In this document: positions 1 through 64,000 of the stretch, one piece after another
Layout: every line of letters starts with the position of its first letter
How positions within the stretch are numbered: the first letter of the stretch is position 1
Origin: Lama glama
Lineage: Eukaryota
Reading direction: 5' to 3'
Assembly (NCBI GenBank): GCA_028534125.1
Contig: CM052816.1
Coordinates: 13,952,001 to 14,016,000 of the forward strand
DNA length: 64,000 nt
Made by a program: the position numbers and the translations under genes
The notes under the pieces: model-generated
Told to the model about the DNA's origin: nothing
The model's input: only the letters and a program-made list of their open reading frames with translations
Databases searched by the model: none

Positions 1-1216
1 CAGCTGGAAGTCATCGTAAAGTGTTGCTTATCCTGATTTTGCTAGCCAGGACTCTGAGAGTCTGACCTGCATGCCAACTCAGGATATCTGAGGAGTCACA
101 CTAGATCAGTAGCAATTATATTTGCTTCAGGTCCCCCAAACCTTATAAAACAGTAGTTTTCAAACATCTGGCTAACTCTGAGGGATGGAAATGAGAGACA
201 GTCTCCATTTTGGAAATGCTAATTAATGAAACAAGAAAATGAAGTGGTACCTGTAAATACTGAAAAATAAAGACGTGAAAAAGTGCACATTTTTAAGTGG
301 ATGTTTGCTTTACCTAAGAAGCAGGATAGGATTACTCAAATAATTAATCAGTTGATTATGTATAAGTAAAAGTTAGCAACAATTTGTGCAAAATAAAACA
401 AAAATACTGTTAAGAGTGAAAACACTTCAAAGTGATAAATCATTTAAAAAGAAAAATTCGGATCATAAGAAGAAAATCTCTCAAGTTTTACTGAAGTACA
501 ACAAGTAAATGTAATAAATTAAGGGACACTATTAAAGAGATACTATTTGTAAAAGACAAATGATTGAGGAGAGACATTATATGATGTGTTAAGATTCCTT
601 TTCTAGAAGTTTATGTATAGATCTACATTTTCCTTAGTTTGCCTTATAGAACATGGTTAAGGAAAATGTTAACTTTTTCTTCAACTTTCGCTTCTGGGTG
701 CTTACAAGGAAACAATATAGTATCTCCTTGTCCCATTCCACTGTCACGAAAAGCCAGAATTTGTTCTTAAAGGACTGAGCATCCTAGCCCTTTTACCATC
801 CCTTCTTCCCCCTTTCCCTCTACCTCACCCCTACTCTTAGAAGCAAACTGCATTTTTACTTAGGGAATTATACTAGATCATCCCAGAAAGAAGGAGGGAG
901 GCCTCTGCTTCACATCAAAGAGGGAGAAGCAGCCATACTCAGGAGGTTGGCTGAAATTCTCTGGAAGTTCAGGGTTCTGGAGTTTCTGTACCTGGTACTT
1001 GAACACCTGTACCCTACTGAGGTACCACACCCAGAACAGGGATGGGGGACTGCTACTAAGCCACAAAACCCTGAGGGCAGCACCAGGGGCTTGCTTCGCA
1101 CCTTCCCTGGGCCTGTGAAAAAGCTCTTTGAAGGACATCTCTGGGCCCCTTGGAGAAGCAGTATCCAACAGATGGCCAAGAAAAGCCACTGGGAAATAGC
1201 AATAAATGGCCCAGAT

Positions 1217-1835
1217 ATTTCCCAAATCAGTTTATGAGGCCCATGTTACTCTGACACTAAAACCATACAAAGAGATTATAAGAAAAGTACAGACCGATAT
1301 CCCTCATGAACATCAATCTAGAAGTGCTCAACAAAAGATTAGCCAATTTAATCCATGAATACAGGAAAAGGGTAATTGGGGTATACCCATACAGCAGGAC
1401 ACTACTCTGCAATAAAGAGAACAAGCTGCTGATATACATGATGACATGGATGAGTCTCAAAAATCCTACACTAAGCAAAAGAAGCCAGACAAAGGTGTGT
1501 GTGTAGATATCATATATATCATATAAATATGTATGAATATGTGTGTGTGTACATATCACACACACATGAAACTGGAGAAAAAGACGTGTCAATATGGTGG
1601 CAAGCAGACAATCAGTGGTTGCCTGGGGTGGGATGGGGAAGAGAGGATGAGGGGTAAGGATTTACGGGAACGGGTGCGAGGACATCTCTCAGGTTGATGG
1701 AAATGCTGCGTATCATGATTGTGGTGATTGTTACATGGATGTATAACTCTCTCAAACTTTATCAAAATGTACACTTAACATGGGTGCTTTTTATCATATA
1801 CAAAGTATTGTTCAATAAATTTGACTTTTAAAAAT
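1217..1835 (+). mobile_element. Old L1 (L1M-type): short ORF2 RT fragment joined to a 3' UTR fragment
   Basis: 1217-1360 encodes YRPISLMNINLEVLNKRLAN, matching L1 ORF2 YRPISLMNIDAKILNKILAN. It is followed by an L1 3' end (ACATGGATGAGTCTCAAAAA...AATAAA). Confidence 0.8.
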
Positions 1836-2194
1836 CTGAGAAAGCAAGCTTGTCTAATGGAGGCTCTAATTTTTAAAAGGCTACAACATTTGGTAGGGTT
1901 GACCAAAAGAACTATAATCACTTACTACACCAAGGATTCCCTGCAGTGGTACCAGGGTAGACTTGGGAAAGCTGGTGACAGTGGAAACAGCATAAAATAA
2001 GCAACCCAAACCCTGAAAATCCTTGAATACTCAGTAACTAACTAGAAGAGACACTGCATCTAAAAGCCAAGGGCTTGATGTCCCTTGACAGTCTCTGAAA
2101 GCTCAGGCTTCAAAGCTTACAAGAGATTAATACCCCTCCTTCATGTCCTAAAAGCCTTTTTTTGGGGGGTGGGGGGAAGGCTTTCTCATAAGAG

Positions 2195-2490
2195 GTTTCT
2201 AGGACATAAAAGCAGAGCCAGATGACAGTCAGCAGATAATGAGGACTTCAGTCCTGCAACCACAAGGAACTGAATTCTGCCAACAACCTGAATAAGCCTG
2301 GAAGTGGATTCTTCCCCCCGAACCTCCAGAAAGAAACTTAGCCTTAACCACAGCTTGACTTCGGTCTGTGAGACCAAGAACAGCAGATTAGGCCCACCCA
2401 AATTTCTGATCTAGAGCACTGTGAGATAATAAATTTGTATTTTTTAAAGCCTCTAAGTCTGCGGCAATTTGTTATGGTACCAACTGAAAG
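2195..2490 (+). mobile_element. MaLR LTR fragment (MLT1D/E-like)
   Basis: Contains CAACCACAAGGAACTGAATTCTGCCAACAACCTGAA and the 3' end GAGATAATAAATTTGT...TTTGTTATGG, both typical of MLT1. Confidence 0.8.
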
Positions 2491-3217
2491 TTTAGTGCAC
2501 ATTATAACAATAGTAACCATATATAAGCACTTGATAGATTTCATTAGAATAAAAAAGCAAAGAGGAGAGAATCAATCTCATGAGTCTAGTATCTTTCTTT
2601 TTGCTCACATTTCATGGTAAAAATAATTTAAAATATGTCTATCTATTGGTGCATATCCCTAATATTAACCTTTCAATTTCCCCTTTGGTTTACCTGAATA
2701 ATTTCAAGAACTGTAAGTTCATATACAAAAGAAAACATCTTTACAAGAGACCTTCTATTTCTATCAAAAGATTTGAGGTTTTCTTCATTACGGTATCGAA
2801 GTGAACGTTGCACAGAGACTTTCTTTGACTTCTGAAAGAAAGTGTATTTAACATTTTACTCTACACACAGAATTAACTTTGATTTAAAACTATTCTTAAA
2901 ATTGAGACACAAAGCTTTTACCAACCTGATAAATAAAGGTCTCTAGGTTAAGCAAGCTTTTCATTTTTAAAGATGGGATTATCCAGGTATAAACAAAATG
3001 GTTTAATAGAAACCAGTAAGATATTTTCCTTTGACTCTTCACTAAGCAGTGGTAATTTATTTGATACCTTTTTTTCCCTTAAAAAGTTTTGAATAAAATA
3101 TTTTGCTTAGAAAATTGATGTTAAAGTAGCATAATACCTAGGCAGAGATGAGACTGACTCATGGCTCCCTGGAAATCACTAGAGTTTATACCAACCCCAA
3201 AGCTACATTTAAAATTA

Positions 3218-3336
3218 TAATGGAATACTACTCAGCCATAAAAAAGAATAAAATAATGTCATCTGCAGCAACATGGATGGACCTGGAGATCAGCATTCTA
3301 AGTGAAGTAAGCCAGAAAGAGAAAGAAAAATATCAT
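3218..3336 (+). mobile_element. Isolated ~120-bp L1 ORF2-end fragment
   Basis: Encodes MEYYSAIKKNKIMSSAATWMDLEISILSEVSQKEKEK. It is close to the same segment of the L1 at 29690-29810. Confidence 0.85.
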
Positions 3337-3649
3337 CTAATTCCAAATGATTATTCCACCATACCAAAGTAAAATAACTTCATATTTCCTACATTTTCAT
3401 CCACTTCTTCACACCCAGCATTATTTCCAAAGCTCCCAGACACGTAATTTTTCCAAAGATTCTGTACTAGATTATTTATAAGCTAATTATCTCTAAAACT
3501 TCCAAGTCTTTACTTTTGCTTTCTTCTTCTTTCTAGCTCCCATGTCTAATTGCAAGTGACAACCATGCTTTGTTAAAAAGATAAGCTACCTCTTGGAATG
3601 CTGCCCTTAGGACACCTTTAAAGGAAGCTAATATTAGCTACGGGAGGAT

Positions 3650-3900
3650 GAAGTGCCTCTTGGACGACAAAGGAGATGCTCAAGCCAGAAGCCCTCATCC
3701 ACTGTAAGACATGTGGGTGAGGCCACTCTGGATCCTCAGCCTAGAAGCAAATAGCCAAGCAGCCACATGAGTGAACCTACATGAAGCCAGCAGAGGAATT
3801 ACCCAACCAGTCCACAGAATGGTGAGAAATAATAAAGTATTATTATTCTAAGCCATTGTGTTTTGGGGAGGCTTGTCTCAGCAAAGGATAATTGAAATAG
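3650..3900 (+). mobile_element. Old MaLR LTR fragment (MLT1F-J-like)
   Basis: Contains CAGCCACATGAGTGAACC...CACAGAATGGTGAGAAATAATAAA...TAAGCCATTGTGTTTTGGGG. Confidence 0.7.
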
Positions 3901-3904
3901 TAAA

Positions 3905-3983
3905 ATATTGAAAGCTTCCTATTTGAGAGATGGAATAAAACCAAGATATCTGATTTTTTACATTGTACTGGAGGCCCTTCTCA

Positions 3984-4032
<49 letters not shown>

Positions 4033-5063
4033 TTTAAAAAAAGGTCTAAGGATTGGAAAGAAAAAAATAAAACTGTTAATATTTGGAGATGACATGATCA
4101 TACATGTGGATAATACAGAAGAATCTACCAGGTTTAATAAGCAAATTTAATAATGTCACTGGTTTAAGGTAGATATTAAAAACTTTTTTTCTATATACCA
4201 GCAACAAACAAATAGGAAAATTTAAATGATGGCATTTACAATAGGCTCAAAGATGTGTAAGACCTCTACTCTGAAAACTATAAAACATTACTGAGAAAAA
4301 TAAGATCTAAAAAAATGAAAAGATACAATGTGTTTATAGACAGGAAAGTTCAATATTCAAATATGTCAAGTCTTTCCACACTGATCTACAGGTGCAATGC
4401 AAGTATAAATAAAATCTCGACATAGCTGTTTCTTCTTTTTCCTGGAAACTGACCAGCTGAATCTAAAGTTCATACAGAAATACAAAGAGCTAGAATAAAA
4501 TAGATAATCTTGAATTGAGAAGAAAATTGAGGGACTTAAACTACCAAATATCAAGACTTACTATAAAGCTACATTAATTAAGAAATATATAACCTACCAC
4601 AACCAAATCAAGAAGAAATAGAAAATCTGAACAGAACAATTACTAGTAAGGAGACTGAGTCAGTAATTTAAAAAAACAAACACTGCCCAAGAAAGCGAAG
4701 TCCAGAACCAGATGGCTTCACTGATAAACTCTACAAAACATTTAAAGAAGAATTAATACCAGTCCTTCTCAAACTCTTGCCAAAACTGAAGTGGAGGGAA
4801 TACTTTCAAACTCATTTTACAAGATCGGCATTACCAAAGCCAGACAACGACATGACAAGAAAAGAAAATTACAGGCCAATATCCTTAAAGAACATAAATG
4901 CAAAATTCTTCAACAAAATATTAGCAAACTGAATTCAACAGTAACTTAAAAGGATCATATACCAAGATGGAGTGGGATTTATTCCAGGGAGGCAAGGATG
5001 GTTTAATGTATTTGCAAATCAATAAATGCGATACACCATAGCAATAAAATGAGGATAAAAATC
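3905..5063 (+). mobile_element. Degenerate L1 ORF2 fragments (two pieces, junction near 4590)
   Basis: Encodes IVLEAL and KLLIFGDDMIIHV (the RT ADD motif region). The second piece carries PEPDGFT and NYRPISL-type motifs. Confidence 0.85.
3985..4032. repeat. (AAT)16 microsatellite
   Basis: Perfect 48-bp trinucleotide run. Confidence 0.97.
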
Positions 5064-5144
5064 AAAGGCAAACAAGAGAATCAGATTCACAGGTGATTCC
5101 AATTTTAGAGCTAGCATATAAGGACTTTAAAGTAGCCACGCTTA

Positions 5145-6415
5145 AAATGCCAGTTAAAACCCAATGAGATTATCTGAAAAATTGTGCTGAACACTGGAAT
5201 TTGACACAACATTGTAAAATGATTATAAATCAATAAAAAATGTTAAAAAAAATAAGAGGCAAAAAAAAAGAACAAATACAAAACAGAGACAGACTCATAG
5301 ACATAGAATACAAATTTGTGGTTGCCAAGGGGTGGGGGTGGGGGATAGACTGGGAGTTCAAAATTTGTAGATACTGACAGGCATATGTAAAATAGATAAA
5401 CAAGATTATACTGTATAGCACAGGGAAATAAATATACAAGATCTTGTGGTAGCTCACAGTGAAAAAAAAGTGACAATGAATATATGTACATTTATGTATA
5501 ACTGAAAAATTGTGCTCTACACTGGAATTTGACACAACATTGTAAAATGACTATAACTCAATAAAAAAAATGTTAAAAATAAAAAAAAAACCCAATGAGA
5601 TTATCACCTCACACCTGTCAGAATGGCTATCATCAAAAAGAACACAAATAACAAATGTTGGTGAGGACGTGGAGAAAGGGGAATCCTCATACGCTGCTGG
5701 TGGGAATGCAAACTGGTGCAGCCTCTGTGGAACACAGTATGGAAGTTTCTCAAAAAAACTAAAAGTAGAACTACCACATGACCCACCAATCCCACTCCTG
5801 GGTATGTATCTGAAAAAAACAAAAACAAAAACACTTGTTTGAAAAGATACATGCACCCCAATATTCACAATAGCATTACTTACAATTGCCAAGATTTGGA
5901 AGCAACGTAAGTGTCCATCAATAGATGATGGATAAAGAAGATGTGGTAGAGATACACAATGGAACATTACTCAGCGACAAGAGAGACTAAAATTTTGCCA
6001 TTTGTAACAGCATGGATGGACTTGGAAGGTATTATGCTAAGTGAAATGAGTCACATGGAAAAGACAAATACTATATGGTATCACTTACATATAGAATCTA
6101 TAAAACCAACTAGTGAATATAAAAAAAAGAGACAGATTATCATAGATAAAGAAAACAAACTAGTAGTTACCAGTGGGAAGAGGGAAGCAGGGAGGGGCGA
6201 GTAAGGGGTAGGAAATTAAGAGGTACAAACTATTATGTGTAAAATAAATAACGTATGAGGATGTATTATACAACACAGGGAATACAGCCAATATTTTATA
6301 ACAAGAATAACTATAAATGGAATATAACCTTTAAAAATTGTGAATCACTATGTTGTACACCTGGAACTTATACAATATTGTACCCCAACCATATGCCAAT
6401 AAAAAAATAAAAAGA
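5145..6415 (+). mobile_element. L1 3' end (ORF2 C-terminus plus 3' UTR), interrupted by the 5175-5586 insertion
   Basis: Contains CACCTCACACCTGTCAGAATGGC and encodes FVTAWMDLEGIMLSE. Ends in an AATAAAAAAATAAAAA tail near 6400. Confidence 0.9.
5175..5586 (+). mobile_element. Young 5'-truncated L1 3' UTR insertion with a duplicated terminal segment
   Basis: Flanked by a perfect 19-bp TSD, AAAACCCAATGAGATTATC (5156-5174 and 5587-5605), at a TT/AAAA site. Has an A-rich tail. Confidence 0.9.
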
Positions 6416-6509
6416 CCCAAAAAATTATGTTTAGTATATTGAAGAAAATAGACAAATGTGGAGAAAACAGATTAAAAAGATGGAAACATTAACTGGAGAG
6501 TTGAAATCT

Positions 6510-6600
6510 ATTTTTATTTTATTTTTTTCAGCTTTATTGGGATATAACTCACAAATAAGATTGTAATATATTAAACATGTACAACATGATGATTTGATTC
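6510..6600 (-). mobile_element. Short L1 3'-terminal fragment
   Basis: T-rich tail followed by CAGCTTTATTGGGATATAACTCACAAATA. Confidence 0.7.
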
Positions 6601-7069
6601 TTTAGATCTCCTTTCTCCAGAGGGTCTGAAACTCTAATCTTCATCTCAAGATAAAGGGGCTCAGTTATAATATGGTAAATATGACTAAAACACACTGCTG
6701 TAGGTTTAAAAAAGGAGACAGTGAGGATGTCAGATGTAGGAGAATATTGTCCACCACAATCTCATAGGCTGGCAGTCCACTAATCAGCTCACTATGGTCC
6801 AGAACAGGTGCTCCGTCCGACCAAGGCCTTAGAACAGATCAAACCTGGAGAAGCCAACACCTGTCAATCAAATGCCTAAGAGGCTGAAGTACATAAACCA
6901 CATGGGCGGGTGATGCTCTGTTTCCGTTCCGCTGTGTACATGGAATGATTTGGCAGTGTGTTCAGTGGGTCTCCAGGTCTGCTTTGCTCATATTCTCCAG
7001 GTGTGGTCTTGTAGCTTTTCCTTTGAGGAACTCCTTATCCTTCAGATAAATTCCTCTAGTACACATCAT

Positions 7070-7470
7070 TTACTTCTCATACCTCAGATGGTATGATTGC
7101 TGTCAGCATTTTTAAGATGAAACACCTGAGGCTTAGCAGGGTTAAGTGGCTTGTCCATGGTCACACAGCTGGGATTTAGACGCGAGCCTGGTAGACTCTT
7201 AATCACCTTGCCACTCTCCTTGGAAGGTTCAAGGGTTCCGTGTGTGTGACCTGGTTTGATTCTCACCGCTGGGCACTTTACAGAAGGTCAAGTACAGACT
7301 CAGAGAGCTCAGATCACATACCCAAGGCCACGCAGGCTGGGAGTGGCAGAGCTGGGGCTTGAACTCAAACCCATCTGAGGCAACGTCAGATTCCTACCCT
7401 CCTTACTGTGTGGCCTCTCTTGACTAGTTAGCTAAAGACAAGCAGGTTCCTCATCTGAAAAGCGGGTGTA
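7070..7470 (-). mobile_element. MIR fragments
   Basis: MIR core-like AGATGAAACACCTGAGGCTTAGCAGGGTTAAGTGGCTTGTCCATGGTCACACAGC, plus a second copy near 7275-7380. Confidence 0.7.
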
Positions 7471-8568
7471 ATTACAAGCAGGAAAAGTGGGAGCTTGCAG
7501 AAGCACATTAGCTCTTTCCAGATTCCCATTTTGAAGTCTTCAGTTTCTATCAAGAGAACTCCATATTTTTTAAAGTGGAGAGAATGATGGCATTGGTCAT
7601 TTGATGGGCGTTCTCTTCACTCCTTCAGAGTCACTTGACAATGACTTGTCATTTGAAGAGATATAAGAGCATTCATATGAGGTCTGCTCAATAGATTACA
7701 TTTTAAAATAATAATAATTGTTGTCATTGCTTTGCTGCAGTTGTCACTGCAATCAGTGTTGAAGGAGTTAATGTGCCTCCTTCAATGTTTAGTTTCTTAC
7801 CAGGCAGTGCCTTAGGCAGCGAGGAGAGAGGAGTGTGAAGTACTGTAAATTTTGAAAACATCCCCAAGCCTTTCAGTGTAAGTTTGCTCTCTATGCTATA
7901 ACCTGAGAAGAAACAGCTCAGGCACCATGACTGAAGAAAAGAGGCTGCCCATCAAAACAGTGCAAAGTAGACACGTTTTCATTTATTTTCTTTGGAGCCT
8001 TCCTGTTGGCAGCTGCACCGATTTGGTTAATGGAATATTCTTGACTCATTAAACAGGCTCATTGAGGGAAAGGAGCCAGGGGGCCTGGGGCAGGATGGGG
8101 AGCCACCCCAGCTCTCCTCTGACACGTTTTCCAAAAGTACAACATTTCTGACGCTTCCCAAAGATTAATATGTTAACAGGATGGGCATTAGGATCGTGAT
8201 GAAGGACACTGGAGAAAGCAGCATGAAAATAAGACTGAACTCTCAAAAGGAAGGACTTTAAAGGGCGGGGCCTCTTTTACGTGCTTGCCTGGTTCCTGGG
8301 GGTGGGATATGCACTTGGGCAGTGAGGGGTAACAGCACCAGGCCCACCTCCAGGCCGACCACTTTCACACAAGGACCTGGCCTTACCTCCGCACACGTTG
8401 CCTGACCCGAGACTTCATCCCAAGAGCAACCTGGCCCATCGTCCAGGACCCCCGAGTCCTCAGTCCCACTCTTAGTGCTACTCCTATTTATGAACAGCAG
8501 CAGGCTGCAGAACAGGAAGGAAGCTCAGAAGGCTGATTCCAGGAGCCCATTAAAAGGCCTGTAGCCAG

Positions 8569-8649
8569 AGGGTGGGGATAGCTCAGTGGTAGGGCGCATG
8601 CTTAGCATCCTCAGTTCCCATTACCTCCAAAAAAAAAAAAAAAGAAAGA
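8569..8649 (+). mobile_element. Vic-1-type tRNA-derived SINE with internal deletion
   Basis: A box ATAGCTCAGTGGTAG and poly(A) tail. TSD AAAAGGC(C/T)TGT(A/G)GCCAG at 8552-8568 and 8650-8666. Confidence 0.85.
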
Positions 8650-10097
8650 AAAAGGCTTGTGGCCAGGAATTGTGCCTGTCAACAGCTTGCTATATGATTT
8701 CATGCTCAGCCTCTCAATTTGTGTCCCTCACCTCTGAAATGAGAACTAGACGAGTCTTCATATTTTCCCAAAAAATAGCTGTAAGCAGCAGTTAAAATCT
8801 TTGATAGATGTGTAAATTTTAACAAAGCTGTACTAGCAGGAAGTTTTGGTTCCACGTAGACCAGATCCCATTGTAATGAGCGTAACTACAACAAAAAAAA
8901 CAATCTCAAAGCCCTCTTAGGACCGATTTATTTCTACAAATATTTAACACCATTTAACTCCAGGACAAGCCGAGAGCCTGATAATCCCTTGGAGTTTTTT
9001 TCGGGTTGAATTTATTAATACACTTAAGAGAAAAATTCTTTAGCTAAATATTGGTTAACTTTTTCTACACATTATTCCCATCAATGACTGACATTTGTAC
9101 AGCCCTCTGAGATGTTATTTTTTAGAGTGAATTTATGGTATGTAAATTACTTCTCAATAAAGCTGTTTAAAAAAATTTTTTTTTAATTTTAAGATCTCTG
9201 AAATTCACTGTGGGAAGGATTGCCCAACTCCAGGGATATCCCTTCACCCTGGATTCTGGGTTTGGTAGCGTAAAAGCTTCGCTGGGACCTATCAACCCCG
9301 CAGGCTACGATAGCCCTAAGGAGGACGACTGAGGCGCACACACACACACGTGCACACACGTTTGCACAAGGAACAGTTCTAAAACAGTTCTCACCAAGTC
9401 CCAGCTCCCTCCCCCAAGACTTCACACACATAGGCAATGAAATTAATTTTCCAACTTGAAGTAGAAAGAATCAAGTTAACTGAAAAACGATAAGGAAGGA
9501 GTTAGGTTTTCCAAAACTAATCAGCTTCCAGGAATAGGAATACAAACAACTCTGTTCAAGAGAAAACAATCTTTCCTCTTCCTTCCTACAAAGGAGTTTT
9601 GCCCCGCTGTATTACAAACAAACAGAAAACAAGTCATCCACGAGGAGGGAGGGAAAACCCTATAGACTTTGCCTTTTCCCTGTTTTGTTTATTCTACCCC
9701 AGAGAGAGGCACATGAAGTCACATAAACTCCTGTACTCTAGGGACTAAAACTTTTTTAAATTGCACTTTATGTTAAACAAGCAAATTTTCTGAAGCACTG
9801 CCATTTGTTGGAGAAGAATGTAAATCTGGACCTAATGGGCCTCAGATGTCCTTGAATGGAACATGACCATGAATGGAAAAGTACTAAGCCCCAGAAGGTA
9901 TTAGTGTGCAAGGCTGTGGGTCTGCTCAGCTGGAGAGCTTCTCTCCCCTTTAGAGATGAATTCTGTCTCTTGGACACCTAAAGCTTGAAGGGGTGGCTTT
10001 ATAGCCATCCAATGGGGCCAAGGAGAAGGGTTCAGGATGAGGGCTGACAGAGAGAGCTTCTGATGTCACTCAGTACTCAACACAAATGAGAAGCAAA

Positions 10098-10261
10098 GGC
10101 AGGAGGGTATAGCTCAGGGGTAGAGCCCATGTTTACCATGCATGAGGTCCTGGGTTCAATCCCCAGCACCTCCATTAAAACAAATAATAAATAAATTAAA
10201 AATAAATAAACCTAATTACTTTCCCTCTGCCAAAAAAAAAAAAAAAGAGAGAGAGAGAGAG
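10098..10261 (+). mobile_element. Vic-1-type SINE, full length
   Basis: GGAGGGTATAGCTCAG...GAGGTCCTGGGTTCAATCCCCAG carries A and B boxes, followed by an A/AG tail. TSD AAATGA(G/A)AAGCAA at 10084-10096 and 10262-10274. Confidence 0.9.
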
Positions 10262-10539
10262 AAATGAAAAGCAAGACTTAACAGTTACCAAGCTTACCAT
10301 AAATACATCAAAGCTTTCCCCTGGGACACCCCACCCTGCTCTCCATTGATACACAGAACCCTCTCACAAGTGAGTCTTCCAAAACGACCTCCTCCAAAGG
10401 CGGACACACCCTCAGAGGAGAAGGATGCAGTTCACCTCCTTGATCAGTGCCCTCCACTCTTGTCTGTGGGCTCAGAAGACTCTGGAACAGAAAAGGTGCA
10501 GGCTGGCGGAAGTAGCATGGATTTTTCTACTTTTACTCA

Positions 10540-10840
10540 AATGTCCGGGACTCACTCCGTATGACTGTCAAGGTTATGAAAAGCAAGGAAAGACTGAGCA
10601 ACTCCCAAACCGGAGGAATGTGGGGAGACAGGACAACTGAACGCAGTGTGGGTTGGATTCTGGAGCTTAGTTAATAGTAATGTTCCCATGTCTCTTAGTT
10701 TCTCGGTTGTGACCAGTGTACCACGGCAGTGTGAGAAGTTCAAATGGGGGAAACTGGCTGAAGGGTATATGAAAACTCTCTGTACCTCTCTGCAACTTTT
10801 CTTCAAACCTAAAATTATAACAAAATTAAAAGTTTAAAAA
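10540..10840 (+). mobile_element. Old L1 3' UTR (L1MC/MD-like)
   Basis: Contains GTCAAGGTTATGAAAAGCAAGGAAAGACTGAG and the terminus CTCTCTGTAC...GCAACTTTTC...AAAAGTTTAAAAA. Confidence 0.75.
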
Positions 10841-10899
10841 GTACAAACCCAAGAAAGTAAAATCCATGATGATGACACAGTTTAGGAGCCTTAGAGCAA

Positions 10900-11160
10900 C
10901 AGCAAAGCAGACGCCTAGCAAGTGTTCACGACATGCTGGGCACTGAGCCGTGCCCCTGCCCAACAGTACATCCTGCACCCGCTCAACAACCCTCTGATGT
11001 GAACCCTCACTGCATCCCCGCCACTGCCTAAACGAGGGAACTGAAGCTTAGAGAGCTTCGGTAACGGACCCAAGGGCACAAAACTGGTAGGTGGCAGAGG
11101 CAGAATTCAGACGGAGACACACTGACTCCAAGGACTGTTTCTTCCTTGCCATGCCAGAGC
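10900..11160 (-). mobile_element. MIR
   Basis: Contains GAGGGAACTGAAGCTTAGAGAG...CCCAAGGGCACA...GGTGGCAGAG. Confidence 0.7.
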
Positions 11161-11609
11161 ACCGACCGTCTCACGTTTCTTTCTGTCACATGATGGGGAA
11201 ACACCTCCTTGAACGGTAACTCAAAGAGAGAAAACAGCATCTAATAAGGGAGGAAAAATACTAGGACTCTCACTCAGAAAGAGACAGATTAAGAGATGGG
11301 CTCAGTTTCCTGCCCCCTTCCAAGTTACCACAATGTGTATTCATGTTTTAAATAACTGAAAAGGGTAGAGTTATAAAGAAGGATCGAAAATGGGAATCAA
11401 AACCCTCCCTGAACACCCAACCTCCAGCTCTAATGATTAGAATAAGAAGAGGTCTGTTCAAGGTCCGTAAAAAACAGACTTCATGCATAGAGAGAATACA
11501 GGTCTGTTCACCAAATCCTTGAATATGAGAACCCAGATAGCCCCTAGAACTTTGTAGGAGCAATTCTGTGAAAATAACAAAAGCCATATTTAGCACAAAG
11601 TGAACTCCT

Positions 11610-11613
<4 letters not shown>

Positions 11614-11644
<31 letters not shown>
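11614..11644. repeat. (CT)n microsatellite
   Basis: Direct reading of the sequence. Confidence 0.95.
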
Positions 11645-11646
<2 letters not shown>

Positions 11647-11819
11647 CATAGACAGTAGAAAAGGTAAACACTCCAAGGATGGTTTAAGATGAATTCTTGG
11701 CTGATGAGCTCTCACAGGCTATTGAGAGAAACAGCATCCCCATGTTTTAAAACTATCATGAGACAGATGAGCCATGCCTTCCCTGGGAGTCAGTGGAGCT
11801 CAGTGAAGAAATAATAGTT

Positions 11820-12740
11820 TCATATTAGTCAAGAATCTTTTCAGCTGCAAAGGGCAAAACCACTGTCAGGACATTTATTATTTACTTCACAAGAAATCTG
11901 GGAACAGAACATCTCAGGGGTCATTCAGCAACTCAACAATTTTGTGAAGGCTGCAGATCTTTCCATCCTTCTGCTTAACCGTACGCAGCATAGAGGTTTT
12001 TGTGTTCATATTTTTCTATTCATGAGGACAAGATAGCTGCCCCTGCTCCAGACATCACCATCCCAAAGCTTCTTTTCACAAGGGTCTATTGATCTTGGAA
12101 GAAAATCTATCCTAGTAGCACCCAGTAGATCTCTCCTTAGATCTCAATGGCCAAACTAGGTTTGGTCCCTTTTATGGGCTGAATGGTGTCTCTCCCTCGA
12201 CCCAGTCTCCAACTCATGTGTTGAAGCCCTAACACTGGTAACTCAGAATGGGATTGTATTCAAGACATAGCCTTTAAAGATGTGATTAAGTCAAAACAAG
12301 GCCATTAGGGAAGGCCCTGGTCCAATCTGACTGGTGCTTTTATAAGAAGAGGAAGTTTGGACACACCGAGGTGTATCAAGGATGCCTGCACTCAGAGGAG
12401 AGACCATGTGAGGACCCCGCAAGAAGGCAGCCATCTGCCAGCCAAGGGAGAGGCCTCGGGAGAAAGCGGTCCTGCCCACACCTTGATCCTGGACTTCCGG
12501 TCCTTGGGCTCTGAGAAATAAACTTCTGTTGTTTAAGCCACCCAGTCTGTGGAATTTTTTTATGGCAGCCCAAGTGAACTAACAAAGTCCCTGAGCTGTA
12601 ACAGAGTCTCTAAGAGGGAGGCTAGGGAAAGGAAATGGGACAGTGTGATTGCCCTGGGGGAGCATCTCCCCAAGACCAGCATTCACGGGGCTGCCGGGGG
12701 TCGCTGCTGGGTATCAGTTACCAACATTTACCACAATCCT
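11820..12740 (-). mobile_element. Old MLT1 (J/K/L-like) LTR, split by a nested MLT1A/B
   Basis: Motifs CAAGATAGCTGCCCCTGCTCCAGACATCAC and CTCAATGGCCAAACTAGG lie on the left. The sequence appears to resume after 12591. Confidence 0.6.
12170..12586 (+). mobile_element. Complete MLT1A/B-like solo LTR
   Basis: Runs from TTATGGGCTGAATGGTGTC to AATAAACTTCTGTTGTTTAAGCCACCCAGT...ACTAACAAA. 5-bp TSD GTCCC at 12165-12169 and 12587-12591. Confidence 0.9.
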
Positions 12741-13429
12741 TGAGTAGAAAGAGCTGGATCACACCCTCTGCTACTCAGAGCTTGTCTTGAGTTCAGTAAA
12801 ATGGGGAGAATAATCAATAGTTATTCTCCCTTTTACCCTCAGCTCTGAAATTCTAAATCTGAGGGGGCTCTCCTCAGGAAGAACCCTTGGATGACAAATG
12901 ACGGCCCTCGGGCATGCACACAGAGCATCCATTCCGACAATGCAGCCACCTGATGATACTTTCTGATGTTCTGTTTCAACTTTCACTTATTCAATACCTT
13001 ATTTCCTGAAAGAATCAATTAGGCCAATATGAATCTCCTTTTCTTATGTTTTCAAGGCCCCAGGAACCAAAGGCCCCTCGATGAACTGGAAACACATGAA
13101 TGCAGGCACACGCTGCAAAATCAAAGACCCAACACTTCCCTGTTCAAGTGTAAACTTCGAGGGCAAATACTATTCATAGTCATTTCTGTGATCCCAAAAC
13201 CCACTGCACAAAGTGGCCACGAGTGCTTCTGTACCAAATGAATGGAAAACACAGTCTCTGGAAATCCATTTTATGATTCATCTGTCTCACAAAGACCTGT
13301 CAAATACTAGCAATTAATTTGTGCTGCTTTCTGGAAGGTGGGTCTCAGTAACCTTACAATTAGTCAAAGACCAAAAATTATTTTCTTCTCTAAAGAATTT
13401 CACATATACTAAGAAGCTTCATTTTTTAA

Positions 13430-14555
13430 AGTGCTAAGAAAAGATGCATGAGTTAATGAACAGTAGGAAACAACTGGTTACATGAGTGAGAAATAAAGTC
13501 GACCTCTATCATGTGATTTATTCCTCCCCCCAAATTTTAGTAGGATTCAAGATTTAAGTATAAAAGCTAGAAAACACAGGTGATTAAATAGAAATCTTGG
13601 TTTGTGTTAGAGTTTCTAAGTATGTCAGAAGTTTAAAAAAAAGAATTGATAAATTTGCCATTAAGATCATTTTTCAAATATTATCTGGAAGGAATATTGT
13701 AAACAAAACAAAAAGGCAATTGATACAATGGGGAACCACTGATAATACTTATGCCAGAAAAAGGATTATTTTCCTTTTCCTTTATATATATTGAGATCCT
13801 CAAATCATAAGATACAGATAAATAATACAAAAGGAAAATGATCAAATTTACAAGAGCAGGAAGTTCATAGAAATAAATGGCCATTATTTGGGAGTAAGGT
13901 TGGAAGCTCACTCTTAAGGAAATATGAATTATAATAATAAAAAAATACATTTATTTTAAGATTGACAATGATAAAAAGCTTGTAGATGTATTTGTGATAG
14001 TGTATGCAGTCAGGCATTTTCATACACTAATTCTGGAGTTTAAAACTGGCATGACCTTTCTGAAGGACAATTTGACAACATCTGTCAAAAATTTAACTTA
14101 CCAGACCCTTTAATCCAAAAAAATACACCTCTAAGTGAAAGTTACTCTAAAAATACAGGATATAGGTTTACCATACTTATTAGAGCACTGTTTGCAATAA
14201 AGCAAAAACAATCTGAATATTCATTAACAGGCTGGTTAGATACATTATTACATTCACACAATGGAACACTATGAAGCAATTTTTTTATGAGTAAATCTAG
14301 ATTTACTGAAATGGAAAACATCCAACACGCGCTAAGTGAAAATCAGCAAGTTGTAGAACAAGATGTCCAATTTGCTCCTATTTGTGTTAAAAATATATAT
14401 GCATTTGTATGCTTGTATGTCCCTAGAACATTTCTGGAAGGATATACAAAACGCCGTTGACTGTGGTTACGTCTGGAAACGATTCTGCTTGAAATTACTA
14501 CCGTGATTGTGTATTGCTTAGGCAATAAAAAGAGATACAGTTAAAATACAAAACG
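13430..14555 (+). mobile_element. Ancient L1 (L1ME-like) 3' portion
   Basis: Diverged ORF2-end and 3' UTR landmarks: ACAAAAAGGCAATTGATACAATGGG, TAAAACTGGCATGACCTTTCTG and CACACAATGGAACACTATG. Confidence 0.7.
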
Positions 14556-14899
14556 CCCCCCTGTTGCTTCCTCGGAAATTCCTCAAATGGGAAAAATTAA
14601 GCTGAAAATGTTAGGACTTATCACTTCCTCCTAAGTGCGGGCTTTTGGAGAGAGAGGGGAATGCCCAGAAGGAAAGAAATCTGTTGGATGGATGTTTCAG
14701 AGCTCAGTCTGAAATAGAATATTCTGAAACTCCCTGAGTGTGGGTGAGCAAGGGGCTGAAGGGCTGAGGACCGGAGGCAGGGCTCCTGCCCGGCAGCACT
14801 GATCACCTCCAAGCCGCTTTCATCGCCACACTGGACAGAAAAAGCAGCAGGGCTCAGTTCCTTAATCTCTTCCTGACCTTAGAATTAAAGTCAGCTCAG

Positions 14900-15420
14900 G
14901 AGGGAAGGAGAAGGGGTGGGTGAAGGAAGGCCCCCTGGGAAAGACATCAAACAGAATCGAAGCATCTCTGACCTCCAGGTCACCAGCCACTTAGAACAAA
15001 CGTGGCCTCTCCTGCAGCCCACCCTGGGCGCCAGCGCTGGAAGCCAATTCCGAATGATTTAGGAAATCGGCCCAGCCCCGGGGCGGGCAGGAAAGGAGCG
15101 ATTAAGGGCGAGAGGGAGAAGTGAGGCTTCCTCGGGAATGAGCACATTTGGAAGCGAGGCAGGAAGGGGCAGGAAGCTGCTCTCATAAAACAATCTGACA
15201 ATTACGTGTCAGTCTAGGAGAAGGGCTCTGGAAATTATGGGGCTGCCACGCCGCACTCCCTGGCCCTCCCCCAGCGATTTCCTCATGGCTGCAATGAGCA
15301 GCAAGAGGAAATTATATTTGGGGCCAGGTGTTGGTGGCTCTACGTTCGGGTTCAACTTGGGACTGAGAATTTTACACTCGCATGCAGAGGGAAGCAATTC
15401 CCTGCTGCTGCTGTAAAGCA
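14900..15420. promoter_or_regulatory. Candidate enhancer or promoter (GC/CpG-enriched unique sequence)
   Basis: CCAAT at 15044, GC box at 15080-15087, several GGAA (ETS) cores, and retained CpGs. Confidence 0.4.
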
Positions 15421-16269
15421 CGGGGGCTGCACTGATCCTAGCCGGCCTGGCACCACGCTGGCATTGCCATGACCATACCTGGCATTTACCAACTGGTCAC
15501 TGGAGCCAGGCGCATCACCTGCATGAACTCACAACAACCCTACTACAGACACTGAGACCCAGAGCAGCTCCGTGACCTGCTGCAGATAACTAGTTAGGGG
15601 AGGCAGAGTAAGAATTTGAACCCAGGCATTCTGTCCCCAGAGCCCCACACTCAAAATTCAATTGGTAACACAGCTTATGGATATTTTTCAGAGAGCAACC
15701 AGAACCATTATTTTATATATGTTATCTGGAGGAAAGAGGTTCCTGAGCAGACTCCTACCTAAACACAGGCATTGCCTTCTTGTCCATTATCCATCCATCC
15801 ATCTCCTTCCTTCCCTGTATTTATGAAGTACTGATGGTGTGACCAGCAGAGTTAGGTACTGTGAAATTACAAGACCCACTCTTGCTTCTAAAGACAATGA
15901 GAGAATACATTTTACAGACTTAAGAGTCCAAACATATTTGCAGTCTTTTCCTGAGCCTTGCTATGATATTTCTGGGTTTGTTTGGAGCAGACACATTCTT
16001 GCCAACCCTCAGGACCAGGAACTTTTCTCAGCACACACATTTGACAGAGTCCTGGCAGAGTCTGGCCTTCCTCCTGTCCACCGGCCCCCTTCAGAGGGGA
16101 CCCTTTGGGAGGCAGTGGGACATCTGTTCAGGGCCAAGGTGGGGTTGGGGGCAGTTGGGGACAGGAAGAATCTGAGTTTTCTCTCATGGGCTGAGAAAGC
16201 GCGGCTCTTAGAAGATCCCGTACCTCAGTTGAGAGGAGAGCAGGGGAGTAGCAGTCAAGTGTCCCAACT

Positions 16270-16880
16270 CCCCCAGTCCCTAGCTGTGTGACCCTGGGCA
16301 AGTTGCTTGGCTTTTCTGAGCCTGTCTTGTGAAGTGAGACTGTCATGAGGATTAAATGAAACAACATGCCAGTTTTCAGCAAGAGCGCTTCCCGGAACAT
16401 GGGAGGCATTCATAAATCTTGGCCATGACCCTGATGTTCTGTGCTGGGTGTGTCATTTAAGTAAGCCAATCCTGCTCTCACAGCCTCTTCTATTAGCAAA
16501 GCACTCCCAGGACATCAGAAATGCTTTACTTCCTCCCAGCTCAACTGCATGATACCCAAAAGGCATCTTTATGAAATGAACGCTACCTGGTAACATGATT
16601 ATTTCCTTAGTCATACATTTATTAATTACCTGCAAATGCTAAGGCAGGCAATATGCATTGAAGATAAAAACAAAACTCTGACAGCTAGACTTCTGGGTTC
16701 AGATCCCATCCCTGCTACTTGGGCACATTACTGAACATCTGTGAACCTTAAATCCCTCACATGTGAAAACAGGGGTAACAAAAGATAGTCCTTACCCATC
16801 AGGTAATGGTGAGCATCAGAGAAAAGAATGTAACCTTATTTTCTGCCTGGCTTCAGGTAAGGACCCACTAAGTGACAGGT
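16270..16880 (+). mobile_element. Two MIR fragments (16270-16420 and 16670-16880)
   Basis: First contains CTAGCTGTGTGACCCTGGGCAAGTT...GAGGATTAAATGAAA. Second contains CTGGGTTCAGATCCC...TTGGGCACATTAC. Confidence 0.7.
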
Positions 16881-17579
16881 TATTCTTTTTTTTTTTTAAT
16901 TGTTGTACTAAAAATTTTGCACAAGCATAATTTTGCACAGACATAATCCTTGACTTCTGAGATAAAATGAACAATGCCCATGGTCTCTAGCATGCAGACG
17001 AAGTTAAATAAAGCAGAACTTACAGGCCAATTAGAATAAATGTCTGGGTGAAATAAAACTAGAAAACTGGGTAGAATTGAGAAGGCGCCATTAAAATCTC
17101 TTAGTTTTCTGTGAATTTCAGTGAGAAACTAAAGTCTGGGGAAGAAAAGATACAAATGTAGGAAGCGGTGGTAGGTGGGAGAGGGACCCTAAAGGCTTAA
17201 AATTTGCAGTCATATGTTAACTGGTTCAGTAAAAGAAACTTCCAGTACATCTGTTTCCAGAGACTTCTTTGGGGTGAGGACTGACCCCCATATCCTTTTG
17301 GCAATTCCTTTCCCAGCATCTGGCATTTCAGGAAGAGACTGCTAGGTAACAAACATCACCTCACCACTCTAAGATTTCTGCCATAAACAGAGTCCCTCCG
17401 GCTCTTTTGTTGTCTTGCTATTGCTTAAAATAGTATTTCATGTGCATTTACTTCTTCATTCTTCCCGTTCCTTACTGATACTCATTACAAGCTTTCACTT
17501 CTTGTCATTCACACCCCTGCCCCGGTGTCCTGCACATACTAAGTACACAAACAATTTCTTGATCCCTGACCAATCTTAC

Positions 17580-19235
17580 CTGAAATCTCCAATGTCCAAT
17601 GTTGACTGATCTGCAAACAGTCCAGAGAATCATTCGAATAAAAAGCAGAAGGGGCCAGGAGGGGGCAGTGATGGGGCAGAGCTTGCCAGAGAAAGGGAAA
17701 TGCCAGTTATTATTCTGGATGACTTCAGACAAACAGAAAACATTTGGATTTAGCCCAGGAGAGGGTGCTACCTACTTCCAAGAAAGCCTGGCCACGCACG
17801 CTGGGCAGGGCCTGTCTCCTCAAATGAGGCTGGGGTTTGGGCTTCCGAGCTGCCCTTTTACCAGTGCGGGGGATGGGGGCCAGGGCTGCGGGGGGAATGC
17901 TCCAACAGCCTGGGCCCTCCTCTGATACAAGGAACTCTTCAGCTGGACCACAGGCAGGAGTCTAGGGAGCATGAACATACCAGCAGAACAGATGCAAAGC
18001 TGCTTCTTTTGCTCCAAGCATTTACCCAAGCAGCTTGCTGGGCAGTGGAGATAACATAAAAAACAAACAAACAAACAAACAAAAAAAACCCATCACCACC
18101 CTACCACCAATGCATACTCTAAGGTGGTTTTTTAAAACATCCTGAGAAAAGAGGGAAAGTGTTAAATGTAGGGGTAGGTAGTTAGAGATCACAGGATGCT
18201 GAATAAAACCTAAATGTGCACCTTCTCCCAGCCCTTATATAAGGTATGTTTCTATTTCCAATGTTATTCAAACAAAGTCCCTTTTGTCTTTGTGGTGGAA
18301 TAACTTCTCTGGAGCCTGGAATCTAGAAGACTGGCCTCTATACTCCTAGTTGCACCCCTGATCCTTTCTCCCCAAAGCTCTTCGGCTAGCTCCTTCATTT
18401 CTTGAGCGCTCACTATACCCATACCTTAAACAGGAATCATTGCTAGCATACTTGCAGCAAGATGGAAATTCTGCTCACTATACCCTTTCAACGATACACA
18501 TTATTATACTGAGGCAGATCACTCACCTGCTTCTCATTTGTCTTTTGACAAGTCAGATGTCCTGCTTTCTCTGAACAGAAACCCCGATAAAAGTTGTAAG
18601 TAAATAGGAAATAGAGTGGATGTTAAATTGTAGCTCCTGATGGGAACCAAGTCTAAAAAGCAGTCTTGATACTGTCAGTGGGAGTATAAATGCAGAGGGC
18701 ACTGCTTACATATGTAACAGACCACTTCACCTAGCAATTTCAAGCCTATGAATTACTCCTACAGATATACTGGTCCATACATACAAAGATCGACAAAACA
18801 AGTGAATCTGTTCGGCAACGTTTATAATGGCAAAACTCTGGAACAAATGCATTAACGGGACTGGTCAAATTAATTACAGTACATCTACTGTACAATGAGA
18901 CACTGTGTATGTACAAAGTACATTACAGTGTGTGTAATACGCTCCCGTTTGTGTTATGTTTATGTACATTTATATATTTATACTTTTTTTAAAAGGGCTC
19001 TGTGCACATAGAAAAAATTCTAGAAGGACACCCCCAAAGCTTCTGACACAACGACTTTCAGGTAGTGGAACTCGGGGTATGGGACATACCTTCTTGCACA
19101 TAGTTTTGTAGCATTTGACTTTTTTACATGTATTACTTCTGTAATAATAAAAACCAGCCTTCAAGTGTGGTGGCCGCCCCTCTTACCTGCCTTTAGAAAC
19201 TCTGTTGGCTTCATTCATCTCTATCTAGAATCCAA
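17580..19235 (-). other. Three candidate short exons (19187-19235, 18527-18570, 17580-17610) of an unidentified minus-strand transcript
   Basis: Each has a pyrimidine tract with CAG acceptor and a CAG|GTRAG donor (gtaaga, gtgagt, gtaaga). No expression data. Confidence 0.5.
18660..19160 (+). mobile_element. Ancient L1 3' end (L1ME-like)
   Basis: Contains GTGGGAGTATAAAT, CACCTAGCAATTTCA and the terminal TTTGACTTTTTTACATGTATTAC. Confidence 0.6.
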
Positions 19236-19537
19236 CTGACAAAAACACAAAAGTGGAGGACAACGGTGCATGCTGGACAAGTTCCTGCTGCTGCGGGGAT
19301 GTGAGCTCCAATCATGTTAGATCCGATACCATTATCTTCCCTTTTCGGTCCTCAGGTAATAAGCGAAGCTTACTGTGCTAGGCTTTTATGAAGAATGATC
19401 TTACTGATATAGAACAATATCTTGGAGACACTAAAGACTGGTGACTTGGCAAAAACCAGTGCGCTGTTCTCCTCAGCTAAGAATGACACTGTGGGGCACA
19501 GCCCTGAGCCCTCTAAGTAGAGAAAAGTTCAGTTGGT

Positions 19538-19995
19538 TGTATTTGTTGGGATTAGGCTCAGCTGTGAGGACCAGAAAATCTCAAATAACAGCACCTTAAA
19601 TATGATAAAAGTTCTCTTCTTCTCTCATATACAAGGACTCAAAGATGGTCAGGGTGTGGGAGGCTGCACCTTCTCTCCTGCTGCTTTATCATGCATCACT
19701 TCAACCTGGTCCAACATGGCAGCTTCCACGTCTCGGGAAGCAGGATGGAGGAAGACGTGAAGAAGGCGCAAAGTATATACACATAATGCCTCTTAAGTGG
19801 AGTTTCTAGAAGCTGCCATCAGACATTTTCACTTACTCAGATTGGCCAGAACTCAGTCTCATGGCCGATCCAGCTGCAAGGGAAGCTGAGAAACGCAGTC
19901 TTAATGCCATCCTAAAATTGAGGATTCTATGTTACTACCATAGAAGAAGAGAAGAGTGGATACTGAGAGATGATTTGAGGCTTCTGAACACTGAT
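19538..19995 (-). mobile_element. Old MLT1 LTR (H/J-like)
   Basis: Contains AAATAACAGCACCTTAAA, TCCAACATGGCAGC and ATTGGCCAGAACTCAGTCTCATGGCC...GCTGCAAGGGAAGCTGAGAAA. Confidence 0.7.
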
Positions 19996-21229
19996 CTACC
20001 CTACTCTCTTTGCCCCCTAATCTATTTTTCAAAGATAAATATCATCTCAGCATATTGCATAGATAAGGAAAAATATCATGCTTTGCCATCTATCCACCTT
20101 TATAAGCTTAGAAAAAAGTTTTGCTAACATTTCAACATTGAAAGGATGGCAAAATGTCCTAGAGTTTCACTCCCTTGTGTTTCTCCCAGCTCTGAATCCA
20201 GCTCTAAAATCCTGAACATGGATAGGATATACTCGCTATTGGGGACAGGAACCATGTCATGCCCACAATATTTCCACCAATAAACGTCAACAAAATACAG
20301 TGGAACTGGTCTGTGATGTAATTCAGAGACTATTTCCTGTAAGACAATATGCCCTGGAAGAGCATGCTATTTATACTATGGGAAAAGCCCATGGGCTTCA
20401 GATTTAGGTTCAAGGAAAAAGGAATCTGTCAGCTGATTAAACAGGATCCCTGGGGACAAGGATAGTAGTGTTAACAGTCATAAAGGAACTGGGACGTCAG
20501 AGACTCCCAAGGTTGGGAAGGGCTAATTCTACCTTCAGAGGAGACAGCGGCAGCTCCTCGGGCATTCCTGCTGGACACCCATCTTCACAGCCACCACAGA
20601 CTGCAAAGAAGGACCAGATGCCTGCCTGTGTCTGCCATACCTGTCACTCACTGCAGGTTCCCAGACCCAGGACCACTCTTCACTAGGACTTAAAAGGAGG
20701 GTGGTTTTGTGTGTCTTAGACTGCAGGCCACCAGTTAGCAGTAAAAAGCCAAATGTTTAAACCCAAATTAACTTCCACGTTGTGGTCTTCTGTCTTGTTA
20801 AAAATAAGTCACTTGATGGTTCTTTGATCAATAAATAGCATGAGGGTATAGAGACAAAGGAAAAGGATATTAACATGAAGGCAAAAGACTAAACCAGGCC
20901 CCTGAGGATGACTCAGAGAGGTGGGAACTCAGAGGCTCCCTTTCCTGGTATCTCAGGAGGACCACTGCTCCAGACTTGACAGTTTGTGACCACTTTGTTG
21001 ACACTGGCCCCACATTTGGCCCAATGCTCTTAGGCCCTTGGCCAGTCGGGACTGAGTGGTCATCACGCCAGCGAGGTGACAAGCTAGGACCCCACCTACC
21101 ACCTACCAGGCCTGGGCCACACAGGTTCTACCAACAACTGAACATAAGACACGGCCCCAGATCAACTCCTGAGTCCCTCCCAAACCTGCTTCTCCCCTCT
21201 CACTAGACAACCAGGGTGTTCTCAGTCTG

Positions 21230-21895
21230 AAAGCTCCCTCTCTCACACCCCATCTCCAACCCAGCCGCGAATCCTACTGCCTGCCTTCGAAGCCCGTCGG
21301 GAACCCGATCACTTCTCACCGCTTCCACTGGTCCAGGAAAACGGCCCTCTCACCCGAGTTACTACGAAGCCTCCTGACTAGTTCACCGCTCTCCTCTCAC
21401 CAACCCACCCACTCAGTCTCTTCACCTGGGAAAACCTAAGCCAGGTCAGGGCACCCCTTGGTTCTAGACCCTCTGGGGGCTCCCCAGTTCATGTGGACTA
21501 CAAGTCCACGTCCATAGCAGCGTCCAAGCCCTCCTCTCCCACCTCACCTCCTGCACCCCTCCCCCGGCTCTGCTCCTGCCCCCTCCCCCGTCCACAAGCC
21601 AAGCAAACGCCCAGCAGTGTCCACAGGGATCCTCCCCCAGCTGCCTTCAAAGTCTGCTCCTTCACTTCCTGCAAGTGGCTCTCCAGTGCCTGCCCCCAAA
21701 CAAAAACTTTCCCCAGCTACCCCTCTGGGCCTCCTTTACTTCTCTTCCTAATGTGTATCCCCAGCTGACAGAATGTGAGTTTATTGTTTACTGTCCATCT
21801 CTCCCCACTGGGCTGTGAGTTCCACGGATACAGGATATTGTCTCCCTAGAACAGTGCGTGGTGCAGAGCAGACAAATCCTTGATAAACAAATGGT
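21230..21895 (+). mobile_element. L2 3' portion
   Basis: L2 3' end CTGTCCATCTCTCCCCACTGGGCTGTGAGTTCCAC...CCTAGAACAGTGCGTGG. Confidence 0.7.
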
Positions 21896-22436
21896 GCTGC
21901 ACAGTGTCCAGCTCACGTGTGGCCTGAGGTCAAACAAGCAGCCACAAGGGCAAAGAAAGCCCAGTCATCCACACAAAAATGCGCAATGTCTCTTTTCATA
22001 ACTAACCTTCTTGTTCTTTTCATAATTAAGTGAAGGAGAAGGAAGGTATCTGCTTGTTGGACGAATGAGGGGAGGAACCATTTACTGAGCACCTACTACA
22101 TCTCAGGCACTGTTCTGGTTCTGGACGTACGTTTTGTGGCACTTCCACTGCAGGGGGAATATGGGGGGAGAGGTTCGATTTGAAAAAGCTGAAAAGAATA
22201 CCATAAATAAGCAAATAAAATTGTTTCAAATAATTATTAATAATATATATTTTCAAGAAATCTTTCTAAAAATTTCTAATAAAAATATACCTGTTTTATA
22301 CATGGGTACTTACTTATGAGTCTCTTTCTTCCACTTTTTCCTCCTCTGAAGTCCTGCACTTGAAATAAAAAATACATATATTTCATATATGTTAAATTAA
22401 TTCACGCTGTCCACCTCAGAGCAGCTACTTTATGAC

Positions 22437-22557
22437 TTTGGGGGGTGGTGATTAGGTTAATTTAATTTTTTAAATTTTTTTAACAGAGGTACTGGGGATT
22501 GACCCCGACTTCGTGCATGCTAAGCATGCACTCTACCACTGAGCTATACCCTCTCCC
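22437..22557 (-). mobile_element. Vic-1-type SINE
   Basis: GAGGTACTGGGGATTGA...GCATGCTAAGCATGCACTCTACCACTGAGCTATACCC is the reverse complement of the SINE head. Confidence 0.9.
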
Positions 22558-23399
22558 TCCATGATGAGCCATACCATGTCAAAGACGGTATCTCTTGTAT
22601 GTGGATTTAACAACTGATACTGTTCTGTGCCATGAGCCTAGAAGGTACCCACTGAAAATCAGTCTGGTGACGGCTCACAGATCTTCAGAAGTGTATTCTG
22701 CAATTCTTTCTGACCTACCATCATGGCTCTACCAGTACATTGCCGAGAAGCTGCACACTTTTATTTGACTAGAGCTGGTGAAAATTCCATATGGAGTCCT
22801 CAGTTCACAAAGCTGAATGAAAACACAGAACCTCTTAAAATAAAAATAGATCTGTTTGGGAATCACAAGGGAAATGTTACTTATTCTCTGAGCCTTCAGC
22901 TTCTGCTCTCCCTGGTGGTGGGAACCTACGCTGTCATTCCAATTTCCTATAAACTTGGCAGCACTCTGTGTCCATTTGGAATTGTAATAGCCCGGATTTC
23001 AGTTCGGGGAGGAAGGAAGGAGTCATTGCATTCCACCAAAGAGTCCTCCAGCTGAATCCCAAGAAGCCAGAGCTTAAATGTCAATGTTCTCCCAAAGGGA
23101 AGAGATGGCTCCACCTAATGAGTTTACCTGGTTAGCGCTCCATAACCAGTTCTGGGCTCGCTTTGCTGGCCTTTCTTTCGTAATGCTGCTTGTTGTAGAA
23201 AATTCGGATTTTTGGATTAGGTGTTTTGGGGGGTTTTTTGTTTGGTTTTGTTTGTTTGTTTTGCAGTTATACCCAGATTTTTCACACCAAATACCCTAAG
23301 TATTTCAGACCAACAGTTCCAGGATGTGTGTGTTCTTACTGTCCATCCCCACTGCTACATGCTTCCTGATTTAGGAAATGGGAACTGCAAAAAAAAGGC

Positions 23400-23800
23400 C
23401 AACCAACTTGCCCTCGCCCTCCGCTCCAGCTCTAATCTCCTGTTGTCATGGTCAAAGGAGCCAAGCCCACTACGGTGGGGGAAACCCTCAGGCCGAGTGG
23501 GAGGCAGGAGGTGCCCCTAATGGGCTTTGCGCGGCCCAGGTGAGAGAGGCCTCCTGATGGAGCCCTGAATCTCTGGCTCCCACTTCCCTCTCCTCTACTT
23601 TTGTTTCCAAATAAGCGAATTGCGTGCAAACAGCTACATTCCATAAACAAGCCATTTCCTCTTCCTTGGGGGAAGGCGACGGGGAGAAGGGCGGAAGAAA
23701 CACACACGTCTTTAGAAAACTCAGATTGTGTTAAGGGCTTCCTACGCCCCTGGGCTCTTCATTTGAGGGCTCCCCTCTCTTCCCTACTCAGGTAAACATA
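23400..23800. promoter_or_regulatory. Candidate regulatory element
   Basis: Repeat-free and CpG-retaining. Has a forkhead-like ATAAACAA and ETS-like CTTCC and CGGAAG cores. Confidence 0.35.
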
Positions 23801-24865
23801 TTACAAAATACTCACATCCCCTGTTAAAGACGTGTGTTTCTTCCCTGGTAAAATTATGGAAGGTTTTCTAAATTTCACTTTAAAAAACCTCTTTGGGTCC
23901 AAAGAACTGACGTCTGAACAATGCTCAGGAAATGCAAAAATGTCACTTACACACTGTTTCTCAATGAAATCAAATTTCTAATGAATACTAAATGTAAGAA
24001 CTGACTGGGTTGACATGAGGCTAGCTACTGCAGGCATTTAATGAGACCTTTACTGATTTTAATTTTGTGGGTTTCTTTTCATATGTGGGAAAATACATTT
24101 ATATTATGCTCTCGCTCGCTTGCTCACTCGCTCTCTCATTTATATGATTACAGAAATACTATATACGTAACATTTTTCCAGGGTTAAATATTGCCTTGGG
24201 CCCTTAAAACTTCATGGACTCAAAGCCTTAGGCCTAGCGAGCCTCACAGACATACGGGCGAGGTAAATAATCCTCTCAAAAACAAAGAAAAAATTTTAAT
24301 GTAAAAACTTACTGCAACCCCAGGTGGGCGAACGGATTAACATGACCAGCAGTTCAGCTGTGTTGGGGCCCCCTTGCCAACCCAAAGGCTCTACTATCAG
24401 TCCTGGGCTTTTGCACCCACTCCCCTCCAGCCTCACCATAGGAAGCGGTCATCCCACCACAGAGGTTCCTATTTCAGACCCACTCTGGCCCCCTGGGACT
24501 CTCCTCCAGGCTGTCCTTCCTAAACCACTTGAATCTCATTTCTCCTGCAGCTGATTTTTTTTTTTTTTTCCAAGATGTTAAGAATTTCTGTGGAACCATC
24601 TGGATGTTATTAAGAAAGTGTCCCGGGTCCTCTGAGGCAGCTGGCTGCGGCCTCTTGCCTTGTTTCCTGTGTCCTGGATGTCTAAGTTGACTTTCATAAG
24701 AAATTTGGAATATTAGCTTAAAAAAAGAAACAGTCAATATTTTTCAGGCGCTGAGCGCTTGCAGCTTAATTTCCCCAGGCTGCGACTTTGCATTTTGAGT
24801 TCCCCTCGTTGGCCCCTGCTCTGGGAAGGATGAAGCATGTCTGTTTGAAAAACAGAAGGCCCGAG

Positions 24866-24900
24866 TGGTGGTGGTGGTGGTGGTGGTGATGGTGGTGGTG
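24866..24900. repeat. (GGT)n microsatellite
   Basis: GGT run with one interruption. Confidence 0.9.
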
Positions 24901-25744
24901 GGGAGCCAGGAATCCAGTCATCCCCCCACCTCCCCAGTTGGCCTCACAAAGCCTTCATTACCTTCCACGCCTCCGACCCCTACTCCAAACTGAGACCCCA
25001 ATCTTGGTCCGAGAGTAAACACTAGTTAGTTCAGCTCTATCAGACTCTCCCCTAGCATCCTTAAGGGAAAAACAGGAGGACAAAGACCGAAAAAAGAGAC
25101 AGCCGATGACAATGATTCCTTGGTTGAAAGGGGTGACGTGATTAAGTGGGACATTAAGGGACTTTCCTAACCAGCAGCTAGGAGCAGCTGGGACCCACAA
25201 AAGGAGACACCCAAGATCAATTTTACTACTCAGAGTCTGCAGACGGGACTGGGGCATTGGCTCACATCCCCTTCTGTTTGTTACTCAAACAACGGCCAAG
25301 CCTTGGACCATATGCTTTCCCTATTAAAGGCACCCATGCCCGCTCCCTGCTCCTATCTTGTCCTTAGGCCTTCACCCTCAACCTAGGTGCATCTCATCAC
25401 CCTTGCGATTTCCCTGACACAGCAAACACTTTATCTCTGGAAGATCTCAAGACCCCCCAGCCAGCGCTATCAACTCAGACAACATGGCCAGGATGCCCAC
25501 TGTACCTATGAAGTCCAACCACATAATGACTTTCTGGAACACGGCCTGACCATCTGTCTCTGATGCCACTGGGACCAAGAAAAGTTTTGAAGGGAAGCAG
25601 ACAATTCACTCTCTATTGAGAGATTCACTCAGGAAAGAGGCAGGGTCGTGCCCCCATGTTCCTAATTTCCCTGTCACGATCCACAGGGATCAATCACCCC
25701 CTTGTCTGGTGTATAACAGACACTCGATAAGTGGGTCCCCCTTC

Positions 25745-27520
25745 CAATCTTTTTATTTTGAAAACTTTCAAGCGACAAAAAAGTTAAAGAATACTTTGAT
25801 GAATTCCTGTATATCATTTACCTGGATCACCCAGTATTAAATATTACCACATTTGCTTTCTCCCAATACTTCTTTTCTGATTGATTTCAAAGTAAAGTAC
25901 ATACACGACATTTTACCCAGAAGTATTTCATACTTAAATACATCCCTAAATATTTCCTATGAGGGAGAACATACTCCTGTATACCCATAATACCATTATC
26001 ACATCTAAGAAAACTAAAATGGAAAAAATGTTATCTGACAACTCTGTTAATTCAAATTTCCCCGATTGTCCAATCAAGGTCCTTAAAGCTTTCATTGAAA
26101 TATAATCCACATATCATAAAATTCAACTCTTTTAAAGCGTTCAGAGTTTTAATATATTCACAAGGTTGTGCAACCACGACCCATATCTAATTCCAGGACA
26201 TTTTCAGAAGAAAGAAGAAACCCAGTAATTCATTATCAGTCACTCCCCATTCTCCCCTTCCCTAGCCCTTGACAACCACTAGTCTATGTTCTGTCTCTAT
26301 TGATTTGCCTATTCTGTAAATTTCATGAAAACAGAATTATAAAATATGTGGCCTTTTGTATTCGGCTTCTTTCCCTTGGCATAACGTTTTCAAAGTTCAC
26401 TCATGATGTATCATGTATTATTTCATTTCTTTTTCCAGCTGAACAATACCACTTTGTACAGAAACACCACAATCTGTTTATCCATTGTTAGGTGATGGAC
26501 ATTTGGGTTGTTTTAGAGCTTTTTAAAAGCAAGGATCCAATCAAGGATTATACATTGTATTTACTTGCCATGTCTACAGCTCCCTTTAATCTCAGTTATT
26601 AATCCATCTATATGATTAATTCTAGAACATTAATCTAGATTCTTGAACATTCTTCCCATTTTATCTTTTACAACAGTAAAATTTTTAAAGAGTACAGTTG
26701 GGTTGTCTCGGGGAATATCCTTGTGGATTTGTCTGATTGTTTCCTATAATCTGATTCGGGTTAGACAATTTTGGCAATAATGCCACACTGGTGAGGTTGT
26801 ATATTTCCTGCTGCGTCACTTTAGAAGGCAGATGATGTCAGTGTGTCTCATATTCTGTGATGCTAAATTTGGTCATCTGATTATTTGGTATTTATCAGAT
26901 CTTCCCACAAGAAAGATACACTTTTCCCTTTGTATAGTATTCAAATAAATAATATCAAGACAAGTAATCTTTAAGACTATGAGTATCTGCTTCCCCAACA
27001 AACTTTAACAAAAGATTTTAGCCTCCAGGGATGATCCCTGCCTGAATCCAGTATTATAACTGTGTTACAAAACAGTAATTTTCTGACTTTTCTAACTTTA
27101 ATTCCTTCCATATATAGTTGCTGGAATTTTGTCCCAAAACAGAAAAAGAAAATAAATTTTTCCGAGCTCTATTCCACCTTCTTAATCACCATTGAAAATG
27201 CATGGATTTTTTTTTTCCCTCAATGTGTTATACAGTCAACATCACTGTCATTCTTCTGATGCTCAAACTGTTCCAAATTTGAGGAGTAGGAGCCAATTTG
27301 GGCCAGCTCATCTGTATTTTGACATGTCCCCACCAGCCTTTAAGCACTTCACTACCTTGTGACACAATAAAATGTTCCAGATCACCTTGCATTTCCCCTT
27401 CTCCAGAACTTAAAAGCAGCATTTCTTCAAGAAGACCTGGTTGCTTTTAGTGAGTAATGACATTTAGAAACCAAGATCTGGGTGTGATGTGCTCATTGAT
27501 ACTGGGTTGTCTCCGATGTT
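25745..27520 (-). mobile_element. L1MC-like 3' end with a nested L1MB-like 3' end (about 26087-26512)
   Basis: Host begins TTTTATTTTGAAAACTTTCAAG and resumes at GGATCCAATCAAGGAT. Insert reads AGCTTTCATTGAAATATAATCCACATATCATAAAATT...GATGGACATTTGGGTTG. Confidence 0.75.
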
Positions 27521-27639
27521 TTTGCCTGAATGACTCATAGCATTTACTTAAATCTTCCATGTGTAACATCTCTGGTGATTTTTACCCAGGTTTCAGTTAG
27601 TTTGTTACACTGTTGGAAATTGTGCATCCTACATGTGTA

Positions 27640-28190
27640 ACAGTTGTCATCTTTTTAGTACTTGCTAAATGCTCAACAGCTTTATACTTGGTATTTTACA
27701 CGCAGTGCTTCATTTAATATTTGTAACAACTCAATGGTGTATGTATTAGAATTTATCCTTATTTAACAAATGAGGTAACTGAAGCATTGATTGGTTAGGT
27801 AACCTGTTCATGGTCACAAAGCTAGTAAGTGGCAGAGCTGGGGCTAGACTCCTGGTCTGTCTGACTTCAGATCTGCTGAACCACCAGGCGATACTATGCC
27901 AGTAACAATCACTGGGGGGGGAAATATCAGTATGTCTTCAAGCTTGCAATGCACTCCTGGGTGTCTCACATGACACTTGTAAAGTAGGTATGGTTGCTGC
28001 AATCCACTGCTAAGACACAGTGTGGTGTCAGGAGATGGGCACAAGGCACGGTGACGAGTGGGTAAACCCTTCACTTTTCCAGGTCTCGGATATGTCAGTT
28101 GTAAATGTGGAATAATGACACTTAGCTTGGGTACCATATAAGGCTGCAGTGAGGACCAAAGGCTGTCAATAAGCAGAAAGTGTCATAAGA
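27640..28190. mobile_element. Two MIR copies in opposite orientations
   Basis: Minus copy: TGGTCACAAAGCTAGTAAGTGGCAGAGCTG. Plus copy: GTAAATGTGGAATAATGAC...GTGAGGAC. Confidence 0.7.
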
Positions 28191-28244
28191 ATTATAACGC
28201 TCCCTCTACCCTAAGGAAGTGGCTCTTAAATCAAGCTGAATGTG

Positions 28245-30350
28245 GGTAAGAATTACCTGGGGTAGGAGAGCATGCTGCATTTAAAGTGCAGACTGCAGAT
28301 TGCATCCCCAAAAATAAAATACTTAGGAATAAATCTGATGAAGGAAGTGAAAGGCTTATATGAAGAGAACTACAAAACACTGACTAAGGAAATAAAAGAT
28401 GACTTAAAGAAATGGAAAGATATTCCATTTTCTTGGATTGGAAGAATTAATATTGTTAAAATGGCCAAACTACCCAAAGCAATCTACAGATTTAATGTGA
28501 TCCCTATTAAATTATCCAAGACATTTTTCACAGAATTAGAACAAATAATCCTAAAATTTATATGGAATCACAAAAGACCCAGAATCACCAAAGCATTACT
28601 GAAGAAAAAGATTGAAGCTGGATTAATAACTGTCCCAGACTTCAGACAATACTACAGAGCTAAAGTAATCAAAACAGTATGGTATTGGTACAAAAACAGA
28701 CATATGGATCAATGGAACAGAATAGAGAGTCCAGAAATAAACCCACAAACTTTTGGTCAATTAATCCTTGACAAAAGAGGCAAGAACGTACTATGGATTA
28801 AAGATGGTCTCTTCAGCAAATGGTGTTGGGAAAACTGGACAGCTGCATGTAAATCAATGAAGTTAGAATACTCCATCACACCGTACATGAAAATAAACTC
28901 AAAATGGCTTAAAGACTTAAACATAAGATAAGACACTATAAATCTCTTAGAAGAAAACATAGGCAAGACATTATCTGACATAAATCTTAGCAATGTTCTC
29001 CTAGGGCAGTCTACCCAGGCAACAGAAATAAAAGCAACAATAAATAAATGGGACCTAATTAAACTTAAGCTTTTCCGCAGCAAAGGAAACCATAAGCAAA
29101 ACAAAACAACAACCTACGGAATGGGAGAAATATTTGCAAAAGATAAGACTGACGAGGGTTTAATCTCCAGAATATATAAACAGCTCATACAACTTAATAA
29201 GAAAAAACCAAACAACTCAATCCAAAAATGGGCAGAAGACCTAAGCAAGCACTTCTTCAGTGAAGACATACAAACGGCCAATAGGCACATGAAAAAATGC
29301 TCAGTATCACTAATTATCAGAGAAATGCAAATCAAAACTATAATGAGGTATCATCTCACACCAGTCAGAATGGCCATCATTCAAAAGTCCACGAACTATA
29401 AATGCTGGCGAGGCTGTGGAGAAAAGGGAACCCTCCTGCACTGCTGGTGGGAATGTAGTTTGGTGCAGCCATTATGGAAAGCAGTATGAGAGTCCTCAAA
29501 ACACTAAAAATAGACTTACCATACGATTCAGCAATCCCACTCCTGAGCATATATCCAGAGGGAACTTTAATTCAAAAAGACACCTGCACCCCAATGTTCA
29601 CAGCAGCACTATTTACAATAGCCAAGACATGGAAACAGCCTAAATGTCCAACAACAGATGACTGGATAAAGAAGCTGTGGTATATTTATACAATGGGATA
29701 CTACTCAGTCATAAAAATAATAAAACAATGCCATTTGCAGCAACATGGATGGACCTGAAGAATGTCATTCTAAGTGAAGCCAGAAAGAAAAAAGAAAAAT
29801 ACCATATGATATCACTTATATGTGGAATCTAAAAAAAAAAAAGACAAGCTTATTTACAAAACAGAAACAGACTCACAGACATAGCAAACAAACTTATGGT
29901 TACCAGGGGTTGGGGTGGGGGGGATTGGGTTGGGAAGGGATAAATTGGGAGTTCAAGATTTGCAGATACTAATATACATAAAACAGATAAACAAGTTTAT
30001 ACTGTATAGCACAGGGAACTATATTCAATATCTTGTAGTAACCTTTGGTAAAAAAGAATATAAAAACGAATATATATATATGTATATATATATATATGTG
30101 TATATATATATATATATATATTCCTATATACCTGAAGTATTGTGCTGTACACCAGAAATTGACACACTGTAAACTGACTATACTTCAATAAAAATATATT
30201 TCAAAAAATAATAAATAAAGTGCAGGCTGCTGGGCCCTGCTCCTAGAGATACTGGTTTAGGGGCCTGGTGTGGGGCCCAGGAATCTGAATTTTTAACATG
30301 CTTCCATGTGATTCTGATACAGATGGTTCACAGATCACACTTAGAAAAAC
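28245..30350. mobile_element. MER5-like hAT MITE split by the L1
   Basis: AGAATTACCTGGG...TTAAAGTGCAG on the left continues on the right as CTGGGCCC...GGGGCCCAGGAATCTGAATTTTTAACA...GTGATTCTGAT. Confidence 0.8.
28297..30216 (+). mobile_element. Young 5'-truncated L1 (~1.9 kb; ORF2 C-terminal part, now frameshifted, plus 3' UTR)
   Basis: The ORF at 28272-28931 (KIKYLGINL...[18 protein letters not shown]...) is L1 ORF2. TSD AAAGTGCAG(A/G)CTGC at 28283-28296 and 30217-30230. An (AT)n run lies at 30070-30130. Confidence 0.95.
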
Positions 30351-30454
30351 TCTCATGTAGTTAAAGACAATGAGAAAAGAGATGATAAATCCATACTTAG
30401 AGACCACTTTCACATCTTTTCATATCCATTTCTTGCATCTGACTGCTTTTTCTT

Positions 30455-30730
30455 CCTCAGGCTCAAATGTTACCTCCCCAAGTTAGCCTTCCCCAACCCT
30501 CTGCACACAGTCAGCCCCTCCTGTTACCTGCTCTCATCTCATCCTTTGATTGATCATAGCACACAACGACCTGATAACTATATAACTTCAGTCTGTAATT
30601 AGATGCTTAATGTCTGCCTCTCTTAATAGAGAGTAAGCACCAGGGGACAGTGGCCAGGACTTTCTCAGTATGCCCCATGTTCCGACATGGTGGAAAATCA
30701 ATCAATGTTGGACAAATGCACAAATGAAGG
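30455..30730 (+). mobile_element. L2 3' end
   Basis: Contains GCTCAAATGTTACCTCC...CCTTCCC and the terminal AATGTTGGACAAATGCACAAATGAA. Confidence 0.65.
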
Positions 30731-31383
30731 AACAAAAAGTAATACTAACTTTATTATTAAACAAAGATTAGACAGCACGCAGAATTCATAAATAATTAAT
30801 ACAGAATAGTTCTTTTGCAAACATGAATTGGATACCCCACTTCCTGTTCTCATCATATTTCCTGGGGTCCTTGGAAAGACAGTTTTCATGGTGGAAATGG
30901 CACTTTTAATGACAAATTTGGGGTCAATCTGCTCAGAACGGGCAGGAATTCATAATGAAATTATGGCCCTCTGCTCTGGCTTCTCCTCCCACCTCCTTCC
31001 CCTCCTGGCTTCAGCTGTCACCTCGCCCTGCAGCAGCAGCATCCTCTCTTCCTGCCTCCTGCCAGTTCTCTCTCACCAGTACCATGCCTGTCGGCCTGGG
31101 GAGGGAAGTGCTTCCGTGGGGCCACCTTTCACTGCTGTGCTCCCCCAGTTCCACGTGTTTCCATTTGTGCATTTATCTCCATCCTGAATGGGGCCCGTAA
31201 AACTCCTTTATGGTTTCGCCTCTGGCCAAATAAGCACTGAATTTCACAACCAGAGTTTACGCTCCTATATGGATGGCAAGGTGGGAGGCGGGTTGTTCTG
31301 TTTTAAATATCTGTTTCTCCTCTGTCTGGAAAAGCTCCAAGAATCCATGCAAAGGGGTGAGAATAGGAACCATTTCTCTCAAG

Positions 31384-31882
31384 TGATGGGGTTCAGGACC
31401 TACTCCCCCAGCATGGGGCACCGTGGCACATTGAGCATTTTAAGCTGAAAGAGTTTGAAAAACAGCAGGAGCAGGAAGGTCTCTCTGACCTTCCCTTTCT
31501 CCCCTGAAGCAGGTCGTTAGACCCTCTTGTAGGAGGTACCCTCTCTATATTGGGAGGAAAGAAGCATCTTTATCTCAAGACAGAGAAACACTGAGAAGAA
31601 CCCAAACAGGCTGCTTCCCCCAGTTTTCGACACTCAGGACTTCATTCTCCTTGTTCTATCACATTTCTACACGACAGCCCACTCTTCATCAAACTGAGCA
31701 GAAAAACAGTCTGGTCTGACGGTTTCTTCAGGTCTTCATTTCCTTTTGAAGGCTCCTATGTCACGTAAAACTTAGATTAAATTTGTATGCTTTCCTCCTG
31801 TTAATTCGTCTGTGTCCACTGAATTTTCAGACGTACCCAGGGACTGCAAGGGGGTCAGGAAAAATTCTTTCCCTCCCCTCCA
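31384..31882 (+). mobile_element. ERV1 solo LTR, MER34-like
   Basis: Starts TGATGGGGTTCAGGAC and ends CCCCTCCA. 4-bp TSD CAAG at 31380-31383 and 31883-31886. Confidence 0.85.
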
Positions 31883-32609
31883 CAAGGTTTCCAGAACTTT
31901 ATAGCAACTTTGAACATGAGGCAGCAGCATAGTACTGCGTGGGGACCTCGGGAAACTGAGTTTATGTGATAGTTTTCCACCAGGACCCAGTTCCCAGCAC
32001 ATCAGGGTGAAGGACTAAGATCACAAGCATTTACAAATCTTCAGTTTTAACGAGATGTAAGAGCATTCTAGGGACTGAAACCCGCTGACCTCAGAAAACA
32101 TCCAGAGGAACACTTTTAACGATTCTGACAAATCTGGTCTGGTCAACCTCATTTGCTCGGGAAATTCTCTTTGGCTTTGGCACATCCTAAACTCAGACCT
32201 GAGGCTGGCCAGTGCTGGATGCGACCCAGTACCAGCGTCGGGTCTTCAACCCCCAAAGCCTCTTTGCCTCGAGGCAGAACGATGCAGTGGCTCGCTCGGT
32301 TCAAGTCCTCGTTCCACTACTTACCAGCTGAGGGCTGCAGGCCCGGAGCTTCCTCTCTGGGCCTCAGTCTCCTCAACTGCAAGATCAGGATGGCGGTACA
32401 CACAGCGGACAACAGTAGACACCCCGCAGGAGAGCTGTGTGGCCTAAGTGAAAAGCTCGTGAATGCAGCTTAGCAGAAAGTCTGGCCCAGGGTGCATGTT
32501 AGCAGCTATTATTTCGATGTCCAGATTTACAGAGGTCCTCAGATTTAAGACACATATTTATATGGTGCGGTCTAGCTGACTTCCGAGAGCAGTGTAATAA
32601 ATCTATATA

Positions 32610-33122
32610 GTGCTCAGTCGTCCCAGTGCGTGTGGTCATCCAGCACCTTTTGGGCGTTTTCCAGTTTAGGCAGTTGGCCACACCATAAGCCCTGCTTTCC
32701 GGAGGTAGAGGATGCCTCCCCACGGTCCTGGCTTCCCTTAAGGATGGACTGCAGGTGTCTGACCGGTCTTCCCTAATCAGAACCAGAGAGCCTTCTCCTC
32801 TCAGGGGTAACATGCAGAATCTATTTTGTGATGAGGATGGAGGTCCAAGCACCTGGCGCTTGCGGGCAGCCCCGGAGGAGTCTTAGGCATCCAGGACCCA
32901 GTATCATGATGTGAGCTGTAGTTTGTGCCTGGCTGGAGCAGGCCCAGAGCTTTCCCAGGACAGTCTGTCAGTCTGGCTTGGACCACGTTCCTGGCCACAG
33001 TCTGATGCTCTTAGCCCTCTGGGGAACCTGTGAACCACGTAATATTCTTCAACAAATTCCCATTTCTACTTCAACAAGCCAGAGCGGGTTCTGGGGCTGA
33101 CAACAAAGAACCTACTGGCCAC
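32610..33122 (+). mobile_element. Old ERVL-class LTR (LTR16/LTR33/MLT1-like)
   Basis: 3' end AACAAATTCCCATTTCTACTTCAACAAGCCAGAG...ACAACAAAGAACC. MIR pieces lie on both sides (32270-32510 and 33340-33650). Confidence 0.55.
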
Positions 33123-33772
33123 CAGGTTGGCCAAATACAAAAGCAACGATTTCCAAGAAACCATCAAAGCTCTTTGCTTCAATGGAAACGACTTTAATGT
33201 GGTGATTAGTGTTATAGAGGAAGCGAGCACTAACGGGGACTTGGAGATCTTTCTACTAAGGAGATTTCCATCTTTGTGGAATCTGCTGTAACTCTGTCTC
33301 CTACTTCTAATGGCCTGCCAGAGCAACAAAGCTGGAAAGGGCTTGAGGGAGAGTCTGGATTGCCTCATCGGCTTCAGTGAGGAAGTGGGGTACCAGAGAA
33401 AAGCGACTTGCCCAAGGTCACACAGCACCTGCAACTTAGTGTGAAGGTCGCCAGCTCTGAGGTCACATCCTGGCTCTGCTACTCACGCACTGTGCGATCT
33501 CAATCCAGCCCTGTGGTCTCTGAGCCCATTCTCTTGGTCTCCTCATTCACTAAACTGAAGAAAATAACAGTCCACATCTTACACTGTTCTTGTGAAGAGG
33601 AAGTTACATTGTGCATCTACAGTGTTTAGCATGTGTTCAAAAAAATAGTAAACATGATATAAATGCTAACTGATATTACTGAGTTAACCTTAAACAAATA
33701 TTAACCATGATCCAGTATGAGCCAGACACTGTCAAAGAGATTGAGGATATAAAAATAAATGAGACATTCTCA

Positions 33773-35706
33773 CCTCCCAACAAAGTCCAGGACCAGACAG
33801 CTTCACTTGTGAATTCTACCAAATATTTAAAGAAGGATTAATACCAGTCCTGTCAAACTCTTCCACAAAATACAAGAGAAAGGAACACTTCCAAACTCAT
33901 TTTACGAGGCCAGCATTACCTTGATACCAAAACCAGACAAGGATGCCACCAGAAAAGAAAATTACGGGCCAATATTCTTGATGAATATAGGCACAAAAAT
34001 CCTCCACAAAATATTAGCAAACTGAATTCAAAGTACATTAAAAGGATCACACACCATGATCAAGTGGGATTTACCCCAGGGATGCAGGATGGTTCAGCAC
34101 CTGGATCAATCTATGTGACACACCAAGTTAACACAATGAGGGATAGAAACCATACAGTCATTTCAATAGATGCAGAAAAAGCATTTGACCAAATTCAACA
34201 TCCATTTATGATTTTTTAAAAACCTCTCAACAAACTTGGTATAGAGGCAATGTACCTCAACATAATAAAGGCCATATATGACAACCCCACAGCTAACATC
34301 ATACTTAATGGTGAAAAGCTAAAAGCTTTTATTCTAAGTTCAGGAATAGGACGAGGATACCCACTCTCGCCACCTTTACTGAACATAGTATTAGAACTCC
34401 TAACCAGAGGAATTAGGCAAGAAAAAGAAACAAAAGATATCCAAGTCAGAGTGAAGGAAATAAAACTCACTATTAGCAGATGACATGATACTATCTACAC
34501 TTTAAAGCCTCAAGACTCTACCAAAAAAACTATTAGAATAAACAAATCCAGTAAAGTTACAGGATACAAAGTCAGTATTCAAAAATATGTTGTGTTTCTA
34601 TATACTAGTAACAAACTATCAGGAAAGAAATCAAGGAAACAACCTCATTTCCATTTGCATCAAAAATAATATCTATGAATAAGTTTAACCAAGGAGGTGA
34701 AAGACTTGTACTGAAAACTAAGCTTTCAGACAGTGACAAAAGAAATTGAAGAAGACACAAATAACGGAAAGATATTATGTGCTCCTGGGTTGAAAGAATC
34801 AATTTTGTTAAAATTCCCATACTACCCAAAGCAATCTACAGATCCAATACAATCCCTATCAAAATTCCAATGGTATTTTTCACAGAAACAGAACAATCTT
34901 AAAATTTGTGTGGACACAAAAGACCCCAAATAGTCAAAGCGTTCTTGAGAAAGCAGAACAAAGCTAGAGGTATCACGCTCCCTGACTTCAAACTATATCA
35001 CAAAGCTAAGTAACCAAAAGAGTATGGTACTGGCAGAATAATACACAGAACAGTGGAAAAGAATAGACAGCCCAACAATAAACACATGGATATACCGCCA
35101 ATTAATTTATGACAAAGGAGCCAAGAATACACAAGAAGGAAAGGACAATCTCTTTAATAAATGGCACTGGGTAAATTGGACAGCTATGTGCAGAAGAATG
35201 AAACTGGATCACTATCTTATACCAGAAATAAAAATTAACTCAAAATTTAAGACCTGAGATGGTAAAACTCTTAAAAGAAGATAGGTAGTAAGCTCCTTGA
35301 CAATAGTCTTGGTGATGATGTATGTTGGATTTGACACTAAAAGCAAAAGCAACAAAAAACAAACAAAACAAAAATAAATAAAGTCATTTGCATCAAATTA
35401 AAAAGCTTCCACACAACAAAGGAAACCATTGACAAAATTAAAAGGCAACCTACTGAATGGGAGAAAATATTTGCAAATCATGTATCTAGTAAGGGATTAA
35501 TATTGAAAATATATAAAGAACCCATACAACTCAATAGCAAAAAACCAAAACAATCCAATTTTTAAAAGGGCAGAGGATCTAAATACACATTTCTCTAAAG
35601 AACACATACAGATAGTCAAAAGGTACATGAAAAGGTATGAACATCACTAATCGTGAGGACAAGTAAATCAAAACCACAATGAGGTATCACCTCACACATT
35701 TCAGAA
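33773..35706 (+). mobile_element. L1 ORF2 fragment (RT to C-terminus), degenerate, no 3' UTR
   Basis: Encodes [33 protein letters not shown] and [14 protein letters not shown], with many frameshifts. Confidence 0.92.
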
Positions 35707-36527
35707 CTGCACCTGTGCACTTGACAGTAATACTTCTTGTTGTAAATTAATACTTTGAAGTACTTGTAGAAGGATTGGCTTAGGTCAAGAAGATGGACAC
35801 CAATTCCTCTGACACCCATGAGAAGAAGATAAGGATACATGAGTTTATCACTTTATCGTTTAAAACCCCAAGTCTCTTTTTCCTCTGGATAGTGGGAGAT
35901 GAGTCATCTGCTGAGGCAGAGGAAGGTTCAAACAGCTGTTACAAACAACAAGAAAGGACTGAACCAAAGACAAGTGAAGGGATTACTTCCCAACCCACAG
36001 ATACATGCTGCAGCATCTGTGCTGGCCCACCAGACCACCAAAAGGCATCAAATCTGAACCCCAGTTCAGGTTCAACTAGGACATACTACCACACTTAGAA
36101 AGGCCACCACATCCAAGCTTAAATGTTCTCCTACACGTTTTCCCAATAACTTTGTGGATGATTTCATGCTTTAATTTTTAAATCTTTCTTTTAGAAATTG
36201 TTTAGATTCATAATATAAAGTAGTCATTTAATTTTATTTCATGTTTCCAAATGTTAATCAGTTGTGCCAACATCATTTATTGACTAATGCATCCCTTCTC
36301 CACTGGTTTAAAATGCTGTAACTATCAGGGCTGGTACACAGAAACACAAAACTGACTTTAACATTGAAATAAGTCTTCTACATCTTTAGCTGAAGGCAGA
36401 TTGTGGCTTTGAGGCAGAGAACCAGTCTTGTTTCTCAGACCTGATAGAGCTAATGCTGGCTCATTTACCAAGGTTCCTGAACAACCACCAGCCTTCCTCT
36501 CTCCCATCATAAACTGACTGGTGGTTG

Positions 36528-37114
36528 TGTTGCAGAAAAATGTGTTACAGCTCAGTTGTGACAGCAACCTGGATCCAGGTGAGATACCAAGCAGCACTCG
36601 GAAAGTTGGAGAACTCAGGTTATTTACGCCAACAGGCCCAGAAGAGTTAACACTCCAAGCTCTGGACCCTGTCTGTACGTTTACACAGGCCTTTATAGGC
36701 TGCCAGGTTACACTTTGCAACATCATATGCAAATAAAGTATAACAAAAGTTGTCCAACTAGGAACAAGCTTTGTAGAAACAGACCAATCAGGAGTGAGAG
36801 AAATAACCAATCAGGAGTGAGGGGAATGGACCAATCAAGAGTGAGAGAAATAACCAACCAGGAGTGAGTTCCATGCAAATGAAGTACTACAAATGGACCA
36901 ATCAGAAGTGAGAGTAATAACCAATCAAGAGTGAGAGAAATAACCAATCAGAAGTGAGCTCAGGGAAGCAGTAGAATTTTAGGGGTAAGTAAGCCTGTTT
37001 CAGAGGCAAAAAGTAAGATACAGTCTCTGGGCCAGGGAACCGGATGGTGCTGGCAGGAGAGTAGAGGCCCTGCTTGGGGGTCCTGCTGGTCTTTTTATGG
37101 GGCTTCCTGCCTCA
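36528..37114 (-). mobile_element. ERV1-class solo LTR with a tandem CCAAT array
   Basis: Minus strand reads TGAGGCAGG...TGCAACA. 4-bp TSD GTTG at 36524-36527 and 37115-37118. Minus-strand TATAAA near 36692-36697. Confidence 0.85.
36782..36958. repeat. ~23-bp tandem repeat, 7 units (ACCAATCAGGAGTGAGAGAAATA)
   Basis: CCAAT at 36784, 36807, 36831, 36854 (CCAAC), 36898, 36921 and 36944. Confidence 0.95.
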
Positions 37115-37739
37115 GTTGCTCCAAATGGGTTCTCTGAAATCAGAAAACCCAAGTCTTCTAGCTCCTTCTTCACTAGCCAAGTGACACTGATTACAATTCT
37201 TAACCTCTTTGTATCTCAGTTTCTCCCTCTGTAAAATGGGGATAACAGAAGTGCTTACTGCATAGGCAGGTGTGAGGATTATGACATTTAAAGTGCCTGA
37301 GCAATAACAATACCAGTAGAATATTATTTATGATCATCCCAATGGTAATGTTATCATAATTCTCATCATCAGCATCTAGATGAGCTTATCAGGACTCATA
37401 TTTACTGTTCATTCATTCTGCAGTTCCTACTGAGGATTTACTGTGTTTTGCTACCATGTTTTGTTTTGTTTTTTTACCATGCTAGCCATGAACAATGAAG
37501 ACAAGATCCCTACCTTCTCAGAACTTACATACTAGTAGGGGGAAAACAGTTAAACCAATGGCTAAACAAGACAATGTCTGGGAATATGAACAGTGCTATG
37601 ATGAAAGTAAAGCAGAGGCATGTAGGAGAACTTCACTGGGGAGCTTATGTTAAATTGGCAGTCAGAGGAGGTCTCGCTGAGGTAAATTTAAGGGGAGACC
37701 CAAAGAAGAAGGAGCCAGTCAGAAGCGTGACATCTTTCA

Positions 37740-40335
37740 AACATTTGGAATTTTTCTAGGTATCTCACTGTTTTAAATTTCTAATTCCATTTCACTGTAG
37801 TCAGAAAATATACACCACAAAATTACAATCCTTGTAAATTTGTTGAGATGTTTTACAGCTCACGATGTAGTTTATCTTGATGAATGTACCACATGCACTC
37901 AAAAAGAAATGTATATTCTGCAACTGTTAAATAGTGTTGCATAAATATCAATTCGATTAAAACAGTTAATAGTGCTATTTACATTTTCTATGATTTTCCT
38001 TATATTTTTCTCTAGTTGTCCTATTAACTGCTGAAGTGGTGTTAATTTTCTAATGGCTGAATACATCTATTTCTCCTTTTAATGCTGTCAGTTTTTGCTC
38101 ACGTATTTTGAAGCTCTGTTATTAGAAGCATGCATACTGATGACTGATCAGTTATAAACTGACCATTTATCAATATATGTCTCTCTTGACCTCTTTATCT
38201 TAAAGCCTACGTTACCTGTTGTCAATATAGCCAAACCAGCCATTTTATGCTATTTGCATGTTATAACTTAATCTACCCATTTCCTTTCAATCTGTTTGTC
38301 TTGATACTTAAAATGGGTTATTTATAGACAGCATACAGTTGGATCTTATATTTGTATACAGTTCGTCAATCTTTGCTTTTAATTGGACTGCTTATTCTGT
38401 TTACATTTAATGATTATTTATATGGTTGGATTTAGGTCTGACATTTCACTCTTTTCTGCCTGTCCTCTCTGGTTTTGTTCCTCTTTGCCTACCTTCTATT
38501 GGGTTAATCATTTTTTAGAATTCCATTTTAATTTATGTATCGGTGTTTTAGGTATACCTCTTTGCATTTTTGTTTTATCTCAGTCATTGCTCTAGAGATT
38601 ACAATATTTGTCCTTAACCTTTCACAGTCTCCTGAGAGTTAATATGATACCATTTCACAAAACTTAAGAACCTTACGACTGTATATGCCCATCTTCTCCA
38701 TTCCCACCCTTTATACTATGGTTTTTATAGATGTGAGATGTTAATAAATCCCAACAACCAGTGTTACAAAATACATATGACTGTATTTTAAAAGAATTAG
38801 AAGGAAAACAAGGCCTTTCCTCTTTATCTACATATTTACCACACCCAGTGCTGCTCTTCATCCCTTCCTGATGGTCCAGATTCCCCTCAGGTATCATTTC
38901 CCTTCAACCCGGAGAACTTCCTCTAGCATTTCTTGTAGTGCAGTCAACTGGCAATGAACTCTCTTAATTCTGTTTATCAGCAAATGACCCCTCTGTGCCC
39001 TCTTCATTCTTAAAGGGTATTTTTGTTGCTTCCAGAATTCTGGCTTGGTTTGTGTTTCTTTCAGCATTTCAAAGTTATTGTTCCAGGTTTCTAGAGGTTA
39101 CAGAGTCCACAGCCACTCACATCCTATCTCTCTGGCCACTTTCAAGATTTACTCTTTATCTTTCGTTTTCTTCAGATGTATGATATTTTGTCTGGGTATC
39201 ATTTTCTTTTATTTTTAATATCACTTGGGGCTTATTTGGTTTCATAAATTATTAAATGTATGACTTTAAATATAGGACATTTTCAGCCATTACTTCTTCA
39301 AGAATTTTTCTGTTTCATTCTCTCTTTCCTCCATTTCTGAGACTCCAATTAAACATGTGTCAGACCTTTTTATATTGTTCACAGGTCATGAGGTTCTAAA
39401 ATCTTTTCACTCTCAATTCTTCAGCTTGGATGGCTTCTAATGACCTACCGCCAAGTTTATGAATTCCTTCTTTTGTTATCTCCAACCTTGCATTAATTTC
39501 ATCCAGTGAATTTTTTCCAGACACGCTACCAGTTCTAGAATGCTGATTTGGTTCTTTTCATAGTTTCCCTTTTCCTGTTGAGCTTTCCACTTGTTCATTC
39601 ATTGTGAGAATATTTTCCTGTATGTACTTGAAAATCGTTATAATAGCTGCTTTAAAATCTTTGTCTGCTAAATGCAACAAATCGGTCATCTGGCGCTAGG
39701 TATCCAAAGATCATCTTTGCTTGAGTGTAAGTCACATTATTCTGTTTCTTCATACATCAAGCAATTTTGTATTATTACCTGACCAGAGAGAATGAAATGT
39801 TGTAGAACCTCCGCCTTCTATAGTGTTTCTCCAAGTAGTGTTATCATCATCATCTTGCTGTACTTTTAGCAGGCCAACTGATCTACTAACTTGAAACTCC
39901 AGGTTCTGCTTCCCAAGCCACAGGTGCCAGCTGGTATCTCTGTTGAGTTCCACAGGCCTTACTCTTGGGCTGTTTGGAGCCAACCCCATGCAAGCATAAT
40001 TCAGGGATTAGCCAGAACTTTAGGCAACCCTTCTTTTTTGGGGGGCGGTGGTTATTAGGTTTATTTATTTGTTTTAAAATTTTTTGTTAATGGAAGTACT
40101 GGGGATTTGAACCCAGGACCTTGTGCGTGCTAAAGCATGTACTCTACCACTGAGCTACACCCCCCCCCTGGGCAACCCTTCTTTGCTCTCTCTCTCTTTT
40201 AAAGCGTAGACTCTTTCCCAACTATATCTGCTTTTGATGACTTGCCAGTCCCTCCAGGTGGTTGTTTGTCTATTTTTCCCAGAGTTTATAGTTGTTATCT
40301 GTGAGGGGGTTGGTCTGATAGGAGCTAGTTAGATA
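37740..40335 (-). mobile_element. Old L1 (L1M) 5'/ORF1 to endonuclease region
   Basis: T-rich, with TAATTCCATTTCACTGTAGTCAGAAAATA, GGACATTTTCAGCCATTACTTCTTCAA and TATAATAGCTGCTTTAAAATC. Confidence 0.75.
40037..40170 (-). mobile_element. Vic-1-type SINE
   Basis: Reverse-complement head (GAACCCAGGACC...CTCTACCACTGAGCTACACCC). Perfect 14-bp TSD GGCAACCCTTCTTT at 40023-40036 and 40171-40184. Confidence 0.92.
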
Positions 40336-41074
40336 TTACTGGGAGTAATCCATTGTACATTTTTAAATGGAGGGGTGACAAGAACTTATTTACTTGTTAA
40401 AGAAATCATTTTGGCTGCTCCATGGGGGAATGAATTGTGGCAGGAATCAATAGTGGAAGCAAGGAAACCTGTTGTGAGGCCATTTTAATGGTCCAGGAAA
40501 GAGTTGGGGTGGCTTATACTATGGTGACAGCGGGGGGAAGCAGAAGAAATGGAGAGAGACAGATTCACATGTAAAGGTAAAGTCAACAGGATTTGCTAAA
40601 GGATTAGATGTGGTGGGTCAGAGAAAAAGAAAACAACAGGATGGCTGCTAGGTTTACAGCCTGAGCACTTGGGTCAATAACGGTGTCTTTTAACGAGACA
40701 GAGAAGACTCGGGAAGAAGCAGATGAGGGGTGAGGCGTATTAAAATACATTGAGTTTGAGGTGCTTACGAGATACCTAAGAAGAAGCACCAAGTAGGTGC
40801 CTGGATGTATGACACTGGAGTTCAAAGCAGAGCTGAGAGCTGAAGGTATAGATTTGAATTTTTCAGTTCATATAAGATATGTAACACAATGGGATTAGAT
40901 AAACTCACTTGAGGAAAGTGGAGATGAAGAGAGGCGGTTGCAGGAACGAGCTCTTGGACTCTCTGAAATTTAAAGGTTGAGCAGAAGAGAAGAGGCCAGC
41001 AAAAGAGAAATCAAAGAGGCATCCAGTAAGCTAGGGAGAAAATCCTAGAGAAAAAAAAAAAAAACAGCTTTAAG

Positions 41075-41885
41075 AGATGACACACCTGTTAGAATCTATC
41101 ATCAAAAAGACAAGAAATAACAAGTACTGGTGAGGATGTGCAAAAAAAGGGACCCCTCGTGCCCTGTTGGTGGGAATGTAAACTGGTGCAGCCACTATAG
41201 AAAACAGTATGGAGGTTACTCAAAAATTTAAAAATAGAGCTACCGATGAACCAGTAATTCCACTTCTGGGTATTTATCCAAAGAAAATGAAAACACTAAC
41301 TCAAAAAGACATTCACACTCCCCATGGTCACTGAAGCATTATTTACAATAGCCAAGATATGGAAATAACCTAAGTCTCCATCAAATGGGTGAATGGATAA
41401 AGAAGATGCGGTGTAGATATAAGGTAATATTATTCAGACATAAAAAAAGAATGAAATCCTGCCATTTGTGACAACGTGGATAGACCTTGAGGGCATTATG
41501 CTAAATAAGTCAGACAGAGAAAGACAAATACCACAGCATCTCACTTGTATGTGGAATCTAGAAAGCAAACAAACAAGCAAACAGTAATACCTAAGCTCCC
41601 AGCTCACAGATACAGGGAACAGACTGGTGGCTGCCAGAGCAGAGTGGGGGTAAGGGCTGGACAGAATGGGTGAAGAAGGTCAAAAGGTACAAACTTCTGT
41701 TATAAAATAAATAAACCATGGGGATGGAATGGTGACTATTGTTAATAACACTGTACTGCGTATCTGAAAGTTGCTAAGAGAGCAGATCTTAAAAGTCCTC
41801 ATCCCAAGGGGAAAAAAAAAACTGTGTCACTACATACGGTGACAGATGTTGACTCATTTCACAATATATACAAACATCGAAACAA
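41075..41885 (+). mobile_element. L1 3' end (L1MA-like)
   Basis: Contains TGTTGGTGGGAATGTAAACTGGTGCAGCCAC, CCATTTGTGACAACGTGGATAGACCTTGAGG and GAAAGTTGCTAAGAGAGCAGATCTTAAAAG. Confidence 0.88.
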
Positions 41886-44335
41886 AAAGGAGTCATGAGT
41901 TGAATGCTGCTGTGAATTTGAGGAAGATGAAGGCAGAGAACAACCTTTAGACTGAGTGTGGGAGGGTGTACATGAGTGAGGGTCTGAAGCCCACGTGGGT
42001 CATCGATGAGGAGAAACCTGAAGGGAAGGGGCGCATCAAATGGGTGATGATGGAGAATATTTGTATAAGTTGCACCGTGAATGGGAAAGAAATAAGCCAG
42101 TGGCTGAAGAGGCATGTGGACCAAAGAAAGCTTTTCTCAGTTTAATAGCAGAGTTACAATATGTTTGTATACTGATAGGGGAAATCCACTTGCCTTCATT
42201 GTGCAGGCTGGATTCAAACACAGCCTGCCTGTTCTTGGCTTCCCTTTTCATAGCCCACATTTCCCCAAAGAGAGGAAGAGCATATATTTCACTGTCTTTA
42301 ACACAGACAAGGGCTGCTTAGCTGAGCAGTTATCAACGGGTACAGAATTCCACTGTCATCTGATTATCAGGAGGCACCTTGTGGTCACTGATTCTAACAG
42401 TCCTACGTTTAACACCCTGTGTAAAACGTTAAATAGGTACATATGGAAATTCTTGCATAATAAGAGAATTTTCTCTGGGTGACATGCTCAGTCTTCTTAA
42501 TGATGAGTTACACAGGCCTTTCCTATAGTCCCTAGAGGAGCAATATAGTTCAGTTTTAAGAATACCTACTTTGGTATCACTCAGACCTAAGTTCAAGTTC
42601 CGGTTCTGCCTCTTCCTAATGCTGTGTCCATTTTTAAAATAATAAATACACTTCACTAGCCAACTATTTGTATGCCTCCTAGACTTCATTTCTATATTTG
42701 ACTTTCCATTCTTGTACTCAGTGGCTGCCCTGTACATATAAATGCAGGTACCATGTACTGCAACCACGTTAAAAAAATCTACCTTGGCATTGGAACACTG
42801 TGAGTGCAGGCGACCTGAGCCCTGCACTCAGTATTTGCACTGCGGATGTGAAGACAGTCCACACCCCCAGGAGTTTCCGGCCACCAGGGATCACTAAATT
42901 GCATAAGCAGGTGTCCGTGCAAAGTCCAAGAGGTTAATAATGAACAACTTATTTTATCTGTAGCTAGGGAGGTAGACTCAGTGCTGTCAACACCAAGCGA
43001 ACACACAACAAAGCATTTCCCAAGAGAGATCCAGAGAGATAAGTCAGAGAGAAATGCACCTGTTAGAAAGATTATGCTTTTCCTGGGATTGCCTACTGGT
43101 TTTCCAACAACTGGTCATATTTGTCCATATAAGTCACTCTTTTCCCCTCTGTCTTACTTATCTGAACTGATAATACTCGGAACAAAGACAAAAATATATT
43201 TCCCTATGAAACCTATTAAAAGACAGGGCACCCTCCACATCAATGGAAAGGATCAGCTTTCTCATCTAAAGTCAAATAAAAAGATCTGACAGTGGTAATG
43301 GTTGGTGTCTAGAAATTACTCTGAGAGTCATTTATTCAAAGATTAGATTTCCTATTGTTCTCATGTTGGGGTCTGGAATTTGCCTGAAAATGAAGCAACA
43401 GGGAGAAGAGATGCTTCCTAACGATTTGCATACACTGGGCTTGCTATCCGGCCAGCCAGAACCGTTAGAGGATCAAACCAATAGCACATTTCAGAGTGAA
43501 AGAGAGAAAAGAGCGCCTCCTTCACAAGTCAAACGAAAATAAATAAATATTCCAGGCTTTTGAATGTTCATTTAGTTTTACACACTGTCCCAGCCAACAG
43601 AGCTCCTGTACTCTTGTGTTAAGACATGTCCTTTCTCTGGCCTCTTTAACATTTAAATTGAGCAGACAAGCCTTTGTTACCAGCAGCAACTCATCCACAT
43701 CGCCCCCCTTCACACACGTACATGCCAGTTTGAGAAACTCAATCTTCCTGCTTCCAAAGCATGAAAGGCTGCCTTGGCCCCATGGTGCCGAGGAGTCCAG
43801 GTGTCCCAAGAAAGGGCTTAGATCGTGGGCGACCCAGCCCCTCCCCTGGGAACGGCCCGCTGACAGCAGCACTGGAAACCACCACCCAAAGTGGAGGCTT
43901 GTGGGTGAACTGTTACTGTTTTAAATTGTAAAACTCCTTCCAGGTCCAACCAGAGAGAACAGCATAGCTTCTGTAGGAAACAGCAAAATTACACAGAGAG
44001 GAGTTAACAGTATAGACTATGCGTGATGGTCACACTGAGCAGAAAAGCGGCCTGTGCTGCAGATCTCTAGCTCTCGGGGCTCCCAGCAGTTCATTTTCAC
44101 CAGCCTAACAAATAGCATCTGGCTCCCTTAGGAGAAGTCAAGTGTGCACAGCAGTCACAGAAGACTGAGGGCTGGGCTTCTTTCCATTTTCATCGAAAGG
44201 GTGGGTTGCAACCTTTTAAAAGATGAGTATAAGAGTATGTATGTATGTAAAAGAGACAAAGCGTAATATTTTCAGCTGTGTCACCTAGAAGATGTGCAGC
44301 AAGGAGAGGGGTAGCTATGCTTTCTAGTATTAAGG

Positions 44336-44525
44336 GCAGGGTTTCTCACTGGGCTCCACAGGCCACCTGCACCAAACTCATCTGGGGCATGGGTTTAAAT
44401 TACAGATTCCTCGGCTCCCGCCCTCATAGATTCTCATTTACTGCTCTGAGATGAGTCCTAGGAGTCTGTGTTTTTGACACACTCCCCTAGTGATCTTAGG
44501 TGCCCTATAGTTTTGAGAATCACTA
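44336..44525. mobile_element. MER5-like hAT MITE
   Basis: Termini CAGGGTTTCTCA and TTTGAGAATCACT, with internal CAGATTCCTCGGC...AGGAGTCTGTGTTTTT. Confidence 0.75.
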
Positions 44526-44629
44526 GCACACGGTATAGGAAGAACTATTACAGAGTTGAGCCTTGGGGAATAAAATAAACAGATTTTCTTCACCCCTATT
44601 TTCAGACAGGCCAAGGTTATTGCCTATTA

Positions 44630-45945
44630 AGGATACATGATAAAGGTAAGACTGTTCAAAACATGGGGTCAGGACAACTGGCCATTCACGTGAAAAAATA
44701 AAATGTGATTCCTGCCTCACACCATACACAAAATTAATTCTAGGCAAATGAAAAAAAAAACTAAATGTGAAAAGTCAGCAATTCTCCTTTTTTTTTTTTG
44801 TTCTAATGGAACAAAAAAGGAGAATTTTTTTTTAATTTTGTGGTAGGGAAAGTTTTTTTTGAACAAGCTACAAGAACAAAGTATTAAAGAATGATTTATC
44901 AATTTGCCTACAAGAAATTTAAAAAAATCTTTATATAAAAGATTTGAACTATAAAAGATAAGCAACCAACTAGTAGAAGAAACTTGGAACACTCAGATTT
45001 GATAGCTTACTTTCATACTTAAGAACTCCTACAAATCAGTGGGAAAGAGAAAACTCAATACAGAAATGGACAAAGAGTGCAGACAACTCACCATACACAA
45101 ATAAGCAAAAAAAAATACTCAACAAATTTAAAAATGTTCAATCTACCACTCCAGGAAGTGCAAACACTTAAAGAATTAGCTGTCACTTTCATACCCATTA
45201 GATTGGAAGAAATATTTTAAATCTGACATTGTTTGTGAGAATCTTAAGAAATGACAGCTCTTACACATTGCTAACGGTAATTTAAATTCATTTAATCAGT
45301 TTGGAGAGCAATTTCTTAATCTTTACTTAATTGTAAAATGTACATTACCTTATGACCCATCAATTCTACTGCTGAATAAATATTGAAGGAAATTTCCTAT
45401 ATGTACACAAGAAAATGTATAAGAATGTTCATTTTGGCATTGTTTATGATTATATGTTTAAACAAAGGAAACTAAGGAGAATATTTTCCTTAAAAGGCAA
45501 AATATCCATCAACAGGGCAGTGAACAAACTGCGATCTCTATATAGTGGATCACTGGGAGCAATTAAAATGAAGCAGGTCTACTGAAGGAACAGGGATTAA
45601 TCTGCAAAACACAATGTCCAAAGAAAAGCGTATTACAAAAGGATACGTACCATTTAAATAAATTATTAACATACAAATAGGATCTATTTTTAGGTGAACA
45701 ATTAGATATCATAAACAGTATAAAGCACGCACGCAAATGCTGCACATCAATGTGCAGTTAATGGTTTCCTCTGAGGAAGGAGGGGGAGGACTTTAGCTGT
45801 CACATCTCACGTCTTAAAAAATTAATCTGAAGCAAATATGACACAACGTTAACGTGTTAACCTGAGTGGTGAGTAAACGGATGTCTGTCATATTATTTGT
45901 GTAGGCTGAAATATTTCATAATTACAAGAAAAAATAAAACAAACA
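44630..45945 (+). mobile_element. Ancient L1 3' portion (L1ME-like)
   Basis: Contains CCTCACACCATACACAAAATTAATTC, TATGACCCATCAATTCTAC and the terminal TGAAATATTTCATAAT. Confidence 0.75.
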
Positions 45946-47049
45946 AAAATCAACCACAGGGACGTGATTAGGTTGCGTAAGACTGGCACAGTCCATTATA
46001 GTCCTGTGACACACAGACACAGGCCAGGTGGGTGGGAGTCTAGGTCACCAGCTTTTTTTTTTTTCCCAAAGAAACATGTTGGGAAGCAGAAATGAAAAGA
46101 TTTTTGCAAGGCTAATGCCTATAGGATTTGGTTAAAGCAAAACAGGAGTAGTAAGTAGTATTTATTCATGGACGGAGCAAAGGAAATGCTGATAATTGCA
46201 TGTGTGTGATGCTATCTTGAAACCAAGTATGCTTAGCAGATAGGAGATTTTGTGATTACACTTTCTCTTCCTAAATAAATTGGTCATAAAAATAGCACCA
46301 GATAAACCAAAGAGATGAGGAGACCTAGCTAATGTGAAATCCAGAAAATTAAGGTATCCTTTGTGATATCCTGAAAAAAATACATTTGGTCATAGACTGT
46401 CAGAGGTCGGTCTCCAAACAAATCATATTGTGAGACCCAGAGAACTTGCTCTTCTCCCGGGTGCACCGTAGGCAAAAAGTTTCCCTTGAAGTCATGGCCG
46501 AAGGGCTAGTAGGTTAGTGACAGCATCTCCTGCTCCAGAAATCTTTGAGAATGAACAAGGGTCATGACTGAGTACAATATTGCTTGGCGGAAAAAAAAAG
46601 GAGTTCCAGGCCAGAATCTGGAGTATAATCGCTGCTCAGTGAGCATTTGCTGAACTTACAGAACTGCCTCCATAAAGAGAGGCCAACCCAGGCAGCTGGG
46701 CAAGACCATTAGCAACACTCGATTCTTTCAGTGAAATTGTACCTCATGGATCATATAGACTTTCTGCTTTCTCTTTCCCCCTTTACTTCTGCTTTTACCC
46801 CCTTTTTGTCCACTTTTCTGTTACCCTCTACTTATCCTTTTGTCAGCTGGGTTCCAAAGATTATTTAATCAGCTTTTTAAGGATGTATCCCAGCCTGTCA
46901 TCACTAATGGAGCCATTGTGCTTTGAAAAGCACTGTTGTCAGAAAGGCCTTTCATAAAGGAACTTGTCAAAGTCAACCCAGCAGCCCGTTTGACACAGGA
47001 CGCAGGTATCGATCGGTCGAGTGGACCATTAGAAGCTGGGCCCCTCCCT

Positions 47050-47483
47050 TGTCCTAGGGGATGAGTTTTCATTAGTCAAAGCCAAATATAGTAGGATTTC
47101 TCTTGCCAGTGACTGAGAAACATGCATTGTTGCCATTCTGGCCAAAGAGACAGGAGGAAAGCCTGCTGAGAAACTCATTTTGCCGCTAAAAATAAGAGAC
47201 AGGACCATTCCCTTTTCCTGCTTTTCAAGTTAACTCTGTGAGGTGATACCCTCACTGACTGCAGCCATCCTGTGACATGGGGACAAATCTAAGGGGAAAG
47301 CCATGGAAAATGGCAGAATGGAAGACAGGAGGGGGGTAAAGCCTGGACACCATCATTAACCAAATCTGAAACAGCCTGACCCTAGGGTTGCTGGTTAAGT
47401 GAACTAGTAAGTGTCCCAAATATTTAAGTTGCTTTTAAGTGGGTTTTCCGTTTCTTGTAGCAGAAACTATCCTAATAGCTACA
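47050..47483 (+). mobile_element. Old MLT1 LTR (K/L-like)
   Basis: Contains TTCTGGCCAAAGAGACA and CTGCAGCCATCCTGTGAC. Ends GGGTTTTCCGTTTCTTGTAGCAGAAAC...CTACA. Confidence 0.65.
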
Positions 47484-47739
47484 CCCAATTCCAAACTGTG
47501 ATTTCCAGATTCCCTTAGGTGAGCTCTTGGCCTAAAGTGTCTCTGAGAAGACTGTCCACATCTTTTAAAATTGAGGTCATTGGGCCAAAAGCAATTTATT
47601 ACTTGAGGATTTCTGATCTCTCTTCTCCTGGGCAGCACTTCAGAAAGCCGACAATTTGGGTGGGCATTCGCTCACTTGACAAGAGTTGCGGTACCACCTA
47701 GAAGCCAGGTGCTCTTTTAGAAGGCCAGGACTATGGTGG

Positions 47740-48760
47740 TCACTGTTCTCGTGGAGCTGACATTCGAGGGTGAGGGGCAACAGTGATAAATGAGTCAACA
47801 AAGAAGCGGGTGATGTCAGACAGTGATAAGGGCCATGCGGGAAAGGCAGCAGAGTGCTGGGGTTGAGAGTGACTGGTGGAGCGTGGGACCATCTTGGACA
47901 AGCTGGTGGCACAGGCCTCTCTGAGCAAGTGGCATCTTGGTGCCAACTGGAGGAGCCAGCACATGGGACTCTGGGGACAATTTTTCAAGCAGAAGTAAGG
48001 ACCATGTGCAAAGACCTGGGGAGGAAAAGAGCTTGGGGTACTTGAGGAATAGAAAGAGCAATCTGGAAGAACAAATCTGACTCTGTATTAGATCTGTTCC
48101 CTCAGCTCTAACCCTGGGCTCTGTGTCCTGTGCTTAGTCATGCTGGTTCTGCACCTTTTGTAAAAGGATGTTGCCTAGAGCCTCTTTCAGGGATGTTAAT
48201 ACTTTTCCATTCATAGAGAGATACAAAGTTGCAGAACAGAGGAAAACAGTTGTCTTGTTGGCAGTTTATAGGAACATCAGGACCTAATCTACATGGACAG
48301 TTGCAAGAACAAAGGATTCCAACACCAAGTTTGCAACCACCAGCCACATCCTCTCCCCTTTCTACTATAAAAGGAGCCTGAATTCTGACTTGGGGAAGAT
48401 GGTTCTGCAGGACATTAGTTTGCCATCTTCTCGGTCTGCTGGCTTTCTGAATAACGTCATTATTCCTTGCCCCAACACCTTGTCTCCCAATTTATTGGCC
48501 TGTCGTGCAGTGAGCAGAATGAGTTTGGACTTAGTAGCCAAAGAACACATGAGTAGCTGGAAAGGCATGAGAGAGCAGAGGTCGAGGTCGGAGAAGTCTG
48601 CAGCAACCAGGTCAGGCAAGGCCTTGAAGACCACGGCAAGGAGTCTGGATGTGTTCTAAGTGAAAAGGGAAGCCACGGGTGCGTGTGTGGGCTTAACAAC
48701 CCACAATCCAATTACCAAAACGTTTCACTGCAGCCTGCCCTCTGGTCTGACTGCTCAGAA
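47740..48760 (-). mobile_element. L2 fragment split by an LTR
   Basis: GGCCTCTCTGAG...CATGTGCAAAGACCTGGGG on the left resumes as GGCCTTGAAGACCACGGCAAGGAGTCTGGAT. Confidence 0.75.
48058..48540 (+). mobile_element. ERV1 solo LTR (MER41/LTR39-like 3' end)
   Basis: TATAAAA at 48366-48372. R/U5 reads TCTGCTGGCTTTCTGAATAAC...TTTATTGGCCTGTCGTGCAGTGAGCAG. Possible TSD AAGA; the 5' boundary is uncertain. Confidence 0.75.
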
Positions 48761-50437
48761 AGGCCATTCTATGTCTTTGTCAGCAGGTCAGTGTCCTACA
48801 CATGAATCAGAGAGCCCTGGGATGCAGTCTGAGCAGAGGGGGCCAGAGGAAGGGGGCCAGCTATGCCGAGGCTCTCACTTTGGTCCTAACCCCACTCCGC
48901 CCACTTGGGAGGCCGGCTCCTCTCCATGAGGGAGACGAGGAATCTGACATATTAAACAGTTCAAAAAAAAAAACCAAAAACAAAAACAAAAACAAAAAAC
49001 CACTTCTTCAAGTTCACTGCCCTGTTGGAGGCCTCACAACAAGCAGCAAAACTTTCTTTAAAAAAAAAAAAAAGAGAAAAGAAAAGAAAAAAAGTAGGTC
49101 AGGGCTCTTCTGCCTGGTAGCGCACTGAGTGCTGGGCAAATTCCAAAAGCAACCGCTCCACTTGGAGGTCTCTACTGAGCAATTTGAGTGATGTCAGGAC
49201 TAAGGGCCTCCGAAAGCCGAACGGTTTCTGAACTTGACCTCACCCGTGGTTTTCCTGGTAACTTTTTCAAACCGTTACTTCCTGCCCTGCGCTTTATTTA
49301 TCCCACATGTTTATTTTCTATACAGTCTATTCCGAAATAGAGCTCTGTGTGAGTTTCCAGGTCACTGCGTCCCATCAGGGCAAACTCAACAGATGTGGGA
49401 TGAGCTGGAAGATAAAACAGGCCGTCACCGCCAGTGATGCTGAGCACAGGCTGCCACCGCTGAGTGGGCTTCTTGTTCTGGGGCCAGCCAGGGAAAGTCA
49501 GCATCTGTGAGCTGGGCCATCAGTCCTTTCTCCTCTGAAGGACATCTTGTGGTCAGGGCAGTCCCCCCAAACCGCATCCCCGAGAGCGTCTCTTGCTGAC
49601 ATGTTCAACATGAGTATGGAGGTCAGAGAGACATCCACAGATTCCTGAGAAGCCTGCTTTAATTTCTTTTTCTCTTGAGGGCACCAGCAATTTCCTTCCA
49701 TTTAATTCATTCTTCGGGTCTGCTGGCACAGCCTGCTGTTGTCACGGCAACGGGGACCAGCAATGCGGCTCTCTAAGGTTAATGCACCCTGTGGCCCACT
49801 GCCCACAGGCCTCAGCCTCCTCTCCAACAGCCCTGCCTGCCCTGGGCCAGGATGCTGCCTGTGCCCTGCCCCCTAGCAGCCTGGCACCACTGCCAGACCA
49901 AGTGCCGGCTGCAGTTTTCAGACAAGATTGATGCCCCTTGCTCATCTACCAGATCCCAACAAATTAAAAAAAAAAAAAAAAAACACACTCCCTAGAAAAC
50001 CAAACCCCAAACCTTTGAACTCAGTTTTGCTAAAACTAAAATTGATCTTTCATGCCTCTGAAACCACACAGGCAGAAACTTGGTTTCAACTGTGGGCTGT
50101 TTGCTTTGACCTCTTCTGCCTAGGAAACTCACTCCTCAGCATCCTGCTAGGGTGGTTCGGTAGTGCGAGGCCTGCATCTCCAGTGGTGGTGGTGATGAGA
50201 GGGTACTGGAACTACTGGAACACAAGCATCATCAAGGGAAAAGCCTTTCCTGGGTCCTTTAGCCTTTAATTATGACTTATTATATATGATGTATTATAAC
50301 TCCATTCCGGATACCTAGAACAGGGCGCCTGGCACACAATAGGCCTTCAGCACAAATTTACTAAGTTAAGAACATTCACTGGCCTCTTTCTTACTATGTG
50401 TCCCGCACTGCAGTATTTTAGATACACTTGTCTCAGC

Positions 50438-51075
50438 TTTTTTTTTTTTTTTTTAAATTGAAGTATAGTTGACTTAGTGTTGTATTAGTTTCTGGTATAC
50501 AGCAAGGTGATTCAGATACACACACACATATATACAAACACACACACACACAGATTCTTTTCCATTATCGGTTATTACAAGGTACCGAATACAGTACCCT
50601 GTGCTATACAGTAAATCCTTGTTGCTTACCTATTTTATATAAAGTAGTGTGTATCTGTTAATCTCAAACTTCTAATTTATTCCTCTTCCCCTTTCCCCTT
50701 TGTTAACCATAGATTTTGTTTTCTATGTCTATGAGTCTGTTTCTGTTTTGTAACTAAATTCATTTGTATCATTTTTTTTAGATTCAACATACCTCTTTCT
50801 GACATACTTCATTTAGTATCATAATTTCTGGGTCCATCCATGTTGCTACAAATGACATTATTTCATTCTTTTTTATGACCGAGTAGTATTCCACTGTATA
50901 TAGACACCACAACTTCTCTATCCAGTCATCTGTTGATGGGCATTTTGATTGCTTCCATGTCTTGGCTATTGTAAATATTGCTGCTATGAACACTGGGGTG
51001 CATGTATCTTTTCAAATTAGACTTCTCATCTTTTTTGGATATATGCTTTTTTCGATTGCTGGATCATAAGGTAAC
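50438..51075 (-). mobile_element. 5'-truncated L1 3' end
   Basis: Poly(T) at 50438 and an ORF encoding MFIAAIFTIAKTWKQSKCPSTDDW. TSD core TGTCTCAGC at 50429-50437 and 51076-51084. Confidence 0.92.
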
Positions 51076-51199
51076 TGTCTCAGCGTTTTAGTAGAGGATG
51101 ACTATGAGGTCAAAAAAAGCATTCATTTCACTCTTACCACAGGCAAGGCACTACCCTAAGCACTATATATGTTAACTCAACTGATGCTCACAACAGCCG

Positions 51200-51641
51200 T
51201 GTAGTGGGTATAAAGGTGACTCCTAAAAATGTATGTCCATGGTCAAATCCCCAGAAACTATGAATGTAACCTTATTTTGGAAAAAGTCTCTGCAGATTTG
51301 ATTACATTAAAAATCTTGGATTATCCAGGCAGGTCCTAAATCCAATGCAAGTGTCTTTATAGAAGGCAGAAAAGGAGAAGACACAAGAGAAGAGGGGAAG
51401 ACCATATGAAGGCAGAGGCAGAGACTGCAGTGATGCAGCCCCAAGCCCAGGAACGCCGGAGCTGCCGGGAGCTGGAAGAGGCAAGGAAGGACCCTCCCCT
51501 GGAGCCTTTAGAGGGAGTGCAGCTCTCAGACACCTTGATTTCGGACTTCTGGCCTCCAGAATCATAAGAGAATAAACTTCTGTGGTTTTAAGCCACCAAG
51601 TGTGTGGTCATCTGGTATAGCAGTCCTAGGAAACTAATATA
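51200..51641 (+). mobile_element. MLT1C-like solo LTR nested in a MIR
   Basis: Runs from TGTAGTGG to AATAAACTTCTGTGGTTTTAAGCCACCAAG...AACTAATATA. MIR halves lie at 51120-51199 and 51642-51775. Confidence 0.85.
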
Positions 51642-52779
51642 AATCCTGTTTTCCCAGATATAGAAACTGAGCACAGAAAATAAAGTGACTTGTCTAAGTT
51701 CACAAAGCCAGTAGATGGCAGAACTGGAATCTGAACCCAGTCTGGCATGAAGTCCTGGCTCTTAACTATTACATTCATTCCTGAAATTTTATTTCTTGAA
51801 CACCTACTATGTGTTGTGTGTGTTAGATGCTAGGGACATAGCTGTAAAGAAAAGAGATAAAGTTTCTCTTGACGCTTACGTGGGAACTAAGGTTCAGAGA
51901 AGGCAAGTCGTTGGTCTAAGGTCATATAATTGGTGGAGCTGGGATGTGAACACGAGCATTGTGACTCTACTCCCTAAAACAGAATGGGAGCCACTGGCCT
52001 AGGTGCCCTCTGTAAACAAAAGATGGGCAAGTGTGATGGACAACAGCAGCTGTCCCCTCTACCTCTGAGCAGGGTCCCTGCCCGTAGGGTTCACTGAGGC
52101 TGCCTTGTGACTGTGCAGCCAACTGGTCTACTAGGAGGCAGAGGCTGGGCCCCTTCTCTGCCATCAGGATGGCCTAACCTGCAGGGAAAACGGCTTGAAG
52201 AGGTGGTTAACATCTACGCTGCCCCTCGAGGTTACAGACAAGCTACGACCTTTGAATTAACTCTTCCAGCACCAGGGTCAGCTTTGTTCCTCAGTTTGCA
52301 CTGAAATGATCTGAATTCCACCTGGAGAACAAAATGACTTATTAAGTGAAACCAGACATCATTCCTCAGGTCCAGAGGTAAAAGCTCCGAGTGGTGCATC
52401 TGCACTTTCAATGAAGCAGAGATGTTGTGTTCTGGGACTTCCGACACCTAAAGACACACATATTTGAGAGGATGAAGGTGCCAGAAAGGGCCGGAAATGT
52501 GTTTTTACATTTTTTTTTCCCTTGGAGGGAAAAAGAAAGAAAGAAAAAGGTAGGTTAGCCTGCATAAATGTGGTGCAATTTCCTTTTCTGAACTGAATTT
52601 AACTAGACTGATTGCAAAAGCAAAGAAAGCCAAGAATGAGGGGAATCAAAGAAGGAAAGAAAGAGGGAAGGATAGAAAACAGAAAAATAGGGAAGTCCAG
52701 CCAGAAAAGGGAAAGAAAAATATGAGAGTAAAGTGGCAAAGGAGACAGTGATCGAAGAAGGTAAGGAGAAAATAAAAGA

Positions 52780-54860
52780 GAGACAAAAATCAAGATGGGT
52801 AGCCAGAGGGAACACCCGGAATAAAGATGGTGATTTTTGTGTGTCAGTTTCCAAATGACCCTCCACCTGGGGCTCTGGCCGCCCCCTCCCTTCCGCGGTT
52901 GCTCAGGGGACTCTCTATCAGTCTACTGAAGAGGCAGGAGGCTATCAGTTTACAAGAAGAGAGGAAGCAGGGGAAGAGGAAAGAACACAGACAAATTACT
53001 AAATGAGAAAGCCAATTACCCAGTGCGCCATACTTCAAGCTGTCAGTAGGCTGCGATTCCTCAGGCACCTTTGAGCAAAGCGGGACTCAGAACTCTAGAG
53101 TCCACTGCCATCTGGCCTCTCCAAGAAGATAATCAACACAGACTTCCTCCAGCCACACATCCCATGGCCGGCATCCTGAATGAAACCTTTCCAAGTCAGA
53201 GGCCACTAGGACAGGACCACTGGATCACAGGATGACAAAAGCAGAGGAGGTCTCCAAACACAGCTGCCCAGGAGTCGTTTCAGTTTCCTATTTGTACCAA
53301 AGACAGGGCTGATTTGGAGCCTCCTGCTGACTTCTCGACCAGCCACGAACGTAAAAGCCAAAAGCAACAGACATTCGCTTCAGTCCAGAAGCGGAGGATG
53401 GCGTGGGGGTGAAACACCTTTTGTGTCTGCCAAAGGCCAGTACACGGAAGGCAGTTCAGCACACAAGTGACTTAGCTGATGGGGAGTTCTTTATTTTCAC
53501 ATAAAACCTTTACAAAGCTTGATGCAGCACAAGGTAAATGCCACCTCATGTGGCCCCAGAGGCTGACAGGGCACTGGTGGGTCCCCGTACAATCTGACAT
53601 GGGGAAGTGAGGGCAGAGTGAGGTCAGACGAGGGATCAAAACGTCTGGCAAAGAATCCTGTTAGTCAGTGGCAGGTCCCACTTTGCAGGAAATACGAGTG
53701 CCGTAGGAGAGCCGGGGCACCGAGCAACCGGCGGCAGCATGCTTACATAACATCTCCATCTTGAGGAAGCGGCCAGACTCCCTCCAGCCGCGGAGACTTC
53801 TGCAAAGTTTAAATTTATGACAGACTACATTTTCTTGTTCCCTGAACAAAGTCACATAATGTGACTGGCTTGAACCTCAAGGAAAGCCAAGAGCCTCAGG
53901 AAAAGGAAATTGTCAGGTGTGCAGTGATAAGTTTACCTGGGGGATAAAAGACGCTGACCTTTCAGTGATTACTACATCCTTAAATCCCTCTGGAAGCAGG
54001 AACGGTAAATCAGCCTGTCCCCTCTCCGGCCGGCCGCGTAACTCTATAAATGCCTCTCCCTCCCCATCCAGACCGAGGGCTGCAGCTCTGGAAGACGTTT
54101 CCAGCGGCTGCCCCGCCCACGTCATGATCTACAAGGTGAAACTGACTAGTTACATTCAGTTTCTGTCACAATGTCACTCGGTGTGAGGCCAGTGGCCGAC
54201 CTGCATCCAAGTCACCAGGAGGCTTGGGGATTATATGCACGGCTGAACTGCAAGTTTTCGGGTGCGGGGACCAGGGATCCCCATTTGCAGAGTACCTCTG
54301 CTGGGGGTTCCACAGCCCCCCCAAGTTTGACAAACGGCTCTTGTATCACATGCTGTCTATGGAACCCTTCCTTCTCGTTCCCCTCCAATCTCATCCAGCC
54401 TTTCTTCTTTCCTCCCTGCCTCCCGCCCTCCCTCCGTGACCACCTTCACGTGAGGCACGGTTTTGCATGCTCGAGGTACCGAAAACACAGAGCTCACCCT
54501 GAAAACGGCTGCAGCCAGGAAACAGGCACCAATGGACACACGTTCCTATAACACGACTCGAAAAGCTCCTGCCGGGCCAGGAGAAGGTGAGTTTGGCTCC
54601 CTTGTGTGAAACGCAGTACTTCAAAAATATAAATATATCTGAGGAAACGAAAACACACACTTAACAATCACAAGCAAGTCCTAGTCACTTTCCTGGGCAA
54701 TTTACTGTGGGGAAAAAAAAATGTGTACACAAAATGACATTTATCCAGTTTATCAATAATTCTGTGCTCCCTACGTCACCCTTACTTAGTTCTTTAATTG
54801 TGACGTCCCACCTTCACACGATGTGAAGAAAAAAACCCACTTAGGTCCATGCCAAGGGCA
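52780..54860. promoter_or_regulatory. Candidate promoter/enhancer cluster
   Basis: About 2 kb, repeat-free and CpG-enriched. Motifs: TTACATAA 53743, GAGGAAG 53763, TGATAA 53925, TATAAA 54045, GC box 54111, CCACGTCA 54117, TCACGTGA 54446. Confidence 0.5.
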
Positions 54861-55838
54861 TTACCATCTGAATGCGTGAGTTTACTGGTGGCAGGAGAGC
54901 CCCCCCCTCGGTGGAGGCCAGAGACTTGTCACACACGGGCGGGAGTCTCTCTGAGCCTGTGTTCTCCACTCACAGGTGGCAAGAAGACTGTGGCAGAGAA
55001 AGCTACAGGGAAGTGACTATGCAGGTGGTCATGAGACAGTGATGTCCACCCTCTCTTCTCGTTATACCAACACGTCCCACGAGACAGGAAACACAGCGGC
55101 TCTGAATTACATTCTGGCCCTACAGTGATCCCAATATCTTGCTTAAGGCAACACAGACCAGATACTCTGCTGTGTTGGGAAGAGACACTGATACACTTTA
55201 TCAGAGCCCTGGGGAGCTAAGAAGCAATTTCCGTCTCTGCAGAGGAACTCAGTCCTGAGATTCCCAGCTGATCTCCATCTTGGCATGAGTTTGGGATCCT
55301 GTCCCCATCCTTTCCGGGTTCATGGTCTCCATCCCTCTTACCCACAACACTGTCCTTCGCTTGCCCTCCTTCCCTGCATGTTTTCAACCACCAGAAGCTT
55401 TCAAATGAGAAGGCAACAAACTCCTTGTCCAAGTCCTGCATGAAGTTCAGTTCTACAAATAATCAGGGAGAAAGAGCTCCAAGAATTCCATGTCAATCAT
55501 AAAGCATGCTTGTGGGGAATATTGGTTTCCTCTCAGACAAAGAAAGCCAGCAGGCAGTGCACACCGTGGCGGGTTCAGGAGGTGGCAGCAATGTGGTTTC
55601 AGCTCTGCTGATCCAACTTAAACAAGAGAGGAATGGACCAGAAGGAAACCCTGCCTGATAACTATTAAAAAATTCCACTGCTTGGTAAGAAACAACTTAT
55701 TTCCTGTGAGGTGGGAAGCTGGGCACGCCATGAGCTGAGCTGTACAGCAAACCTGCCTTGGGAAGGAATCCACTGGTTCCTCCAGTCAAATGCTATCACG
55801 TTTCTGCCCATTTGGAGTTTGGATAAAATGCCCTACTA

Positions 55839-55969
55839 TAGTGGTTTTCAAACTCTGCTCCACAGCCGTGTTCCCATTTGTCTGTTCCACTACCTCCAGC
55901 CCCTGCCTAGGCAGCAGGGTGTCAGATCAAGAAAATTAACAAACAACTCAAAAAGCTTGAAAACCACTA
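55839..55969. mobile_element. 131-bp hAT-type MITE
   Basis: Perfect 13-bp terminal inverted repeats TAGTGGTTTTCAA and TTGAAAACCACTA. Confidence 0.65.
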
Positions 55970-56799
55970 GCCTCGCACAATAGTCCCCATGAGTTTTCAG
56001 GTGCTCGACCAAGATGAAAATGAGGAAAAAAAAAAAAAAAGAGGAAATCACTCAACCTCAATACCGCTATCGACCACATCAGGTTGGCCTAAATTCTAGC
56101 AACAGATCATGTGGACTCTGGCAGTTGCCAAATATTTGGACCAGTGTGGGGTGGGCTAGAGAAATGCCTTTTTTAGGAAGACATTTTTCAGCCTCTTTCC
56201 ATTCTCCTGATTTATATAAAGTGATTTCTCAGAAAACCCTCAGCTGCTGATACACCTAATAAGGAAACCCTCTAAAGACTGAGACTGCATTTTTAGCATC
56301 TCAGGCTACATTAGAGACTTCAGAGGTCTTGAGTTCTGGGACCGTTTTTAACTGCCTCGGCTGCCTCTGATCTGCTGTCAATATCAGCCTTCAGTGACTG
56401 GCCAACGGGTGGACTCTCAGATCTGTTCTGTTGAAGCAGGTCCAGGAAGCTCCCTTAAAAACAGGATGGGCGGTTTCTTAGCAAGAACAAGGGGAGGGTT
56501 AAGAGTGTGATGGATAGTCCACCCAATATAATAAAGGGAATCCTCAGTTTTTAGAAAATCTTGTTTAGGGTTGGTCTTGGCCTTGAAGCTTTTCTAGGAA
56601 ACCATCTAAAGGCATCAGATGGACAAGTTTGTGGCTCATTACTCATGGGCAAGTAAAGAGGGCAGAGGTACGCAAAACTGGGGAAGGGAGAAAAGTAGCA
56701 ATTGTCTCCCCCCTCATCTTGCCCCCAGCTCTCAACCTCCTCTTTCAGCTTCTAGACTGGTGACTTCTCCGAAATCCTCAATCATGCTGTTTTCATCAT

Positions 56800-57020
56800 C
56801 CTCATCCTCATTTCTGAGCTCTTACTATGCGCCTGGCATTATGTTTCATACCCATTGCCTCGTTAATTCTCACAATACACCTGCAACGTGGATGATCATT
56901 ATCAGCATTTCCAGGTGAAAAATCTCAAGCTCACAAGTTCGAAATGACAATCCAGGTCACAGCTGGCAAGTGATGGCGCCAAGACTCAAAGTCACATCTT
57001 GAACTCCAAAGCCTGTGCAC
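56800..57020 (-). mobile_element. MIR
   Basis: Contains TTCTGAGCTCTTACTATGCGCCTGGCA...TAATTCTCACAA...GGTCACAGCTGGCAAGTG. Confidence 0.7.
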
Positions 57021-58774
57021 TAAAGCTAAGTCAAACCGATTCAGCAGTATAAAAATTTTTATTATAATTCGAGAAGATTTCAGTATATATGGCAAGAAAT
57101 GTATGAATACATAGATTCCTTGAATCAAGGAAAAAAAGGGGGGGGCGGGTAAGAAACCATTGATTTCATTAGTGACACAATGCTTGGAAGACTTCTCTTT
57201 GAAGGTTCCTGGGCCTGGCCCGGAATATGAAAGACAAAATAAAATACAAGAGGTGTGTTAAAGGAATCCCCTGGAACAAACTCCAAGTTTGGTTTCAGTA
57301 AACTGAGATGCCTAAGAGAAGTGTTCCAAAGTGACTAAAGAAGACAAAAAGCTGATATTAACATGTCCTCTGGTGTCATCTTTGAGGACTTTAAAGAATC
57401 TAGAAGTGGTCATAGAAGAGTTCATTCATAGTTTAAAAAAAAAAGAAAAGAAAGTCAAACCTGCACTTATTTATCCTAGTCTTTCTAAAGGTCCAGTAAA
57501 AGGAAAATATTCCTGTTGCCAATAACCTCTTTACCCTGTTTCTTCAGCACCAGGCTCCTGGATCAGGAGTGTGCAGCCTGGAATACACAGAAATGGTAAG
57601 AAATGGTAACAGACCTGTTACCTACCGCGATAACACACCTTACAGAATGCTCTGAAGATTATGAGGTTGTAAGCAATGTGATTATTAACTTGGTTCACAA
57701 ATGATTTGCAGATCTGAAGTTGGGCAGCATATGGCGCCAAAGTGGTTAAGGCAATTTGGTGGACAGTACAGAGAAAAAAAATGCTTTAGACTGACAAGAG
57801 ATCACCAAAGAGACCTGAATCCTTCTGTACCTAAAACAGACACAGCTCTTGCTGCCCACCAGAGCGGGTGGGTTAGAGCCCACTGACGGAGGCTCCACCT
57901 TCAGCTCAGATGGAATGCAACCAACCCCAAACCACATGTCAGAGGCAAACACCATCGGGAATCTTCCCCACGTAGGTCCAGGACATCCCCCATAACCATA
58001 GGTGTCGACTACAAACAGGGAGATTTGGGTTTGCAGAGTGACACACACATAGACAATACGAATACAGATACACATAACACGTGCAAGCAACATACTTCGC
58101 ATGTGTCTTCCAGAGAACAACGGCTTTCTTTGGAGGATGAAGGGTCAGATATGGGCTAGAAGGAAGTCTGCCCAAGGTAGCAGGGACTGAGAACTGTGCC
58201 TCTCAAGCCCACAGAGTCTCTTCTGTGGTTTGCTCACACAGAGTCTGTGTTCCAGACCCCTCAAGAGTTCCTGCAATGACACATGGTTCCCCCAGACTCT
58301 AGGACCTTTCTGCTGACACTGCCTGGGGTAAATTATTTGTCTCCAAAGACCCTAGCCTTAGGGTATCCATCATTTTCTTGTCAATTATGCTGCCTGATCC
58401 CTCCCTTATAAACTCCATTTATGGTAGTGTACACAGTCAATTGTCAAAGTTTACAAACTATTTTACTAAGGGGAGCCAACCACCTCAGGATGCCAGCCAT
58501 ACTCCAGATGGGTAATCAATCAAAGTAAATCCACATACTTGCCACAGAGGCAGGTATGGTGACAGTGTAAAGTTGAAAGCAGCCTAAATGTCTGTCAAAA
58601 AGGGAGGATGGATCATTAACCATGGCTTAGCCCAAAACGGAGAAAGAGCGAGGCAGATCCGTAGAGACTGACGTGGAGAAGCTCCAGGACTTCTTGTTGA
58701 GTAACAAAAGTAGGCAGCAGAATAATTCCTACCATATGATTTACATATCATAAGCAAAGTCACATGATTTACAG

Positions 58775-58776
<2 letters not shown>

Positions 58777-58836
<60 letters not shown>
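58777..58836. repeat. Compound (TC)n(AC)n microsatellite
   Basis: Direct reading of the sequence. Confidence 0.96.
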
Positions 58837-58838
<2 letters not shown>

Positions 58839-60616
58839 GTGAAGGCATATCAAGACCTGCGAGGCTACAAACCAATCTGAAAAACTTTGGGTCCTCTATA
58901 ATATGGGGGAAGAGCCCTTGGATTGGGGCTAGTGGTTAAAGGAAACTTCAGTCTTACCTGACATTTTCTGACTTTGTTTATGAGAACAATGTATTTATAC
59001 ACTACTTACATAATTAAAAATAATATTAAAATGTTTACATAAATCAGATAGGTCTTTTCTAGCAATGGGAAACCCTCCCCTTGAAAACACCTAAAAGAAA
59101 CAAAGTGTCTCCCCTCCGCCCCAGGAGACTGCCCTTGTCATTTCTCCCTCACGACAAGTACTTCCTGAGGGCCTACTGTGTACGAAGCCATGTTCCATAA
59201 ACTTGTCTCCTCCTGCAGCACAGGGCCTCCGACTCCAGTGTTTCTTCGTTCCCTAACTCTCCCTGGGACGTATCTCCTAAGTCCAAGCTCTTTTCCACTG
59301 AGGTTCCCCAGACACGTGAGCTCTGCTATTCAAACTCTGACCCTGAGCCTCAGCCCTCCCAGGAACCATCCATCCAGGCACTCAGCTCTTCCTCCAGAAA
59401 TATTAACACGACCATTGGCCGCAGTACCACATTTACTCCAACTCCTGATCTGAGGGGGAGCATTCCCAGGTCTATAAAGGCTAGGAGTGGGGGAGGGGTA
59501 TTCCCCACCTATCTCCCCCACCCAGCTCTCATAGTAGGAAGAAAACATAATGAAACACAGATTTCCCCACCTGAAAACTGGCCCTCTCCCCGTACTATCC
59601 ACAGAAACAGCAGATCATTATTTCGCAGTTTGGGATCTGCTGACCTCCCACCCAGGCATCCAGGTTCTGCTCCGGCTGCAGCTGACCCTGACGAGGTTTG
59701 GTTCTCATCTCAGCTTTACACCACGTCTCCGGGCCGAGCCTCCACTGCATTCTTCCTAGACTCTTTTTCAAAAAGGCCTATGGACCTTGCACTTGAAGGT
59801 CAGTTTCTATAAACTTGCCTTTCTCCGGTCTGCCTCCTAAACCAAAAAAGTGCCTGAGAGTGGTTTGGCAAGGGCACGATTCTCGGGGAGAAAGAGTTTG
59901 CGCATCAAGGGCTAAACATCAACACGCTTCCCTGGAAGGTCTCTTCTCCCCTGTGAATGGAGCCCAAGCGCAGACCTTGGCAGGACTCACACGTTAGCTC
60001 ATGACAGGTGTAGGCTTCATGCTGGTCGCCGCTGCATTTCCAGCAAAAGATCAGGGACGTGGGGACAGCTCCATGACACAGTAGGCTGGAACAGATTGCT
60101 TTGCAGAGATCTCTTCTGGCTGAAATAATTCCTTCTAACAACTTCCTTGACACGCTGTCAGGATGGCCTGTTTCCAAGGTAATGGCTGCTGCATAAGGAC
60201 CTAACAGACATCATCTGTGGTCTTGCAGAGAGGAAGTCACCAAAACAGCCCTGCTGCATTCTTCCAACAGAGCCACTCATTTATTCAGCGATGTTTACGG
60301 AATTGGGTGCCCTTGTCACACTCCACCACCGCCCAGCAGCCTCCCGTTCTTTCCGCATGGTGACATTGTTCACTTTTGACTCTAAATCAGAGGCTGCAAG
60401 CTCAAACATCTATGGCAGCCAGCCAAATAATATAAATGACCGAAGCAGGCCAGTGACAACCAGCGGGTACCAGCCCGTGTAAAGGAGAAGCTACTCTCAG
60501 CTCTAGGCCATGGTTTTGACTCCAGAATGCTTTTCTGGAAGAGTTTTTTAGCATATCTCTTCCGATCGAAATTAAGCTCAGAAACAATACCCTGATCCAT
60601 TGTCAGGATGATCCAT

Positions 60617-60916
60617 TTCCTGGGCTGAATGGTGTCCCCATAAATTCTCATCTTCCTGGATCCTCAGAATGTGACCCTTAGGAAACGGGGTCTTTGCAGA
60701 TGTGATCAGTTGAATAAAGGTGCGGTCAGACTGGGTGAAGGCGGACCCTAAATCCAACGACAGGTTTCCTTACACAGGAGAGACACAGAGACATAAACAC
60801 AGGGAGAGAAGAAAGCTTTGTGAAGACAGAGGCAGAGACTGGAGTGATGGGTCTACAAGCCAAGGAATGCTAAGTATTGTCGGCAACCACCAGAAGTGAG
60901 GAGAGGGGCACGGAAC
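60617..60916 (+). mobile_element. MLT1B/C-like LTR, 3'-truncated
   Basis: Contains GGGCTGAATGGTGTCCCC, CTCAGAATGTGACC...GGGTCTTTGCAGATGTG and GCAGAGACTGGAGTGATG. Confidence 0.85.
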
Positions 60917-61019
60917 CAACCGGCTTGGGGTGGGACTCCACTGGATTTTTTTTTTTTTTTTGGCTTTTAAAAGAGCAAAATCTTTCAGTGAAAGAGAAAG
61001 AAAGAAAATATGCTTTGGG

Positions 61020-61700
61020 CCTCTGTGCTACATGGCCTTCATCTGAACTGCCTCAGTGACTCCAGATCTAACCTGGCTCCTTTCAATACACTCTCAACAC
61101 TGCAGCCAGAGGGATCTTTAAGAAAACTCCAATCAGATGATGTCACCCATCTTCCTCAAATCCCTTAATGATGTTTACTGCTCTGCCAGTAAAGAGTAAA
61201 ATCCTTACCATGGCCCACAAGGCTCTGCAGGCTCGGCCCCTGCTCCCCCCTCACTCTGCCTTCCAGGCTCACGGCTTCCTCTAGGGCCTTGTGCACTCTT
61301 TGCTCTCTTTAACCGCAGGACATTTGCACATACTGGTTCTTTGCTTCAAACGGCCTCATCCCCTCAACCCCCACACCATGCACACAAATACATACACACG
61401 TGTACACACACACACACTCCTCTCACCTAACTAATGCCTCCTCATCCCACAGCTCTCAAGTCAGTCTCCATTTCCTCAGGAGAACTTCCCCTAACTCCTG
61501 CCCTATCCAGAGCTAGTCTAGCCTCTTTCAGATACTCTCATGGCGCCATGTTCCTTTCAAATTTAGCCTCTCCCACCTAAATGTATGTGGTCATCTGATC
61601 ATGTCTGTCAGACCGCCCTCGACCGTAAGCCCCACCCTCGCACCTAGCAGGTCCCTGCCACACGGCGCAGTCTCAGAGGAGGCACCACAGTGTTTCACCC
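61020..61700 (+). mobile_element. L2 fragment
   Basis: Contains CACTGCAGCCAGAGGGATCTTT, ATCCTTACCATGGCCCACAAGGC and CAGGACATTTGCACAT. Confidence 0.75.
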
Positions 61701-62562
61701 CCAGGGGTCCTGCACACCTGACTGTCTCCCTGCTCCAGGTTAAGCCATTTCTACAGCCTCTTAACTCCAACAGGCCTTCCTTGGCTTATACTTTCCTTAC
61801 AGAAAGAGTTCACACTTTGCACTGTTCCCTGAGGTTCACGTCTGTAGACGTCTTCTGCCCATTGGCCAACCCAGTGCGTTCATCACTGCATTACCCAATG
61901 CATGCTACAAAGTCTCCGTCATACTTATTACTTGTCAGGTCCTTAAAGGAGTATTTTTAAAACCTGCCCTGTAATGACAGTCGGGAGGCCTTGCAGAGTT
62001 GTATGGCTAGACTTCACGGCACAGCACCTCCGGCAGTGAGCCCAGGAGTCCGGGCCTGAATTCGCCTCGTGCTAGTTCTGTGTGATTTGGGACCAGATGG
62101 TTCACCTCATCGTGCCTTAGTTCCTTACCTAGAAGATAAGCTTTGGACAGTATCCACCACCGAGTGACAGTGGAAAGTGGAAAAGGCACACATGCTTCCT
62201 TTTGTTGACAGAGAGAGTCAACGCTCCTCCCTATATTAAAAATTCTAATAAAGAGAGCAGGTGATCTTTCCTAAGATGGAGATTTTTCAACATGGTTGAG
62301 GGTTGAGGGAACACTGGAGAAGTAATAATTCAAGATGTGAAAAAACTTAAGATGATTGAGGATCTGTTCGCCAAAAGCAAAGGAAGCGAGAGGAGCTAAA
62401 AGGCACACGTCAGGGAGGGGAGCTTTGGGCAGGAGGCCACTCCTCTGTAGAACCTGTTCTACTTCGTATGAAGACTTCGTCATAAATGCCAGGTTTTCCA
62501 CTGCCTGGTCTCTCCTCTCTTGTAAGTGCTTTGCTCAGATGGGTCTAAACTCAAAGTTTTAC

Positions 62563-62795
62563 CAGTTGTTCTCAAGTGAGGTTTATTTCCCCACCCCCAG
62601 AGACATCTGACAACGTCTGGAGACACCTAAGTTACGACTTAGGTGAAGGGAGGTGGGGGTGGGGGCGGGGCACAGGCTTCTGTTGGCATCCAAGGTAGAG
62701 GCCAGAGACCCCGCCACACATCCTACAATGCACAGCACAGCCCGCCTACCCCCCAGCAATGAAGCATCCAACCCAAGACATCCATTACATGTCAA
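62563..62795 (+). mobile_element. MER20 hAT MITE
   Basis: Contains CAGTTGTTCTCAA, GACATCTGACAACGTCTGGAGACA and TGGCATCCAAGGTAGAGGCCAG...ACATCCTACAATGCACAG. Confidence 0.85.
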
Positions 62796-64000
62796 CATCT
62801 AGGGCCCGGGACCTATATGCACAGACATCATGTCACAAGCTTGGGTAATTTAGTTCCTGCAGCATTTCCATTAGTCCATTTTTCCAAAGAAGAGCCTTTG
62901 ACAATAATCAATGTGTCTTAAAACTTTGTAGACCATAAAATAGTTTGCTCTGACCCAAACTAAATCTTTCATCCCTTCCAAACAGGCCCCCAAACCCCCC
63001 GTTGTGGCCATCGTCCTTCAGAAGGGACCACAGAGCCTCAAGGAAGCCCCAGTTGTTCAGTGCAGGCAGGAAATTTGTGGTTAATCACTTCAACCTGCTT
63101 TACTTTAACAGAAGATTTTTTTCTGAGACCTGTTTATTGTTCCGCTGCCTGGCTGCTCTGGAGTTATCTAGGGCCGAAGTCTTACATTTATTTGTAGAGT
63201 CGAAAAAGGTATATTTTTACTCTCACATCCCTTCCAAGTCCCTGAATTAGATTAGTGTGAACTTTCCAAAATAAATTCACCTTTGAGCTGAAACTAAGCA
63301 TGGAAAGTTTCAGCCCAAAAGGGCACCTTATTGGAAAATGAGGAGCAAAGGAAAGTGAGGATTATCATGGATATTTTAGTGTAACTTCAGCACTCACAGT
63401 TACAAAGGAGAGAGTATTTGTTATATAAAAGATTCTCTAACAGAGTTGATGTATGCAACCCAGGGTTGATGTTCCGTTCCCTTTCCTTCAGACTCTTAAG
63501 AAAAAAATAACTAGAAAAAAGAGAATGGAAAAATCAGCAAGCACATGTGGATCTAATTCTGCACCATGTCTCTGGTTAAATCCCAAGGAAAGAATGTTTT
63601 ATCAGAAGGAGAAAAGGGGGACAATCAGTAATAGGAAGGAAGACCTCTGATTCCTTCACTCCACAAACTTAATTGGCTGGATGGACCATGACTGTGGTCT
63701 AGCAGCGTCTGTCAACAACTCAAAGTTAACATTTTATGTGGATGGCCACTGTGATGCTTTCTTTCCTCCAGAAAAACATTCTCATAGCTGTGGGCGATTT
63801 GCAATATAGATAGATGTGAGGGCATTTGGAGCTTGCTTTTTCTTCTTGACATTCAACATGGAAAAATATTTCCCAATCACCTCCAACCCCTGAAAGATTC
63901 AAAATCTGAATGACTCTAAAGTATGCACCTTTTCAAACATCCATTCATCGCCGTAGCTGTGACTTTGTCCCATGAGACCCAAATAAAATACTATTAGTCG

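Follow-up and report, generated by a model that had tools for sequence, protein, structure and literature searches.

Three short exon-like segments between FGF1 and a Sprouty gene in Lama glama read, on balance, as chance pseudo-exons

We lean towards interpreting three short exon-like segments (A, B, and C; Table 1) on the minus strand of a 64-kb stretch of Lama glama DNA (64,000 nt, hereafter the window) as chance pseudo-exons, which are probably not used in splicing. Acceptor and donor motifs resembling the consensus would have arisen in pairs by chance in single-copy, non-coding DNA, and the resulting pseudo-exons would encode nothing and require no hidden functional gene. Occasional use of the strong donors is conceivable if the minus strand is transcribed. 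The segments carry well-formed splice motifs, form a cluster that is rare in its surroundings, are single-copy, and lie between FGF1 and a Sprouty-domain gene; no coding or known-RNA signal was found for them in the frame analyses and the Pfam and Rfam searches reported here. Pseudo-exons as we know them from the splicing literature are likewise short and have good acceptor and donor motifs without coding content, repeats, or a promoter, although a typical single pseudo-exon is commoner than three perfect CAG/GTRAG donors on one strand within 1.7 kb. Real exons are far fewer than the intronic pseudo-exons that have good sites, and exons of 31-49 nt are poorly recognized without special enhancers.

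Splice signals of the exon-like segments

The three core segments had been described as short minus-strand units, each with a pyrimidine-rich AG acceptor and a CAG/GTRAG donor, and direct reading of the window sequence confirmed both their coordinates and these signals. [quoted passage not shown] The scores in Table 1 come from rough weight matrices of our own rather than from a published scorer. The donors of A, B, and C are all near-perfect fits to the U1-pairing consensus. The purine fraction is 0.63 in A, 0.70 in B, and 0.55 in C, compared to a strand mean of 0.49. Purine richness, as seen in A and B, is a tendency of enhancer-rich exons. Both the threefold near-perfect U1-consensus donors and the purine-rich composition of A and B speak against pseudo-exons. 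A comparison of the three core units with one another for signs of paralogy yielded short chance repeats only.

Several weaker candidates on the same strand also had the sequences previously ascribed to them. On the same rough matrices, their splice sites are poorer than those of the core, owing to the donors of the candidates beginning at 22353, 20600, and 10481 and to the acceptors of those beginning at 8483 and 7842 (Table 1). A tRNA-like SINE head (22484-22553, minus strand) precedes the candidate at 22314..22353, which follows it ~130 nt downstream.

Table 1. Exon-like features on the minus strand of the window (a slash marks the boundary of the segment; window coordinates)
Feature	Position	Strand	Length (nt)	Acceptor	Acceptor score (bits)	Donor	Donor score (bits)	Remarks
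Segment A	19187..19235	-	49	ttttgtgtttttgtcag/	7.7	GGCAG/gtaaga	11.0	
Segment B	18527..18570	-	44	tttctgttcag/	4.8	AGCAG/gtgagt	12.8	
Segment C	17580..17610	-	31	ctgtttgcag/	6.2	TTCAG/gtaaga	11.0	
Weak candidate	22314..22353	-	40		6.9	TAA/gtaagt	6.7	Purine-rich
Weak candidate	20533..20600	-	68		9.1	AAG/gtagaa	4.3	Good acceptor, poor donor
Weak candidate	10436..10481	-	46		10.3	GAG/gtgaac	6.8	Good acceptor, moderate donor
Weak candidate	8387..8483	-	97	aaatag/	3.0	GAG/gtaagg	10.8	Poor acceptor, strong donor
Weak candidate	7801..7842	-	42		3.7	CTG/gtaaga	9.0	Poor acceptor
Proposed last acceptor and following sequence	6790..6845	-		ctccag/				Sequence reading only; AG ends one base off the coordinate

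Rarity of the motif cluster

The cluster had been singled out because CAGGTRAG sites seemed to number only a handful, and a count bears this out. The window contains seven, three on the plus strand (16854, 23537, and 36576) and four on the minus strand (58960, 19189, 18529, and 17582), and the core segments account for three of these four. When the search was extended by 100 kb in both directions from the window, to 264 kb in total, 27 sites were found, and the core was the one same-strand triple within 1.7 kb. Under a Poisson model, same-strand triples defined by the donor only are expected 1.65e-2 times per 64-kb window, corresponding to ~606 per 2.35-Gb genome. Strict triples, in which each donor is accompanied by an acceptor that scores 4.5 bits or more and is located 25-60 nt upstream, are expected 4.0e-4 times per 64-kb window, or ~15 times per genome. 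The acceptors add little to the pattern, because 26-29% of random positions also have an acceptor of that quality 25-60 nt upstream.

The cluster is thus uncommon, yet the pattern was defined post hoc, after it had been seen, and therefore roughly 15 to 600 chance cases have to be expected per genome. Since ~15 strict and ~606 donor-only triples would occur in 2.35 Gb, chance suffices to account for a pattern picked out after the fact. The low frequency of the strict pattern per window (4e-4) and its standing as the sole same-strand triple in 264 kb do speak against pseudo-exons.

Exon-like units were also unevenly distributed between the strands of the 264-kb region, with 21 of 47 strong donors belonging to such units on the minus strand vs. 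4 of 38 on the plus strand. This minus-strand excess was rejected as not robust, being confined to two neighbouring settings (p = 0.018 and p = 0.05) of the 20 combinations of threshold and length. Some of these units appear to resemble the MIR repeat consensus.

Copy number, known RNA families, and promoters

The core was also correctly described as unique sequence: its 1.8 kb are single-copy in the 2.35-Gb assembly, where a GTTT microsatellite accounts for every other match. Searches of the llama genome with 22280-22400 and 7700-8600 likewise found these regions to be single-copy, and a repeat origin of all three regions was therefore discarded. An additional repeat search over 15.5 kb scored one old repeat family and is narrower than a full repeat map.

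Short non-coding exons separated by short introns are typical of snoRNA host genes such as GAS5 and the SNHG family, and the core, with its putative introns of under 1 kb, resembles such hosts. A small-exon gene that hosts snoRNAs would, however, carry them in its introns, and none was found in those of the core. Rfam searches detected only tRNA-like SINE heads, both when gathering scores were applied to the entire window and in 16500-23000 at E values up to 1, with no snoRNA in either search and no other family in the latter. We thus rejected this reading, which we consider extremely improbable.

The 64-kb window contains no CpG island. On the side upstream of the segments, the nearest islands occur near +84.5 kb and +132 kb, and CpG-poor promoters are not recognizable from sequence alone. 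AT skew was considered as a sign of minus-strand transcription and dismissed. On the plus strand, A outnumbers T between about -88 kb and +152 kb, a stretch that includes FGF1, and the skew is uninformative because it has the same sign over this gene, which is itself transcribed on the plus strand. Some RNA sequencing runs contain 5-15% of the words sampled from 12500-22499, small shares that do not count as evidence of transcription.

Coding potential

Joining segments A to C to two of the weaker candidates had been reported to give an uninterrupted frame of 76 codons from an ATG at 19214. We recovered this frame, with first 35 residues identical to those given before and with a stop at codon 77, within the candidate at 7801..7842. 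The ATG is located in segment A and is preceded by stops. A micropeptide of ~76 residues encoded by the chain would be consistent with this open frame. The frame is, however, only one join picked among 32 possible ones, two of the acceptors it requires are poor (3.0 and 3.7 bits), and among 2000 random exon sets with the same lengths, 9.7% contain an ATG frame of that size or longer, placing it within chance expectation. Furthermore, Pfam searches with the contiguous frames at 8261-8524 (minus strand, over 8483-8387) and 20538-20756 (minus strand, over 20600-20533) gave no match. The suggestion of a micropeptide gene thus finds no support, and we regard it as highly unlikely.

Each core segment would supply at most 16 residues, and the three joined together comprise 124 nt, which is not a multiple of three, with stops in all three frames. 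This distinguishes them from the micro-exon arrays of protein-coding genes, e.g. neuronal micro-exons, in which the reading frame is preserved, although the size of 31-49 nt and the strong splice sites are shared features.

The preliminary description had also considered a decaying small-exon gene. Such a unitary pseudogene, the remnant of a once-coding gene, would be compatible with the several splice-like units and with the stops in most joins. Of the 228 frames in the window that reach 70 aa, however, 225 were scanned, and the single Pfam match beyond chance was a sub-threshold piece of an L1 reverse transcriptase (RVT_1, E value 7e-6, 26.3 bits, below the cut-off of 29.6 bits), and three further matches had E values of ~0.009. 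In addition, we know of no protein-coding gene in the human interval between SPRY4 and FGF1. A decayed gene is thus also unsupported and appears very improbable. With neither an open frame beyond chance nor, apart from the sub-threshold RVT_1 piece, similarity to a protein family in the scanned contiguous frames of the window, a protein-coding gene of any kind is highly unlikely at this locus.

Genomic context and the antisense lncRNA alternative

The window is placed between FGF1 and a gene with a Sprouty domain, both of which are on the plus strand; the minus-strand segments are therefore antisense to both. FGF1 exons 2 and 3 are located at contig coordinates C1:13922684-13922809 and 13927197-13927367 (about -29.3 kb and -24.7 kb relative to the window), and the FGF1 stop codon is ~42-44 kb from the core segments. 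On the other side, the Sprouty domain is encoded at C1:14153146-14153484 (window +201 kb), with the gene ~182 kb beyond the segments. We take this gene to be SPRY4 by synteny, a name that rests on the human gene order. In the flanks, 287 frames reach 100 aa; Pfam was run on the longest 150 of them and may have overlooked further genes nearby.

This position and strand fit the main alternative to chance pseudo-exons, which we consider a real but tentative possibility. Segments A, B, and C may be small non-coding, probably cassette, exons of a spliced minus-strand lncRNA, in which strong donors would define exons in a transcribed but unconstrained region. One candidate is a counterpart of long human SPRY4-AS1 isoforms that begin near the SPRY4 promoter and run toward FGF1, and another would be a separate transcript, convergent with FGF1. 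The rare motif cluster, the purine-rich composition of A and B, and the single-copy DNA would also agree with lncRNA exons. On the other hand, it would be unusual for three exons in a row to measure 31-49 nt, and the window lacks a promoter-like CpG island. The exon structure of lncRNAs often differs between mammals.

Human data offer a partial parallel. According to the human literature, the interval between FGF1 and SPRY4 contains the lncRNA SPRY4-AS1 (LOC101926941), which, like the segments, is antisense to both genes, a likeness of place and strand only. Human variants are tabulated as 'FGF1, SPRY4-AS1' and 'SPRY4-AS1, FGF1', suggesting, if the comma-joined labels are interpreted in this way, that SPRY4-AS1 overlaps FGF1. 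This reading of the labels would speak against pseudo-exons. Published data also put chr5:142508341 between SPRY4 and FGF1, a position deemed intergenic in the RefSeq-style annotation of one paper, and we infer that only longer SPRY4-AS1 annotations would extend to the counterpart of the spot studied here. The labels and this position are in line with lncRNA exons, although the extent of human SPRY4-AS1 is in this case read off comma-joined labels in tables, not taken from coordinates, which are not given in PMC8521147 either.

As expected of a SPRY4-AS1 orthologue, the segments lie between FGF1 and the Sprouty gene on the strand opposite to both. The genomic context makes an unannotated lncRNA, also among the readings offered in the preliminary description, plausible without showing it. 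A more far-reaching version, in which an unannotated small-exon gene convergent with FGF1 would splice its three micro-exons constitutively and yield either a micropeptide of ~76 residues or a conserved antisense lncRNA tuning the expression of FGF1 or SPRY4, seems very unlikely to us.

Implications

If the three segments are chance pseudo-exons, as we favour, they are ordinary, and hunting for perfect donor motifs would turn up a few such clusters in each mammalian genome. Should the segments be real exons instead, the most likely outcome would be extra isoforms of an lncRNA locus known in human, beside two growth-signalling genes. This would be a modest gain for the annotation of Lama glama and would not add a new type of gene.

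Splice motifs of the core segments

Direct reading of the sequence confirmed segments A, B and C, the three exon-like minus-strand segments that form the core of the preliminary description, with their coordinates and splice motifs. With rough weight matrices of splice-site frequencies, A, B and C reach donor scores of 11.0, 12.8 and 11.0 bits and acceptor scores of 7.7, 4.8 and 6.2 bits, and each of the weaker candidates on this strand (22353-22314, 20600-20533, 10481-10436, 8483-8387 and 7842-7801) has at least one poor splice site. Two further short minus-strand units fall within the range of the proposed chain and are absent from the preliminary description: 8732-8778 (strong donor GAG/gtgagg) and ~14102-14146 (strong donor CTG/gtaagt). 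Both have an acceptor at 25-60 nt upstream, and their support does not exceed that of these candidates. The core, 1.8 kb long, occurs only once in the 2.35-Gb assembly and thus lies in unique sequence, as had been claimed, and mutual comparison showed that A, B and C are not copies of each other. The scarcity of CAGGTRAG also held: the 64-kb window contains seven sites (three plus, four minus), and the core supplies three of the four on the minus strand. The core motifs are genuine and form an uncommon cluster.

Features of the window and its flanks (window coordinates unless C1, the chromosome carrying the window, is given; L012, L017 and L021, flank pieces; G000, whole assembly; slash, exon boundary)
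Feature	Position	Strand	Details
Segment A	19235-19187 (49 nt)	minus	acceptor ttttgtgtttttgtcag/, donor CAG/gtaaga
Segment B	18570-18527 (44 nt)	minus	acceptor tttctgttcag/, donor CAG/gtgagt
Segment C	17610-17580 (31 nt)	minus	acceptor ctgtttgcag/, donor CAG/gtaaga
FGF1 coding exon 2	C1:13922684-13922809 (L012:684-809; window ~-29.3 kb)	plus	own-genome FGF-family match
FGF1 coding exon 3	C1:13927197-13927367 (L012:5197-5367; window ~-24.7 kb)	plus	57/57 identical to solved FGF1 chain
Sprouty domain, full	G000:C1:14153146-14153484 (window ~+201 kb)	plus	124.7 bits, in 311-aa open frame
CpG-island-like stretch	about 84.4-85.1 kb (L017:401-1100)		FGF1-SPRY4 interval
CpG-island-like stretch	about 131.8-132.6 kb (L021:7800-8600)		FGF1-SPRY4 interval
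L1 ORF2-like open frame	28266-29489	plus	
L1 ORF2-like open frame	33842-34480	plus	sub-threshold RVT_1, E 7e-6
tRNA-like	10103-10174	plus	Rfam and ARAGORN
tRNA-like	22484-22553	minus	Rfam, no ARAGORN call
tRNA-like	40091-40164	minus	Rfam and ARAGORN
Old interspersed repeat, ~400 bp	about 12164-12582		own-genome search

Chance expectation and repeat content

Across 264 kb (the window and 100 kb on each side), CAGGTRAG occurs 27 times (14 plus, 13 minus), and the core is the only same-strand triple within 1.7 kb; the plus strand has two pairs at this spacing, with ~2 expected from the site rate. At a rate computed without the core, 1.65e-2 donor-only triples are expected per 64-kb window, or 4.0e-4 if every donor must also be paired with an acceptor scoring 4.5 bits or more 25-60 nt upstream, corresponding to ~606 and ~15 genome-wide. 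The acceptors carry little weight, because 26%-29% of random positions have one of at least 4.5 bits upstream. The cluster is unusual, yet in a search for exactly this motif chance yields one somewhere in any mammalian genome, and we lean towards regarding the core as chance pseudo-exons.

At one threshold, 21 of 47 strong donors on the minus strand belonged to exon-like units vs. 4 of 38 on the plus strand, but this enrichment failed over 20 threshold and length settings, with the minimum p (0.018) at the setting inspected first. Several of these units look MIR-derived when compared with the MIR consensus. Strong donor-like sites also lie in apparent MIR repeats (consensus ...ACAGATGAGGAAACTGAGGC...), at 32325 (minus) and at flank sites such as -38790 and -32986; such repeats give rise to donor motifs in a single orientation.

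The window otherwise has the character of mammalian DNA, with L1 reverse transcriptase fragments, tRNA-like SINE heads and low CpG content. The three tRNA-like matches most probably represent tRNA-derived SINE heads rather than tRNA genes. The own-genome search (7289 first-look candidates, 39 scored) mainly retrieved the old repeat, which nearly all of the 41 matches listed cover, mostly at 72%-77% identity. RNA runs contain 5%-15% of the sampled words of 12500-22499, shares that may stem from young SINE words and are given no evidential weight here.

Coding potential and RNA families

The proposed join of A (from the ATG at 19214), B, C, 8483-8387 and 7842 onward is indeed open for 76 codons, with a stop at codon 77. 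It is one join picked from 32 and depends on a pair of candidates with low-scoring acceptors (3.0 and 3.7 bits on the rough matrices). In 9.7% of 2000 trials, exon sets drawn at random from this strand and matched in length gave an ATG frame of equal or greater length, and A, B and C joined alone have stops in all three frames. The Pfam scan, which covered 225 of the 228 window frames with 70 aa or more (three were omitted), returned one above-chance match, to RVT_1 (E 7e-6, 26.3 bits, below the cut-off of 29.6), and three at chance level (E about 0.009); frames over the 97-nt (8483-8387) and 68-nt (20600-20533) candidates matched no protein family. The suggested micropeptide or decayed coding gene thus finds no coding signal, and the two readings are, even jointly, very improbable.

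In Rfam searches of the whole window, and around the core at E up to 1, only tRNA-like SINE heads were found, which rules out a snoRNA host gene. Overall, the window scans revealed no coding signal, known RNA family or visible promoter.

Position between FGF1 and SPRY4

A left-flank frame matches the FGF family, with FGF1 as the best natural match among solved structures. Given the complete identity of exon 3 to an FGF1 chain, the FGF1 coding region ends at ~-24.6 kb, 42-44 kb from the core, and the window starts ~25 kb past the stop codon. The Sprouty-domain gene on the other side is presumably SPRY4, going by human gene order and synteny with 5q31.3. The core sits in the interval between FGF1 and SPRY4 and, with both flanking matches on the plus strand, is antisense to each of them. 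The two CpG-island-like stretches in this interval (GC 0.57-0.61, CpG observed/expected 0.63-0.80), in which no coding frame is recognisable by eye, may be promoters or enhancers.

In human, the lncRNA SPRY4-AS1 occupies this interval according to three sources (PMC10778978, PMC11220351, 10.1101/2024.12.31.630881). A table in the first labels variants 'FGF1, SPRY4-AS1' and 'SPRY4-AS1, FGF1', where a comma appears to denote overlapping genes and a hyphen an intergenic site; a GWAS table in the second sets chr5:142508341 between SPRY4-AS1 and FGF1, and the preprint assigns both to one locus. SPRY4-AS1 coordinates are not given in PMC8521147.

The core might instead represent real small non-coding exons of a SPRY4-AS1-type antisense lncRNA, a reading we consider less likely: its location and orientation agree with this, its donors are strong, and A and B have high purine fractions (0.63 and 0.70 vs. 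a strand mean of 0.49), but three successive exons of 31-49 nt would be atypical. Chance pseudo-exons remain our preferred reading; at best, the segments would be added exons of an lncRNA locus already known in human.
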